Part shown: positions 1-64,000 of the stretch, in pieces
Layout: each line of letters opens with the position of its first letter
Position numbering within the stretch: position 1 is the stretch's first letter
NCBI GenBank assembly: GCA_036172245.1
Contig: JAYWIR010000002.1
Span: 1,860,001 to 1,924,000, forward strand
DNA length: 64,000 bases
Direction: 5' to 3'
Origin: Raillietiella orientalis
Taxonomy: Eukaryota
Notes under the pieces: model-generated
Database searches by the model: none
The model's input: only the letters and a program-made list of their open reading frames with translations
What the model was told of the DNA's origin: nothing
Made by a program: the position numbers and the translations under genes

Positions 1-281
1 TTATCACATTAGGTTCTTCAAATTTAGGATAAAAATTGGGGTGTTTTTTAAAGCGTTACAGCAGTGAAATGAACACTTAAAACGAAATTTCCATTTCATA
101 TCATGGGGCTGCAAAGGGGATTACTAGATTTGTAATCATTCATAACAGTTTGACTTGTAATTAATTTTCATTCAGACACAAGTATGCAATTGTGTTTTAT
201 ATTTTCTTGCATGAAGGAATTACTATAATTGCTGTTTCTCATGAAAAACAAGAAAATATGTGATGTGGTATTTCTTTCCAG

Positions 282-470
282 CATTTAAAAGTAAACCAGT
301 CTCCCCTATCCTCAGTCATTCCTCAGGTCTTGAGGTCTATCTGCATGATTACGATCCTAATGCCTTATTTGTTGTGGAATTGAATTGGAAGAGAGAGGAA
401 GATTCTATTAAAGACACCTATAAAAATTATATTTCAGGAAACATTCAGTTTAACTGTCTTAATATTACAG
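282..470 (+). CDS. VPS13D: VPS13D exon (window exon 1)
   Basis: ttccag| ... acag|gtaaaa; AFKSKP...FNCLNIT. Confidence 0.75.
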
Positions 471-3400
471 GTAAAAAGCATATGTTTGTTAACGCTTCTT
501 TCATTTCTTGTAATTATTGTAATCTTTTGTTGCATATTTGTTATCTCTACATGATTTTATAAATTGAGGAATATCTAATTTTATGCATCTCTATTCAGCC
601 AATCAAGAAACTGTAGTGGAAATAATAGGTTTTGTCCAGCATATTATGTCGATTTCTTCTGATAGAAACCAAAAAGACGAAATCTTCAGTGTGAATAAAG
701 GTATGAGCATCCCTGTTGAAAAATATCATTCATGATGAATTTTTTTTTTCTGTAATTATAATTTAATACATAAAACTGAAAGTGGTTTTGCGATCCCAAA
801 TTTCTAAAATTGCCTTGATTGCAGATGACTTAAATGCAGTTCATGAAGAATTTAATCCAGATGTGTTTTTAAGCCTTTGCAGAATCAAACTTTGTTTTGA
901 TTTCAACAGATTGAATTTGACACTTTTACGAGCAATATCAGTATGTGATCTAGTTCAGGGAAGAACTATTTGCAGTGCTTCTTTAACTGGTGCTCAAATT
1001 CAGACTGACTTCGGTAAGCGTATTTCAGTTTCCGTATAACCGATTCGTTCACTGTTTAGTCTCAAGTTCAGACTTCATAATTGAAGGATCTTTGGGAGGA
1101 TTGCATATCACTGATTTAACTAGTGCCTACACACAGAACCCGTTGATTCTTGGTGTTGGCCATGAACTTGAGAACAAATTCAAAGCCAGTGTACCTGAAA
1201 TCAGTGAAAAACAGTGCATTGATACCAACAATGCTTTTAATTTTACACTTCGCCATCATACAGAGGATAAATGCATAAAGATGCATATGGCATCAGTTCT
1301 ATATAAGCATTCACCATGTTTCATCAAAGAATTGCATTCATGTGCAGAAGAATTTAAGCATTATTTTCTTATAGTTGCTCAAACTGTTGGTGCAGCTGCT
1401 TCAGAACTTGCACGAGGTCTTGTTCAGAAGTACTACATCCATGCCAATAATTCAAAAGATTTTGATGATAATTCTGAAATCTACTTCCACAGTTCGACTT
1501 TTGATGTCCCACCAAATTCAGAAAATGCTTCGAAATTTCGTCTTGAAATTGACTTAGATACCCCTGTAATTGTATTGCCATCCTCATTATCAGAGTCTGA
1601 TGTGCTAGTTGCTCATCTTGGCAAAGTGAATGTGTGTTACGGCTGTGGTGATTTAGAATTGGGATTTGAACAACCACTGTGGAAGATTCGAATTACGAAT
1701 ATGGCATTATATAATTTCGGAAGGTATGAGTTGTCAGCAGGAATGAGTTTTGTGCAACTTCAAGAAAACTTTTGTATGCAAGACTTGGGAAGACCAATTT
1801 TACATGACACTTCCCTAGATTTGATGGTTAAGAATGCTAATGACATAGGTACGGTTCTTATAGAAAATGTGGGCGCTGATCGAGCGAATTTTATCAAACT
1901 GGAAGGAAAGGTGGTACATCCATTACAGGTGTCATTGAGCCATCATCAGTTTAAGCTAATCGTTGATGTTTTCAATAATATACTTCGTTCTTCCGAGATT
2001 CCCATAGATATTACATCTTCTCAATTATATTTAACAGAACGGTTCAGAGAACAGCATGAACAACCTGTGTTATATGTTGGAATCTTTCATCTTCCGGAAC
2101 TGCATGTTTTTCTTTTATCTGATGGCAAAGATGAATGTGAAAATGCTCTAGTTTCTTTACACCTTACTGAGTTTTTGTTGAATTTTTTTGAAGAGGATCA
2201 GTTTAAAATGAATATAGAAATGTCTTTGTTATCACTGACATTCATTGATTTGGATGCCTCTTGTGATCAAGAGAATAAATATCTGATGCTATCTCATAAT
2301 GATTCAAAGATTTTCGATTCTTCCCATCAAAAATTGCGGCTGTCAACTTCTTGTCCTGATATGAAAAAAGCGTTGAAGTTTCGTACGCTGAACTTTTCCT
2401 TGCCAGACAGGCTGACAGCCGAAAATTTGTTCGATACCTACAAAGGTCGAAATAATAAAAGACACTTAAATGGAATGGATTGTCTTCCCAGCACTCCGCC
2501 GCCTACACCAAAAGTTAAACACGGAAGTGGACAGGATGCTTTCATATTAATAAAGATATCTTTGATTAAAAAGGCATCCGTAGAAAATTCACTTGCTTGT
2601 ACTCTCCACAAATTCGTGGAACTGGAATTCAACTCCTTAAGCATCCAAGTGAACACTAGAACCTGGATCCATGTGTTTCAGTTTTTTGGAATTGGATGCT
2701 CGAAAATGGATAACAACGTGAATAACGATATTTTTGACAATGCAGTCAAACCATCAAATTCTGACCCCACCCATGTGGAAATTGAATGTCGTGTAAATTT
2801 TTTAAGTGTTGATTTCAACAGGAATACGTATAAGTTATCCACAACTGCAATATCCAACTTCAGAATAAGAGTGCAATGTGACAGTGACAACTATTTCGTT
2901 AACGGTTCCCTCGGCAAGTTCGTCATCAATGATGCAAGCCCACGATGTGCAGTCTATCCAGAAAAACTGGTGTCGTCGGGGAAGAAGGCCCTGGATTTTC
3001 ATATTCATAGGTATTTGAGACCTCAAATGATTCATACATTGTGAAGCAAGTGTTTTGTACTTCTAAGAAGGTCCCCGAACCAGATGACTTGTCATTCGTT
3101 GTATCCGATCGCGAAACGTTGCCTAATTTATAGGATGGTACGGCATTTGCTTTCGGATGCCCAAGAGCGATAGTGTACGAATCCAGACTATTCGATGTCA
3201 TTTGAAATGTGTTTGCTTGCATAGCTCGAATCCTGGGAAATGGGGGGGGGGGGGGCAGTCATTTACGGATCGTTCGTTCCCGGGTTCAGAATTTGATCTT
3301 TACATTCAGGAGAACTGCCGCTTACGTACAGACAAGCGTGGGAAGAGTTCGGTGGTATCGCGGAGTGCATGGAGTGACTTGGTAGGTCGGTGGTTTTGTC

Positions 3401-6400
3401 CTCCATCCGAAATCCCATCTTCCGTTGCCAGGTGCACGTCGTTGCGTTGCCGAAGTCGGGTTCAGCGAGTATTTTTTATTTTCCACCTTTCATCCGTCGA
3501 TGTGAATTCTGGTTCCGTTAGCAACGTGAAAAGAGTCTGTTGTGATGGAAAGCATTTTGATTATGGAAATTATGGGATCGGCTGGGAAAGAGTGTTTCCG
3601 AAAAAAAATGAAATGGTAACTTTATATGTTGAGAAATCGTTTGACGGCGGAGATTTGCTCGAACATGCTTTCATGATTTTCTTTCTTTTTTTAAAAAAGT
3701 AGAAAAAGGAAAAGCTTGCCTATGTGCGCACTCTTTCGTCCGAAATTTGTAAATTATGGCCATTTCTGAGGTGTTTTTTAGGACGACGTTTATCAGCAGG
3801 TTGTTCTTGAGAAGGTGCCCCGTCGCCTCCCTCCGGTCCATCAACCAACCGCACGTATGAAACAGATGGGCGCTAAAAGACGTGCAGAGACGGTCGTCAA
3901 CTTCCGTAGCAGATCGTTTTCCCTGAAAGAAGCTCACGCGGTTTCCGTACAGTACACGGGAAACTCGTTTCCCAAAATCCGATGCGATGACGATTTGGGA
4001 AGTCGAACGTTAGGAGGTTTCCGGATGGAAAAGTGGCCCCTTGGGTTCGTAGGGACTCATGATGCTGGTATCCTTGAAGATTGTGGTCTCGTGGACTCGG
4101 CAATCTTGCTTGGTTTGAGCTGGCGATCCGACAACATTGCATACTGATGGATTGCTTCTTAGCTCTCTCTTAACACAGAATTGACTGAGGGAAAGCTCGG
4201 ATTATTCGACGTGGTCCGTCCAGTCTGGTCCACCACAGCTGCTGCGTTCAGTGGAAGTTTGTTTGTTTGTCCTCGGTCTTTCATTAGGTGCTTTTTACGG
4301 TGCGCATCTGCCCATCGCGGTGGACCGAATCGGAAAGGGTGATCGGTTGAGCGGAGATTTTCCTTGGCCAACGGATTGCGTTTTGCGTTTCTCGGAGATG
4401 AAAATTCCGTGTGAGCGGTTACGAGCTCGTTAGTGCGCCTATTCGTTTTCTGCTTTCTCCGTGTCGGTTCCGAACCCACTTTGCAATGCCGTTTGCTTGT
4501 CGATCCGTTCGCGTCCGTTCCCCAGATCATCAGGTCACGACGGAAGACCGCGATTTCACGTTGCTCTGACTATTCGTTTCGAGTCCACGGGAATTTTTTG
4601 GCTTTTGCGAATTTCTCGTAAGAAGAATTTTTTCTTCACCGGTCTTCTGCTGCTGCTGCACCGCGTATCCGTGTTGTGACTCGTTGCTGCCGGGCGGCAG
4701 AGGAATGGTGGGGTTTTGGTTCACTTTCAGTGGAAGGCCCCCCCCCCCGGAATCATTTGTTTCTGCTAGCGATCCTGCTTTCCGTATCAGACAAAAAATC
4801 TTTACTGCTGATTGCAAATCCGAAGAGCCACATAATAGTTGCCCTCTTTTGTATTCGTCACTCCAGGTATGGGAATCCCGACAGCAATTTGAAAAGGGAG
4901 TGCGATGTCAAGTTCAAATGCTGCATGTCGGCCGTTCATTACGTGTACACCAGTACATTCCATTATGACATGTATTTTTTCATACAAGAATTCAGAGAAA
5001 TTTACGACGACATCAGCACCAAGATTAAGAAGGAATTGGTAAGGAACAGTGAGAGCGGCAGCCTCACCCCTTTTTCAGAAAGGCTGTTCTTAGCGCCTGC
5101 ATCTTTGAGAACCATGTGCTCTCTCAATGTGTTTTCTAGATTGGTGCGAATGAACTGCGTGCGTCGAGGATTCTTGTAGATATCGAGGCTGATTCTCCGA
5201 TCATTATCATACCGAAGAATCGCAAATCCAGAGAAGCTATAATTGTAAATTTAGGTCATTTGAAAGCTTACAATCAGTTTGTGCATTCTGTTAATACAGT
5301 CACGTCGAATTCAGCTATTGAAGAAAGAGTATTGCTCTTGAGACACAGATTAGGGGTTGGTTCCCAAGGTGAGCCTAAACTTTTTTTTCCTGTTGCACTT
5401 AAAACAACTTTGGGTGATATTTGGTAAAATATCAGACAGTATCCAAAACAAACTGTTCGTGATTGTGTTACATGCTGGTGGCGCTGCTGTTTTCAATTGT
5501 ACATTCTGATTTCGTTTTGGAATCTTCGTGTACGCTGGAGTGCATTCTGTCTTATTCGATTTTATAAATCAAATGCAGCATGCATATGTGTTCGCCCCTG
5601 CTGCATCCCCGGTACAGCGCGGTGTACGAAATCTTCGAGTTGTACCGTTCCCACGTATAATCAGCGAAAATCATTGGTCATTTTCCGTCTTCATTCATTT
5701 GCGATTTCAGATGTTGTCTCTATAAAAAAGGAAAGAAAAGAAAAATAGCTGTTTCTTATTCGTAGACGTACCCATCCTCCTGGATAGAACAGTAATACAA
5801 CTTCAAGAAATGGATCTCTACATCGGCCGAATAGAAACAGATAGCCATCGCACGCCTTCGGATAGTGAGTGCACAATGGTTGGAAGTTACACAGTTTGCA
5901 AGAGCGGTCCAAACCTCCTGAAAGAGACGTGTCATTTGATCTTGGAGATGAAAAGGAACCTAGATTCTGCTTTTAACCACTCTGGTATGAATTTCTCCGT
6001 TCCCTTAATGAGTATGTGTGTGTGTGCTTGGATATGGAAGCTTTTATTCAGTGCACCCATCAAGCAACGCACGTGTTGATCTTGTGAGCGCTCTCTCCTA
6101 AGAAAGCTGGGGGGTGCTGCATGGCGGAAATGACGTCCTACAAATGGAAACAGATTTCACTCGTAAAGGAAACGGTTTTCAAAAGTCGTTCGCGTTCCGG
6201 GTTTTTCCAGAATTTCCTTCCGCGGCAAGCAAGCAGCTTCCCAAACGTGTCGTCTTGTGCTCACCCCCTGAATAAAAAGGGGTGACTTGATACGAAAACT
6301 TGGTTTTTCTTCTTCTTCTTTACGAGAATATTTTTGTATCGTGGAGGCTGCGATGCGGTGGTGTTGCCATGTCCAACCAATCAGGAAGAAATCGTGTTTC

Positions 6401-8862
6401 CGAGATTTTTCATCAGAAAGCCTCTCGTTGTAATGATGTAACAAGAAGTCGTTCGTTCCTTGTTCCATCCAGTTTCCTTTCAGGCATCATTTAAGGCATT
6501 CCGACTTACACACCTGAGTGTTTCCGTTGCGTTTCTATCCAGGTTAGGGGTTTCTGCTTGGGATTGGACCGGTCAGCGTTTGCACTTTTGTTTCCTAAAC
6601 CTCCACTTTCAAGTTCCGCAGCTGAAGATTGGCGCTCCTCTGCCTTGGCTTTCTTTTCCATCAGCTTTAATCCGAACCGTACCGTGGTCACCACGACGGC
6701 AGCAAAGATCGAAACCAATAAATGTCTAAAAAGGTCCGCGTTTGCCGGTCTGCATGTAAGGATTTGCCAATTTTTCGTCTACCGGCGTTTCCGTGTTTGT
6801 TTAGGACCCCTCCATCGAAAGAAATCGAAATCGAGATTGCTTGCCAGCGTGCAAGACTGGCTGATGATCTATGTGATGCATCCTGTTTGGATAAACGCAC
6901 ACTATAAAGTGTTTGTCTAGCGGGGGAAGTGCGTTTTTGGTGTCTTCCGGCAACGCTCAAGCAGCTCAACAACGTCTTTCGTCAGCACTGGGATGCGTTA
7001 TTTTGTCGTGAAGATTGGTTCCCTCCACTCGCCGGACTTTCAGAATGATGTTCGAGGGGATGCTGATTTGCTGCGACTGTTCGTGTGAGATGGACACTGG
7101 TCCATCGAGTAAGAAGTTGAGGCACTCCCAGAAATGCCCCCGACTTGTGACTTCTTTCGAAGAATGTTCGGGAACTGTGGTGACCGTTAAGCCGAAAAAC
7201 TCTTCGATTGAATGAATGAAGATTCCGGCATGGATCCCTGATGCACGGGGGGGGGGGGAGTAATGCAAGCCAGAAAGACTCGAGCAAGTGGGAAGCTGCA
7301 GCACGAGGAATGATGGAAGGATGCCACTCTATCAGCGTTGCCAGTGCGAAACTGCCCGTCGAATTTTCTCGGTGCTGATGTTTTCACAGTGGTCGCGGGC
7401 AAACATTCAGATTCGAATCAGATTGGATTGGAATCTCCTGACCTGTGGCCACTGTTTGGCGTTATTCTGCTCCGTGGGTGGATGTGCATAAAAACGAATT
7501 CAAAAAAGTTCGGGAAGCCCTTGCAACTGTTACTGAATGCACTCGCTGTGCTCGGGTTTGGCAGTCGCATACTTTAGAACGTTCGAGGAAAACGAGCAGT
7601 CCAAATAAAGTTGCCCATTTCTACTTGCATGTTTATCCTGTCGAGTAGATTGTAGCATGCAATCCTCCCACGTCGGTGTAGTCGAAAGTCTGATGGGGGC
7701 ATCAGATGCAGTCAAGTTGACTTCACATGCCCTCGGGTAAGTTGCAACCCTCGAGCTGTTCTTCGCCGTTTGGTTCATCGCGGGAGCAAAAGTTGTGATT
7801 TTTAAAGGAAACCTTCCTTCCCATGATAATTTCCCAGCAGTCGCTGGTAACCCCGAACGAACGATAAAGGATTGGGATTTGTACACAGTGCACCTAATTG
7901 ACCTCCATGTCACGTCCTAATGTGTTCATTTAATGACATTAAATGGCGAACACTTTTTTGTCTGTCAATTTTTGTTTCTCGTTGAATTCAGCTGCGTCAA
8001 GCTTGTATGCCATGTATACGATCATTTTTATTTTTCAGTTCCGGAAATCTCGGTACATGGAACCATCTCTGCAATTCATTGTACTGTAGATCCGTCCCAG
8101 TATTTACTTGTGAGAGGCATCGTACAACACAATTTCGGGGAGCCCCTCGACTTTCTAGATGCGGATAAGAATTCCTTCCACCTAAAAGACACGGTACCTC
8201 AGTTTTTACATTTCTGATTACTTTCATATGGAGTTGTGCACGTTTCTGTGAAAGCAACTCTTTATTTATGTATTTATTGAGTTTTGCGGCAGTGCTGTCC
8301 CTGGTTCTAATTAGTTCTTCCGTTCCCTCCTGTGATGCTCCCGTTTGCCGGTCGTGTTCATTTCATTTATTTGTGAGACTCTTGTTCGAAGCATTATGGT
8401 GTTCCCTCATAAGTGCTGAAAGTGGGATCTGTTCCTTGTGATTGATATCGCTTTGCTTAGAGGACTTTCTGATCCCTGCGTTCAATTTTGATGGCACATT
8501 GGGATGTATTTGTTTGAAAGGAATGAAACCGTTTAAGGGTTGGCGTCATCGCCGTCTGCTTCTGCAAGGTGCACTTAAATTTCGCCTTTTCTTTCTTTCT
8601 TTCTTTCGTGTTCTAGTACTTATTTGTGTACCTGATGATTGCTGTTGTGATTACGATTGAGAATCCTAAGGGTTCCCATGAGTTTCTTCAGTCTGCGGTG
8701 CTCTTTGGGCCAGGAATAATTGGGAAAGATTCTGAATATTAATTCAGGTGGGATAATATCCGTAACAGTCGGTTAACACGGGAAATCCCTTTGATAATAT
8801 TTTTTGGCGGTCAGTATAAGTGTTCAGTAATGTAAATGTTAATAGCAGCATGCGAAATTGCT

Positions 8863-8904
<42 letters not shown>

Positions 8905-11900
8905 GGGAATGCCTCGCTGTCAAAAGAATCACGGGATTGCAGGCTATAGGGGTTGAGTACCCACGTACCTATTCTTATTAATGTCATACCAAAGAAGCAG
9001 TTTGTCTTTGGAGACCACTCTCTTTAGTTTGTACCACTGTATCTCAGCAGCAAGGGGGAAATGAAGCGAAGGAATCGTGTGCTTGTCGTGTGTTCTCGAA
9101 CAAACATTTTCTGTTGTCTGAATCGCCATAAGGATGTGTTTTGTAACCAGAAATCTCCAGAACGATCTATTGAAGACCTCCCTGGAAAGTTGGATCAGGA
9201 GAAAATCCGAGAATGCTTTTACGCTCCTAATATGTATTTATCGCTGCTTTAGATTAAAATTCCCTCTTACCGCGGATGTATGTGATTAAAAAAAAAAATG
9301 TCATTTCAGAGTGGCCTAAGCAATAAAGAAAATTCCTCACAGCAATGGATCTCCTCTGCGATAGAATTTCAGTTGATTAATGTCACCTTAAACTTTGTAC
9401 TGCAATACAGTTACAAAGACCTCAAGGAGGTTCCTCTAGCTTCGGTTCATTTCATCAAATCCTATCTCTTGTACATTAGATATACTGACAGTTCTCAGGA
9501 AATTGAACTGGCTTCTCAGGAAATCAAGCTGTTGGATAATCGCTTTGAAAGTATGCATTTCTTTGATTCCTGCGTCGTGTGCATCTTTGTTTTCTGTAGA
9601 AGTTCCTCTGGATTCCGTTTCCAACGTGTTCCCCATCATACTCCAGCCGTGTTACCAACGGGAGTCCCTGCCATTGCAAGCAAAGCTGAAGTATCATGTA
9701 TCGGAGGATTTCAGCAAGTTGATTATCATCTTGAATGCCATGAAACTAGTTTGCGTGTGTGACTGGTGGTACGAAGTCTGGAATTACATCACGTTGCCGC
9801 TGGAGGACCCCTTCTGGACAGGTGAGGCTGCCCCTCGTAACGATTGCGGGCGATTTTCTCTTCTTCTTCTTCTTCTTCTTCTTTGGCGCTTCCTTGTGCA
9901 GGCGTGTTGTGCACCAGTGCGTTGGCTATGCGAACTGCCCGCCTATTTCCTGGTGTCGAGTGGAAAACACAAAGATGAAATTTCGTTGAAAGGAAGACAC
10001 AACGGCAGACTCCTTCCGTGTGGAGCAAGCTGTGAAGGCCTTAAAGTTCCTGCAGGCACCGTTCAATTTTCTTCGGAAGGGGCGGCATGCGTGTGGTTCG
10101 ATGGGATGAAAATGCTTTGCTGTATTGGAACGTTCTGTTTCAAACGTTGGGTGCTCGCGTCCTTTACCCTTACACACTTCCCCCTAGCTTCACGAATCCT
10201 GAAGACTGGTAAAAATCTGCTTTCCCCATTTTGCCTTTCCCATTTTTCCGTATGCTTGCCGTGTCTTTTCACGTCACTACTCCGAGAGAAGACATTCCAT
10301 CAGGCCGCCACTCTCCAGAGTGTTTATGGTGCAATAGCTGTGTACAGGGCGACATATTCACTGTAATTGAGTTGGAATAGGAATTCCAAGTTGCAATGGC
10401 ACATCTGCGTTTCCATTTCACCGGTAGCAGACTGAGGACTGCAAGGGTTGCTGAAACTCGGAACGCTGGACCAAGTGAAGACGTCCGTGTCTCTTCGTAC
10501 ATTTGCAGGGCGAAATTATCTGCTTTCTCGGAGATGCCCGTAGGAAAAACGAAATGCATTTTCGAATGACTTCGTAGCTCCTGAGATCTCACAAAGTAAT
10601 TCTTTGCGCGTCATTTGCACGAAGCACTGATCCTGTTCCAAGTTCTGTCGAGATTCCCGAAGCGATTAATGACGGCGGTGCTGCACGTCGACGGTGTGCG
10701 TCACAATATGCAGAATACATTTACACAATCTGTGATCAACAAGTTGAAGATTTTCTTGTCATGATAAGGAAGCATGTCATACGTGTGCATTGCTCGTCTA
10801 TTTGTGTGTGTGTTTTTGGTATGTCTGCGGTTTCTGTCGCTTTCACGACAGCAAATGGTGTGGAGGCAGCCTTCCGCGTTCTCGGTCATTTTGATTCCTC
10901 AGTGGAAATCTTCGAGTCTTCATTGGCGTGTGTTCGAATGCTTGCACGAATGTTGCGAGAGTTGCCCTTCCCGTGTTGTTGTGGGTTTCAAGAGTTGAGG
11001 GTGAAATGACTGGACCACGATAACAGCTACGAATCGTAGGTGTGTGGTGGGCTACCCGGTACTGTTTCCACACGGACGTTGAATTGACCGCCGAAGCTCG
11101 TCTTGTGGACGACTGTGCCACCGTTTCGTTCTAGCACTTTGTAGATTTCCATGCAGCCCATTGCTTCTGCACTTGGGAACGGTTGTACAACGGTCGAAAA
11201 GCAACTCGCTTGAATCGGAAAGTGAATTTCCTGATTCAAGCGAGTTGCTGTAGTCCATCTTTGAAATGTTCCACCGGAAAATGTTGAGGACTATTATAGG
11301 GGAGCGCAAGGTTTCCAAAATTCGGCTGAAAAGGTGAAGACTCTGATAGAACTTTGCATGGTCCAAAGTTCATCCAACCCTACTGATGTTACGGTAGCAC
11401 CAGGAATCACTAGTGATTGCATCAATACAATATCGTGAAAATTTCAGTAAACTGCCTTTGCAAATTAGAGTTACATTAGAGTGCGGTACATTCCATAATA
11501 GGTTTTGCGTCCTGCTGTTGCATGCAAAAAAAAAAAAATAGTTTGAGGTATTACAGTTATCCCTTGAATAGTTGTCCATGTTGATTTTTAGACGAGGTAT
11601 ATTCTGAATAGACGCGAAAGTGACCTTTCCGCGCTGGCACTGATTACGGGAGCCTTTTTTAAAAGCTGCCTATGAAGGAGTTTCCATCCCTCGTTGTGAT
11701 CACCCATTACGTGGTTTCCAGTTGGGCTACACGTCAGCCTGTTGTTTTTATGGATGTTCAGATTTCTCCCATCCACTACACAATCATGCCTAGCATTGTC
11801 CTGCAAAGACTTGTTCATCCTTGGGAGAGGACTGCCCGAGTATATAATTTTGAACAAACGCGTGGATGGGAAGATCCGACATGTGGCAGCTTCGTTTGAA

Positions 11901-14900
11901 GTTCGAGAACGTTTCTCGGAACGGAATTCTGGCTCCCATCAAAGGATGCTGAAGTGTAGAATGCTCTAACGAATACTCCTTTGTTTTTGCTTGTAGCTGT
12001 TCTCAGTGCGCGTTGGGAAACAAAACCACGCGAAGGGTGATCTTGCATCTTGTGTAATTTTTTTTTTCTTTCTTTCTTCTCCCCCCCGCCCCCCTTCCCC
12101 CCGAGAAGATACGAGCGTTTAGCATCTGCCGGACCTCTGCATGAACACACATCCGCGCCATGTCTTGCACTATATCGTCAGCATGCTTCTCGTAAGGGTT
12201 GGAGAATTATTATATCTAACTTTTGCTGGAGTCATGATATCACATTATATTATCACATTATTTTTTCGTTTGGATTCTTTGATTCATTGCTTTGAATATC
12301 TTCAGAGAAAGAAAAAATGACAGTTGTTGACTCTTCGACTCCAACTACTTTTGCTGTTTCTGCAGGGATCGTAACGAAACGTGCTCCCGTTTTGCCTTCT
12401 GTAGAAACACATTTCCGGGCGATTCTGAACATTATGAACTGTGAAATAATACTACTTGAAAATTCATCTGCTTACGACACGAACGCCCTGATTTTGAAGG
12501 TAGGTGGCATGTCTTCGGCACTGGTGCCGGCCTCCCATGCAGCCATGCAGAATTTGAATTCTGAGGGATAAATACAAGGAATCTGTTTTTGGCTCGCACA
12601 ATTTATTTGTTTTCCGTTGCAGTGTATTGGTGACATCATTTACGAACCGTTCGTGAAGCAGAAACCGCTGTCTTTGCGTTTTTCTCATTTGGAAGTGTTT
12701 TCGTGCATCATGGCCAAGGAAGAGGCAACCTCACTGTCCATCATAGATCCGGTGACCGTGCGGATCGAAATTGTACAGCGGAAAACGTCAATATGCAGAG
12801 GCATCGAGGATGCTACAGAGAACGATTCACAGCGCATACTTCAGGTAATGCTGTCTTTATTTACTTACGAGCTGTAAACAAAACGCGTGCAGATTGGATT
12901 CATGTAGCACTCCGAGCCTTTCTTCCACGATCGGTCCTTTCGTTTCTTCTGTTCCTTTTGGATCATTACATTGAAAACACACGCATTCAAGTGCTAATTC
13001 TCCCCCTTCTTTTGATGCGGCCAAGAAATGGGAGCATGATTGAGATTTAAATTGTGCTTTGACCTGCCGTCAGCGTGCAGAATGTATCCAAAATAATAGT
13101 GTTGTTATGTGAAATTCTCTCTTGTTTACCTCGGTGGATGAAGAACTGTAGAGATAAACTACTCCTGATGTACACCCTTTTCTTTGAATCGACGGGCGCT
13201 GCTTTCGTGCTCTTTGAATGGACTCTATAGGGTCATGAGTGTTGTATTCAGTACACTTCTTGGTCCAGATTGCTTGGCGCTTCAGTTCAAAAGATTTTTG
13301 GTGCTGCTGCACAAGAGAGCGTTGTCTTACCACATCGATTATTTACACGTACTAATAAGTGCTCCCGTGACGCTGATGTGTGCGGTTGTTCGGACACCTT
13401 GTCACGAGCCATGGTGCACACATTAGACTTTGGAGTATTGGCAAAACGGATAGATAATAACGGTACATGATGTGTACGGCGATCGTGTTTCAGATCAGCT
13501 CCGTTCATATAATTTTTCCCCTTTTCGTAGCGTAGACCCTTAACCTCGAATCTTCATGTTTAAGAAAATGGGGCTAACCAAAAAGGGACAGCTTCCTGAA
13601 TGCGTTATTTCACCGCTTTCGTGTTGCCACCGCAACTTGATTACTACTATTAAGGCGGGGATTCCGAATTCATTCAATGCCGTGTGTTTCTTGGAGTTTT
13701 CTTGATGCCATTTCCCTATCAGCTATTAATGGTGTCGTGGTTTCAGATTGTCATCGCAAGTCAACAGCTGAACATCCGATTTTCGTATTATGATATGATC
13801 ATGTGCTTGAGATTTTTAAACAACTTACCGAAGCAGATGAAGACCTTCCTTGACCAGTACAAGTCATCTTCCACTCACTCGGTGAAATTTCAAGGTAATC
13901 ACCTGGAAGCGAACTCGGTTTGCATGACCAATGTGTGGACTGTGCAGTCCAGGTTCAGAAGCTGGCTGCCTTGGGATACGAGCAGGAAGCTTGCGTGCAA
14001 GCCTTGAGAAAATGCCAGGGCAACATTGAAGAGGCAGCACTGTGGTTAGTCCAGACGGGACTGCACGATCAGAGTCGGCATACAGATCATGAAGAAAAAA
14101 AGGATCTTCTGAATTTTACTGCTGTTGAGGTACGACGGTTTGTGTCCGTTGGAGACGTACCGGAACGCGGTGCCAGATCAGCGGCAAAGGGGTGAATCTC
14201 ATCGCAGTAGAACAGTCAGCTGCTATCCCGTATTCTGGAATTGGGAGAAACCAATGCAGCATTTGTTTTGCCCGCGGTTTCGTCTTGGTTTAACTGTGCC
14301 CTCGGCACTGTGTTCGATGATCGGTGTAAGAATAAGTAACGGGGGATCCGAACGGAAGACGCATTTGTGAGATCACTTCCATTCGATTTTCTTGGAAGCG
14401 GCTTTTTTCGAGCACCCTATGTGCCGAGAGCCCAAGAGAAGCACCTGAAAGCAGCATTTGCGAACCGAAGCCTGGAAACGGGCTGCTTCCCTCCCCGGCG
14501 TGAATGTTTCCATCGTCACGATTCGGATCCGCAATTTGCAGGTTGGGATTCCGGAAAGGATGGTAGTGTGGCGTCTTTTAAGCCCTTGGAAGCCTGGGGG
14601 ACGCCGCGTCCCCCTCTCCCGCTGCCGCGCTCGCTTTCCCGTCTTCCCGATGCCATGAGCCCAGCCCTATTGCAACTGTCGGCCCATGGATCTTCACCGT
14701 TTTTGTTTCAGATCCGAGCCTCATGCGTTCGTTGCCGTTTCATTGATGATTGCAAGGACGTCGATGTTCCTTTGATGGAACTCAGCGTATCCGAGTTCAC
14801 GGTTGTTCATGCGCTTCTTAATCGGAGCGGTTCGGCAGAATTCGAAGTGAGCGTTGATTACTACAATCGTCTTCAGGCGGGCTGGGAGCCATTGGTGGAG

Positions 14901-17900
14901 CCGTGGAGGTACGCAACGTTAACCACGCAGCTTCAGTTTTATTTTTTAATCAGCACTTCAGCTACGTGGAAAGACTCCTCCCAGAAGTTCACCTTCGAGT
15001 TGAGTTCAGACTGCATTTTAAACATCAATCTAACGGACACATTTTTAAAACTGTATGACACTGTCAGCGCCATCTGGAAGGAGAGTGGCAGCGAACTCAG
15101 CAGCCACGGGTATTTATTATTTGATCCCGGACGTAATCGTGAAAGGGAAAACACGAAATTTTTTTCCTCTTCAAGACCTTGTGCCCACGCCCAGAGGATT
15201 CCTTTCGTTCCGTACACTTTGAAAAATGAAACTGGAAGCGTTCTCTATTACACTTTGAGAATCTGCTCCTCTAAAAGGTATGTACTGCCTTCAACACACG
15301 TAAAAAAATCCAATGGGAGCCCGTAGTCTAACCGTGGTTTCCGATGCCTGCCCGCATACTTTCTCAAAGGATGATCCAAGCTGGACCAAAGTTCTGCCTA
15401 ATGAAAGCCGGTCGTTTGTTTTCGAAAACCGCAATCAGTCACGTCGTGGGGACATCCACAATTTCAAGATGCATCAGATTTTAGTGCAGATTGAAGGCTG
15501 GGAACTGTTGAATCCTATGCCAGTAGATAAAGTCGGGACTTACTTCTGCACGTCGAAAAGAGCTTCTTCTGTCGACAAGAAGGTAAGTCGCTCTCCGCGC
15601 TGCTCGCCGTGCTTTGATTCGCTCCCGACAGCCCATACCTAAAGTCCTGGTTTTTCACGCGATACATGTGGAAAGCGTTCCCCCTTTTGTCTTTGATCGT
15701 TTTCGTGTTGACTTGGCATCCCTTTTGGGTATATCATGCTATGTGTTTCTTCAAGAGTGCCTTCCCCTGTGTTGTTAACCGAATGGACTTCTGACGGTCA
15801 CAGTAATGCCCGCTCGATCATCCTCTGTAACTAACCAGTTCTGATCACTTCTTTCTTCACTAGTTGACAGTCGTTAGGTCAGAAAATAGGGCCACCGACT
15901 TGACGAATTGAAAATGAGGTTGGTTTTGTCTTGTTTCGGCTATTCAAACATCCGTCTGGAAGAGGTAGGTTGCTTGCTGGGCAGGGCTCGAAAGCGGTAG
16001 GCACCACCACTCTCAAAGAACCTTGGGCTTCTGCTGTTTGACGGAATGCCATGGGTATAACAGCGAATTCGGGTATTCCTTGGAGTCTGTGACGCATCGG
16101 TAAAACAGGGCCTCCAGGCTGAGGGCTTCTTCCCTCACCTCTGTTTCGCTATCCCAGGGAACACTGAAGGAGCCCTTATTGTGCCGTCTTGACTTTTCGG
16201 CTGCTGTGTGTTGCAGTTCCAGAAAAAACAAGCAAGGCCGTAGCGTAAGTGCATTGGACATCCTGCGCCTCTCTGATTTCGAAGAATGAACTGTGCGTTG
16301 AAGAAACGACGAACGAATGCGCAGCTCGGACAGCACTGCAAAACCAGAAGATGCAGAGCATTTGCCCGCGAAAGTGGGGGGGGGGGAGCACCAGCATTTC
16401 AACTGGGATTGCGAACGGGCAGGAACACGTAGAAGTGTGCCATGTACTGTGTAACATGTGCCTCATTTGTAGTCAGACCGTCGGAGGAATTTCCCAAGCA
16501 GTCGGGAAAGCTTCGGCTTGCTCTCGTGGGGCACTTCGTGAGTTTGAAGCTCTCGTGCTCTCGTGTGGAAAATGTTGGCGCATGAACGGGGGGGGGGCAC
16601 TTCGGAGCGTGGTCCGAAGCTTAGAGACGTTGGCGTCTGAGCTCCACGCCTTCGTCGAGTGAAGTGCTCCCAATGTTGTGCAGTGGGTCGCATTTGGGGG
16701 AGTGGGGTTTGACCCCCTTGTAAACGGTGGCACGGTTCGTTTTGAACGCAACAGCCCAATCGCCACTCGTTTCCTTAGCAACTAAAAGCAAGTGGGGCTT
16801 AGTCTGGTGATCTGTCGAGGGAGAATGGCAACCCCCTCGTACCATATCGAGAGGAAATTTGAAAGAGTGCAAAACGCGGGGATGCGTGAGTCACTAGGGG
16901 GAGAAATGTCCCCTCCATTGCCGTCAGGTTGCATATATCTGTGGCTGCCTTGCTCTGGTAATTTTAGAAGCTTCCATGCATTCTTGGGCCTGCGAACAGA
17001 TTCAGTTTCTGCAACTGATTCCGGAAACCGAGGATGGGAGAGGAGACTGCAGCGACAAACCTGTGGAAACCGGGATCTCGTCTCCGCAGAAAGGGATGGA
17101 GGCCGGGTGCCTACAGTCTTCGTGCGCAGTACTAACCGTTGCGGGTTCGAATCCCTCCCAGAGGAGGACCGACGCCTAGCCAATGGGTGCGTCGTGGATT
17201 TCGAGTCCCTCCCCCCTTCCCCCTCCGCAAGACGACGCTGGTTGGCCTGTATAGGCTTCGGGTGCGGCATTGGTTGACAGCCGCTCACACCGGGACTTTT
17301 ATTTATAAACCTACTTGTCTGTGGCAGGACGTTTGATCCTTCCATGTTACTTATGGGTACGAAAAGGAACCTGCCAGGATCTGGCACGCAGTCCAGCGGG
17401 GTTCACCTCGGCAGCACAGGGAAAGGAGAGACGAACAAAAAGAAAAAAACAAAACAAAAAATGCAGTCAAAAAATGGGGAGCTTATGAAGAGAACAGCAA
17501 AATAGATGTCATCCCTGTCGTTCTGGCCTCCTCTGGCGTTGCTGCTCCAAGCAGCCACGGTCCCGCCGCGTAGGCAGCACAGTGCTGCTAGGGTGCGGCA
17601 CTGGTGGAAACCGGATGCTCCTGTTGACTGGCCTCCGGGATTGGGAGTTGACCCTTCGGGATTCCCCCTGGTTGTGCAAATGGAGCCGCACCATGGAGCT
17701 GGGGGATTGGTGACGACTCTCCAGAGTGTCAAAAAGTGCGTTGCTTTCTTCGGGGAGCGATCCTTGAGAGAAATTGAGAAGCTTCCCTTCAAGATTCTCT
17801 TCAGAGGAGGAAACAAGGAGCGGTTCCCTTGCGAATTCCCTCCTGAGAAGAAATTCCAGGAGCGGATCCTTTTCGGGGAGTCCTCCAGAGAGAATAAGGA

Positions 17901-20900
17901 AGGAGATATTCCCCTTTGGAGACAATCAGGTTGGAAGGTTTTCCTCTCAAGCGTGAGAGGAACGGACGACTCCTTCCTCTGGAACCCTTCCTGGATTCAC
18001 AGGACGATCTCCTCCCGGGGTGCCCCCTAACTTGAAAAGTCGACTCGCACTCCTGGGTGGCATGCAACCGCGTTAAAGAGCTTCGTGAGTCTCCAGACGA
18101 ACGGTTCTTCAGTACTTAGCGAACCAGGAAAAAGAAAAAACGCCGGAAGGAAAACAGCGAAAGCAGAAGAGCTTAGAGGAATTTCCATCCGAAAAGAATG
18201 GGTTGTTGCCGGAGCAGTCACGAAATCGTACGAATTGTGGTTTCCTTGGACAAGCCTGGAAGTTTGTTCGAGCTGACCGATTCCCTTGCGGCGCTCTCAC
18301 TTCGTGTGGCCACCAGCGCTTCTGACGCTGTGTGCGGATCTTCCCCAGTCTTCAGTCTTGTTTTTGTCGCTCGCCAACCTGCAAAAAAACAGTTGAAGAG
18401 CTCTTGCTGCTTCCCATCTGGTGGTGCTGGTAATGTCTGTGAGCGGAATCGCTTTCGTCTTGCATATGCACTGCGGTTAAATACGCATTGGCCCGGTTGT
18501 CACTTCGCTTCCGTAGGGGCGGCTCAAATCATAGAAAGGCGGAGGGAATTTTTCCCTGCTCAGGTAAACTGAAAGCAACCGAAAAGCAAAAAAGCTTAAA
18601 AGCAACCTTTATACTATTTTACTCATTTGATCGCAAAGAGGTCATCGAAGAAGGTCGTTACGATGTACTGAAACCAGAAGCACTGATCTTCTCTGCGAGC
18701 ATGATCCGTGCGGATTCTCAATGTTGAGTCGGATCCTGGGCAAGCGTTAAGCGCAGCAGTCTGCCCTGCTTAACATTTTACACTTTTAGTTTTACAAATT
18801 TTTCGTTCATGAGGCGTAATCGGGGAAAACCACCATCTCCTGGTACAGATACGTGGAGGAACATTGATACGGCGCATTCTGCTTTTGATTCTCCATCACT
18901 TACTCGCCTGATATGTAATTCTGATCGATGAGAAATGGCACGGAAGAAAACCATCTGTCTTTGAGAGAGTTCACCTCATCCATATTGAAAGAAGAGTGGT
19001 GAATGCTCCATGTCAAACATTCTCTGAAGGCTCGATGATCTTTGGCAAGGCATGCATTTTCATTTGGAGTCTTCTCCGGCACGGCACAACGATTGACTTG
19101 TTTCCTATCGTGTCAGACTTGACAGCGTGCTTTCTCTTTTCCTTCCTAGTGGGACTCTCAATTTGTCAGTCTCATTCCGATATTCGCAAGCGTCTTCAGT
19201 GACTACATGGAATTTCTTGGTTACTGGTAGCAGTCTCCTAGCAAAGCAACGTTTCCATCCATCCTTATTACATCCTTATGCTCTTTGAAATGCCACCGCA
19301 TCGAACCAACCATCCTCTCATCTTCGTGTGTTTCCAGGGTCCTCCCTCCCTTGAGTAAAAAAAAAAAAAGAAAAAAAAAACCAGGTTTTACATTTAGAGA
19401 GCATGTGTGCAACCAATTCGATTCGAATCTCAAAAAAGCTTCGAAAAACAAATCCTCGCTCACCAGTTGTGCTTACGGCGTTACTCAGCATCATTCTTAC
19501 TGTGATTTTATGTGCAAATCATTAGATCACTGATTCAAATTTCTCAATTTTTTTTTCTCTCCCCCTCTCTCTCTTTAGCAGCTAGCTGCTTATATTGTGT
19601 TTGTGATTACTCTGGAGGGATCGGCGCGCAAGTTGATAACCATCCGCTCATCTTCTCTACTGAGAAATAACCTCTCCCTGCCGCTGGAGGTACGGCTGGA
19701 AAACAAAACCCAGGATTGCAAAGGTATCCCGTTGGATGGCTTTTCTCGCCAGTTGAACACACACCTTCTCGTAGCAGCTCCAATGCTCATCAGAATCGAC
19801 CCGCGTACCACCTACTCCCTGCCCTTAGATTATCAGTCTGCGAACATATCATTCCGCACCTATTCCCAGTACGGATCGAGGTGCAGCTTCATAGACATTC
19901 CCAAGATGTCTCACTGCTTGCATAAACCCGGAGATTTCTCGGGTTGTGTGCTTAAGGACAAGTCCTGGGGGAGGAATAGTTCTCCCAATTGGTAAGTTAC
20001 TAGATGGATGTACACTCAGAGTGCTCACCATACATACACATCAGCTTTTACGTGTGGATAAAGAGAAGCAAGTTTCCATTAGAGGATGATTTAGGACTTC
20101 ACGTTCCCGTTCATGTCGTCATCCTTCCTTACGTGACCTTGATGAATCTTCTACCTTACGACATTGCATTCAACATTGTCAAGAATGATTTCAGAGGACA
20201 GGTCAAAGCTGAAGAAAAGGAAGGACTTTACCAGGTCGAGTTTGCCTTCCACATATTTGTTTCCGAAATTTCGCGTGCACTTCTCCGGAAGGCTAGCATT
20301 TCCTAGCATTCGTTGTTTCCTCGGATTCTGTCTCCGTACCGTCGGAGTTTCGTCATCTTTGCACTGAAGATGCCGTGGCGCTTTCGCGGTCCACTTCACC
20401 CCTCGAGTGATGATCGACTTCCTCGCACAGAGCGTTTCTCAGCTCGCAGGTTCGACAGTCACCCCCGCTGCCTTCCTGCTCGCCTCGATGCAAACCTGTC
20501 ATTCTTCCTGTCCTGTCCTGGTCGTCACCGCATGCGACGAAAAAACGAGCTGCAGTTCAGGACGGTTCTGCCGAGGTCGGAATACAAAACCGATCTTTCG
20601 CCCTTTTCCGTTCCTTCTGGGGGGGGGGGGGGTGGAAACGTAGCAGCCTCATTCCATTCTTGGTAGTCGATGGTAAGCTGCTTGCTCTGCAAGCGCGGAA
20701 GCTGTAGAAGCCTTTCACTCTTTGATGCTGCATCATCCGCCAGTTTTGACCGTCAGTCATCATTCGTTTTCCCTTCGTTGACGGTATCATTCAGTGGAAA
20801 TGAGTCCGCGCCTCTGACTAATGTCGGCGTCTTTCGGGCTTCGTTTCGGGTGGTGGTCGGCATTTGCGTTACTGACTTAATATTTTCCCGCTATCAGCCC

Positions 20901-23900
20901 AGTTGTCTCGCAGTCCACGTTTGTGGCTTCGAATTTCGGGCTAAGACTTTCCGTTTTTTCGTGTGCGCTTGATGAATTCTTTGCTTCAAGTTCGTGTTCA
21001 CTCGCCTCGGTAATTCCGTGGGAGTTCCTGTCGATACGTTTCCATGCCTAGGCATGGAAACCAAGACTGGGGCGAACCAAGACTGAAAGCTCCTCCCGAA
21101 TCAGGTGACTTCGTTACCGGAGGTTATCACTGAGAGGGCTGGCGTGGCTTTCAAAGTTTATCGTCTTGATATGGTGGTTATCCACACAGTAAACATTCTT
21201 TTCGATGGCTTTTGACGGGAGTGCTGTGTTGAATCATCGGTCAGTCAACCAAAAATGCCCACTTGAAGGGAATCTGACCTGAACGATGATGCCAGAATCA
21301 GGTTTTTCTATGGTTATTTTCCATGGTCAATGAAAGAAATGGGAAAACACAAGCTTGTGGCGCGATGCTGCTCGCAGCATCCGTATTTAAGTTTTCAGTG
21401 GGTGCAGAACCATCTGAACAATTGGTTGCCGAAGAGGAAAAAGAAAAAAAAAAAAGTGTCAATTTGGAGCCCAAGTCAGGAAAAGAGATCATGCGGAAAC
21501 GACTCGGTTGTTGCGGTCTTCATTTGCAACAGCGAGTAGGGTGGTCACGCGTCAGCATGGGGACGAAACCAGGCGATGCAGTCCTTCGAATTTTCGGTGC
21601 TGGTGACCCGCGCGTCTCCGCATTCCTTGATTACTCAGATGATCAGGTGTGAACTCTCGGCAAGGCGTCTGCTCCGAGACGTGCTTCTCATGAGCCATGC
21701 TGAGGGGATCTGGAATGCAGCTCCCTCGTTATTGAAAGAAAATCTCCCGGAGTTGATCCGGCGCCATCAGATCAGTAGCAGCATCATGTGTGTGTTATGG
21801 CAGAAGGAAAGGCAAAAAGGATCGGACACTTGAAAAGAAATCCAGCATGCAGGGAGCATAAGCGTTGTCCCTGCCAGCGTTCCGAATGCTCGCCCAAGCA
21901 TCAAGTAAGATGCGATACAAATCGAGACGCAGTTGGTTCCCTTCGGCCAGCTTTACTTGCATGATTTTCCCCTCAGACGAGCGTCTGATCTTTTATCTCG
22001 AGGTTATCCGAAAACAGTCTTGGCCAAACAGACTCTGTAAGAATTTATAAAGGTATCCGGGCCATTAGTGGGAAATTAATTCTGCAAAAGCGAGAAGGCG
22101 GTGGCTTTCAGATAAAAAAACCCTTACATGGGGTGCCCTCTGAGGAAAGAGTACCTTGCAATCTTGGCGATTTTGCCTTATGCTATCCATACGTTTTTAA
22201 TCCCAGAGCGAAGAGTGCAAAGGACTTGGGCTTGGGTGTCGAAGGGATCGGAATGGCACCGGAAAAGCAGCGTGTTCTCGCCAAGCGCTGCGATGAATTC
22301 CTGTGGATGCAGCCGAGGTCTCCGAAATTCGGCTGCACCGGAAAACTCGTTGGTACACCTCCCTTCGTGATCGTCATGTTGCGACAAAATCGCTCAGTGA
22401 AACACGAATTTCGCAGTTGTTTTGCAGTGTTCTCGCCCCTTAGGCTTAACTAGATGTAATGAAAGCAAATTAATGATTAAGTTGGGTAGTAAAGTGATTG
22501 CAAGTGCCAATCAGATCGCTCTGTTAGTTTGTCTCGTTAGAGGCGTTTCAAGAGAGAATCTTGAATAGCGAGCCGCTCGAAGAACCTCCTTCGAGGTTTC
22601 AGAAGCTTCGCGAAAAGAACTTGATTCTTTTGTGTAGCTGCGTGTTTTTGGTTTTGTGCACCGAACGTGTTGGCAAGGCGAATCGTGTTTGGAAACTCGG
22701 ATCATCTTGTGGGGCACGATGGCGGAAAGAGGAAGCGGAAGACGTGCAAGCAGCAGTCCGCCTGATTTGCCGAAGGACTGTGAGGTTTACCCTGATTGTG
22801 TTCCGATGCTTGAATCGGGATTCAGTGGAACTGTCGCAGAAGTTGAGATGATTTCGCTAGTTTCTTAAGGTCGTCAAATAATTGTAGAAGATTGTTCAGG
22901 TAGCATAAGGAGGTAGGTTGACGATGGCTCGAATTTCACAAGTTTGTAAACGACCAGGATGACTGGTTTGCTCACTCGCGATCGAGGTTTCCCGTGAGAC
23001 TCGTTCCTGGCGACCGCGCCTCACTCCCCCTCATCTTCCCGACATGGATGTGTTTTAGGTCGGAGACCAGAACCGACCCTTGAACATTGAGATTCAGATA
23101 GAAGGCTTTGCCTCGTCACTGTTGACCGTGATTCCCAAGGCCGGCTATGAGGGCAAATTGCAGATATTGGACTGTTACCGAAGGAGCGTGGATTTATCCG
23201 TGAATGTTATTCCACGTCTGGGGATAGCATCTTACGTGAGTTCGTCTTCGTGTTGTCTCTCTCGAGAAACTGTCCTCACATCTTGATAAGCCTTCTGCCC
23301 TGCCATGTGGGCTCGGTAAAGCTCCGGTTGTCCTCCCATTCCAGATTGTCATATCGGCTCCTGTGTGGCTGATCAACAAAACGAGCCTGCCCTTGATATT
23401 CCGGCAAAAGGGGAAGACTGAAGATTGTGCTGGTCAGGTCGAAGAGAACGAGGCGGCACGCTCTCTCCAGCCTCTGCTGTTCAGCTTCTCGAACCAGAAC
23501 GACGACCACCTCAACCTGCCCATGCTGGAAGCAAGAGTAGGCGAAAGGTTGCATGCCCACGGATACGCGCAGGTAGATGGCGCGGTGGGGGAACACGCAC
23601 CGAATGCGTCTGAGCGAATTCGCTCTTCCCTTTCAGTGGAGTAAACCGTTTTCTTTGGAATATGCTGATCGTGTTCTTCGACTGGAAGTGGTCGATGATG
23701 GCTCGGTGTCTTCACGTATTTATCATATCGCCATAAATGTCCAGAAAGCCCTCAGCAAATACGCTTGCACAAGGATGGTCACTTTCTCCCCTCGCTATTA
23801 TCTTGTCAATCGTTCCCGTCATAAATTGCAGTTCAGCCAGGAATGCCTTAAAGACACCGTAAGTTTGCGTGGAGACATTTGGTGAAAAGGTCATCCAGTA

Positions 23901-26900
23901 TTTGGCGTCCATGCGTGGTCTTTGTCTAGCATTGTATGGTTCTGACCGACTGTTGGTTTCGTGGCTCGCTTTAAGAGCCGCACGTTTTTAGGATGGCGAC
24001 CACTACGTAGTAGTGCCTTCCAAATGCAGCATACCGTTTCACTGGCCTAAGGAGCACTACAGGCAGATCCTATGCTTACGTCTGGAGGAAGTTGGGAGCC
24101 CTTTGTGGACCGGTGGTTTTCAGATCAACAGCATAGCCTCCTACAGAATCAACTGCCGGTATGTAGGTGGTGCGCCGCGGCGGACACTGCAATGCCGCCC
24201 GTTGAACTTCCAGTTACGGATCGGGGAAGATCCATTTCTTTCACGTGGAAATCACCTTGAACGCGTCCACTTCCCACGTCGTCATCAGTGACGATGACAG
24301 CATTCCCCCTCCTTTCCGCATCGACAACTTTTCGGAAGTTCCCATCGTGTTTCACCAGGTACCACTCCTAGCGACTTTGTGCTTGCGTGGTTCAGCCATC
24401 AAGCCAGCCCCCAGTCCCTTCCTGATGCTCCTCTTCTTTTGCTTCTCCTCCTCCTTTTAGTCGGATGCCTCGGGGATGGGGATTGAATCGAAAGTGCGCC
24501 CCAATGCGTCCGTGCTGTACGCCTACGACTTGCCTTTGTGCCCCCCGTTCATCACCTGCAAAGCTCCAGGCGGCATGGAGATCATGTACGACATGCTCAC
24601 CTGTGGGAAGAAGGAAGAACTGACCTACGAAAACTTCTTTTTCCTGACTCTGGGCAGCGTGTCGGAAAGGTAGGAGCGCCGTGACAAGGGTGCGTTCCTC
24701 TTCACCCTCCACCACCCGAAGTGCCCTGTGCACGGGTGAAACGCTGCTCGACGACGAGGACCGATCCAAGCTGGTCTTCGACGTGAACCCTGGCAGTTTC
24801 GTGGTTCTCCGGCCGAAAGAAGCCGGAAGGAGGGAGCAGCTGTGGCGCATGACTGGTGACGGTTACATACAGAACGAAGGAGCGTGCCCCCCGATGGATC
24901 CGCACTGTGGGAACAAGAGCATAAAAAACAACTTCCTGGTGAGCAGACATCTGTTAAGGAGGATGTGTGTGTGTGGTTGTGGTTACGGTGGCGCATAAAT
25001 TGTGCACCTGCGACCACATTTCGGAATACAAGTTTCGAAAAGACGGGACGCGCGAAAATTTTCCTCACGCCCATGTGGACTGTGGTTCTCAGCATTCTCT
25101 TTCATCGACCACGAGTGGACTTTTTTTGTTGTTGTTTTTGCTTTCTTGTGACGGACAACTTCGCGGTTCCTTAGCGGCAGCACCATGTTGGACAAGCAGC
25201 GCTCCGATGCGTAAGGGATTGAGGAAACACAGCATCCGCTCTTCTGCAGCGTGCCCTTGGACCCTGCTTGTGAAATTTGTTTTCCGTTTTGCTTTGCTTT
25301 GCTTTGCTTTTCCCCCGCAAGGTGGAAGATACGGGTTGTTCGTGTTGAGGATCGTTCCTTCTCGTCTCTTCGGACATTTGTGAATTCGGGATGTCTCCCT
25401 TTTCGTTATTTTTACGATCTACGGACCATTCTAGCCAGATTTTTTCCTCCTATCTTCTTTTCCTCGGCGAAACAGTGGTCATCCATCATCGTCGTCCCGA
25501 GGTTTCCCGGATCTGCCCTGGCTATTTTTAGAGAATGATTTAGCCTCGGCTCAAATTACATTTCGAATCTTTAGCGAGCCGAAGATACTGTGTTTCAGGG
25601 GAAAAAAGATTCTTTTGTTCATTTCCATTTGTTTGTTTTAATTATTTTAGCTATTTGATTTAATTCCGTCAGAGGTAGGTAGTCGTCAACTCGTGTCACG
25701 TAACACGGAAACTTCTGGATTCCTCTGTCCGAGATCAAGATCCTTCGCTGTGCTGTTTCTGGTATCATTTCTCCGTCTTGATCCCGCTCATGAACTTGCC
25801 ATTTCGGGACGGATAAAATTTTCGGCCGGATCCCTCGGGAAAGTGGAATACCGAAAAGGCCCGAGCGTCTCTGCCTATTCGTGTTGCCTTTGCGTACCGG
25901 ATGCTCGTTCTTTCTCAGAGGAGTTGCTTCTCGTTGGTCGGGCGTGTTGCTGTTTCCTTCACCCCCTCTTCCGCCCCGCACGACTCTCTGGCATTTCGGA
26001 AACGGCCGAATTGGAAGTCTTCTGAAAAGTGCAGTCTTCCGGACTGGAGCCCTTTTCGGGCGGGTCGATGAAGCTACCTGAAACACGCGAAGGTGCGACC
26101 CCGGTTTCGACCTCACTGGTCGCTCAGTCCACCGCATCGTCCTGCAGGGCAGGTTCATCATTCGGGTATCTTCCCACCGCTTCTTAGTATTCCGTTACCG
26201 ATGTTGGGGACCGTGCGTCGACAAGTGGTGTGTTGGGGCCAACCAGACTTCGCGAGCGGTGCTTGGATGGATCGGGGGAGGTGCTCGATTCCTGGATCCC
26301 AGGGTTTCCGTTGTGTCGCAACTTGGCCAGCTCGTCGAATGGAAAGGAATTCCTCTTTCCCGTGCAAGGATGGCGCGCGTGCTTGAACGCTGCTTCGGAG
26401 GGAATCGTGGTCCGGGGAGGATGGCCACTCCCGCCTCGTCTGTGGTTTGCGAATCCTTGAAACATGAATGCAAATGAGGTCCTCAGATAACTCGCAGAAC
26501 TTGTCGTTCCCTCTCTCCGCGACTTCAGCTAATAATAATAACGATAATGATGAAATGGAACCGTTGGGTGGTATTGGGAGGGAGAAAGTGGCTTTAGGGA
26601 TTCCGAGAAAATTTTCCTGGACAACAAGCACAAGAAATTTTTTTCCTTGTGCTCACTGGCCTTGGTGGAAGGGAAGGGGAGAGCACGCGCGTGTGCTTAA
26701 GGATTTGACTGAAAAATGGTCACGTTGTAGGTCCTTGACATCGCTTCCATGGCAGTCCAGCCGAACTGCTGCAATTATTTGACTCTCAGATATCCACAGA
26801 ACAGCCGTACGTCCACTCAGTCCTGGAAGTTCACCGAGGATCAAAGACTGGTGTGCAAGCACAAGAACATGTGTGTGCAGGTGCATAAAGATCCGGTGGA

Positions 26901-29900
26901 AGGTGGTAAGCGGTGGGAAGTCGTCGTCACGCGTTGTTCCATCTCTTGCACTACGGCAGATTTCTTCATGGTGTTGGGACCCGTGAAGAAAGAAGATTCC
27001 GCGAAGCAACACATAATCAAAGAGAAGTTCCGAGGAGGCTCTGGATTTCTTGCCGTCAACGTGCATTCTGACGGCCCCACTCGCGTGCTGGAGATACGCG
27101 ACTGCTTCAAGAGCTACTCCCGCAACCCTAAGGTGAGAACGCCCTCGCCGGCATTTGCAGTCACACTTTTTGTGTTCGCGTCTCATCCTCCAGAAACCCA
27201 GGAACTGTTGCTCCCGCAACACGGTTCAGTTCACAGTCAGGATCAAGGACGTTCTTGGCTTGAGCCTAGTGAGCAGGAAATTCTTCCAAGAACTGTGCTA
27301 CGTATCCTGCTTCAACACCATACTGGAGGTGTGCTGGACGGGCAACAAGCTGCAGATGAACGGAAGCGTGAACGACGTGAAGGTCGCCAACCAGCAGCTG
27401 GAAGCCCAGTCGCCGTCTGTCCTGTACGTGAAGGCGAGCAACGTGAAGGGCGTGGACACGCCGGCCATAACATTCCGCATCGAGAAGCAGATGGTGCACA
27501 CGTTCGGCATCGACATTTATGAGGTATCGGGAGCGGGAAACCCTGCGCTTTTGCTCCCGGAGGAGCTTCCGCCCAGCACCAGGAAGGTCGCACGCTCCTC
27601 CAGATTGCCTCCCCACTCGCATTAGGGAGCCGCTGGGAAAACTCCCGGGGCAGCTGCGAAAAATTCTAAGCGTCTTCAAGCGCCAACCTGCCTTGGAGAG
27701 AGCCTCCAGGGCTTCGGGATTCCCGTCAGCTCTCGCGAAGTGCCTTCCCCGAATCCGCAGAAGACGCTCGTTCCAAAGGCCGCTTTCCGAGCAGACCGGT
27801 CCATCGGAAAATTCCATTTACCTTTTTCCCTGCTTCGGCCTTCCCCCTTCTGCTCGCATCGCTTCCCGTTGCGCGTCCACGGCAAGAATCAAAGGCGTGC
27901 GACGTCTGGCGGGATTGATCTCGCCGGGGCGGCCCCTCCCTCGACCGGAGCGGCGCACCTTCCGTGCACCTGCGTTCGGCGGGCGACAGGGATCTCCGAC
28001 GAGTCCCGAGGTGACTCGGAACTCATCGAAGACCATCGAATTCCAGGAGTTCCCGGGATGGCACGATTTCGTGCGCACCCGCAAAGTTGATTTTTTGCCG
28101 GATGCGGATCGGTTTTTGGATTCTTGAGTGGCCAGTAGAGCCGAGTCCTCTCGACTTTTGTGTGTGTGCGGCATGCACTGTTGGACCCCTTGAGCGCGGG
28201 TCGGTTTACGGTTGGTGCGGAGGGCGGCGTGTCGATAGGGAGACAGAGAGGAATCGGGTGCGGGGCAAACAAGGAGACGCCTCCGCATAGCTCCCCTGCA
28301 TGCGTAGCAGCCCCACCTTCCTCCTTAACGTCGAGGATCGCTCGGATCTCCAAGATGCCCACACAGGCATCGGGATGCCCGGTGTTCCCTCCACTCCGAA
28401 CGTGCGCCTGTATGCTGGCCTTCCCGGTATTGGGCAGCTCGCGAGTGAAGGTGCGTCGTGACACCTCACGGAAGAGGCGCCGCCGATCGTCCGCTTCTCA
28501 GGTGGGGCGGTTTGAGTGGAGAAGGAGCGTTGGTAAAAGTGTCTTCGTGTGTGATCTTGGACATCGCCCTCTCTCCAGGGAACTGAACGTCACGACGCGT
28601 GTGATGGGGAGGAGTACACGCGCTTTTACACGTTTTCCCAGTTCCTTTCCCCCCCTCTGCCCCTTTCCTCCCAGTCGGAGGTCTTCGCTCTCATTGCGAA
28701 GTTTGCGGCGGTGGGTTGTGCGTCCTCCCGCGTCCTGCGTACCCAGCGCGGACGCGCGCACTCGCGATTGCAAGGAGTCGCACAGAAGTCAGCGTGATCG
28801 GAGCAACGGCCGGAGAATGCTGCTACCCGTTTTTTCAGATGTTCCTTCTTCACATGAAGAACGTTGTGCTGATGGTCGAAGAGGAGCTCCTATTCAAGCT
28901 GTTCGTGTTTTTCAACCTGTTCAGCTCCAAGAAAAGCGCGGAGCACGTGAAGCACGACGACTGGAAGAAACCGAGCGTGGACGTCGACTCCGCGCTGCCC
29001 ACCAGGCGCTGCTACTTCGACATATTCGAGCTCATTTTGGAGCAGGTGAGTGGGGCCCCTCGGGCGCATGCCCCGGGCAGCATGCGTGTGGCAGTGAGCC
29101 CTCTCGCTGGAGGTCCGGTTGACGGTGCGCGCCGCCGAAGCCGCGAGAATCAAAAAGAGGAGGGGGAGGAAGATGCCGCCTCTTTTCCATCTCGAAGGGT
29201 GGCCTCGATATTGAAAAGGACGCCTCCCGTCAGGCGCATTCCCTGGTTCCCCTTTTCCCCATTTTGCTTTATTTCGCCTTTCAAATGGATTCATTTCGCC
29301 CGGGTGCGCGGGATTCTCGAAAGGAATTTTTCCGAGCATCGATCACCGACCCTCGGAAGCGGATTTGGGATCTTGCTGCCTCCTTTTCTGCGTTCCCGTA
29401 GCTGGGGCGGCAGGGTGCAACCCTCCTTCCGTTTGCATTTCCTGTGCGTCACCCTCTGGAAGGTCCACCTCGCCCGGAAAGGACTTCGTGCGGGACTGTT
29501 TCCCGGCGCATTGCTGTTTTTTTTGTTCGCTTCCTTCTCTTTGTGATCCCAGCTTACGGCGATCCTCTTCCTCGGAGAAGAGGGAAACCCGGAGCAAGGC
29601 GAGGCGGCAGATTGTGGGGGCGGGGGAAAGGAACCTTGCCGCCTCGTCTTCGTGTTTACGAGGTCCTGCCGCTTCCTCGAGATGGAAGTTTCGTCTCGAG
29701 GGGGAGGGGAGGCCCATGATAGGCGTTCTGGGCTTGTCTGAGAGTGACCGGGTCATGCCTTCTTCCTCTTCTGCGCTGTTTTTTGGGTCTGCGTGTGGAG
29801 GCGCGAGCACGAAAGGAAGAAAAGAAGAAAAAAAAGATTCATTTTATCTTATGTTTTTGCCCTCCCATTTTTTCTTCTTCCAAGGTTCGCCTGAGCGTCA

Positions 29901-32034
29901 TCACCAGTAGCAAACTTTCTTCGGAATTGGCTGCCGTGAAGGCTTCTTCCGGGTTGAGCCTCATCAGTTTTGAGAATGCCAAGATGGAGCTGCAACCCTT
30001 TCAGAGGAAAAATTTCTTCGAGACGTTGTCTTTCCTGTTGCAATCTATCATCAGACATTACCGAGACAACCTGGCCTCGCAAATGGTGAAGATCTTAGCT
30101 GCCACCGACGTCCTTGGAAATCCTTCAGGCTTCATTAATGATCTGTCGAAGGGAGTTTGCAGCCTCATCAATGATCACAACGTGAGCAGTTTGGTCAAGA
30201 ATGTCACGCACGGAGTGGCAAACTCTGCAGCCAAAGTCACAGGTAAAAAAAAAAAGGGGGGGGGGGGTCGTGTTGTGGTTGCCCCTTTTTGTAACCTGCC
30301 TTCCTCCCCTCCACCTAGGGTCTTTGTCGGACGCCATAGGCAGAGTTACCCTGGATGACAAATACGAGAACAGGCGACTGGAGATCCGCCGAGATATGCA
30401 CTCGAGCAGCTTCTCCGAGCACATGAAAGCCGGGCTGAAAGGACTCCAAGTAGGCGTTGTGGAAGGAGCCATCAGCGTCGCCACCCAAAGTTACGTTGGC
30501 GCCACGTCGGGAGGATTCATGGTATTCGACCGAGCGTGTGTTCTTCGTTAAACTGCGCCGCTGCTTCCTGTCAGGGGTTCATATGCGGCCTCGGGAAAGG
30601 GGTGGTAGGAACGGTGGCCAAGCCCACCGTGGGGCTGCTGGATTTGGCCACGAGCACCGCCAGCGCCGTCCGCGAATCCAGTCGAAGTTCCTTGCACCAG
30701 CGTCCTGGAAGGACCCGCCTCCCCAGAGTTCTGCTTGGCCCCGGCGACTTGCTCCCTCGGTACTCGCAGATGGATGCCTACGGACAGAGCCTGCTGTACT
30801 CCCTGAACGGCCGCAACTACGACGAAGTGTAAGCCAACTTCCCGTGTCCCGTTGCGTGCGCCTTTCATATCGTACTTTCCGGCGCTCTTTCCGGCTCCTG
30901 TCGTTTCGCAACGCTTTGTTTGTTCCGTTTCCGGGAGCAAGCAAAGCGGTGCCTACCTTCTGACGGGTGCAACCTGCGCTCCCTTCTTCGTCGCAGCACT
31001 TGCGTTGCCACCGCCGCTCTTTACGTGGCCGTCTTCGCCGGCTGCTTGCGACGCGTCATCCTCTTTCCGGAACCGTCCCCAGACGCGCTTGTTTACGAGT
31101 ACCCGGACTTCCTGCCGTCTTCTGCTCTTGTGATTGATGAGCGGAGGACGTGATGGTTGTTCCGTCTCCGAGGGCAGCAATCGGTGGGGCTCCTTCCGCA
31201 CGGTTTCCCGCCTTTTGAGCCGTCTTTGCGAGCGGTGTGCAGATTCGTTTTTGCAGCCCCTCCGGGAACGTCATTCTTCGAGTTTCCTGGAAAGGCGAGC
31301 CGCAGCGCGCACGTTCAGCTTTTCATCGCCGTCTCTATTCCCGCCTCCGAGACCCGGGTCTCTTTCGCACGCGTGTGTGGCGGAGACAGTCGACGTTGAT
31401 GGCCTTTTTTTCTTCTTCCTTTTTCCCCCTTCTTCGGTGCTTACGGGGACCGTTCTTGCCGGTTGGTTTCGTGCGATTGCTGCTGCCGCTCCTCTCGTGG
31501 CTCGCTCGCGTATCACGGTGGTTTTCCGATGACGGGACCAGCCGTTGTGGTCGCCGTGCATGGTGCCACACGCGCCCACCGCTTGCTCTCCGTCATTATA
31601 AGTCCTTTTTTTTCTTTTTTGGAAAAGTTGTTGGACTCGCTCTTTCCATTTTGGATAGGTTCGTCAGCTATGACATAATTACCGCGAATGTAAAGGTCAT
31701 CATCAGCAGGCAGAAACTTCGGTTGCTGATCGAAAACGAGCCTCAGTTATGCATCAGTTACGACAGATTGAAGTGCTGTTCGCTGGTTCGACAACCCGCA
31801 TCTCCTCATACCCCGGCAAAGAATTGCTTGAGGCTGATCCTGAAGGACGGAACCGTAGCCGTAGAAATTGAGGATGTCACGGAGATCATCATGAGAAAGG
31901 TTGGTTACGGAAATGCCTGACTCGGTTGCTCACAGTTTCCTCTGCTCCAGCTTACGCAGGAGCTCAACCTCGCCTTAGCTTTGTACAACGAGATGAGCCA
32001 TACCTTGGATGATGACCAAGATGTGAACAGCTGA
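282..32034 (+). CDS. VPS13D: VPS13D bridge-like lipid transfer protein, 3' portion (37 exons; 5' end outside the window)
   Basis: 37 exons with GT-AG boundaries join in one frame (9068 nt = 2 + 3x3022) ending at TGA 32032-32034. VPS13D-type motifs: NQETVVEIIGF, YGNPDSNLKRECDV, VPEISVHGTISAIHC...NFGEP, UBA domain, DYYNRLQAGWEPLVEPW, VAB repeats (ITLEGSARKLITIRS; WLINKTSLPLIFRQ; PPPFRIDNFSEVP), ricin-like QLWRMT/QSWKFT, DVLGNPSGFINDL, GKGVVGTVAKPTVGLLD. Confidence 0.95.
599..700 (+). CDS. VPS13D: VPS13D exon 2
   Basis: ttcag| ANQETVVEIIGFVQH... |gtatga. Confidence 0.85.
825..1013 (+). CDS. VPS13D: VPS13D exon 3
   Basis: tgcag| DDLNAV...FDFNRLNLTLLR... |gtaagc. Confidence 0.8.
1060..3010 (+). 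CDS. VPS13D: VPS13D exon 4 (large)
   Basis: Core of ORF 990..3044; RBG-type motifs EIDLDTPVIVLP..LVAHLG, LSTSCPD, LPSTPPPTP; tttag| ... |gtattt. Confidence 0.93.
4867..5038 (+). CDS. VPS13D: VPS13D exon 5
   Basis: ctccag| YGNPDSNLKRECDVKFKCCMSAVHYVYT |gtaagg. Confidence 0.9.
5140..5368 (+). CDS. VPS13D: VPS13D exon 6
   Basis: ttctag| RILVDIEADSPIIIIP...NLGHL |gtgagc. Confidence 0.88.
5766..5984 (+). CDS. VPS13D: VPS13D exon 7
   Basis: cgtag| LLDRTVIQLQEMDLY...LEMKRNLD |gtatga. Confidence 0.88.
8039..8193 (+). CDS. VPS13D: VPS13D exon 8
   Basis: tttcag| VPEISVHGTISAIHCTVD...NFGEP |gtacct. Confidence 0.88.
9310..9550 (+). CDS. VPS13D: VPS13D exon 9
   Basis: tttcag| ...LASVHFIKSYL...LLDNRF |gtatgc. 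Confidence 0.85.
9600..9821 (+). CDS. VPS13D: VPS13D exon 10
   Basis: ctgtag| NVFPIILQP...ILNAMKLVCVCDWW |gtgagg. Confidence 0.88.
11030..11370 (-). mobile_element. Decayed L2-like LINE relic in a VPS13D intron
   Basis: SKMDYSNSL resembles the SRLDYCNSL motif; the rest is very degenerate. Confidence 0.25.
12306..12499 (+). CDS. VPS13D: VPS13D exon 11
   Basis: cttcag| GIVTKR...TNALILK |gtaggt. Confidence 0.85.
12623..12844 (+). CDS. VPS13D: VPS13D exon 12
   Basis: ttgcag| LEVFSC...TSLSIIDPV |gtaatg. Confidence 0.88.
13747..13894 (+). CDS. VPS13D: VPS13D exon 13
   Basis: tttcag| LNIRFSYYDM...LPKQ |gtaatc. Confidence 0.88.
13948..14129 (+). CDS. VPS13D: VPS13D exon 14, UBA domain
   Basis: VQKLAALGYEQEACVQALRKCQGNIEEAALWL matches the UBA consensus, characteristic of the VPS13D paralog. 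Confidence 0.92.
14712..14908 (+). CDS. VPS13D: VPS13D exon 15
   Basis: FIDDCKDVDVPLMEL...DYYNRLQAGWEPLVEPW |gtacgc. Confidence 0.92.
14954..15109 (+). CDS. VPS13D: VPS13D exon 16
   Basis: aatcag| ...LNINLTDTFLKLY |gtattt. Confidence 0.8.
15176..15277 (+). CDS. VPS13D: VPS13D exon 17
   Basis: ttcaag| PFVPYTLKNETG |gtatgt. Confidence 0.8.
15327..15582 (+). CDS. VPS13D: VPS13D exon 18
   Basis: ccgtag| HQILVQIEGW...PVDKVGTYF |gtaagt. Confidence 0.88.
16690..16890 (+). mobile_element. Decayed non-LTR RT thumb-region relic
   Basis: FGGVGFDPL*...KSKWGL and KFERVQNAGMR resemble the YLGV.FD..L / KWG / LERVQN motifs. Confidence 0.25.
17095..17160 (+). mobile_element. tRNA-derived SINE head relic (pol III B box)
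   Basis: GGTTCGAATCC at 17144-17154 with a degenerate A-box-like ggccgggtg about 40 nt upstream; no intact cloverleaf. Confidence 0.3.
19579..19723 (+). CDS. VPS13D: VPS13D exon 19
   Basis: tagcag acceptor; IVFVITLEGSARKLITIRS |gtatcc. Confidence 0.88.
19775..19991 (+). CDS. VPS13D: VPS13D exon 20
   Basis: tagcag acceptor; YSLPLDY... |gtaagt. Confidence 0.8.
20045..20234 (+). CDS. VPS13D: VPS13D exon 21
   Basis: catcag| HVVILPYVTLMNLLPYDI |gtcgag. Confidence 0.85.
23059..23235 (+). CDS. VPS13D: VPS13D exon 22
   Basis: ttttag| ...LQILDCYRRSVDL |gtgagt. Confidence 0.85.
23345..23572 (+). CDS. VPS13D: VPS13D exon 23
   Basis: ISAPVWLINKTSLPLIFRQ...AGQVEENEAARSLQPLLFS. Confidence 0.92.
23637..23858 (+). 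CDS. VPS13D: VPS13D exon 24
   Basis: WSKPFSLE...TRMVTFSPRYYLVNRS |gtaagt. Confidence 0.92.
23992..24158 (+). CDS. VPS13D: VPS13D exon 25
   Basis: PFHWP...LCLRL...WTGGFQIN |gtatgt. Confidence 0.9.
24214..24358 (+). CDS. VPS13D: VPS13D exon 26
   Basis: PPPFRIDNFSEVPIVFHQ |gtacca. Confidence 0.92.
24461..24669 (+). CDS. VPS13D: VPS13D exon 27
   Basis: YAYDLP...LTYENFFF |gtagga. Confidence 0.88.
24722..24938 (+). CDS. VPS13D: VPS13D exon 28 (ricin-B-lectin-like region)
   Basis: LVFDV...KEAGRREQLWRMTGDGYIQNEG |gtgagc; AAG acceptor. Confidence 0.85.
26731..26905 (+). CDS. VPS13D: VPS13D exon 29 (ricin-B-lectin-like region)
   Basis: VLDIA...RTSTQSWKFTEDQRLVC |gtaagc. Confidence 0.88.
26960..27132 (+). 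CDS. VPS13D: VPS13D exon 30
   Basis: GSGFLAVNVHSDGPTRVLEIRD |gtgaga. Confidence 0.9.
27194..27523 (+). CDS. VPS13D: VPS13D exon 31
   Basis: LGLSLVSR...QELCY...VANQ |gtatcg. Confidence 0.9.
28839..29045 (+). CDS. VPS13D: VPS13D exon 32
   Basis: VEEELLFKLFVFF...YFDIFEL |gtgagt. Confidence 0.9.
29885..30242 (+). CDS. VPS13D: VPS13D exon 33
   Basis: VRLSVITSSKL...DVLGNPSGFINDL...NVTHGVANSAAKVT |gtaaaa. Confidence 0.93.
30319..30521 (+). CDS. VPS13D: VPS13D exon 34
   Basis: SLSDAIGRVTLD...EHMKAGLKGL |gtattc. Confidence 0.9.
30575..30828 (+). CDS. VPS13D: VPS13D exon 35
   Basis: GLGKGVVGTVAKPTVGLLDLA...RTRLPR..LLPRYS |gtaagc. Confidence 0.93.
31659..31899 (+). CDS. VPS13D: VPS13D exon 36 (PH-like C-terminus)
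   Basis: ggatag| phase-compatible with exon 35; FVSYDII... |gttggt. Confidence 0.75.
31951..32034 (+). CDS. VPS13D: VPS13D terminal exon 37
   Basis: ctccag| LTQELNLALALYNEMSHTL...NS*. Confidence 0.75.
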   Translation, partial: LTQELNLALALYNEMSHTLDDDQDVNS

Positions 32035-33422
32035 TGCCAGCCAGCATCTTGTGTGGGGCTGCACAAGCTCAGCGGCATTTCGCGTTTTGTGCCCGGTGGT
32101 CACCACAGTCTCCTCGGCTCATTTGTTGCCACGACTGTAGTTTCATGACCAGTTTGCTCTCCTGAAGGACTGTGACGGCCAGGAATCGGTTCCGTAGAGT
32201 TTTTTTAGAATAGCCTCTGCGTCGTAGACAAATCTCCATATGGTCTCCCTCCTTCTCGCCCTTCCTTGTTTATCGGAGAGGAGGGAAAATGTGATGGGCG
32301 GTAAACGGAAGCATCTTCCTAGTGATTTCGGATGTGGTGGAGAGCACGAGGTGTCAAGTCCGTACAAAGCAAAAAAGGCCGCAGAATAAACAGCAAAGAG
32401 ACCCAGCTGGAGATTTCGGATTTTTTTTCTCTCCTTTTTTTTTTTTTTTTTTTTTTTGACTGCAAAAAGAAGCGTGTAGCGTGTTGCACCCGTCTGTTGT
32501 TCGATCGTTTCAGCTCCTCGTCGGTGCTGCCAGCGACAGAAGCCCTTCAGCCTTACACACATCGTCAGGATGCAAAAATGTTGGCAGAGATGGCGATTTT
32601 GCAGCTCCGCGCCTTGCCCTGAGGGTGTCGAAAATGTCCCCTTGCTCACCGTGTCCCGCGATTCTTGCAAAAGCAATCCCTTGATCACGGGAGTAAAGAC
32701 TCGATTGATCTGGTCAACAGGAAAGGAAATCGGCAAGCGGAAAGCTAGTAGAACGGAAATCTTTGTAGCGAAGTGGTCCGGAATTCGAAGGGTTCCTGCG
32801 AATTCTCCTATGCGAGAGTATCCCGAAAATTCCGTCTGAACAGGGAATCTCCGAGACTGTGGTCTCCCGAGCACATCCTGTAGCCGCAAATGTGCTCTTG
32901 GGCGTACGGGACTTCTCAGCTCTCTTCCTTTCCTACTCGCGTGGGTGGACCAAAGGGTGGATAATTTCAAATGCTAAAACATCCCGCAGTAAAACCTTCT
33001 CCAGGAAATGGATCGGTAGACGTTTCACCGGGCTCAACACGCTCTTGAGGAGCCTTCGGAAGACGCAATCCGCCCTCCGTGAAATATTGAAATCCGACCT
33101 CCAAATGCGGTTCCCGGGAACTGGAAAAGGGAAACATGGCGAACCACACTGAGGCTATTCAGACCCTCAGAAAAGTTGGCGGCATTGAAGACGAGCTTCA
33201 CTGACATAGCGCGCCAGCAGGAATGAGTTCGCCCATCCCCCTCACCCCTCTCTCTCGAGCCTAGTGATCACCGGGCTTGCAGTCGAAACTCCTCCTTCCG
33301 ACCATGTCGTGGGAGTCAGCTCTTTGAAAACACCACAATTCCCTCTGCGTGCGCTATTTTTCGCATGCAAGGATCTCCACCGTTGGGCGAACCGGTGGTG
33401 CCGTTTCACTGCGGTGAAGTCG

Positions 33423-33815
33423 TTCTCGATTTCCACCCGGGTGCGCCGGGGCCTTTATTTCAAAAACAAACATATTACAAGAACTGTGGTGCCTGGAGCC
33501 TCCGGGAGTTCCCAGGGACGCGGAAAAGCGTTCTCAGAGGGGCCAAAGGGCAACACAGTCCACACCAACAGGTGGGGGGGAGGGGGATTCACGTTCCCTG
33601 CACCTGACACAGTGAGGGTCCACACACATCCGCGTCCAGTGGTGCTTTCACTGCTTTCACTTCAAGGAAAGGGTGCGAATGTCCATGAGCACCGGGGACC
33701 ACTTCAGGTGTTCCGGTGGAACATCCAGCGGCTCACCCCAGAGAAATTCTCGATTTTCATCCGGATGCGCCGGGGCATTTATTTTGCAACAAACTTACTA
33801 CAAAAAAATTTGTGG
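33423..33815. repeat. Diverged direct repeat pair (about 70-nt core, about 324 nt apart)
   Basis: ttctcgatttccacccgggtgcgccggggcctttattt (33423) vs ttctcgattttcatccggatgcgccggggcatttattt (33747), both followed by aacaaac.ta.tacaa...tgtggt. Confidence 0.75.
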
Positions 33816-36800
33816 TTGGACCAGTAGTCCAACCACGCCCAATTTCAAAGAGACCTGCCGGGTCGCCGGTGCGCACACGGGCGCGGTCCACCACGGCAGC
33901 AGAGAGGAGGGGGGAAACAAAAAGAAAAACCAGAGAACAAAGATAAAAAAAAAATAAATACACTTTGAGGGGTTCGAGAAGGGATCACTGTCCGGTGAAG
34001 TCATTCTCGAAGGTAGACTGGACCGCCCAACCCGGAGTACGGAAACAAACTGGAAGTGACCTTCAGATCCCGGCATCCCTCCGGAAAAGCGGCAATCGTT
34101 TTGCGAGTTCCGCTTTTCTTCCTGAAACAGCTTTGTCCGCGAAGCACTCTCCCGGAAACGGGACGTGCGACCACATACGCGTGCCTGACTGTTGCGGTAG
34201 TCGGTGATGGGGAGGACAGAAGCGTTCATGAACTGGTGCAAAGGCACCGCATGGTGTTTTCTTGGATGGAGACCCTTGGCTCACGGAAGAACGACCTTCT
34301 ATTAGACAAGGAAGCTTGGCGCAAGTGGTGCACTTGCCGGGAAGGAAAGGGTGGGATGAAGATCCAGGGTCTGCCATCCCCCCTTCTTCCTTCCCCGCGG
34401 GAAGAGCAGAACCCTCAGGAGCGCAGAAAGGGGGCGAACAAGGGGGAGGATAGAGGGAGAAGTGGAACAGACCGCTGAAAGGGCATATTGGAAGCAAGGA
34501 AAGTGTGATCCACGAAGACTAGGGAAAAGGAAGGAAGAGGGTTTCTCCCGACTTCAGGAAAACTCCTCTGGCACCTAGAAAAAAATAGGAATGACTAGCG
34601 TTTCCCCTGGAATTCGGCGGCATCCTTGCCTCATTCTGCCTACCTTTCCACTCCCACTTGGGGGCTCCTCTGTTCCCCTTCGAGAGGGAAGGGCAACGGA
34701 TATGAGGAGTCCTCGATGCCACGGGACTGAAGACTCCCTTCGTGGACAAAGACCTCGATCCTATGTGGGGGCTTTTGGGTGGTGACTTGAGTGGGGGAGG
34801 ATCGGATCTGCTATCAAAGAGCAATGGCGACACTTTCGTTCTCAAGGGACGTGAGCCCATGCTCTTCATGGAAGGCGCGTCCTTCCCCGCGCTCACACCT
34901 TTCCACGAAAGCGCCCACATCCTCTTTCGGGATCATATTCTTCTTCTTCCCAGAAGCCAGTCGTTTCCTGGTTCCTCGTTTCTTCTCCCGAAGCACATTC
35001 TTCCTCGAATACGCGGCCCACCTGGGAGGCGATTGGATCTCGCCGAAGATGGCGGGGTGGGGGGGATGTGCTCCTGGAACTCTGAATGTGCGTGAGTCAA
35101 GTGGATTCCCTCCCGGACGTTTCGTGCGAGCGACGGCTCGCCCTTCACCATGGGCGTTCGCTAATGCGGAACCAAGGAGCGTCGATGAAGTCCTCCTGCA
35201 GCACTTTCGAGCGGATTCCAAGGGTTGCATCTCGGCCAACTCAGGGAAACCAAGCATGGAGGTTTTGTTGCTTGGTCAAGTGGCAGGAATCACGGTCGGG
35301 TGAGGAAAGAGGTGGTCACGAGACGGGGGATCCATAACGTCGGGCATCCGTTCCTCTCAACCGCAAGATGAACCCAACCTCTGTCTCCTGGGCGTTTAGA
35401 GAGCGCGAAGCGCATTACAACGCGGCTGCGTGCAGCGGCCTGCGTTGCCGTTGTGCGGAAGAGATGCTGCTGACCATGGAAGCGAGCGGAGGCAACCGAC
35501 AGAGGAGGTGCGGGAGGAAAGAAAACCGAAAAGAAGAGGAACGGCTTCTTAAAGTTTTCCGAGGAATCTTCTCTTACTGAATGGGATCTGGACCCCTGTT
35601 AGGTAACCAGACCAAGCATCTGAAGCAAGAAGGTTGGTTCTGCTCCTTCCTCACGGAATGGCGATTAAGGAATCTGGGACCGTAACTCATCGCCTCTCTC
35701 CAAGGCAAACGCAGAGCGGCATTCGGATGATGAGCTGCCTTCCTTCCGAGATCACTCAAGGTCTCGCCCGTCTTTGCGCAACAACCAAGACGGATCAAGC
35801 GCCATCGCCCTCCCTCGTTCCCTCCCAAAAGAATCCGCTTTCGTTCTCCTTCACTGGTACTTTCCAGCCAAGCTGTAGCGGAAGAGGAAGAGGGAACCGT
35901 GACGCCCACCCTTGCAGACAGACCTCGGATCCTCCATTCCCAGTGGCAGCAGATGCCTTCTGAAGGAACTCCCTTGGAGCTTTTCGCTTCATCTCGCGAA
36001 AGCACACCCAAAGTGTCGTGGCGTCCAAGCATCATGGGAAGGAAGGCAGAGGGCACGCAAGCAGCTTTGCTTCGATCGCAAGAACTCCTCCGAGAGCGTG
36101 AACGACGCGTCCAAGCTCAGCAGGGTGTCGACGAAAAGAGTAGCACGTTTGATATTCCAAGTAGTGAGATCCACAGAGCAGTTGGGCATATCCGGCGGCA
36201 TCTCGTTCCAGAATGAAGTCGACGTTTTTTTGCTAGATGGAACATACTTCATCTCAGAAGCAAAGGGAGGATTGAGGAGGATTATTTTTATGAGCTCCAT
36301 TTTGAAATGTTTTGCACAAAAGGTCAGCCGTCCGCTCCTTGGCTTAAAAAGAGTGGTCGGCCTGACCAGTGTGGGTTCTTCTTCCTCGCGCTGCTGCATG
36401 CCGACGTACCACTTGCTGTAATCGGAAGTGCTGAGCGTGCAGCAAGGACGCTCAATACTCCGCCACAAGTGCACCGGTGCACAGGGTGAAGACACCGAGA
36501 AGATTCCAGAATCCTTCGCCTGAGCAAAAGAAGGGATTTCATGGAGATGCTTCCTTCCTCGTTAGCACCCACCGACCTATGCGCAATCCCTCAGCTTCGC
36601 CAAATCCAAGATGGACGCCCGACGCAACGTTGCCGCCAGGTGCGATTCCTTTTTTCAGCCGTGGGTAGATGTCACTGCTCGCTCGTCTCCCGCAACCTTC
36701 GGACTGTGCAAAGCGAAAGTAATTCCGAATTAGATCCCAGAGAACTTGAGTTATCAGGTTTCACAGCTGCACGGTAGCGCGGAGCATCCCGGTGATCCCA

Positions 36801-39769
36801 TGTTTGGTACATTCCCGTGATCATCAGGATCCTAACAGAGCCGTGAACTTGTGGGAGGGAGGGGAGGTTTGTTTGTTTTTTCCTCTTCTTCTTCTTCTTC
36901 TTCCTAGAGATTCTCGCTGTGGTCGTTGTCCAAGTAGCAGCGAAGAGGTCCGATGGCAGCCGTTGGATGCGCGCACGTGGTGGGCGCTCGCGCGCGGAGG
37001 TGATGCAGTTTGGCACGTCGGGTGCGCCCTCAGAAAGTGCTCGCTGGCAGCGTGTTCGTGTTTTCCCGCCGGTGATTCTTCGTCGCCATCGCTGCTCGTT
37101 CGCGCGATTCATAGCCGATAAGATTTCGCCGAGACCGCGTGGTTTGATTGCAGATCGGAAGAATCAAAGCGGGCAAGGAATACCCCGCGCCCCGCGTTAG
37201 CGTCCTCAGAAAGAGTTATTGATTTCGGAGAGGGTCTGCTCGCTGTGCAGATCAAATCGCTGATTCCGTTGAAACGGAGTCGGGAGAGGAGAGGAAAAAA
37301 AAGACCTCAGATGCTCGAGTGGAGCTCGCTGAAAGGACCCGAGACGGGCGGGTTTGTCAGGCGAATCTTTTCGTCGGAAAGAAGGGGGAAAAAAAAATAA
37401 AAAAGTAAAAATAAAAGGACGTGACAAAAAAAAAAAAAACGACAAATAAATCGGCGGAAAAGGAGGAGCAAAGAGAAAGACGTCCGGGGGAAAATGCAGA
37501 ACGAACTTTCAGCACGCAACAACCTTCGCAGATGAACTCTTGCTGCCTAGGAAATTCTCTTGTTTCACCGAATGTACCACGGCTTGCTACCGCAAAGGCG
37601 GCTGGCGTTGATGCCTGTTGATATGTGCGCATGGTAAATCATCACCACGCAAGCAAGAAAAAAGAAAAAAAAGGAAGAAATTAAGCCAAGCAAACTTCCT
37701 CTTCCTTTTTTTCCTCCTTTTCCTTGTTCTTGTGCTCTCCGCTGCGATAAATTTGGAGCGGGTGCCATTGAAGTATTGCCAACCATGGGCTTCATAGCAG
37801 CAGCTCTCTGGTTTCGATCTCGATATGACTTAACAAATCCAGAGGCGGGGAAATGACGTTTCCAAGAGGCAGTCCCCTAACCGTTGCTCCTAATCCCCGA
37901 CTGCTCTCCTGGATCCACTCGAGTCCTTAGCCCCCTGCGTTGGGATCCCCCTTCCTTTACTTTTCTGGGAATCCTGATTTCACTTTCAAGGAACCGCTTG
38001 GGGAAACCGTTGCGGCGAGGGAAGGAGGGGAGATGCGGCCCAGGCAACAGAAACAAAAAAGCTCTCCAAAGTATCCGTCCGCTGCTTGCCAGCCAGGATG
38101 AATCGGAAACCGCCATGGAATCACCGAGTGATGTTCCTTCACTCCCAAAGCTCTCCCGTTTCCACTGGGGAGAGTCGGGAAGAGAGGGGCGACACGAGAA
38201 CCAAAGGCGGCGTTTCACGTGCAGGGTCACCGTCTGCGAGTCTCGTCGAGCTGCGCTTTCATGCGGCAATCATTCTCCTTCTCCGCTCAGAGAAAGAAGG
38301 GGAAAAAAACCTCGCCCGCTTTTGCTTGATTTGGGGTGAGCTCACCCTGCGGGAGGCACACCAGGAGAATAACCTCAAGATGATCTCCCTCCTCTGATCT
38401 CCGCTTTTTCCGACGACTCGTGCTCTCCCGGCTTACCGCGGAGCACACTCCGAGTCGCCGTCCAGAGAGCCACTCACCTATTCTCCCTGATAGTAATAAC
38501 TCTTGCTACATTGTTTTAACTTTGGAAGCGGGAGAGGGAAAACAGGATGGCAGCCTCCTCGAGACAAACGGAAATCCCGACCCGTTAGGACAGAGTCCAT
38601 GCGAAACAGCCATGTACGGAAACATGGTCATGCGGTAATGGAAAGACTCAGAAGGGAATTGTTCCCAGCATCTCTGGAGAAGAGTGGAGGAGCCCTCGAG
38701 CACGGCTTATTTTTGTTTATTTTCCTGTGGACTAGTTTTCAGGTGAACAGAAAGGAGGGGAGCGAATGTTCAAGAGGAACTCGATCCGAGATCACTCGGA
38801 GCTGTTCCCGCAACTCTCGAGCACGGCTCGATTAAAAAATCCGAAAGTGACAAGTTTTTTTTTTTTTTTTTTTTGGAGGGGGGGAGGGAGGGGGAAAGCG
38901 TTCCCTGGCGCAGCACTTGCTAGTGTTAGGTTCGAGTTGCACTTTTTTCCCCCCTGTTCCCAGGAATAGGGAAAATTCCGCTCTTGCAGTAGCGTAATGT
39001 GCATCGCTTTCGGATGCTCTCATTTTTTTTTTTTCTCTCTCTTTCACTGAGCAGCACCTTTGCAATCTATTTCGAATAGAGACAGTGCCTAAAAATAAAG
39101 AAAGGTACTCACAGAAATGGAATCGATCACCACCAGAAGGAATGCTATTTCTCTCCCACTAGAAAAAAAAACCGATGGAACTACGTGATTTACCGGTAAA
39201 GGAAAGCACAGAATTCGAAAACGCATCCTACCATCCTTGCAAAAACGCTTGTCGGATCAAAGCGCTCCTCAACAATGCTTAGACTTTCATTCGTTACCAA
39301 ATCTTCAGGAAATTAAAAACAGCAAGCCAAATCGAAATTTCGGCTTAAATGCAACCGAGCTTGGTTTACAAACGAGAAGCTGTGAAATAAATTCCTGAAT
39401 GCGCTTTTTGCAATTAAAAAGTTACAAATCTGTTCTTCAGTAAGTTGTTATCAGTCAGAGAGAAAACCTTTCCCCCCTCATGGCGTTTGCAAATGTTATT
39501 AATAGGACAGGTGAGCACTACGTTTTATTGAACATGGTAAAGTTACCATGTATAGTGTATCGCTTTTGTGGAAATAGAGCCGCACTCAACATCGACGTAT
39601 TTATCTCTCACACACCAGTTCGAAAAAGCTAGAATCCAGTTCATGCTCAAAGACCAGCATGTGAATGAAGCTGGAGAGCGATCAGCTTTATCTGAAGGTT
39701 ATTTTGCGTGTTTTAGTGAATAAGGAACTGCCACTGATCGTTACGCATCTGCTTGTGAGAAGTTTCAAG

Positions 39770-40300
39770 GTTCCGGTGACCAGCAAGGAGCAGGAGAATC
39801 TTCCTGGAACTCTTCTCTGCCTCAGGAGACAGTGGATCGTGAGGCGCTCAAAACAAGGGGGGGGGAACTGAACTTGCGGCACGATCCAAGAGTCTATGCC
39901 GAAAATATTCAGCTTCCTTGCTTTCTCGCCGTGAGTTCTTTGGAGCAGCGGACCTCCTGCTTGCTTGCTCCTTCGGGATTCCCAACGTCCTCCGACAACG
40001 GGAAAGCCGATTCGACCCCCTTCCTTGCTCAAGCAACCAGAGGATGATGCGGATCTCCCCGTTGCAGATCTATCTTGGATTCTTCTGTATGGCAACCACA
40101 CGAGCGTATTGAGGGTCCCGCGCGCGCACTCGGACGTGGACCCCAGGTTGACCGCGGACGTTCTTTCATGCGGCAGCCGCCGTTGCGGGATGACACCCTC
40201 TTCCCTGACGCGGGAAGAACTGGTCGACGAGGCTTCCCATGAAGCCGCCAGAAGGATCCGGTGGTATTGAGCCAGAGCTCGAAGCTCTCTACCTCTGCAG
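39770..40300 (-). mobile_element. Highly decayed L2/CR1-like LINE 3' relic
   Basis: Fragments TLVWLPYRRIQ and DRAASSVPPP(CFERLTIH) resemble the L2 ORF2 C-terminal LHWLPV..RI and DRAFS..P.LWN.LP motifs; frameshifted. Confidence 0.3.
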
Positions 40301-43300
40301 TGAGGTCACTCGACCTCGGCTGGGGATCTGCTGGAAGCCAGCAGAGCGCGGGCAGGTTGTTTCGGGCGATTCGTTCTTCCCGGAGGCACGGGTCGGAGGT
40401 TCGCAGAGAAGCCTTCGCGAGCAAGGATCAACGGGGACGACTCCTGGAGAGGAGTGGGGAAGGAAGGGAGGAGGAGAGGAAAGACCACGCGTCCTCTACC
40501 ACCCAGAGAGAAGCGTCAGCACGCGGGAAGGAGTCGGCCGTTGTCCCCACACTTTCCTGCTTACCCCTGGAATGCAGGAGCAATAAGGGAGAGAGCGAAG
40601 GAGGAAGGGAATTCTCCGCTCCTCCGCCCCCCCCCCTCTCCCGAGAGAAGGCCGTGAGTGAGTCCGGGGAGAGCCGCGCGCGCACGGAACGGCAGCGGAT
40701 CGACGGAACCATAGAGATGCGGGACGCTGGAAAGAGATCCTCCCCACTCCAGTACACCTCATGGCAGGGAAGGGGAGTTTATCGGTATTTCGTGGGGAGT
40801 CTTGCTTTGGACCCACCCTTGCGAACGCCCGGGAGCTTAGCAACCGTCCTTTCGCACGTGCGTCCTTTCTTTCGATGGATCTTGGCGCTTCGTTCTCCCG
40901 CGTGAGGTCGGGCGAACGACAGGCCCCGGCAACAGTGAAGAGGGTGGACTGCTTTCAGGGCGCGCAAGAGCGCGTGAGAGGGGGAGAGGAAGGGGGGTTG
41001 GTCCTCCCGACTTCCTCCTCCCCACGCGGGAAGGAGGACGGGTTTTCGGTACTGGAGTGTCCAGTACCGAAAACCCCCTCCCCCTACTCTGGCGCTTTTC
41101 GTTTCCTCGAGGAAGAGGGGCGGGGACCTGGGTAAGGGTCCTCCGTCCCTCTGAAGGATCCCAAAGGCGAAGACTACCGGCGTTGTCTCCAACTTGCCCT
41201 GGGCGGGGCAGCAGGGCTGGCCGAAGAAGGCACTTCCGGAGCCGAAGGGCCCGCAGCGTCATACCCGAGGGCTCCAGAGGAGGGGGCGCGGGAGAGGGAG
41301 GATGAGACGGTACCGCCGCAGAGCGACCTCGCAGGAAAGGGGAGAGGAGCGTCAGCGTCTCCTGAAAGGGATCCCCTCTCCAGGGAGGAGGGTCCCTTTC
41401 GGGGAAGCCAGCGCCCCCGAAAGGCAGCGCCCTTGCCGGACCTTGCCTTTCCCCCTGTCCTTGGGAAGAACGTCCATGGGGAAGGGGAGGGGGGGGAAAG
41501 AGGAGCGGAAACTTTGCAGAGGACGGACATTGGGAGGAGGAAAGGGGCGGGTGCAACCCGCCCTGACTTCATCGCTCCCCCCCCGTCATCGTCCTGGGGG
41601 CGGCGCGCGCATCGACCCTCCCACTCTGCCGTCGCCGCCTCCGCCGCCTACATTCCCCGGGCACCGGCGGTCCTTCGGGAAGAGGTGGGGTAGCAGTGTC
41701 GGTCGTCTGCGTTTCCGGGCGCGTCCGGCGGCAAAGCGGTCCTCGCCCTCATTGTCAGCGAGGAATCTCGTGCGAGCCGGAGAGGAAAGGAAGGAAGGAA
41801 GGGGGGGGGAGGGAATCCGAGCCGCGAGGGAACAAAGGCCGGGACGGAACACCTGGAGCAGGCAGGAACGCGCGCTCCTCACCATTGTGTCTTCCCGATG
41901 ACAGCTGCCCCTCATGCTTTTACAGGCGGCGGTCGAGGAGGGAGCGAGTGCGCCCGTGCTGGGAAAAAAAAAAATTCAACAATCGGAGTGGCACTGGTGC
42001 TGCCGCCTCGCTTGCATTCCTGCAAGCGGCAGTGACCTCTCCATCTACTTGGCGCGTCGGTGGTCCCTTCGAGGAGGGGAGCGGCGCAGTCCCTCGTCCC
42101 TTCTCCCGTTCCCTGGCTCGCGCCCGTGCGGCAGGAGCGCAGGGAGGTTGGTCGCGAAGGGAGGACGGGAGAAACGACGAGCGCTGGAACAACGGACGAT
42201 GGGTCGGCTCGTTGGTCCCCCACCCACCCAGTTAGTCCTCACCTCCCCCACTTCCCTCACTCATCTCCCTCCCGCCAGCGAGCTGGGCGCGAACTCCTTC
42301 CCTTTCCAAGAGGACTCGCCGCCTGCCCTCTCCGAGCAGACGGCAGAGGCGGAGCGACCGCGAGAGAGCCCGAGGGTCCCAGAGGCGGGGGCAGGCGAGT
42401 GAGGTCGCAGAGGTCGCGGGTCACGACCCACACAGCCTTGCGCGAAACGAAGACGGCGGAAACAAAGAGGAGGGGGACATCCCCGCTGGGACGCTTCGCC
42501 TCTCCCGCGCGAGGTTCGCTGGGGCCGCAGCATCGGAGAAAACGCGAGGGGGCGCGCCCTCGCTTGGATGCCTCCGACTCCAAAAAGCAGAGCGAAAGAG
42601 CGCAGGCAGAGTCGGTGCTTCGGTCGCCGGCGTTCCCAGTCTGAGCGGGAAATTCAGTTGTTGTTGTTATCTTTTTAATTTGTTGTTTTTTTTCATCTTT
42701 TCATTTTTATTTTATTTTTTTCTAGCTCGCGATGCTCGCTTCCCTCCAGGCGGCTTTTGGACTCACTCTTGTTGACGCCGAGTATCGTAGCGACCGTACT
42801 TTTGCGCGCGCGCCGCGATGCCCCGCTCGGACTGGTTGCCGTTGTTCCCTGGCGCCATCTGCACGACGTCACGGGAACGAACACGCACAGAAGAAGCAAA
42901 AAACGATTCTGTGGACCACGGTGCGCATGCTCGCTCGCATCTCGCGTCTTCGGATGGAGGTCGTAAGTTGCATCGGACCATGCCGCCACGATCACGTGAC
43001 GAGTGAAAACCGTCCGATCCTGCCCAAGATCAGCCTCACATGATCGAAACCGCGTGGGGACACGTGCGCGCGCGCCGGGACGCATCCCGGAACCGCTTCC
43101 CTGCTGGGCCGCCTCCGATTCGTGTCGCAGCGTCGGCTCCCGCTCGTCGCGAGCGGGAACCGCCGTCGTCGCGCCACGCCGGTCGGTCGGCAACGGCCCA
43201 TCCTCGCGGGTCCTGTCAAACGGAGCGGAGGTGCTGGCGCGCGCGGGAGGGTACCCTAAGCTTCCCGTTGCCTGGGCAGCCGAGCAGCTGGCTCTCGCCT

Positions 43301-43359
43301 TTTCTTCCTAATTGCGAAACAGGCGAGCAGTAATTTACTTTTCTTTTCGAATCTGCACC

Positions 43360-43460
43360 TAAAAAAGCCGCCATGTTGAGCGCGCGCGTCACGTCATTGG
43401 CTGAGCGTCGAATCACGCAATCGATCGTTCACCAATCGCCATACTTTTGTCGGTAAATGG
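43360..43460. promoter_or_regulatory. Housekeeping-type promoter motif cluster (YY1, CRE-like, two CCAAT)
   Basis: GCCGCCATGTTG (YY1) 43367-43378; TCACGTCA 43389-43396; ATTGG 43396-43400; CCAAT 43432-43436; second CGCCAT 43437-43442; CpG-rich context. Confidence 0.55.
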
Positions 43461-43970
43461 TTGCGTTTCCGTTTTTCCCTTTCAAAATGACGATTATCGA
43501 CGTATCGTGTGTGTGTGTATGTGTGTGTGTTTTTCGGGGGGGGGGGGAGAGGGGGAGCTTCTTTTTGTTTTACTTTTGCCGTTATGGTATTTGTCTGAAG
43601 ATCACGAATTGTTTGTTTGCTCTCTTGCTCTTCCCCCCCCACACACACACAAAAAAAAAAGTAGGCCGCTTTTTTTCCCCTCAATGGTTCGAAAGCGTCT
43701 TTCGCTCAGAGTTTCTGCGCGATCCGCTTCGTTTACATTAATTGTGAGGCACGGAGTGCCGCCGCCGCCGCTGCAATCCCAAATCCCTCTGCAGAGAGAC
43801 ATGCGTTCGGGGAACGGGCGTGGAGGGGAGGGGGAGCAGGACGCGAGCCATCTTTCGATCCCGATTTCGGGGGAAGGTGGGAGGGGGGGGGGGAGGAATT
43901 GGCCTTGCTTCTGTTCGGCGATTCAACCTTCCTTTCGAAATTCTTGAGTAATGGCTGAAACCGCAAAGTT

Positions 43971-43977
<7 letters not shown>

Positions 43978-44008
<31 letters not shown>
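43978..44008. repeat. (CA)n microsatellite
   Basis: Seen directly. Confidence 0.95.
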
Positions 44009-44011
<3 letters not shown>

Positions 44012-47000
44012 GCTGGATGCTCCCCAAGCGGTGAAAGCAGGACGCGAGGATCGTCAGCGGGAACCGAGGAGGCAGATAGAAGATAAGCCGCCGCCGCCGC
44101 CCTCTACTGATGGCGGCGCGCGCGACCGTTTTCTTTCTCGCAACGCCCCGCTGCTGCTGTCCCCTGCCTCGTTCCAGGGAAGCCGAGCTCTTCCCCGAGG
44201 AGCAGATGGCGACCCCCTCCCCCACCCCCAAACGGCAACAATGTGCAACAGTGGCGAAGGACGAAAAAAAATAAAAAGAATGGAGGAGGATCCTCGGAGG
44301 AGAGGATATCCTGGCGTCGGGAGTGGGACGGGAAACTGTGTTTCGCGAATGGCTTCTATTTTTGAGGGAAGCTTCGTTATCTCCTTTAAAGGCGAGCTTC
44401 TTTTTTTTTTTTTCCTTCCTTTTTTTTCCTTTTTATTTTTAGATGCATCGCCTTGATTGTTTACCCATAGCAAAAATACGAGGAAACCGGCGGCTGTTTA
44501 CTATTGCGGAAATGGTAAACAGCTGCCAGTTGGCTTGTCCGTCACTTAGCCGGATCCGTCACCCTGACAACGAGTGGCGCTTTTTCTTCCTGGGAAGCAA
44601 AAAGTTACGTGTTGCGCGTCACTTGAACCCGCCGTGCGCGTGCGTGCGAGCGAACTCGGCTACGTTGAGGAACGAAGAAAAAAAAAAGCAAAGCGAAGCA
44701 AGGGCAAAGGACATTCTTCCTCTTTTTTCCTTTTTTTTTTTTTTTTTCTGTAAGGGGAGACCTACCTCCTCCCCTTCTCCTCCTCCCTCGTACGACGAGA
44801 CTTGCCGCTGTCCGTAGAGATGAACTGCGTTCTCCCGGACAGTTTCGCTTAGAACACGGATGCGTGTGTAAAGAAGGGGGGAGCAAATCTGCTGTGGAGC
44901 ACCTCGGGGAGGAGGAGGAGGAAGCTGTCCGCCTAAGAGGGTTCGCGTGTCTCAGCGCGCGCGGACGAGTTGGGCTCTCTCAGCTGGAGCTCCCGCAAGT
45001 TTGTAAACAACCCGGAAAACCCTCGCCGCAACCCCTGGAAACACCCGGCGGGCATTCGGTGAAGCTCCTCCTCCTCCTTTTCCTCCCGCCCCGGACCCAT
45101 AGCGTCCAATCCTTCCCCGAGGTGAAGGGGCGAAGCCGCTCCTCGTTCCCTTGGTGACCGGTCCTACGTTCCTGAGACCCAAGAAGGGAGGGGCTGTGTG
45201 CTGCCGCGATGCGTTCCCCTCGGGATGCTGCGAAACTGCTCTTCTCCTTCTTCTGCCCCCCCCCCCCTTCCCCCATTCTCCTCGCTTTCCCCTCCCTCAG
45301 AAACAAAGGAAAGGCTCAGGTCCTGAGGCTCCGTGGTGGTAGAGAAAAACGACCACGACAGCACGAGTTCCTCTAACGCCGGGCATGCTCCCGGTTGTTT
45401 CTCTGTCTCGCGCACGCGCGCGCCCTCGTAGCTCCCGTTGAAACTGAACGGCGGTGTTTCTTCCTTTTTCTGGAAAGGTCCCTTGGGTCTTCTCCTTTTC
45501 CTTGCACTCTCAACGCAACGCAGCCGTCCCGGTCCCGACTGAATACGATCGCCACATCCGACGGGAGAAGCACGGCAAAGGACAGAGGCGGGACGCAGGA
45601 AGCTGTCTCTCCTCTTCACCCGCAGGGGGGAGGGGAGCACACTGGCGGTTTCGGTGGGAGCACCAGCGGCAGGATGCCCGAGCATCCGAAGAACCATGGC
45701 AGGAGACCGGATGATTGTGGAAAATCCAGATGGAACAGCAAATCCGGCGCCCTCTTCGCGGCACAGTTCGTCATCACTCCCCGCTCCCGATTTCCCGTTC
45801 TCTTCCAGTCCCGAACTCGCGCGGATGGTTCCCAGAGTGGTGCGGCCGCTAGGCTGCGGCAGGGCGGGTGACACGCCCGCGGAGTTTTCCGATGATGGGA
45901 CGCCAAACTAAGAGCCTCTCTTGCCGATCCCCGTCCTTTCCTTTTCTCTGGAAGCGCAAGCGGGAAGGAAGTGGGGCGATGCGTCCACGAGACAACAGCA
46001 GGACGACGCTCCTGCCGAAGTCCGGCGCTTAGGTCTCCCTCACGCCAGACGTCCGCAATGTCAGCACCTCTTTTTCTTCCTTGACTTTACTAAAACCACT
46101 GCAGACCTACAAGGAAAAAAAAAAAAAAAGGCAGATGGAACAAAGGGAAGGTGATTAGATGATTGGGGTCGAGTAGGAGGACGGGCGAACGGGTTCCATC
46201 CAGTACGTGGAAATCTGCGGATGCTTCTCCAACAACGAGATGCCTCTGCAGCTCAGGGAGCCCCGAGAGATCCCGACACATCAGTCACCCGAAGCAGGTT
46301 CACCGGCTGTTGTCGAGGTGGTCCCTGTCCGTTCCCAAGCGCACACCCGAAAAAATGAACTGCGTTGCGATGACAGGGAAATCCCTTCCCTAACGACCGC
46401 TGTTACTCACTCTTATTGGATTGATAAGAGAACGCGTCACTGCCGATCGCCTGTTCGCTCCTTTCCCCATCCGCCTTCGATAATAGGCATTTGTTTAAAT
46501 GTTCTTATAACTTGTATAAATTATCGCGATTACCAATATCCGGTTTGCTGCGATGCCGTCACCGTCGCCAGCGGACTTTTCTGCGGATCAGCGTGGTCAC
46601 TGGCGCCACAGCGAGCTCGCAGCAGCTGACAGATCGAATCTGCAGCTTCGCGATCTTTCCAGAAAGTCCCATCGGACTCCTTCCGTCCTCCCAGCAAGCT
46701 CTTCCCATGGGCGGCAACGCGGAGGCGAGGACTCCGGGTTCTGGGATGCTGGATAGATGGCTCTTCCCCACGCGAAAATCCACGGACGTGCACCCCGGCC
46801 AAATTCATTCGAACGCGCATCTTCGTTTCAGCTCTCCCCAAGCCGATCCCACACGAATCGGCGGCTTAAAGGATGAGTCTGCGAGTTTGAGGAAAATGAT
46901 GGCGCAATTTAAGGAGAAGCCATATTTGTGAGGGAGCAGACTCGACTTCCTTTCTCGAGGTTCCCAACGCATCCTTTTTCTCTCAAAAGGTAACTCTGCC

Positions 47001-47214
47001 TATCACACCTACTATTTTATAGTTTGCTCCTCCTCAAGTCCCATTAGCGTTTCACGTCCTCGAGGGAGACTGCTTTCGAGAAAGGAATGGCGATTCATCA
47101 GTGGTGATACTCAGGAATCGTTTTTTGATGCTGGAGGATGCTTTCAAGCTCCTTCTGCTAACAAGTCTTGACGTGTTTCTCGACCGATGTGACTGCTTAT
47201 GTAGAGAAAAATGC

Positions 47215-47218
<4 letters not shown>

Positions 47219-47248
<30 letters not shown>
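47219..47248. repeat. (GA)n microsatellite
   Basis: Seen directly. Confidence 0.95.
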
Positions 47249-47253
<5 letters not shown>

Positions 47254-48942
47254 GTACATAATTAAAAAACGTAAACTTTACACATCAGCATGTCAGCGTC
47301 TTTTTTTCTCCTTTTTTGAACTTTCACAGAAAATTATTTGTATTCGTGGCCATGTAGTTTCCATTTCTGGAAAACTGTTAAAGGAAACGCAACCTCATCG
47401 TGAAGGCAAATGTACACCGTCAGAATGCGTTATTGCGGACGGTTGCCGTACACGGGGGACTGCACTAACATTCCAAATGCTTGCATTCAGCAAACACTGC
47501 CCGTTTCCTGCTGGATGGCTTCACGAATTATTGCTCCTACAAACCCAAGGAACCATCCTATTTACTTTTCCGAATGTTTTGCGCGGTATATGCAGTGTCG
47601 CCATAAATTTCCAAACCTCTTACATTCTTTGTAGACATTTGACGCAGAAGCTGAGTGGACTTTTCCATCGTACTAGTAATTATTACACGAAGTATGAAAT
47701 AAAACGCGAATCGTATGGAATCGCTACTCGTTTTTCGATTTCACTAATGCTGGAAGGACTCAGAAATGAGCAAAAACTATTTAGTGACGGATTTTCGCAA
47801 AAACTTTACCGAATAAGAAGATTCTTTTTAAAACACACACACAAAGGAAGAAGAAGAAAATGCGCCGTTGTAAGGACGTCAGCTCTCTATTCGCATTTTA
47901 TGCGAACTCCAAATTCAGGGGAATGTTTGATTTGTCTCTCACTCTATAATACAAAGGAGTTATACAAAAGATCCAAACGTTACCCGCCAACGTACTTGTA
48001 CAATCACGGTTCGCAAACAGTAATAAAAACGAGCGTGCTCCGAATTGCATTCACTTCTTTCAAGTCGCCTCTGAACGTTTTTTTTGTTGTTGTTGTTTAT
48101 TTATTTATTTATTTATTATTATTTTTTTTTTTGGGGGGGGGAGACCCTGTCAAATACCGTCATACAGTTCGAGGGGTAATGAAATAACAAAAATATTCGA
48201 GTTTTTTTTCGTGTGTGTTGTTCCGCGAGCGCGCGGGGTCGCGCTCGCGTACTCGGACGTCAAAGGCAACTCTTCAGAAGGGTGCCCGAAGAATGTGCTA
48301 TTGATTTTATAATCGATAATTCGTTCAGATGGAATCGTCGGAGGCAGTGAACTCCCCACAACTCCACGAAAGTTTGTGGGTGTCTGCTAGCCAGCCAGAG
48401 AGAGCATCGTGAAATTCCGTTGGTACCTAAAATGAATGCATTCAGCAAATCAGCCGGATCGAATCGTTTCCGTGCAGCAATACTGCGTTCTCACTTGTTA
48501 CATTAAAATGTAAATTTGAAGTGAGGATTCATTTTGTTTTCCATTAAAAGAAAAGCAAAAAGAAGGATGAAAAATTTGATGCATAACAATTATTCAGCCG
48601 TGAACATGAATTTGTACTGGTGGTTGTTTTTTTTTTTTTTTTTTTTTGGTCCAAGGAAATTGCTTGCGCAGAAATTGCATGTGGCAAACGTTGATTGGAT
48701 GTACCATAAAATGATGTTCCTTACATTTCTCTTATTACCGTTTGGCATTTCATAAATTCCTGATCAAAGCGCCCACAGAACTGACTGGTCACGAGGACCT
48801 TGCTCAAAAACCTTTATTCTGTATATGTTTAACGATATATTCGTCGTGTTTAAAGAGTGTTCTGTATGATTGATTTGCCCGTTCATTAAAACATAAACGG
48901 ACTTTAAAGTTGTACATGAAAAGAGAGAGAGAGAGAGAGAGA

Positions 48943-49422
48943 CTAAGAACAAAGCATTTCTGGATGGAGAAAACCTCTGTATACTAATTTTCGAACAAGC
49001 TTGGGTGAAGGAATAATGTGCCCAAAGATAATGTTCTGCGCATCTCTTAAATCTTTTGCTCTAATTTTCGTCTTCCATTCATTGTAACCGTGCCATCTGC
49101 GATTCAGTCTGATGTGCTGATAAAAGACGAGACTTACACGTGCAGGATGAGTGTAATCTGGCTGCTGAAGAGCACTTGTCGCATGCAATTCTTGCTGGGC
49201 ACATTCTAAGAGAATGGAGCCAAGGGGCAGAGCCAGGCTAACACCTCCTTGTTTTTCTGTATCGACCGGCCTGACGCAGGAATAATCATGGTCGTATAGA
49301 CTTGGATTAGGATGCAATGTGAAGAGTGGATCAGGAATGGAATGAGGCCGGTACTGAGGTAGTATATGGAACTGTTCATCAGGAACACCATCAACCAGGC
49401 GAGGACAGGTTAAGGTCAGCAC
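48943..49422 (-). CDS. TET: TET terminal coding exon 7 (distal His and 2-OG Arg)
   Basis: DEQFHILPQY...ELHATS..HPARVSLVFYQH..WHG; TAG stop at 48943-48945. Confidence 0.94.
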   Translation of the reverse strand: MLTLTCPRLVDGVPDEQFHILPQYRPHSIPDPLFTLHPNPSLYDHDYSCVRPVDTEKQGGVSLALPLGSILLECAQQELHATSALQQPDYTHPARVSLVFYQHIRLNRRWHGYNEWKTKIRAKDLRDAQNIIFGHIIPSPKLVRKLVYRGFLHPEMLCS

Positions 49423-52400
49423 CTAGGTAGAATGTTCGAAAGAAGGTACAGGAAACATGGTGACTCACTGCAGTGCAACCTTGTGGTACATTGCGAGAGT
49501 CCCGATGAGGATGGGCACAAAAATCCATGCATACTGTTACACCAGAAAAGGGTCGTTTGGACCCAGAACCTAGACGGCATTCCAAGCCACAATCAGTGAG
49601 ACGTATCATGTTTTCAACTGCTTGTGGAACAAGTTTGCAAGTAACAAGAGCCACTTGGTCAGCTAGAGCAGACAACTTAGCTTCCAGTTTTCTCTCCTTG
49701 CAGCCCAGAGAAAGTTGCACACTACCATAACTGTGCTTGGCTCACCTCTTTGGTGCAGCTCAAACGAAACCTGCGTGGTTTCTGTGCGCACTTGCTAAAT
49801 TTGCATCCGTTGTAGAACTCGCTCCATCCACAACCAAACGTAAAGCACCTCCCTCTCTTGTTTTTATCTTTCCCCTGACAGAAACAAGTATGCTGAGGGT
49901 TTGTTTCACATCGCCTACGTGTACCTGCCCCACCAAAACGCACCAATTTTTCACAAAGACTATGTATTAAAGGATTGAACAAATAAGCAGAGTCCAGACC
50001 CACTTACAAAGAGTACAGCTGCTGTGCTTGACTCAGAGGAATCCCCTCCCAGGCCACCAAGGCCACCACAACCCATGAAAATTCACATGTATGCCCAGGA
50101 CGATGAAATACGAGGCTCAAATATTTCTCTTCATGGCTAGTTCTGCGCAGCACCTGCAGACAGGAGCACATGCTCATAGCACCAATGAACACACACTTTG
50201 TACAAAGCATTTTATTTACAATCCGGCAATAGGAGCAGCCATTTTGGCAGCTGTCCCAACATACACATGCACATAGGCCTCAACCACTTTGCTGAGAGAC
50301 AGGAGCTCAATGCTGCCTTGAGATCAGACACATGATTGGTTGGGTAATGAGGTAGCAGCAAAGTGCGAGGCCAAATAAAGCTCTGTATGGGGGTGCCACT
50401 ATGGCAGTCTTTCCCAGAAGTCAGGTCATGGTAGCAAAAGGAGACCCACCCAACATTGGATTTGCATTACCCATTGGGGCAGGGGACAACCTGCCAGATC
50501 CTTAGTTTCAGGAATTAATGTCAATTGCTCCAAGCGTAGTCCTGGGCCACTAGTTCCAGTGCGTTGCTCCAGAAGATGGCAAAGATCTTCGAGGTTTTGT
50601 GCTGCCCCCAAGTGGGTATAATTTGCAGCTTTCACTAGTAAACAGTCATTAAACACCTTAGTTCTACGGAAGAAAGCCCACCTGGATTCATCGAAACTGG
50701 ACACTGACAGGAAGAATTTGAGGATAGGCCTTCTTTTCCACACACAGGTGAGCTGCCTGCAGCTATTTTTTCTGCAGATGTCCTTCTATTGGCTAAAAAA
50801 TGCTTGCACGTGGGGGCATTTGCAGAGCAGACGGAACCACCAGTCTGGAGGTGGTTGGAAAATTCAGCTGCATTGGGAATGTGCCAATCACCCATATTTT
50901 TTGTTTCATTCTGAAGTGCCAGTGATTCTACTGGGGTACTGCCAAATTTCAGGACCTCACATTTGCTCCAGGTAATGCTGTTCAGGTCATCAAATTTATC
51001 TAGCTTGGGCAATTCCATCATAGGAGGAAGTTTCTCCAATAGTTCATGCAATTCTCCATCCACACATACTCCCCTGCTCCCTTCGCCTGGATACCCGGGA
51101 GAGCTACAGCTGGGTAAGCTCTTTAGGGGAGTGTGGGCTGTTAGGTATCCAGGCTTCGCGTTTGGGTAGGTGCTCTCAGAATAACTGTTGACTAATTCGT
51201 GTAAGTCTTTAGGGATGGCTCCATAAGCTTGCATCGGAGATTCAAGATTTCTTTGGTGTCCATAAACAGGGTCCAGGTAATGCAAACCTCCACTGCTGAG
51301 ATCACTGGACACAGGTGAAGATGAGCCACCTCCATTGGTTTGGGTATAAGCTTCATTGACAGCAAACGCCTGCACACCAGGCAAAAAAGCGCTTTGCGCA
51401 TGATAATCAAATGGAGTTAAAGATGAAGTAACTGGAAAAGGAGGACCCAATCGTGAATCTCCTTGTGCTGAAACACCAAAACTCCCTCCTCCATATGCTG
51501 CGGACTGGTAACACAGAGGAGTTGCAAATCTTTCTTGGATTGTAAACTGTCGCTCAGACGGCAGCTGACCATAAGCAGAACTCGAAGTTGTTCCAAATAA
51601 AGGTATCATCGATGACTAAAGGAAAGAAATATCAGTATGGAATGCACGTTTAAGGCATGTATCAAGTGCACTAATTACGTTTGAGGAGTAAAAATTTCTC
51701 AGGAGCGAATGGATCGCAGTATATTTTTGCATTCGCCTTTTTTTTTTTTTTTCCTTTCTTTCTTTCTTTTTCTACTGATCCTTTTGATTATGCCATTACA
51801 AATATCATACTGCTGCCTCCTTAATTTTGGCTGTGAAAAATACGTACGTTTCATCGTATAACGAAGAATAGCGATTTGAACATCTTTTTTTTTTAAAGAA
51901 AAATAAAAAAATAAAATATTTATTTGTATCATTTAAATACGCGTAACCGTTTTTTTGAAAAAAAAAATAAAAAACAAAAATTCGATGCTACAAAAATGTA
52001 CCAAGGTTGGTGCAATTTTCGTTCGCGCTTGTATAATTTTTGAAACTAGCAAAATAATGTAACGGATGAAGCTAACATTTGGCAACGCTGGTCCTTATTT
52101 TGCCGTTAGTTCAAGCAACAACATATTGCGAGAAGCTTCATCAGGGATCACGTGTCATTCACATCTGCCGTTGTCACAGAGAGAGAGGATCACGCGTGGA
52201 GAACAATAGCAATCTGAAAAGCGGGAACTATATGCTTCCTCAAACTAAAACATTTGGTGTGAAAAAAACGCTAACCGTAAACTGCCCGGAATTCTTCTTT
52301 TTCCAATGATCGGCCGCAAAAAAGGAAAAAGAAAAAAAAAAAAAAAAAAAAAAAAGGAGGACATTATGTATGTCACAAAATCGCAAAATTTTACAGTAAT

Positions 52401-55400
52401 TGTCATAGACCGCTACTTTTCGTGCGTAGAATTTCAAAGTGTGAATTGGGGCAAAATGAGCAACTACGCCGAAAACTGATGCCCCCCCCCCAAAAAAATG
52501 TATGATTTCTTTTCTTTTAACGTATGATCAAATATGTATAAATTTTGCTGCTTCGCGCGACTCCAAAATAATTTGTATCATGCAATATCCATCTGGTCAC
52601 ACGGATTACGGCATGCCGTCATAACTATACGACCTTCACATACTTATAAAACTGTTTTACTATGCTGCTTCTCCGCAGCCCCCAGGCAAAACTGGGCAGG
52701 CATACTTTCCCGCATTACGATGTTACAGACGCTGGTGAGACAGAAAACCGAAAGCCCCGAGTAGCCGGTGCACACGTACACACACGTACACGTACACGCC
52801 GCCGTTCCCGTGTGCTCTCGGCACAAAGGACGCAACAATGGACGCGGCGGCGACGCTACACTGAACCCATTCGTCCTTGCCAAATGACATTGCATCCACC
52901 ATCTCCGGACGTGTCTAGACTCCGAGCTAAAGCCCTGCGGCTCGAGAATCCCTACCCTTAGCGTTTTCCTTAAAAGTTGTACGGCAGAGCTGCGTTTACG
53001 CGCGATGACTGCGCTCATCCCGGACCAGGCAGGCAGGGTAATAACGTGCAAGAGTTGACAGCGAGGGGTGCGGGTTACGTAAGTTCAACTCTTACCACTT
53101 GTCCTACTGACGTGGCTGCTGCTGAGGCTTGGCGATTTACTTTAGCGTCGGGTCGCTGATTCGGCTGAAAGTACAAAAGCAATCAATTCGACATATAGCG
53201 TCCAAGCTTTCTGGTGCATTCGAAAAACCGCAACATCAACCTCCCATCTTTCGGCGCGTCAAAAGTTGCGAAAACGGAACCGCGGCGGGAAAAAGCAGCA
53301 GAGGCGGATTCGAAGTGCCAGAAAAGATTCGAGAATTCTCATCCGTTCTACATTCTCCCGTCAGGTCGCTTTGGGTTTGCGAAACGGATGGGGAAAAAAC
53401 ATGAAGCGGACCGCGCCAGAAAGCACGGGCAGCAACAATCTGTTTACGTTTTGAGGGTAACAAGGGGAACAAACAGCGATTTCCTCAGGCAAAAAAAGCT
53501 CGAGGCCATCGGAGAGGCTTTTTCTTTTTTTTTTTTTTTTTCTGTTCCCAATGGCTGCACGAGATATCCGAAGCGCACCGAAATCGATGAAATTAAAAAT
53601 CGAAGGCTTTCCGAGATTTGCGTTTGGAAAGATCGACTCGCTGCGATCGCTCGCCGGCAGAAGACGCGGGGACCGCCATCTTTTTTTCCTTTTTCTTGTT
53701 TTTTTATTACATCATTTTATTGAAAACGTGTATACCATTACATTGCTTGCAGCAGCATGCGGTTCGTATTTCTACACTTCCGAAGATACGAGGCACGCAG
53801 TACCGGGAATGCAGCAGCTGTGCGAATGAGGCACGCTTTTATGAACGTAAGAAAGCCAGATGCCCAAGTGTGTCCTTGAACGAGGATCGGGTGCTACGAT
53901 TAACGTAATTTTTTTTTTTTGGGTCGATCGGACAGTACCGTAACGATTGTTGGAAACGAATCCGTTCGGGGACTTCTGGGACCGGTCCATTGTTGACGGA
54001 CCCGGCAACCGTCGGGTGTTGCCGTGGTGGCGCGGGAAAGATGCTGCTCGGGATCCATGTGAACGCAGGCGGCAGTTGTTAAGCAACCCTCCCAAGTACG
54101 ATTTTGCTTGGCGCTTGATTCGATCGGCGTTAATTACAAGCGATTTCTGATCAGCCACCGCCATGGCGACTGATAGAGGGAGGAAGGAAGGAAGGAAGGA
54201 AGGAAAGAAAGAGAGAGAGAGAGAAAAAAAAAAAGGCCTCCCCAACCGTACGCCAATTGTATTCTTCCGAATTCCCGTAATCTGCAAAATATTGCAGTTA
54301 GATCAATGCATGAAATGAGTCATGGAAATATCGATCCAGGTCCGTAAGAGAATGCGTCATAAGCCCGGTGAAAACGTTTCCCTAACCAAACGTAACGTGG
54401 ACTATAAAATCCGCGAGTGCTGCTTTTTCCAAATGATTATTATGGGTATGACGAACCAGGCAACAATTATTTGACTGCTACAATTTTTTTTTAAGAAAAA
54501 AAAAAGAAAAAAAGTGCAAATGTTTACCACAGAGGGAAAACCCGATAAAGGAGAAATGAAAGCATTTACCTGAAAGCAAAAAATTTCATCAATTTGGTGT
54601 TTTGCGCAATCTGATACTGTAACTCAAAAGCTCATTATTTAGGGCAAAAAGGAAAAACTTGATAAAAAAAAAACAAAAAACAAGAACTTGGTAGCAAAAA
54701 AAAAATTAAAAAAAAAACAAAAAAAAATATTGTTTGGTTTGCTTTTCATCCACTAACGTGTACGCTTTTACCTGTAGCTGCATCTACCAAGGGTGGGCCT
54801 TTGTGTTACATGTTTAAAGGAAATTGTCAATTGTTTTTGCTTGAAATGGGTAAAGTGTCTACATAAAAATTACAGCATTCTCTCTACCTTTTCAAAGTTC
54901 TTATGAACTTACTCTTTTTTCTGTAAGTTTTTCACAACGACGCATCTTGCAAATTTGATGGCTCTTTTCATTTCGGCAGGGAGCGCATTCTCCACAATTG
55001 TCTTTGCGCTGGCAGCCGATGCATTCTCCGCAGCGCTTACGCTTCTTCTTTACGGGCTTGTCCCTATCCCCTGGATTGGGGGGAGGCTTGAAGCCCTCCG
55101 TGCCATCGCTGCTCGATACTGCAGCTACCTGTGACATCGCTTCACTTACAGAAGTGTCACTTTCGCTTCCCTCGAGCGAAGAACTACGCACTTTTTTCTT
55201 AGATTCACGGCGGCGGGGGTTTGGGGTCTCTGGTAAGGCATAATTGTAGGGCACAGTACCAGTAATGATTGGCTGGCTTTTGGGGCGCTCTAATGAGTCA
55301 GCAGAATAGCAATCTGAATGCTCCAGTTTAGCACTGGCACTGCGTGGATAGGGGGATGCCTGAGAACATGGGGGTGAAACTGCCTGAGAAGTTGCTGAGC

Positions 55401-56154
55401 TGCAATTAGAAGGAAGAGGCAGAGAAAATCCTGTATCCTCCAAATACTGGTGGGTTATGGATAAAGGAGTTCCAGGATGAGAAGCTCCTATCCTGTAATG
55501 CTGAGAGGAAGAGAGGCCATGAAAAGAGGGAACATTCTGATCGCCTTCTGGGCAATCAGCTCCAGTGGGAAAAGCTTGAAACTGGGACTGGAAAGAAGGA
55601 AGCTTCTGCATATGGCTATAATCAGTAACTGAGGTAGAAGTTAGGTCACCAAAGGCATCAGGAAAAGAAGTCATGTGATCAGGTGATGAGGAATCAGGCC
55701 AGGTACTGCTGATGGCTGGACTATGTGGCCCGGGCTTTTTTTCCCATGGCCGATACTGAGGCACTGAGGTAGACGTTGAGAGTTCTGAGTTGTGATTGGG
55801 ATCACCATTAATATGAATTCCAGAAAGATTGGTGTGTCCACCACGTTCCAAAAGTCGAGCTGTCAGACCTTCTGAGTACAGGTCAGTGTAGCCCAGCAAA
55901 TGGACATCACCTTCTATCATTCTTGAATTTCCATCCTCACTAATTCCTTCAACATGGAGTCGAGAACCTAATCCTTCCATGTCTGAGAAAATACTGAATG
56001 GAGGAAGTGCCGAGCTCTTCAAATCCATACTTTCACCATTATTATTCATAAAGCTCCTAGTAATATGTTCACAGTTATATTCCTCTTTGTTTGTGGAATA
56101 TTCTTCACCTGAGCTATCTAAGGGGTTACCACCCCGAGTTCTTGTATCACTCAT
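48943..56154 (-). CDS. TET: TET-family methylcytosine dioxygenase with CXXC zinc finger (7 coding exons, 1135 aa)
   Basis: Exons 56154-54913, 51615-50682, 50634-50471, 50153-50008, 49959-49746, 49696-49469 and 49422-48943 join in frame (3408 nt). Motifs: CXXC finger; Cys-rich region (CQC..YTHLGA..GCP..W..GHTC..WEGIP..RRC..CFCQG..FGC.W..YNGCKF); DSBH RPFSGVTVCMDFCAHPHRD (HxD), DEQFHILPQY, GGVSLA..GSILLECA..ELHAT..HPARVSLVFYQH. Confidence 0.96.
49469..49696 (-). CDS. TET: TET coding exon 6 (HxD iron motif)
   Basis: ECRLG..RPFSGVTVCMDFCAHPHRDSRN |gtgagt. Confidence 0.94.
49746..49959 (-). CDS. TET: TET coding exon 5
   Basis: RRCETN..TCFCQG..FTFGCGWSEFYNGCKF |gtgagc. Confidence 0.93.
50008..50153 (-). 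CDS. TET: TET coding exon 4
   Basis: VLRRTSHEEKYL..GHTC..VAWEGIPLSQAQQLYS |gtaagt. Confidence 0.93.
50471..50634 (-). CDS. TET: TET coding exon 3
   Basis: YTHLGAAQNLEDL...GCPLPQW |gtaatg. Confidence 0.92.
50682..51615 (-). CDS. TET: TET coding exon 2 (linker and start of Cys-rich domain)
   Basis: ctttag| SSMIPLFG...SCQCPVSMNP |gtgggc; phase 0 matches exon 1. Confidence 0.88.
54913..56154 (-). CDS. TET: TET coding exon 1: low-complexity N-terminus plus CXXC zinc finger
   Basis: KKKRKRCGECIGCQRKDNCGECAPCRNEKSHQICKMRRCEKL (TET/IDAX-type CXXC with HQ motif); donor AGA|gtaagt; in-frame stops just upstream of the ATG. Confidence 0.92.
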
Positions 56155-56931
56155 CTTCTATCATTTTGCTTCTAGGAAAACATCAAAATTAAATTCCAAC
56201 TCTTTGCACCTCAGGATTAAGGTGACACACAATTTACAATTCCATAATTTACAATGAACAGTGAAAGCACACAACGTGAGAAACAAGTTACACATGCATG
56301 ATTCAACCATTTCAAAAATACAAACACATCATTTTTTCACTGATCACCTTTAGCGTCTTGTAAACTGGAAACATGCATGTACACACTCACATACACAAGT
56401 TTATGCCACTCACCGAACGATACATTTGCAGAACACACACACAGAAGACATTCTTTTTGACAAAGGTTACGTTGCTTAACAAATTCAAATGAAATTTATG
56501 AATTTATGCATTCAAATAAAAACCCGATGCGCAAAAAAAGAAAAAAAAAAGAAAAATATGCATCCACAAATTATGCTCCCACGCTCACTACCAAACTAGT
56601 GAAACGAACGGTCGTCCCGATTCCTGTTTTTCTTGATTTCCCAAGCAGTTTCATGTAACACCTGCGAGCTATCTTGAAAAATTCCGCCAAGTTTGCATAT
56701 TGAATTATCCTTAATTTCCGCGCGAAATTACAAAAACGCACTTTTTCCTTTTTCCTTTTTGTTCCCGTAACACGGAAGAAGAAGAAGGAGAGGAATCGGA
56801 AGGAGGAGGTGGCAAAAGATGAAAAAAAAGCAAAAAAGAGGGAGGGGGCCAAAAAATAAAAAATAAAGAAAAGAAAAAAAAAAAGAGAAAAAAAGGGGGG
56901 AAAAAAGGAAAAAAGTGCACACCACCAAACA

Positions 56932-56996
56932 CAGCATCATCATCATCAGCAGCATCATCAGCAGCAGCAGCATGTATGTATGTATGTATATGTATA
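56932..56996. repeat. (CAT/CAG)n followed by (TATG)n simple repeat
   Basis: Seen directly. Confidence 0.85.
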
Positions 56997-59314
56997 CCAA
57001 CACAACGTGCTCGAGCAACACTTACCCCCTAGATCGACCCACACAGTCATCACCACCACCGCTCAGTTCTCACTCGTGAACTTCACGACCTACTACTCCA
57101 CACTCCAGCAATGCTTTACTCTTGCGATACACTATTTGGTAGATGGCTCTCCGGTAATTGTTGTTACTGCACCAATCCTAGCGGTCGAATTATTGGTTTT
57201 CGCTTTGGGTCACATCATCAGGGGACCATGGCGAAATATTCCGGGTTTCCTTTAATTGGTCCAGTGCCGATGTTCATCTCCAATTTTTGAAATGCAGAGA
57301 GAGAGGGGGGAAAAAAAAATGCGAGCGTGTCAGCGATCATTAGATGTTTGAACGCGTACACCAGTACGTCGCAGAGTACCTTTACACAACACGTAAATTC
57401 ATGTAAAACCCGATTCAAGTTTCCTGGATTTGATTTGCGCAAAAAAAAAAAAAAAAAAAAAAAAGAAGGAAAAAAGAAGAAGAAGAAGAAAAAAAAAAAA
57501 GAGGAAGAGGGAGAGGGGGGGGGGGAACGGCAGAAAGAAAGAAAGAATGAGAGAAAGAGAGAGAGAGAGAGAAAAAAAAATGAAATAAAAAGTATCTCCG
57601 ATTTTTATATACTGTTGGTACTCGGAGCTCTTCAGGGCAGAAAGCCTTTGTGTTGTTACATTCGTGATTCATGGAGAAATTTCCTATGCCTGTAGATGAA
57701 CATTTTTCCGATCCATCAGATGCTGTATTTTAAATGCCTTTTTTGTTTTCCTTTTTTTTTTTTCACTGAATAAAAAATCTTCCGAAACGGAATTTTTTGG
57801 GTGAGCGTGTTTTTTTTTTTTCTCTCTCTCTCTCGCTCTCTCTTCCCTCGTCAGCAGGATTCATGTGGTGTGTGGTACACTACCTCTGAGCCGCCAACTC
57901 CCTCCCCCCCCCCTCCCGAGAGGAAAAAAAAAAAAAGAAAAAAAAAGTGCACTTTGCTCTCCGTGTCCCTATTAAATAAACTTATTTATATTGAATCGGA
58001 GCGGCGATCGAAAACAGAAGAGGAAAAGAGAGAGGGGAAAAAAAAAAAAAAAACTGGACGTTTCCGTTAGCACGAGGCGCATGGAATTTCGAAAACCGAA
58101 AAAGACCTGCGAGCATCCTGGCGGATGAAAGACCTCTTCGATTTACATGTGCTGCTGCATGTACCAGAAAACTGTGTGTTCCGGATCGAAATTTCACTGA
58201 AACAAACAAACATAGAGAGGTGGGGGGGGGGGGGTAGAGGGAAAAAAAAGGATGGAAGAAAAATTTGAATTTTGTAAGAGCGCTGGCGAAATCAGCGAGC
58301 AGCGAGCGTCGATTAAGCTTCGATTTAATTCACTTTTGGTACGCTGGCGAGAGACGCCTCGACGTTCCCCGCCTGCCTCGGGTGAGCACCGCAAAGGTCC
58401 AGATGCGGAGGAAACCATGAAGAAAATATCGATTTAAAATCGAGGACCCCGAGATGCAGTGGATGCACACGATTTCCGATTTTCAAAAATCAATATTCGC
58501 TGCATCCCACATGAATCATTGAGAGTGGCCAGAGCTCCCGGGTATGAGTCATTGCTACATGTTTGACAGAACTGCAGCAGCCAACTGATTTTTGGGAATA
58601 ACAAAAATGGAATGTAAAAATAGAATGCACATTTTCCATTATGCAGCATTCGATGGGAGGAAGTGTTTTCGCTAAATGCTCAGCGTCGTCACCGTAGCAA
58701 CTCGGGTGTGTTTCTTGGTTTATCATCCAACAGAACACTGCTGGCGCTTATGCAGCGTTTTTCTCTTTTTTTTCCTCTCCCCCCCCCCTTCTTTTTAAAA
58801 AAGAAGAAAAAAAAAAAACAAAAACAAACAAAGTTTTTCGGATGAGCAGAAACCGAGTGCTGAAAGATGTGTTTTCGGAAAGCCAGTGCTTTGCTTCAGG
58901 TTGCTTTATTATCAGTAGCCTCAATGAAAAAAGAAAAAAAAAGCGTGGAACGGACTGGATGGCCACGGCTTCCGCAAACCTCTTGCTTTTTGACGCTGCG
59001 AATTCCGTTTTCTTTCCGAACGTTCCTTCTGCACGGACACGGAATCCGCCCCGTAAAACGTGAGTGCACGCTGCGTTAAATGCGAGGCATTCCAGGAGGA
59101 GGAAAATATTGATTCGCTAGAATATAGATTCGTAGATGTTCGGGTCTATTTCGGGCACGGCAAAACTTCCGTGTCGCGCGAGGCTCGGCGTAAAAACGGG
59201 CCGAAAGCCACTCCGCAGTCGTGTGCCTGCCTGTGTGTGTGTTTCAGGGGCTTTGGTGTATGTGTGCAACTTCATTCTGGAATAATGAGGTTAGCATCAG
59301 GATGTGCAAACTCC

Positions 59315-59470
59315 GCACGCACGCACCATGCACGCACTCACTCACACACACACGACACACACACACGACACACACACACGACACACACACACGACACACA
59401 CACACACACACACGACACACACACACACACCACACACACACACACACACATACACGCACGCACGCACGCA
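59315..59470. repeat. Compound (CA)n microsatellite with periodic CGA interruptions and (CACG)n flanks
   Basis: cacacacacacgacacacac... seen directly. Confidence 0.95.
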
Positions 59471-59560
59471 ACGCGAAGCGGCGGCGGCGGCGGCGGCGTG
59501 CGCATGCGCGCTGCCGTCGCCGCCGCCGCTCCGTCCGTATGCGCGCCGCGCTCGCAAATA
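59470..59560. promoter_or_regulatory. Candidate TET upstream promoter element: NRF1/EWG-type site at the edge of a CpG island
   Basis: TGCGCATGCGCG at 59499-59510 next to a (GGC)n run, about 3.3 kb 5' of the TET ATG. Confidence 0.4.
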
Positions 59561-59839
59561 GCGAGGATTCCCTCCCTGCCGCTGCTCCCCGCGCCTTGTT
59601 TTCGCTTTGTTTTGCCTGCGCTCCGTCGGAATTTTGGAGAAATTTTGCAGTTGCTGCTGCTGCCGCCGGCGCCGGGATGAGATTTGCAGAGCGGGAATCT
59701 CCGCCTGGAAAGGCGCGCGCGCGGACTGTGCAAGCGGAACGAAAGGGGAAGCCGTAAAAAACTTAATATACGCTGGGATAAAAAAGATTTTATGATCCTT
59801 TTTTTTTTTTTTTTGTTTGGCGTGCAGGGGATCCTGAAG

Positions 59840-61334
59840 GAAGGTGGGGGGGGGGGAGGAGGCTCGCTCTCAATGCGAGGGGGATCCGGAGACGGGAGGA
59901 GGGGAGACAGAAATCCGCGCGTTTTTCGAACGATGGGGAGGGGGGGGTGGCTCCTCTGCTGCCGCGAGTAGTCGCGATTCGGCGGCTACGAACGGATTCC
60001 GAGGAAACGATTCTATGCAGAAGAGAAGGGGGAGGAATCGGGAGCGGAAGCGCAAGAGCGACGGGGGGGGAGGGGGGGAAGCTGGGGAAGAAGAACGACG
60101 AGAAAGGCGGGAGAATCGCGCGCGCACGTTTCGCGAGACCCAGGAATGGAAGATCACACACGCGCACGACCCGTGCCTACGGGTTCCCCCCCCCCCCTCC
60201 CCCTCCCTTTCCCCATGAGTGCGGAAGGCGTGCGAAGCTACCTGTGTGTGCGCGCGCGCGCGCGCGGCAGCGTGCAATGCATCATCACCGTCCAAAGGAG
60301 GGAGGGAGAGAGCGAGAATGCGCAAGGAAAAATTCGATTTTTCGAGCGGGAGCGTCCTGGATTTTCCCCCCTCCTCCTCCCTCCCTCCCTCCCCGCCCCG
60401 CCCCGATCGGGAAACTCTTCGTCGCGAGTAGTAAACATCGCGCTTTCCCCTCCCCCTCCCCCTTTTTTCTCCCCCTCCGTCCGCCCGCCTGCTCGAGGAA
60501 CGCGTCCGGAGGAAAAAAAAAAAAAAAAAGTGACCCTGTTCTCCGCAATGCCCATCAGATGGCAGGCGCCCGCGCTTCTTCCCTTCCTCCTTCGGGGAGA
60601 AGGGGGGGGGGGTTCGTGCCCCCAGCGCGCACGCGCGTACGAGCGAGAGAGCGAGGGATCTTGGGGACGCCAGAGAACGTGGACGTGTGCGGCAAACAAA
60701 CAAATTCCCTCCCTCCTTCCCCTTCCCCCTCCCCGAACGCTCAAGAGAAAAAAAAAACGCCAAAAAAAAAAGAGGGGGGGGGGAAGGGTGAGGAGGAGGG
60801 GGAGGGAAAGAAAAGGGGTGGCAGTAAGGGACCAAAACAAAAAAATGAGAGGCGCGGGCGTCGGACTACGCAGGAAGTTTCGCGCGCGCCGCTCCATTTT
60901 TTTCCCTTCCCCCGTCCCAGGGACGGACGGAGGAGTAGGAGGAGGGTGGTGGTCCGCGCGCAAGGATTTTGTTTGCTCGATCACCGCGAAAATCGCCGCT
61001 GCCCTCTCCCCTCCTCACCCTCAAAGCTTCTGGGGGGGAGCAGGGACGCCTCTGAACGTCCACGCGCTCGAAAAGGGCAGGAAGGAGGGGGGCAAGCTTA
61101 AGGAAGAGCAAGAGGAAGGACCCCCTCCGCCATAGAAACAGCGGGGGAGGACGCGCACGCGTCCAGCGAAGGTCTCCTCGGTCGAAGCGCTCCCTCCGGG
61201 ACACGTTCCGAGAGATGGGATACAGAAGATGCGCGGTTGGCCCCTCTTGCTGAATGGTAGGGGTCGGCTCGCGACCCACCCCACCCCTCCCCCTCCCCTT
61301 AGATGAGATGCCGTTGTCCGAAACGTCCCCCCCC

Positions 61335-61385
<51 letters not shown>

Positions 61386-64000
61386 CCCCCTCCCGACCCA
61401 GCTCGTCCTTCCCGAACGAATTCCCGAGGCTTTCCGCCCGCGAGAGGCTGTGTCCGGAGCCGATAGCGTCTTCGCGCCGTCTCCTTGGAAACGGCGGGAG
61501 CTCCTCCCTCCCTTCGCGTGCCTCTCTCGCGCGCGCGCTTCGTCGGTCGCAAAGAGAGGGCGCTTCCCTCTTCCTCCCTCCCCCGCCGCCCCCCTCCCTT
61601 CTACCGCCCGGAGTGGGCCGCCGCCCCCGACGGACGCGCGAAAACCGCGGCGTCCCCTTCGCCGCCGCCACGCGCTCACTGCCCCGCCGGCGACAGGCGG
61701 AAGGCGGGGGCGGGTGAAAAAGGGGGAAGGGGGAGGGGCGAGGAGGAGGGAGGAAGAGGGAAGCGCCGCCGCCGCGGAAAGACGGACGGGCAACCCGCCG
61801 CGCGCGCGGAAGCGGCCCGCTGGCAGCGGTCAGCCGCTCTTCCCCTGGAAGGGCGGAGGTGGCAGGGGAACGATTTCCTTAGGATCGTCCCGGTCGCGCG
61901 TCCGGGACACCCCTCCGCTCGTCCGCACAAGGAAGGGGAGCCCCGCTGATAGGGATGAGGGCGCCGGGAGGAGGAGCGGGAAGCGTGGGGCGGGACGGAC
62001 CTTTCCTTCCCTTCGAGCGCGACGAGGGAAGAGGAAGGGAGCGAGGAGGGGGAAACCCGTCCTTCCTGGGACGTCCGCTGCGTACCCGGAAGCGCCGTCA
62101 TCTCCCGGATTTCCGCTCCTCACCGACAGGGGAGGGGGTCACAGGCGGCTCCTCCCATCCTGTTCTTTCCTGCCCTAGAGATTCTTTCTCCCCCCCCCCC
62201 CATCTCGGTGCACCCGCCGACAGCAGCGCCACCAGCGAGCTCCCTAAAATCACTTGGCCTGCCCCCCTACCCCGCCCTCGCGCGGGCTCCTTCTGGCCTC
62301 GGTTTCGCTCAGGTTGCTGCACTCCTCCCTGCTTCCCTGGGGTACCAGCCCCTCACGAGAGAACCCTTCCCCATGAGAACGTGACAGGGGGAAGAGGAAA
62401 AGTGACTGGGAGGGGACCTCCCTCCCCACCCCGAAGGGGTGCGGAGCTCGCGCGCGTGAGGCTTCCCCCGCGGAGTCGACACCGCGAGCGGGCGGCGGCT
62501 GCCGTCCTCGTCGGGGCGGGAAGTCGCAGTCCGGAAGAGCGGAAGGGAAAGCCGGCAACGCGTCTCCGGGAATTCTCCCTCCTCCTCCTCCCTCCCCCTC
62601 CTTCCTGCGCGCGTCTCAGGGCGTGCAACAAGCGCTTCCGGGTGGAGTTGACCTCCGGGAACAGGAAAAACGGAAGAGTTCCGGGAACGAAAGCGGAACG
62701 CTTCCGGGAGCGGGACGAGAGGACCCGAGATCCGTGGGTCGCTCGGCCGCCTCTCCCACCGCTGCTAGCTCAAGGACCGGAAGATCCTCCCGACGGGCCA
62801 CACAGGCGACAGGGGCAGGGGAGGGCCGAGAAGGAAGAAAGAAAGACCTGCCGGCTTCCCCCTTCCCACCTTCCTCACTCGGAGGCTGCCGTGGTCGTGC
62901 CACTGCGCCTCGCGGCTACAGGACGGCGCAGAGGTGCGGCAGTGGGGAGGGAGGGACAAGAGCAAGGTGTTCCTCCTCTCTCGGCCTCCCCCCCTTCTTC
63001 GTGAGTCCTAGGACTCCCCTTCACCCTCGTGTCCCCCTCTCCCTCCCTCGCCTCCGGGTGACTCCCACCCCGTTTCTTTCCAGGAGGGTCCAGGGGTCCA
63101 GGGGGAGATCCGCAGTCAGGGCCGGTCCTCACTTGCCCGCGCTTTGCGGGAGGAGCTGTCCACAAAGGGAGGGAGGGAGGTCGCCGCAACCTCAGCGTCG
63201 TCGCTCCCCCCTCTCTCTCTTCCTGCCCGATCCCCCTCCAAGGTCCCTGCCTCCATGCTTCCTTCGGCGGGGCTTCCCCGGCGCCTTTCGGCCCCCCAGC
63301 CGCCCCGAAATGAGGCCGTCGCTGCCGGCGCCGGCCGCGCTCGCCTCCTCGTCGCGATAGCAACCGGAAGGGACTCCTCACCCCGCTCTTCCGCCACTCC
63401 CCCTCCTCCTCACTCCTCTGCTCCGTTCCACCCGCAGAGCTTCTCCTCTACGCGGAGAGCGACTTCTGTGGGGAACTGACGGGGGGACCGGGAGGAGATA
63501 ATGGGTGTGGTGGAGACTCTCGGGCGGCTTCGTTTCCTGCTGGGTGAAGGGGGTCGAGGGGGGAGGCAACGGAGCCAGTTGCCGCTTGAGGCGGAGTAAG
63601 GAGGAAGGAGTGGATGGGTTTCCAGGGAAGCGCCGGAGGCGGCAGGCTGTCCACCCACCACCCAACATTCCGTGAGGCTGAGCCCTCTCCCTGGAAGAAC
63701 GGCCCTCCCTCCTTAGATGGGATTCCCCCCGTTCTCCGGAAGTGGAGCGGACCCTCCTCAGAGGGGAGCTACGTCAGGGGCAAGCGAATGGGGAGGGAGC
63801 GGCTCACTCTGCTCGAGTACGGAGAAAAAAGGGGTTGGGACCTGGGGGCTTTCTTGGGGGAGGGAAAGGGGACACACACGGGGCGATCAAGCCCTGAAGC
63901 GACCAACCAGGAGAATGGTGGGCCCTCTCGCACGCTTCCCTACGCCTGCTCTGGGGTTCCCCGACGGGGGAGGGGGAGGGGTGCTAATCCTCAAGAGAGC
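59840..64000. other. GC/CpG-rich, purine/pyrimidine-skewed low-complexity island
   Basis: Dense CpG and many G- and C-runs; overlapping ORFs in all frames with no recognisable domain. Confidence 0.6.
61338..61381. repeat. (CT)n microsatellite
   Basis: Seen directly. Confidence 0.95.

Follow-up and report, generated by a model that had tools for sequence, protein, structure and literature searches.

A compact CXXC-type animal TET of Raillietiella orientalis with 34 residues between the two halves of the DSBH

Excerpts of three papers (PMC10936051, PMC4150289, PMC4691057) present a long disordered insert in the DSBH as common to animal TETs in general, and part of the text of a fourth (PMC4335217) describes it as a region that hosts phosphorylation and O-GlcNAc. 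The question raised by the locus at positions 48943-50710 of the window, i.e. the whole 64,000-nucleotide stretch of Raillietiella orientalis DNA analyzed here, is whether an animal TET can have its DSBH closed by a short spacer instead. The reading that we favor, with a probability of about 0.7, is that of a genuine, transcribed and intron-containing gene whose 1158-aa product is a CXXC-type TET Fe(II)/2-oxoglutarate dioxygenase, in which 34 residues would close the DSBH and which would oxidize 5mC.

The gene was composed of eight exons on the minus strand, from 56154 to 48943. All introns were GT-AG, and the spliced model gave a single frame of 1158 aa in which a CXXC finger was followed by a 419-aa Cys-rich plus DSBH domain. 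Exon 1 (54913-56154) contained the start codon, an N-terminal region rich in Ser and Pro, and the whole CXXC finger (aa 369-407, 54934-55050; Pfam PF02008, 31.8 bits, E 1.5e-7, cut-off 26.5), and was covered by RNA contigs at 54941-55167 and 55472-56128. An acceptor-like ttttcctag was observed about 18 nt 5' of the exon 1 ATG, as was a short out-of-frame upstream ORF. Exon 2 (53096-53164), a linker of 69 nt, was placed from the gene model together with an RNA joint between 53164 and 54913 in run X2, which set its 5' boundary; the 3' boundary was deduced from a GTAAGA donor and the reading frame. Exon 3 (50682-51615), taken from the gene model, encoded a low-complexity linker and carried at its end CQC, the first Cys pair of the Cys-rich domain; an RNA contig ran over 50682-51327 and was joined to 50634. 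The region 48943-50710 corresponded to the 3' half of the gene.

The remaining exons were all placed by their match to human TET2. Exon 4 (50471-50634), also fixed by the joint between 50634 and 50682, encoded the N part of the Cys-rich domain (YTHLG ... GCPLPQW), and exon 5 (50008-50153) encoded a further Cys-rich part, with GHTC. Exon 6 (49746-49959), supported in addition by conservation, contained the 2-OG arginine of RRC, TCFC and the DNA loop FGCGWSEFYNGCKF. Exon 7 (49469-49696) carried the N-terminal DSBH half, including the motifs ECRLG, GVTVC and CAHPHRD; the Tet_JBP match agreed, and the HxD motif lay at 49499-49507. Exon 8 (48943-49422) was confirmed by the joint between 49422 and 49469, and its ORF read VLTLTCPRLVDGVPDEQFHILPQY, 34 residues and then GGVSLALPLGS...ELHAT...ARVSLVFYQH.

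RNA contigs joined three of the seven introns, namely those between 50634 and 50682 and between 49422 and 49469 in run X1 and that between 53164 and 54913 in run X2. Intron 4 (317 nt, before exon 5) was unspliced in the X1 contig. There was no RNA contig cover over introns 2, 5 and 6, over 48943-49321 or over most of exon 2. Coding differences between the gene and the contigs were synonymous in 15 of 21 cases, including all five inside the catalytic domain, a small sample. The gene is spliced and transcribed, and shows signs of purifying selection. The CpG observed/expected ratio was 0.47 in the exons compared to 0.96 in the whole window; the low exon value fits a methylated gene body and is a weak hint that a substrate may exist. 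An Rfam scan of the whole window returned no matches. A VPS13-like ORF adjoined the gene, and the Protein Atlas clusters nearest to it were labelled Nematoda, Chordata and Arthropoda.

Each of exons 4 to 8 matched human TET2 (4nm6_A) collinearly, at chain positions 22-73 (E 2.5e-5), 75-121 (E 1.1e-11), 126-186 (E 4.9e-15), 193-266 (E 4.1e-16) and 282-301 plus 386-451 (E 1.4e-17), respectively. Matches at such low E values in collinear order indicate that the resemblance is not due to chance. Pfam PF12851 (Tet_JBP) scored 49.0 bits on exon 7, above the cut-off of 34.9; exon 8 by itself reached 32.4 bits, slightly below it. As in metazoan TETs, the Cys-rich domain (exons 4-6, TET2 positions 22-186) adjoined the DSBH on its N-terminal side, and the zf-CXXC finger further N-terminally corresponded to the architecture of ancestral invertebrate TETs, TET1 and TET3. 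The assignment to the animal TETs made in the initial annotation was thus upheld by the finger together with the collinear domain, and the compact animal TET proposed there is supported by the predicted protein. Its estimate of about 420 residues was close to the 419 aa counted from CQC to the stop, while its upper coordinate, 50710, was one base off, the first Cys codon beginning at 50709. When exon 8 was searched at longer and near lengths against a word-indexed protein collection, no match at E <= 1e-3 was obtained; close relatives were absent from that collection. In the Protein Atlas the same query found only generic clusters bearing Tet_JBP, mostly with fungal labels, at 0.90-0.91.

The residues expected of the active site were retained. 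In alignment with TET2, the iron ligands (HRD and the His of ELHAT) and the 2-OG site (R and S of ARVS, which is R-I-S in TET2, and RRC, identical in both) were kept, as had been claimed, and so were the His of QFHILP, the Thr of GVTVC and YQH. The cysteines and histidines of GCP, GHTC, TCxC, FGC, GCKF and ECRLG were conserved, with CQC as the first CxC pair. The earlier claim that every zinc ligand is retained held for those compared with TET2: the ligands C1221, C1289, C1358 and H1380, so named in an excerpt of PMC6625141, all aligned with Cys or His in the R. orientalis protein.

The 34-aa spacer, RPHSIPDPLFTLHPNPSLYDHDYSCVRPVDTEKQ, occupied the position of the low-complexity insert at 49249-49350 in the spliced model. 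It corresponded to aa 1024-1057, between DEQFHILPQY and GGVSLA, and its 102 nt were free of stop codons within one open exon, so the length originally reported was reproduced in both the ORF and the spliced model. That the spacer is read through within a single exon was borne out by the DNA over its whole length and by RNA over 49322-49350, the first 29 of the 102 nt, as the sole contig there ended at 49322. Only one GT..AG of at least 40 nt occurred in the spacer, an in-frame segment of 45 nt at 49257-49301, a stretch with no RNA cover; if it were removed like the 46-49 nt introns of this gene, the spacer would hypothetically be 19 aa. Additional sequence between the two motifs in a collinear transcript would be nearly impossible given this ORF. 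As predicted from the spliced model, the DSBH is left with no low-complexity insert. When exon 8, a half-domain, was folded alone with a 39-row alignment, the mean pLDDT was 66; residues 1-58, which include the spacer, were below about 55 and without secondary structure, and confidence was limited to two strands and the C-terminal helices. A model of half a domain carries no information on whether the spacer is ordered.

The length of the spacer was then compared across homologues using counts anchored on the two flanking motifs, which 140 of 266 homologues carried. The median was 359.5 aa and the range 11-889 aa. Spacers of at most 40 aa were present in four of the 140 proteins (three environmental clusters), and the other 136 had at least 65 aa. 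Among other animals with reliable full-length gene models the insert was 138-889 residues long, the shortest values for named species being those of Hydractinia (138 aa), Tribolium (145 aa) and Hydra (154 aa). The distance from HxD to GG was 68 in the R. orientalis protein compared to a minimum of 112 among the 113 of 266 proteins in which it was measured, none of which had a distance of 68. The tabulation agreed with the original view that this spacer is exceptionally short, but the uniqueness implied there was overstated, as spacers of 11, 20 and 40 aa occur in three environmental clusters.

Several other apparent short spacers were rejected or set apart. P0041, P0081, P0085 and P0068 gave 25-39 aa by phmmer coordinates (three other rows were negative), owing to spurious pre-motif alignment; on inspection all four bore long Pro/Tyr-rich inserts. 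P0080 and P0050 gave 38 and 39 aa by the same coordinates but lacked the GG motif and so fell outside the motif-anchored counts. A partial Dendroctonus protein (65 aa) and one of Timema californicum (78 aa) are likely to reflect gene-model gaps, other entries of the same genera having 218 aa (Dendroctonus) and 548 aa (Timema); both values stay in the survey counts. In the literature searched, the only TET described without a low-complexity insert, or with a short one, was an engineered construct, and none of the searches turned up a natural animal TET that lacks the insert; the alignment figures and supplements of PMC10936051 and PMC12460157 may hold spacer lengths.

The sequence of the catalytic domain was strongly diverged. 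In the domain tree its terminal branch was 1.23 compared to a median of 0.22, and its identity to any homologue was only 39-50%. Since long branches are typical of duplicates, the organism may possess a canonical TET with a long insert elsewhere, the present gene being a derived, fast-evolving and specialized copy; duplication has occurred in at least one invertebrate phylum, as three TET copies are described for a chaetognath in an excerpt of PMC12460157. With a canonical TET elsewhere in the genome the lineage would not have dispensed with the insert. The locus has nevertheless kept the ancestral CXXC, Cys-rich and DSBH architecture together with its introns, as expected of a single invertebrate orthologue, and we consider a specialized paralogue improbable, although it is the most probable of the alternatives.

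Divergence also affected positions that are otherwise nearly fixed. Of 118 columns conserved in at least 90% of homologues, 97 agreed with the majority residue and 21 departed from it. Leu was found in place of a His that was invariant in 265 of 265 homologues, a column that we take to be human TET2 H1868 in our own numbering. E and F replaced M and Y in the DNA loop WSMYY, Tyr stood in place of an Arg conserved in 98% of homologues, and in the Cys-rich part C, T and Q replaced near-invariant R, G and K. Because of this fast evolution and the loss of near-invariant residues, activity or DNA preference may differ from that of canonical TETs. The substitution H1868L is listed as a somatic TET2 variant that PolyPhen2 predicts, by computation only, to be damaging (excerpt of PMC4793581).

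These changes, among them the invariant His and the DNA-intercalating loop, would also be expected of a degenerating or neofunctionalized TET that kept its fold and metal site while 5mC oxidation was abolished or redirected, leaving a scaffold, a CXXC reader, an enzyme for another nucleic-acid substrate or one that stops at 5hmC. The very long branch points the same way, as does a spacer below the length of the ordered part in TET2, by our own arithmetic from an excerpt of PMC6625141. On the other hand, every iron and 2-OG ligand was kept, as were the zinc ligands that were checked, the frame was intact across eight exons of a spliced and expressed gene, and the few differences in the catalytic domain (five of five) were synonymous. 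We regard loss or redirection of function as unlikely, below a specialized paralogue in our ranking. The initial view that the enzyme is probably active is only moderately supported: the retained ligands and synonymous differences speak for it, and the changed columns and the branch length against it.

More doubtful again is the boldest version of our reading, in which this gene would be the only TET of a fast-evolving and poorly sampled animal lineage, fully active in vivo without the insert and with a trimmed DSBH connection, the remodelled E-F loop and the Leu altering sequence preference or oxidation depth. If it were true, the gene would be natural proof that animal TET biology can dispense with the insert, and its product would be a minimal metazoan TET core of natural origin. 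An assembly artefact, with a repetitive low-complexity insert collapsed to an in-frame deletion, is very improbable, since the spacer is unique and non-repetitive in-frame sequence, an independent RNA contig (95-99% identity) passes from exon 7 over the intron and, with no loose end, into the first 29 nt of the spacer, and three other clusters naturally have spacers as short as 11, 20 and 40 aa, even though the contigs skip 49249-49321 and leave the junction region without independent sequence support.

In the favored reading, that of a genuine CXXC-type TET, the CXXC finger would take the enzyme to CpG-rich DNA, where the Cys-rich/DSBH unit would flip out 5-methylcytosine and oxidize it to 5hmC, relying on the HxD...H iron site and the Arg/Ser site for 2-OG, both of which are retained. 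Oxidation might go further, as the Thr/Tyr scaffold residues are kept. If the enzyme is active and the organism's only TET, it would show that the insert is dispensable in an animal lineage; together with hydrozoan (138-154 aa) and insect (145-750 aa) spacers, the 34 residues of R. orientalis would form a natural series for studying insert function.

Compared with known systems, the protein shares with human TET2 (4NM6, 5D9Y/5DEU, 7NE3, 9HXV) the order of Cys-rich N and C parts followed by the DSBH, as well as HxD...H, RRC, R-x-S, the Thr/Tyr scaffold and the His of QxHxLP. It differs in E-F for M-Y, L for H1868, Y for R1891 and K/C for R1302/S1303, and in having a CXXC finger, since TET2 has none of its own. 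The native TET2 spacer is presumably about 438 aa, by our own arithmetic from the positions H1382 and H1881, and even in the crystal construct LPLY (chain position 296) and GGVAVA (386) are separated by 89 residues, against 34 in R. orientalis. TET2 is ordered up to Thr1463 and from about 1843 (excerpt of PMC6625141), which by our own arithmetic gives about 58 ordered residues between the same motifs, again against 34.

Long insertions are described for the honeybee TET (about 600 aa; excerpt of PMC4150289) and for sea urchin and lancelet TETs (excerpt of PMC10936051). The invertebrate TETs of Hydractinia symbiolongicarpus (XP_057309515.1), Hydra vulgaris (XP_065651678.1) and Tribolium, 1150-1440 aa long, have spacers of 138, 154 and 145-146 aa, respectively, four times that of R. 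orientalis. Their branches are short (0.20-0.29 versus 1.23), and their domain identity to the R. orientalis protein is only 43-44%; the hydrozoan pair lay closest to it in the domain tree, at a non-significant support of only 32. Naturally short spacers also occur in the environmental TET fragments P0042 (11 aa), P0010 (20 aa) and P0030 (40 aa), which share with it DEQxHxLPxY ... GG(L/V)(A/S), the LPxGS turn and the C-terminal tail. These fragments are 145-245 aa long, lack the N-terminal half and share 35-40% identity with exon 8. A tree built on 97 columns grouped them with copepod-type TETs (Tigriopus P0168), separated from R. orientalis by a branch with support 94, so that shortening looks independent in them, as far as this weak tree indicates.

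NgTet1 of Naegleria (PDB 4LT5, about 320 aa) is a TET/JBP 5mC dioxygenase whose DSBH likewise has no long insert, and it is not known to have a Cys-rich domain or a CXXC finger. It was absent from the PDB matches of exons 4 to 8 at the thresholds used, which places the R. orientalis protein far closer to animal TETs.

A further parallel is found in engineered insert-deleted TETs, namely the TET2 crystal construct and hpTet3 of human, mouse and frog, which share a Cys-rich plus DSBH unit of about 450 aa. Such engineered TETs without the insert are active in vitro, and vertebrate TETs with a 15-residue Gly-Ser linker in its place are already in use (excerpt of PMC11915426). Because TET domains of comparable size from human, mouse and frog are already functional with the insert deleted, the value as an epigenome-editing effector proposed in the initial annotation was overstated and is modest, and the substitutions at invariant positions may weaken the R. 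orientalis protein further as a tool. In the engineered proteins the deletion is man-made and the ordered flanks are kept, whereas in R. orientalis it is natural and the flanks are trimmed as well. Insert-deleted TETs were already known from engineering, and what our analysis supports is a natural CXXC-type animal TET in which the DSBH halves are joined by 34 residues.

The TET gene was modelled on the minus strand at 56154-48943 with eight exons, namely exon 1 (56154-54913), exon 2 (53164-53096), exon 3 (51615-50682), exon 4 (50634-50471), exon 5 (50153-50008), exon 6 (49959-49746), exon 7 (49696-49469) and exon 8 (49422-48943). All seven introns have GT-AG ends and measure, from the first to the seventh, 1748, 1480, 47, 317, 48, 49 and 46 nt. 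Once joined, the exons form an open frame of 1158 codons. Four of the seven (46-49 nt, within 49423-50681) apparently belong to a minimal-intron class, the remaining three being those of 317, 1480 and 1748 nt. A complete CXXC zinc finger lies within exon 1 (PF02008, 31.8 bits; cut-off 26.5), exons 2 and 3 contribute a Ser/Pro-rich linker, and the catalytic region from CQC (aa 740) to the stop comprises 419 residues, in line with the approximately 420 aa given for the Cys-rich and DSBH domain in the initial annotation. An acceptor-like ttttcctag was seen about 18 nt upstream of the start codon (56155-56180, minus strand), with an out-of-frame upstream ORF of five codons (atg ata gaa gat gag tga) downstream of it; this acceptor-like sequence points to either an additional untranslated 5' exon lying upstream or a site of trans-splicing.

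Elsewhere in the window, a large multi-exon VPS13-like gene (987-31900, plus strand) is convergent with the TET gene and extends beyond the left end. For VPS13_M, the ORFs at 987-3041 and 14340-15323 scored 21.5 and 41 bits, in both cases below the cut-off of 50, and C-terminal-type motifs were recognized by eye in the ORFs around 29723-30829. Two GC-rich stretches (40000-46000 and 59000-64000, 58-67% G+C) have long stop-free frames on both strands together with (GA)n, (CA)n and G-run simple repeats. G+C is just 45-50% in the coding exons, and it is unusual for non-coding DNA to be richer than exons. The upstream GC-rich block could be the TET promoter region.

When exons 4 to 8 were translated separately, human TET2 was the sole PDB relative of each. 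The matches fell on the crystal construct chain 4nm6_A at 22-73 for exon 4 (E 2.5e-5), 75-121 for exon 5 (E 1.1e-11), 126-186 for exon 6 (E 4.9e-15), 193-266 for exon 7 (E 4.1e-16) and 282-301 plus 386-451 for exon 8 (E 1.4e-17). Since this order is strictly collinear, the exon junctions abut with no loss of TET2 residues, which supports the predicted splice model independently. Pfam Tet_JBP was matched with 49.0 bits by exon 7 and 32.4 bits by exon 8 (cut-off 34.9). The label "animal-type TET" is justified, as the combination of CXXC, Cys-rich and DSBH parts is the invertebrate/TET1/TET3 architecture.

A search of sequencing runs for the TET gene gave two matching runs, X1 and X2. X1 is an RNA library with contigs 95-99% identical to the window; these join 50634 to 50682 and 49422 to 49469, thereby removing introns of 47 and 46 nt whose ends read CT..AC on the plus strand, and one X2 contig joins 53164 to 54913. 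Thus three of the seven introns were confirmed by RNA; contigs gave no cover over introns 2, 5 and 6. Against the model, 50225-50601, including most of the 317-nt intron 4, was unspliced in X1 contigs at about exon depth, while the adjacent 47-nt intron had been removed in that run; retention of the intron, pre-mRNA or carried-over DNA could each account for this. The sole exon 8 contig stops at 49322, so that RNA confirmation covers 29 nt of the 102-nt spacer.

The spacer between DEQFHILPQY and GGVSLA occupies aa 1024-1057 (49350-49249), and its 34 residues agree exactly with the position and length first reported. Because the two conserved motifs are 102 nt apart in one open frame, any collinear transcript would have at most 34 residues here. 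Only one GT..AG of at least 40 nt lies inside (49257-49301, 45 nt, in frame), and the spacer would be 19 aa if it were used. Even the engineered TET2 construct used for crystallography keeps 89 residues, between the end of LPLY at chain position 296 and the start of GGVAVA at 386, compared with 34 in the window. Using H1382 and H1881, which we take to be the human TET2 residue numbers, on the exon 7 and 8 alignments, we calculated a native human spacer of about 438 aa, close to the 440 aa of the initial annotation. According to PMC6625141, TET2 is ordered to Thr1463 and again from about 1842-1843; by our arithmetic from these limits about 58 residues are ordered between both motifs, more than the 34 of the window. 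The window TET is without any low-complexity insert, and part of the ordered TET2 flanks has no counterpart.

The insert-length tabulation across homologues showed how rare this is. Searching the representative proteins exhaustively with exon 8 yielded 623 of them at E <= 1e-3 and none at E <= 1e-30, the best match having 97 bits and 41% identity. In a profile search based on the short-spacer sequences, 1033 proteins reached E <= 1e-10, and the best 120 of these were listed. Both flanking motifs were present in 140 of the 266 homologues listed, with spacers of 11-889 aa (median 359.5). Spacers were <=40 aa in 4/140 proteins (three clusters), <=100 in 6/140 and <=150 in 25/140. The three clusters, P0042 (11 aa), P0010 (20 aa) and P0030 (40 aa), are environmental fragments of 145-245 aa. 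Among the matches listed, the shortest spacers in named species with full models were found in Hydractinia (138), Tribolium (145-146) and Hydra (154), and the longest (666-752) in flies, a damselfly, a tick and a wasp. The two other low values, for Dendroctonus (65) and Timema californicum (78), probably reflect gaps in the gene models (congeneric entries 218 and 548). A second measure independent of the first motif, the distance from CxHxH(R/K)D to GG, was 68 in the window and at least 112 in the 113 of 266 listed proteins with both motifs, none of which had <=80. Since both surveys took the best-scoring matches of short-spacer queries and were biased towards short spacers, the rarity is robust within the sample; it applies to the lineages among the matches listed.

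All named relatives among the matches listed are animals (cnidarians, arthropods, molluscs, lancelet and vertebrates). In a domain tree built on 381 columns, after removal of those of the spacer, the window protein grouped with the two hydrozoan TETs with a support of 32, which is no support for this pairing; long-branch effects are likely. A second tree of the C-terminal half (97 columns) placed P0010, P0030 and P0042 beside a copepod-type group (P0168, a Tigriopus entry), separated from the window by a branch of support 94, so short spacers seem to have arisen more than once, as judged from these few columns. The three fragments share a C-terminal tail, and full-length members of the copepod-type TETs clustering with them have spacers of about 100-520 aa. 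This suggests short-spacer TET paralogues in marine crustacean-like plankton.

In favour of activity, alignment to TET2 showed conservation of the iron triad (HRD plus the ELHAT His), of the 2-OG contacts (RRC, Arg and Ser of ARVS, and the QFHILP His), and of the GVTVC Thr and the YQH Tyr/His. HxD, distal His and 2-OG Arg/Ser were therefore retained as initially described, and for the zinc ligands this holds for the four compared (C1221, C1289, C1358 and H1380, from PMC6625141). Relative to the RNA contigs the window shows 21 coding differences, 15 of them synonymous, including 5/5 within the catalytic domain. The six replacements are all in the N-terminal and linker regions, a pattern expected from purifying selection acting on the enzyme core, albeit in a small sample. 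CpG observed/expected was 0.47 in exons, 0.96 over the whole window and 1.31 for the pair of long introns (1.28-1.35). Within 48943-56154 the depletion was confined to exons and short introns; that of the exons fits a gene body methylated in the germline, though as weak evidence.

Against activity, the window protein is the most divergent of the set, with 39-50% identity to any homologue over the domain, an end branch of 1.23 (median 0.22) and a residue other than the majority one at 21 of 118 columns conserved >=90%. In the WSMYY loop, Glu and Phe replace the Met and Tyr that occupy the space vacated by the flipped base. Tyr replaces an Arg conserved in 98%, and in the Cys-rich part the near-invariant residues Arg, Gly and Lys are exchanged for Cys, Thr and Gln. 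Leu is found where 265/265 homologues have His (human H1868 in our numbering); this exchange has been reported as a somatic variant of TET2 and scored 1 by PolyPhen2, a prediction and not a measurement (PMC4793581). On this evidence, we give a probability of roughly 0.9 to a genuine TET of the CXXC type whose spacer is at most 34 aa. The claim "probably active" is favoured by the ligands and the synonymous domain differences and weakened by the changed columns and long branch, and the balance tips modestly towards an active 5mC dioxygenase.

In published descriptions, the honeybee TET has a long insertion of about 600 aa (PMC4150289), sea urchin, lancelet and vertebrate TETs have a "sizable low-complexity region" (PMC10936051), and length varies strongly among mammalian paralogues (PMC4691057). 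Tet3 enzymes with a 15-mer Gly-Ser linker in place of the insert are active (PMC11915426), which undercuts the proposed value as a small epigenome-editing effector; the gain over existing deletion constructs would be little unless the enzyme were unusually active or specific. Since no natural animal TET without the insert was found described in the part of the literature searched, the window TET adds a new natural form to a well-known enzyme family rather than representing a new kind of system.
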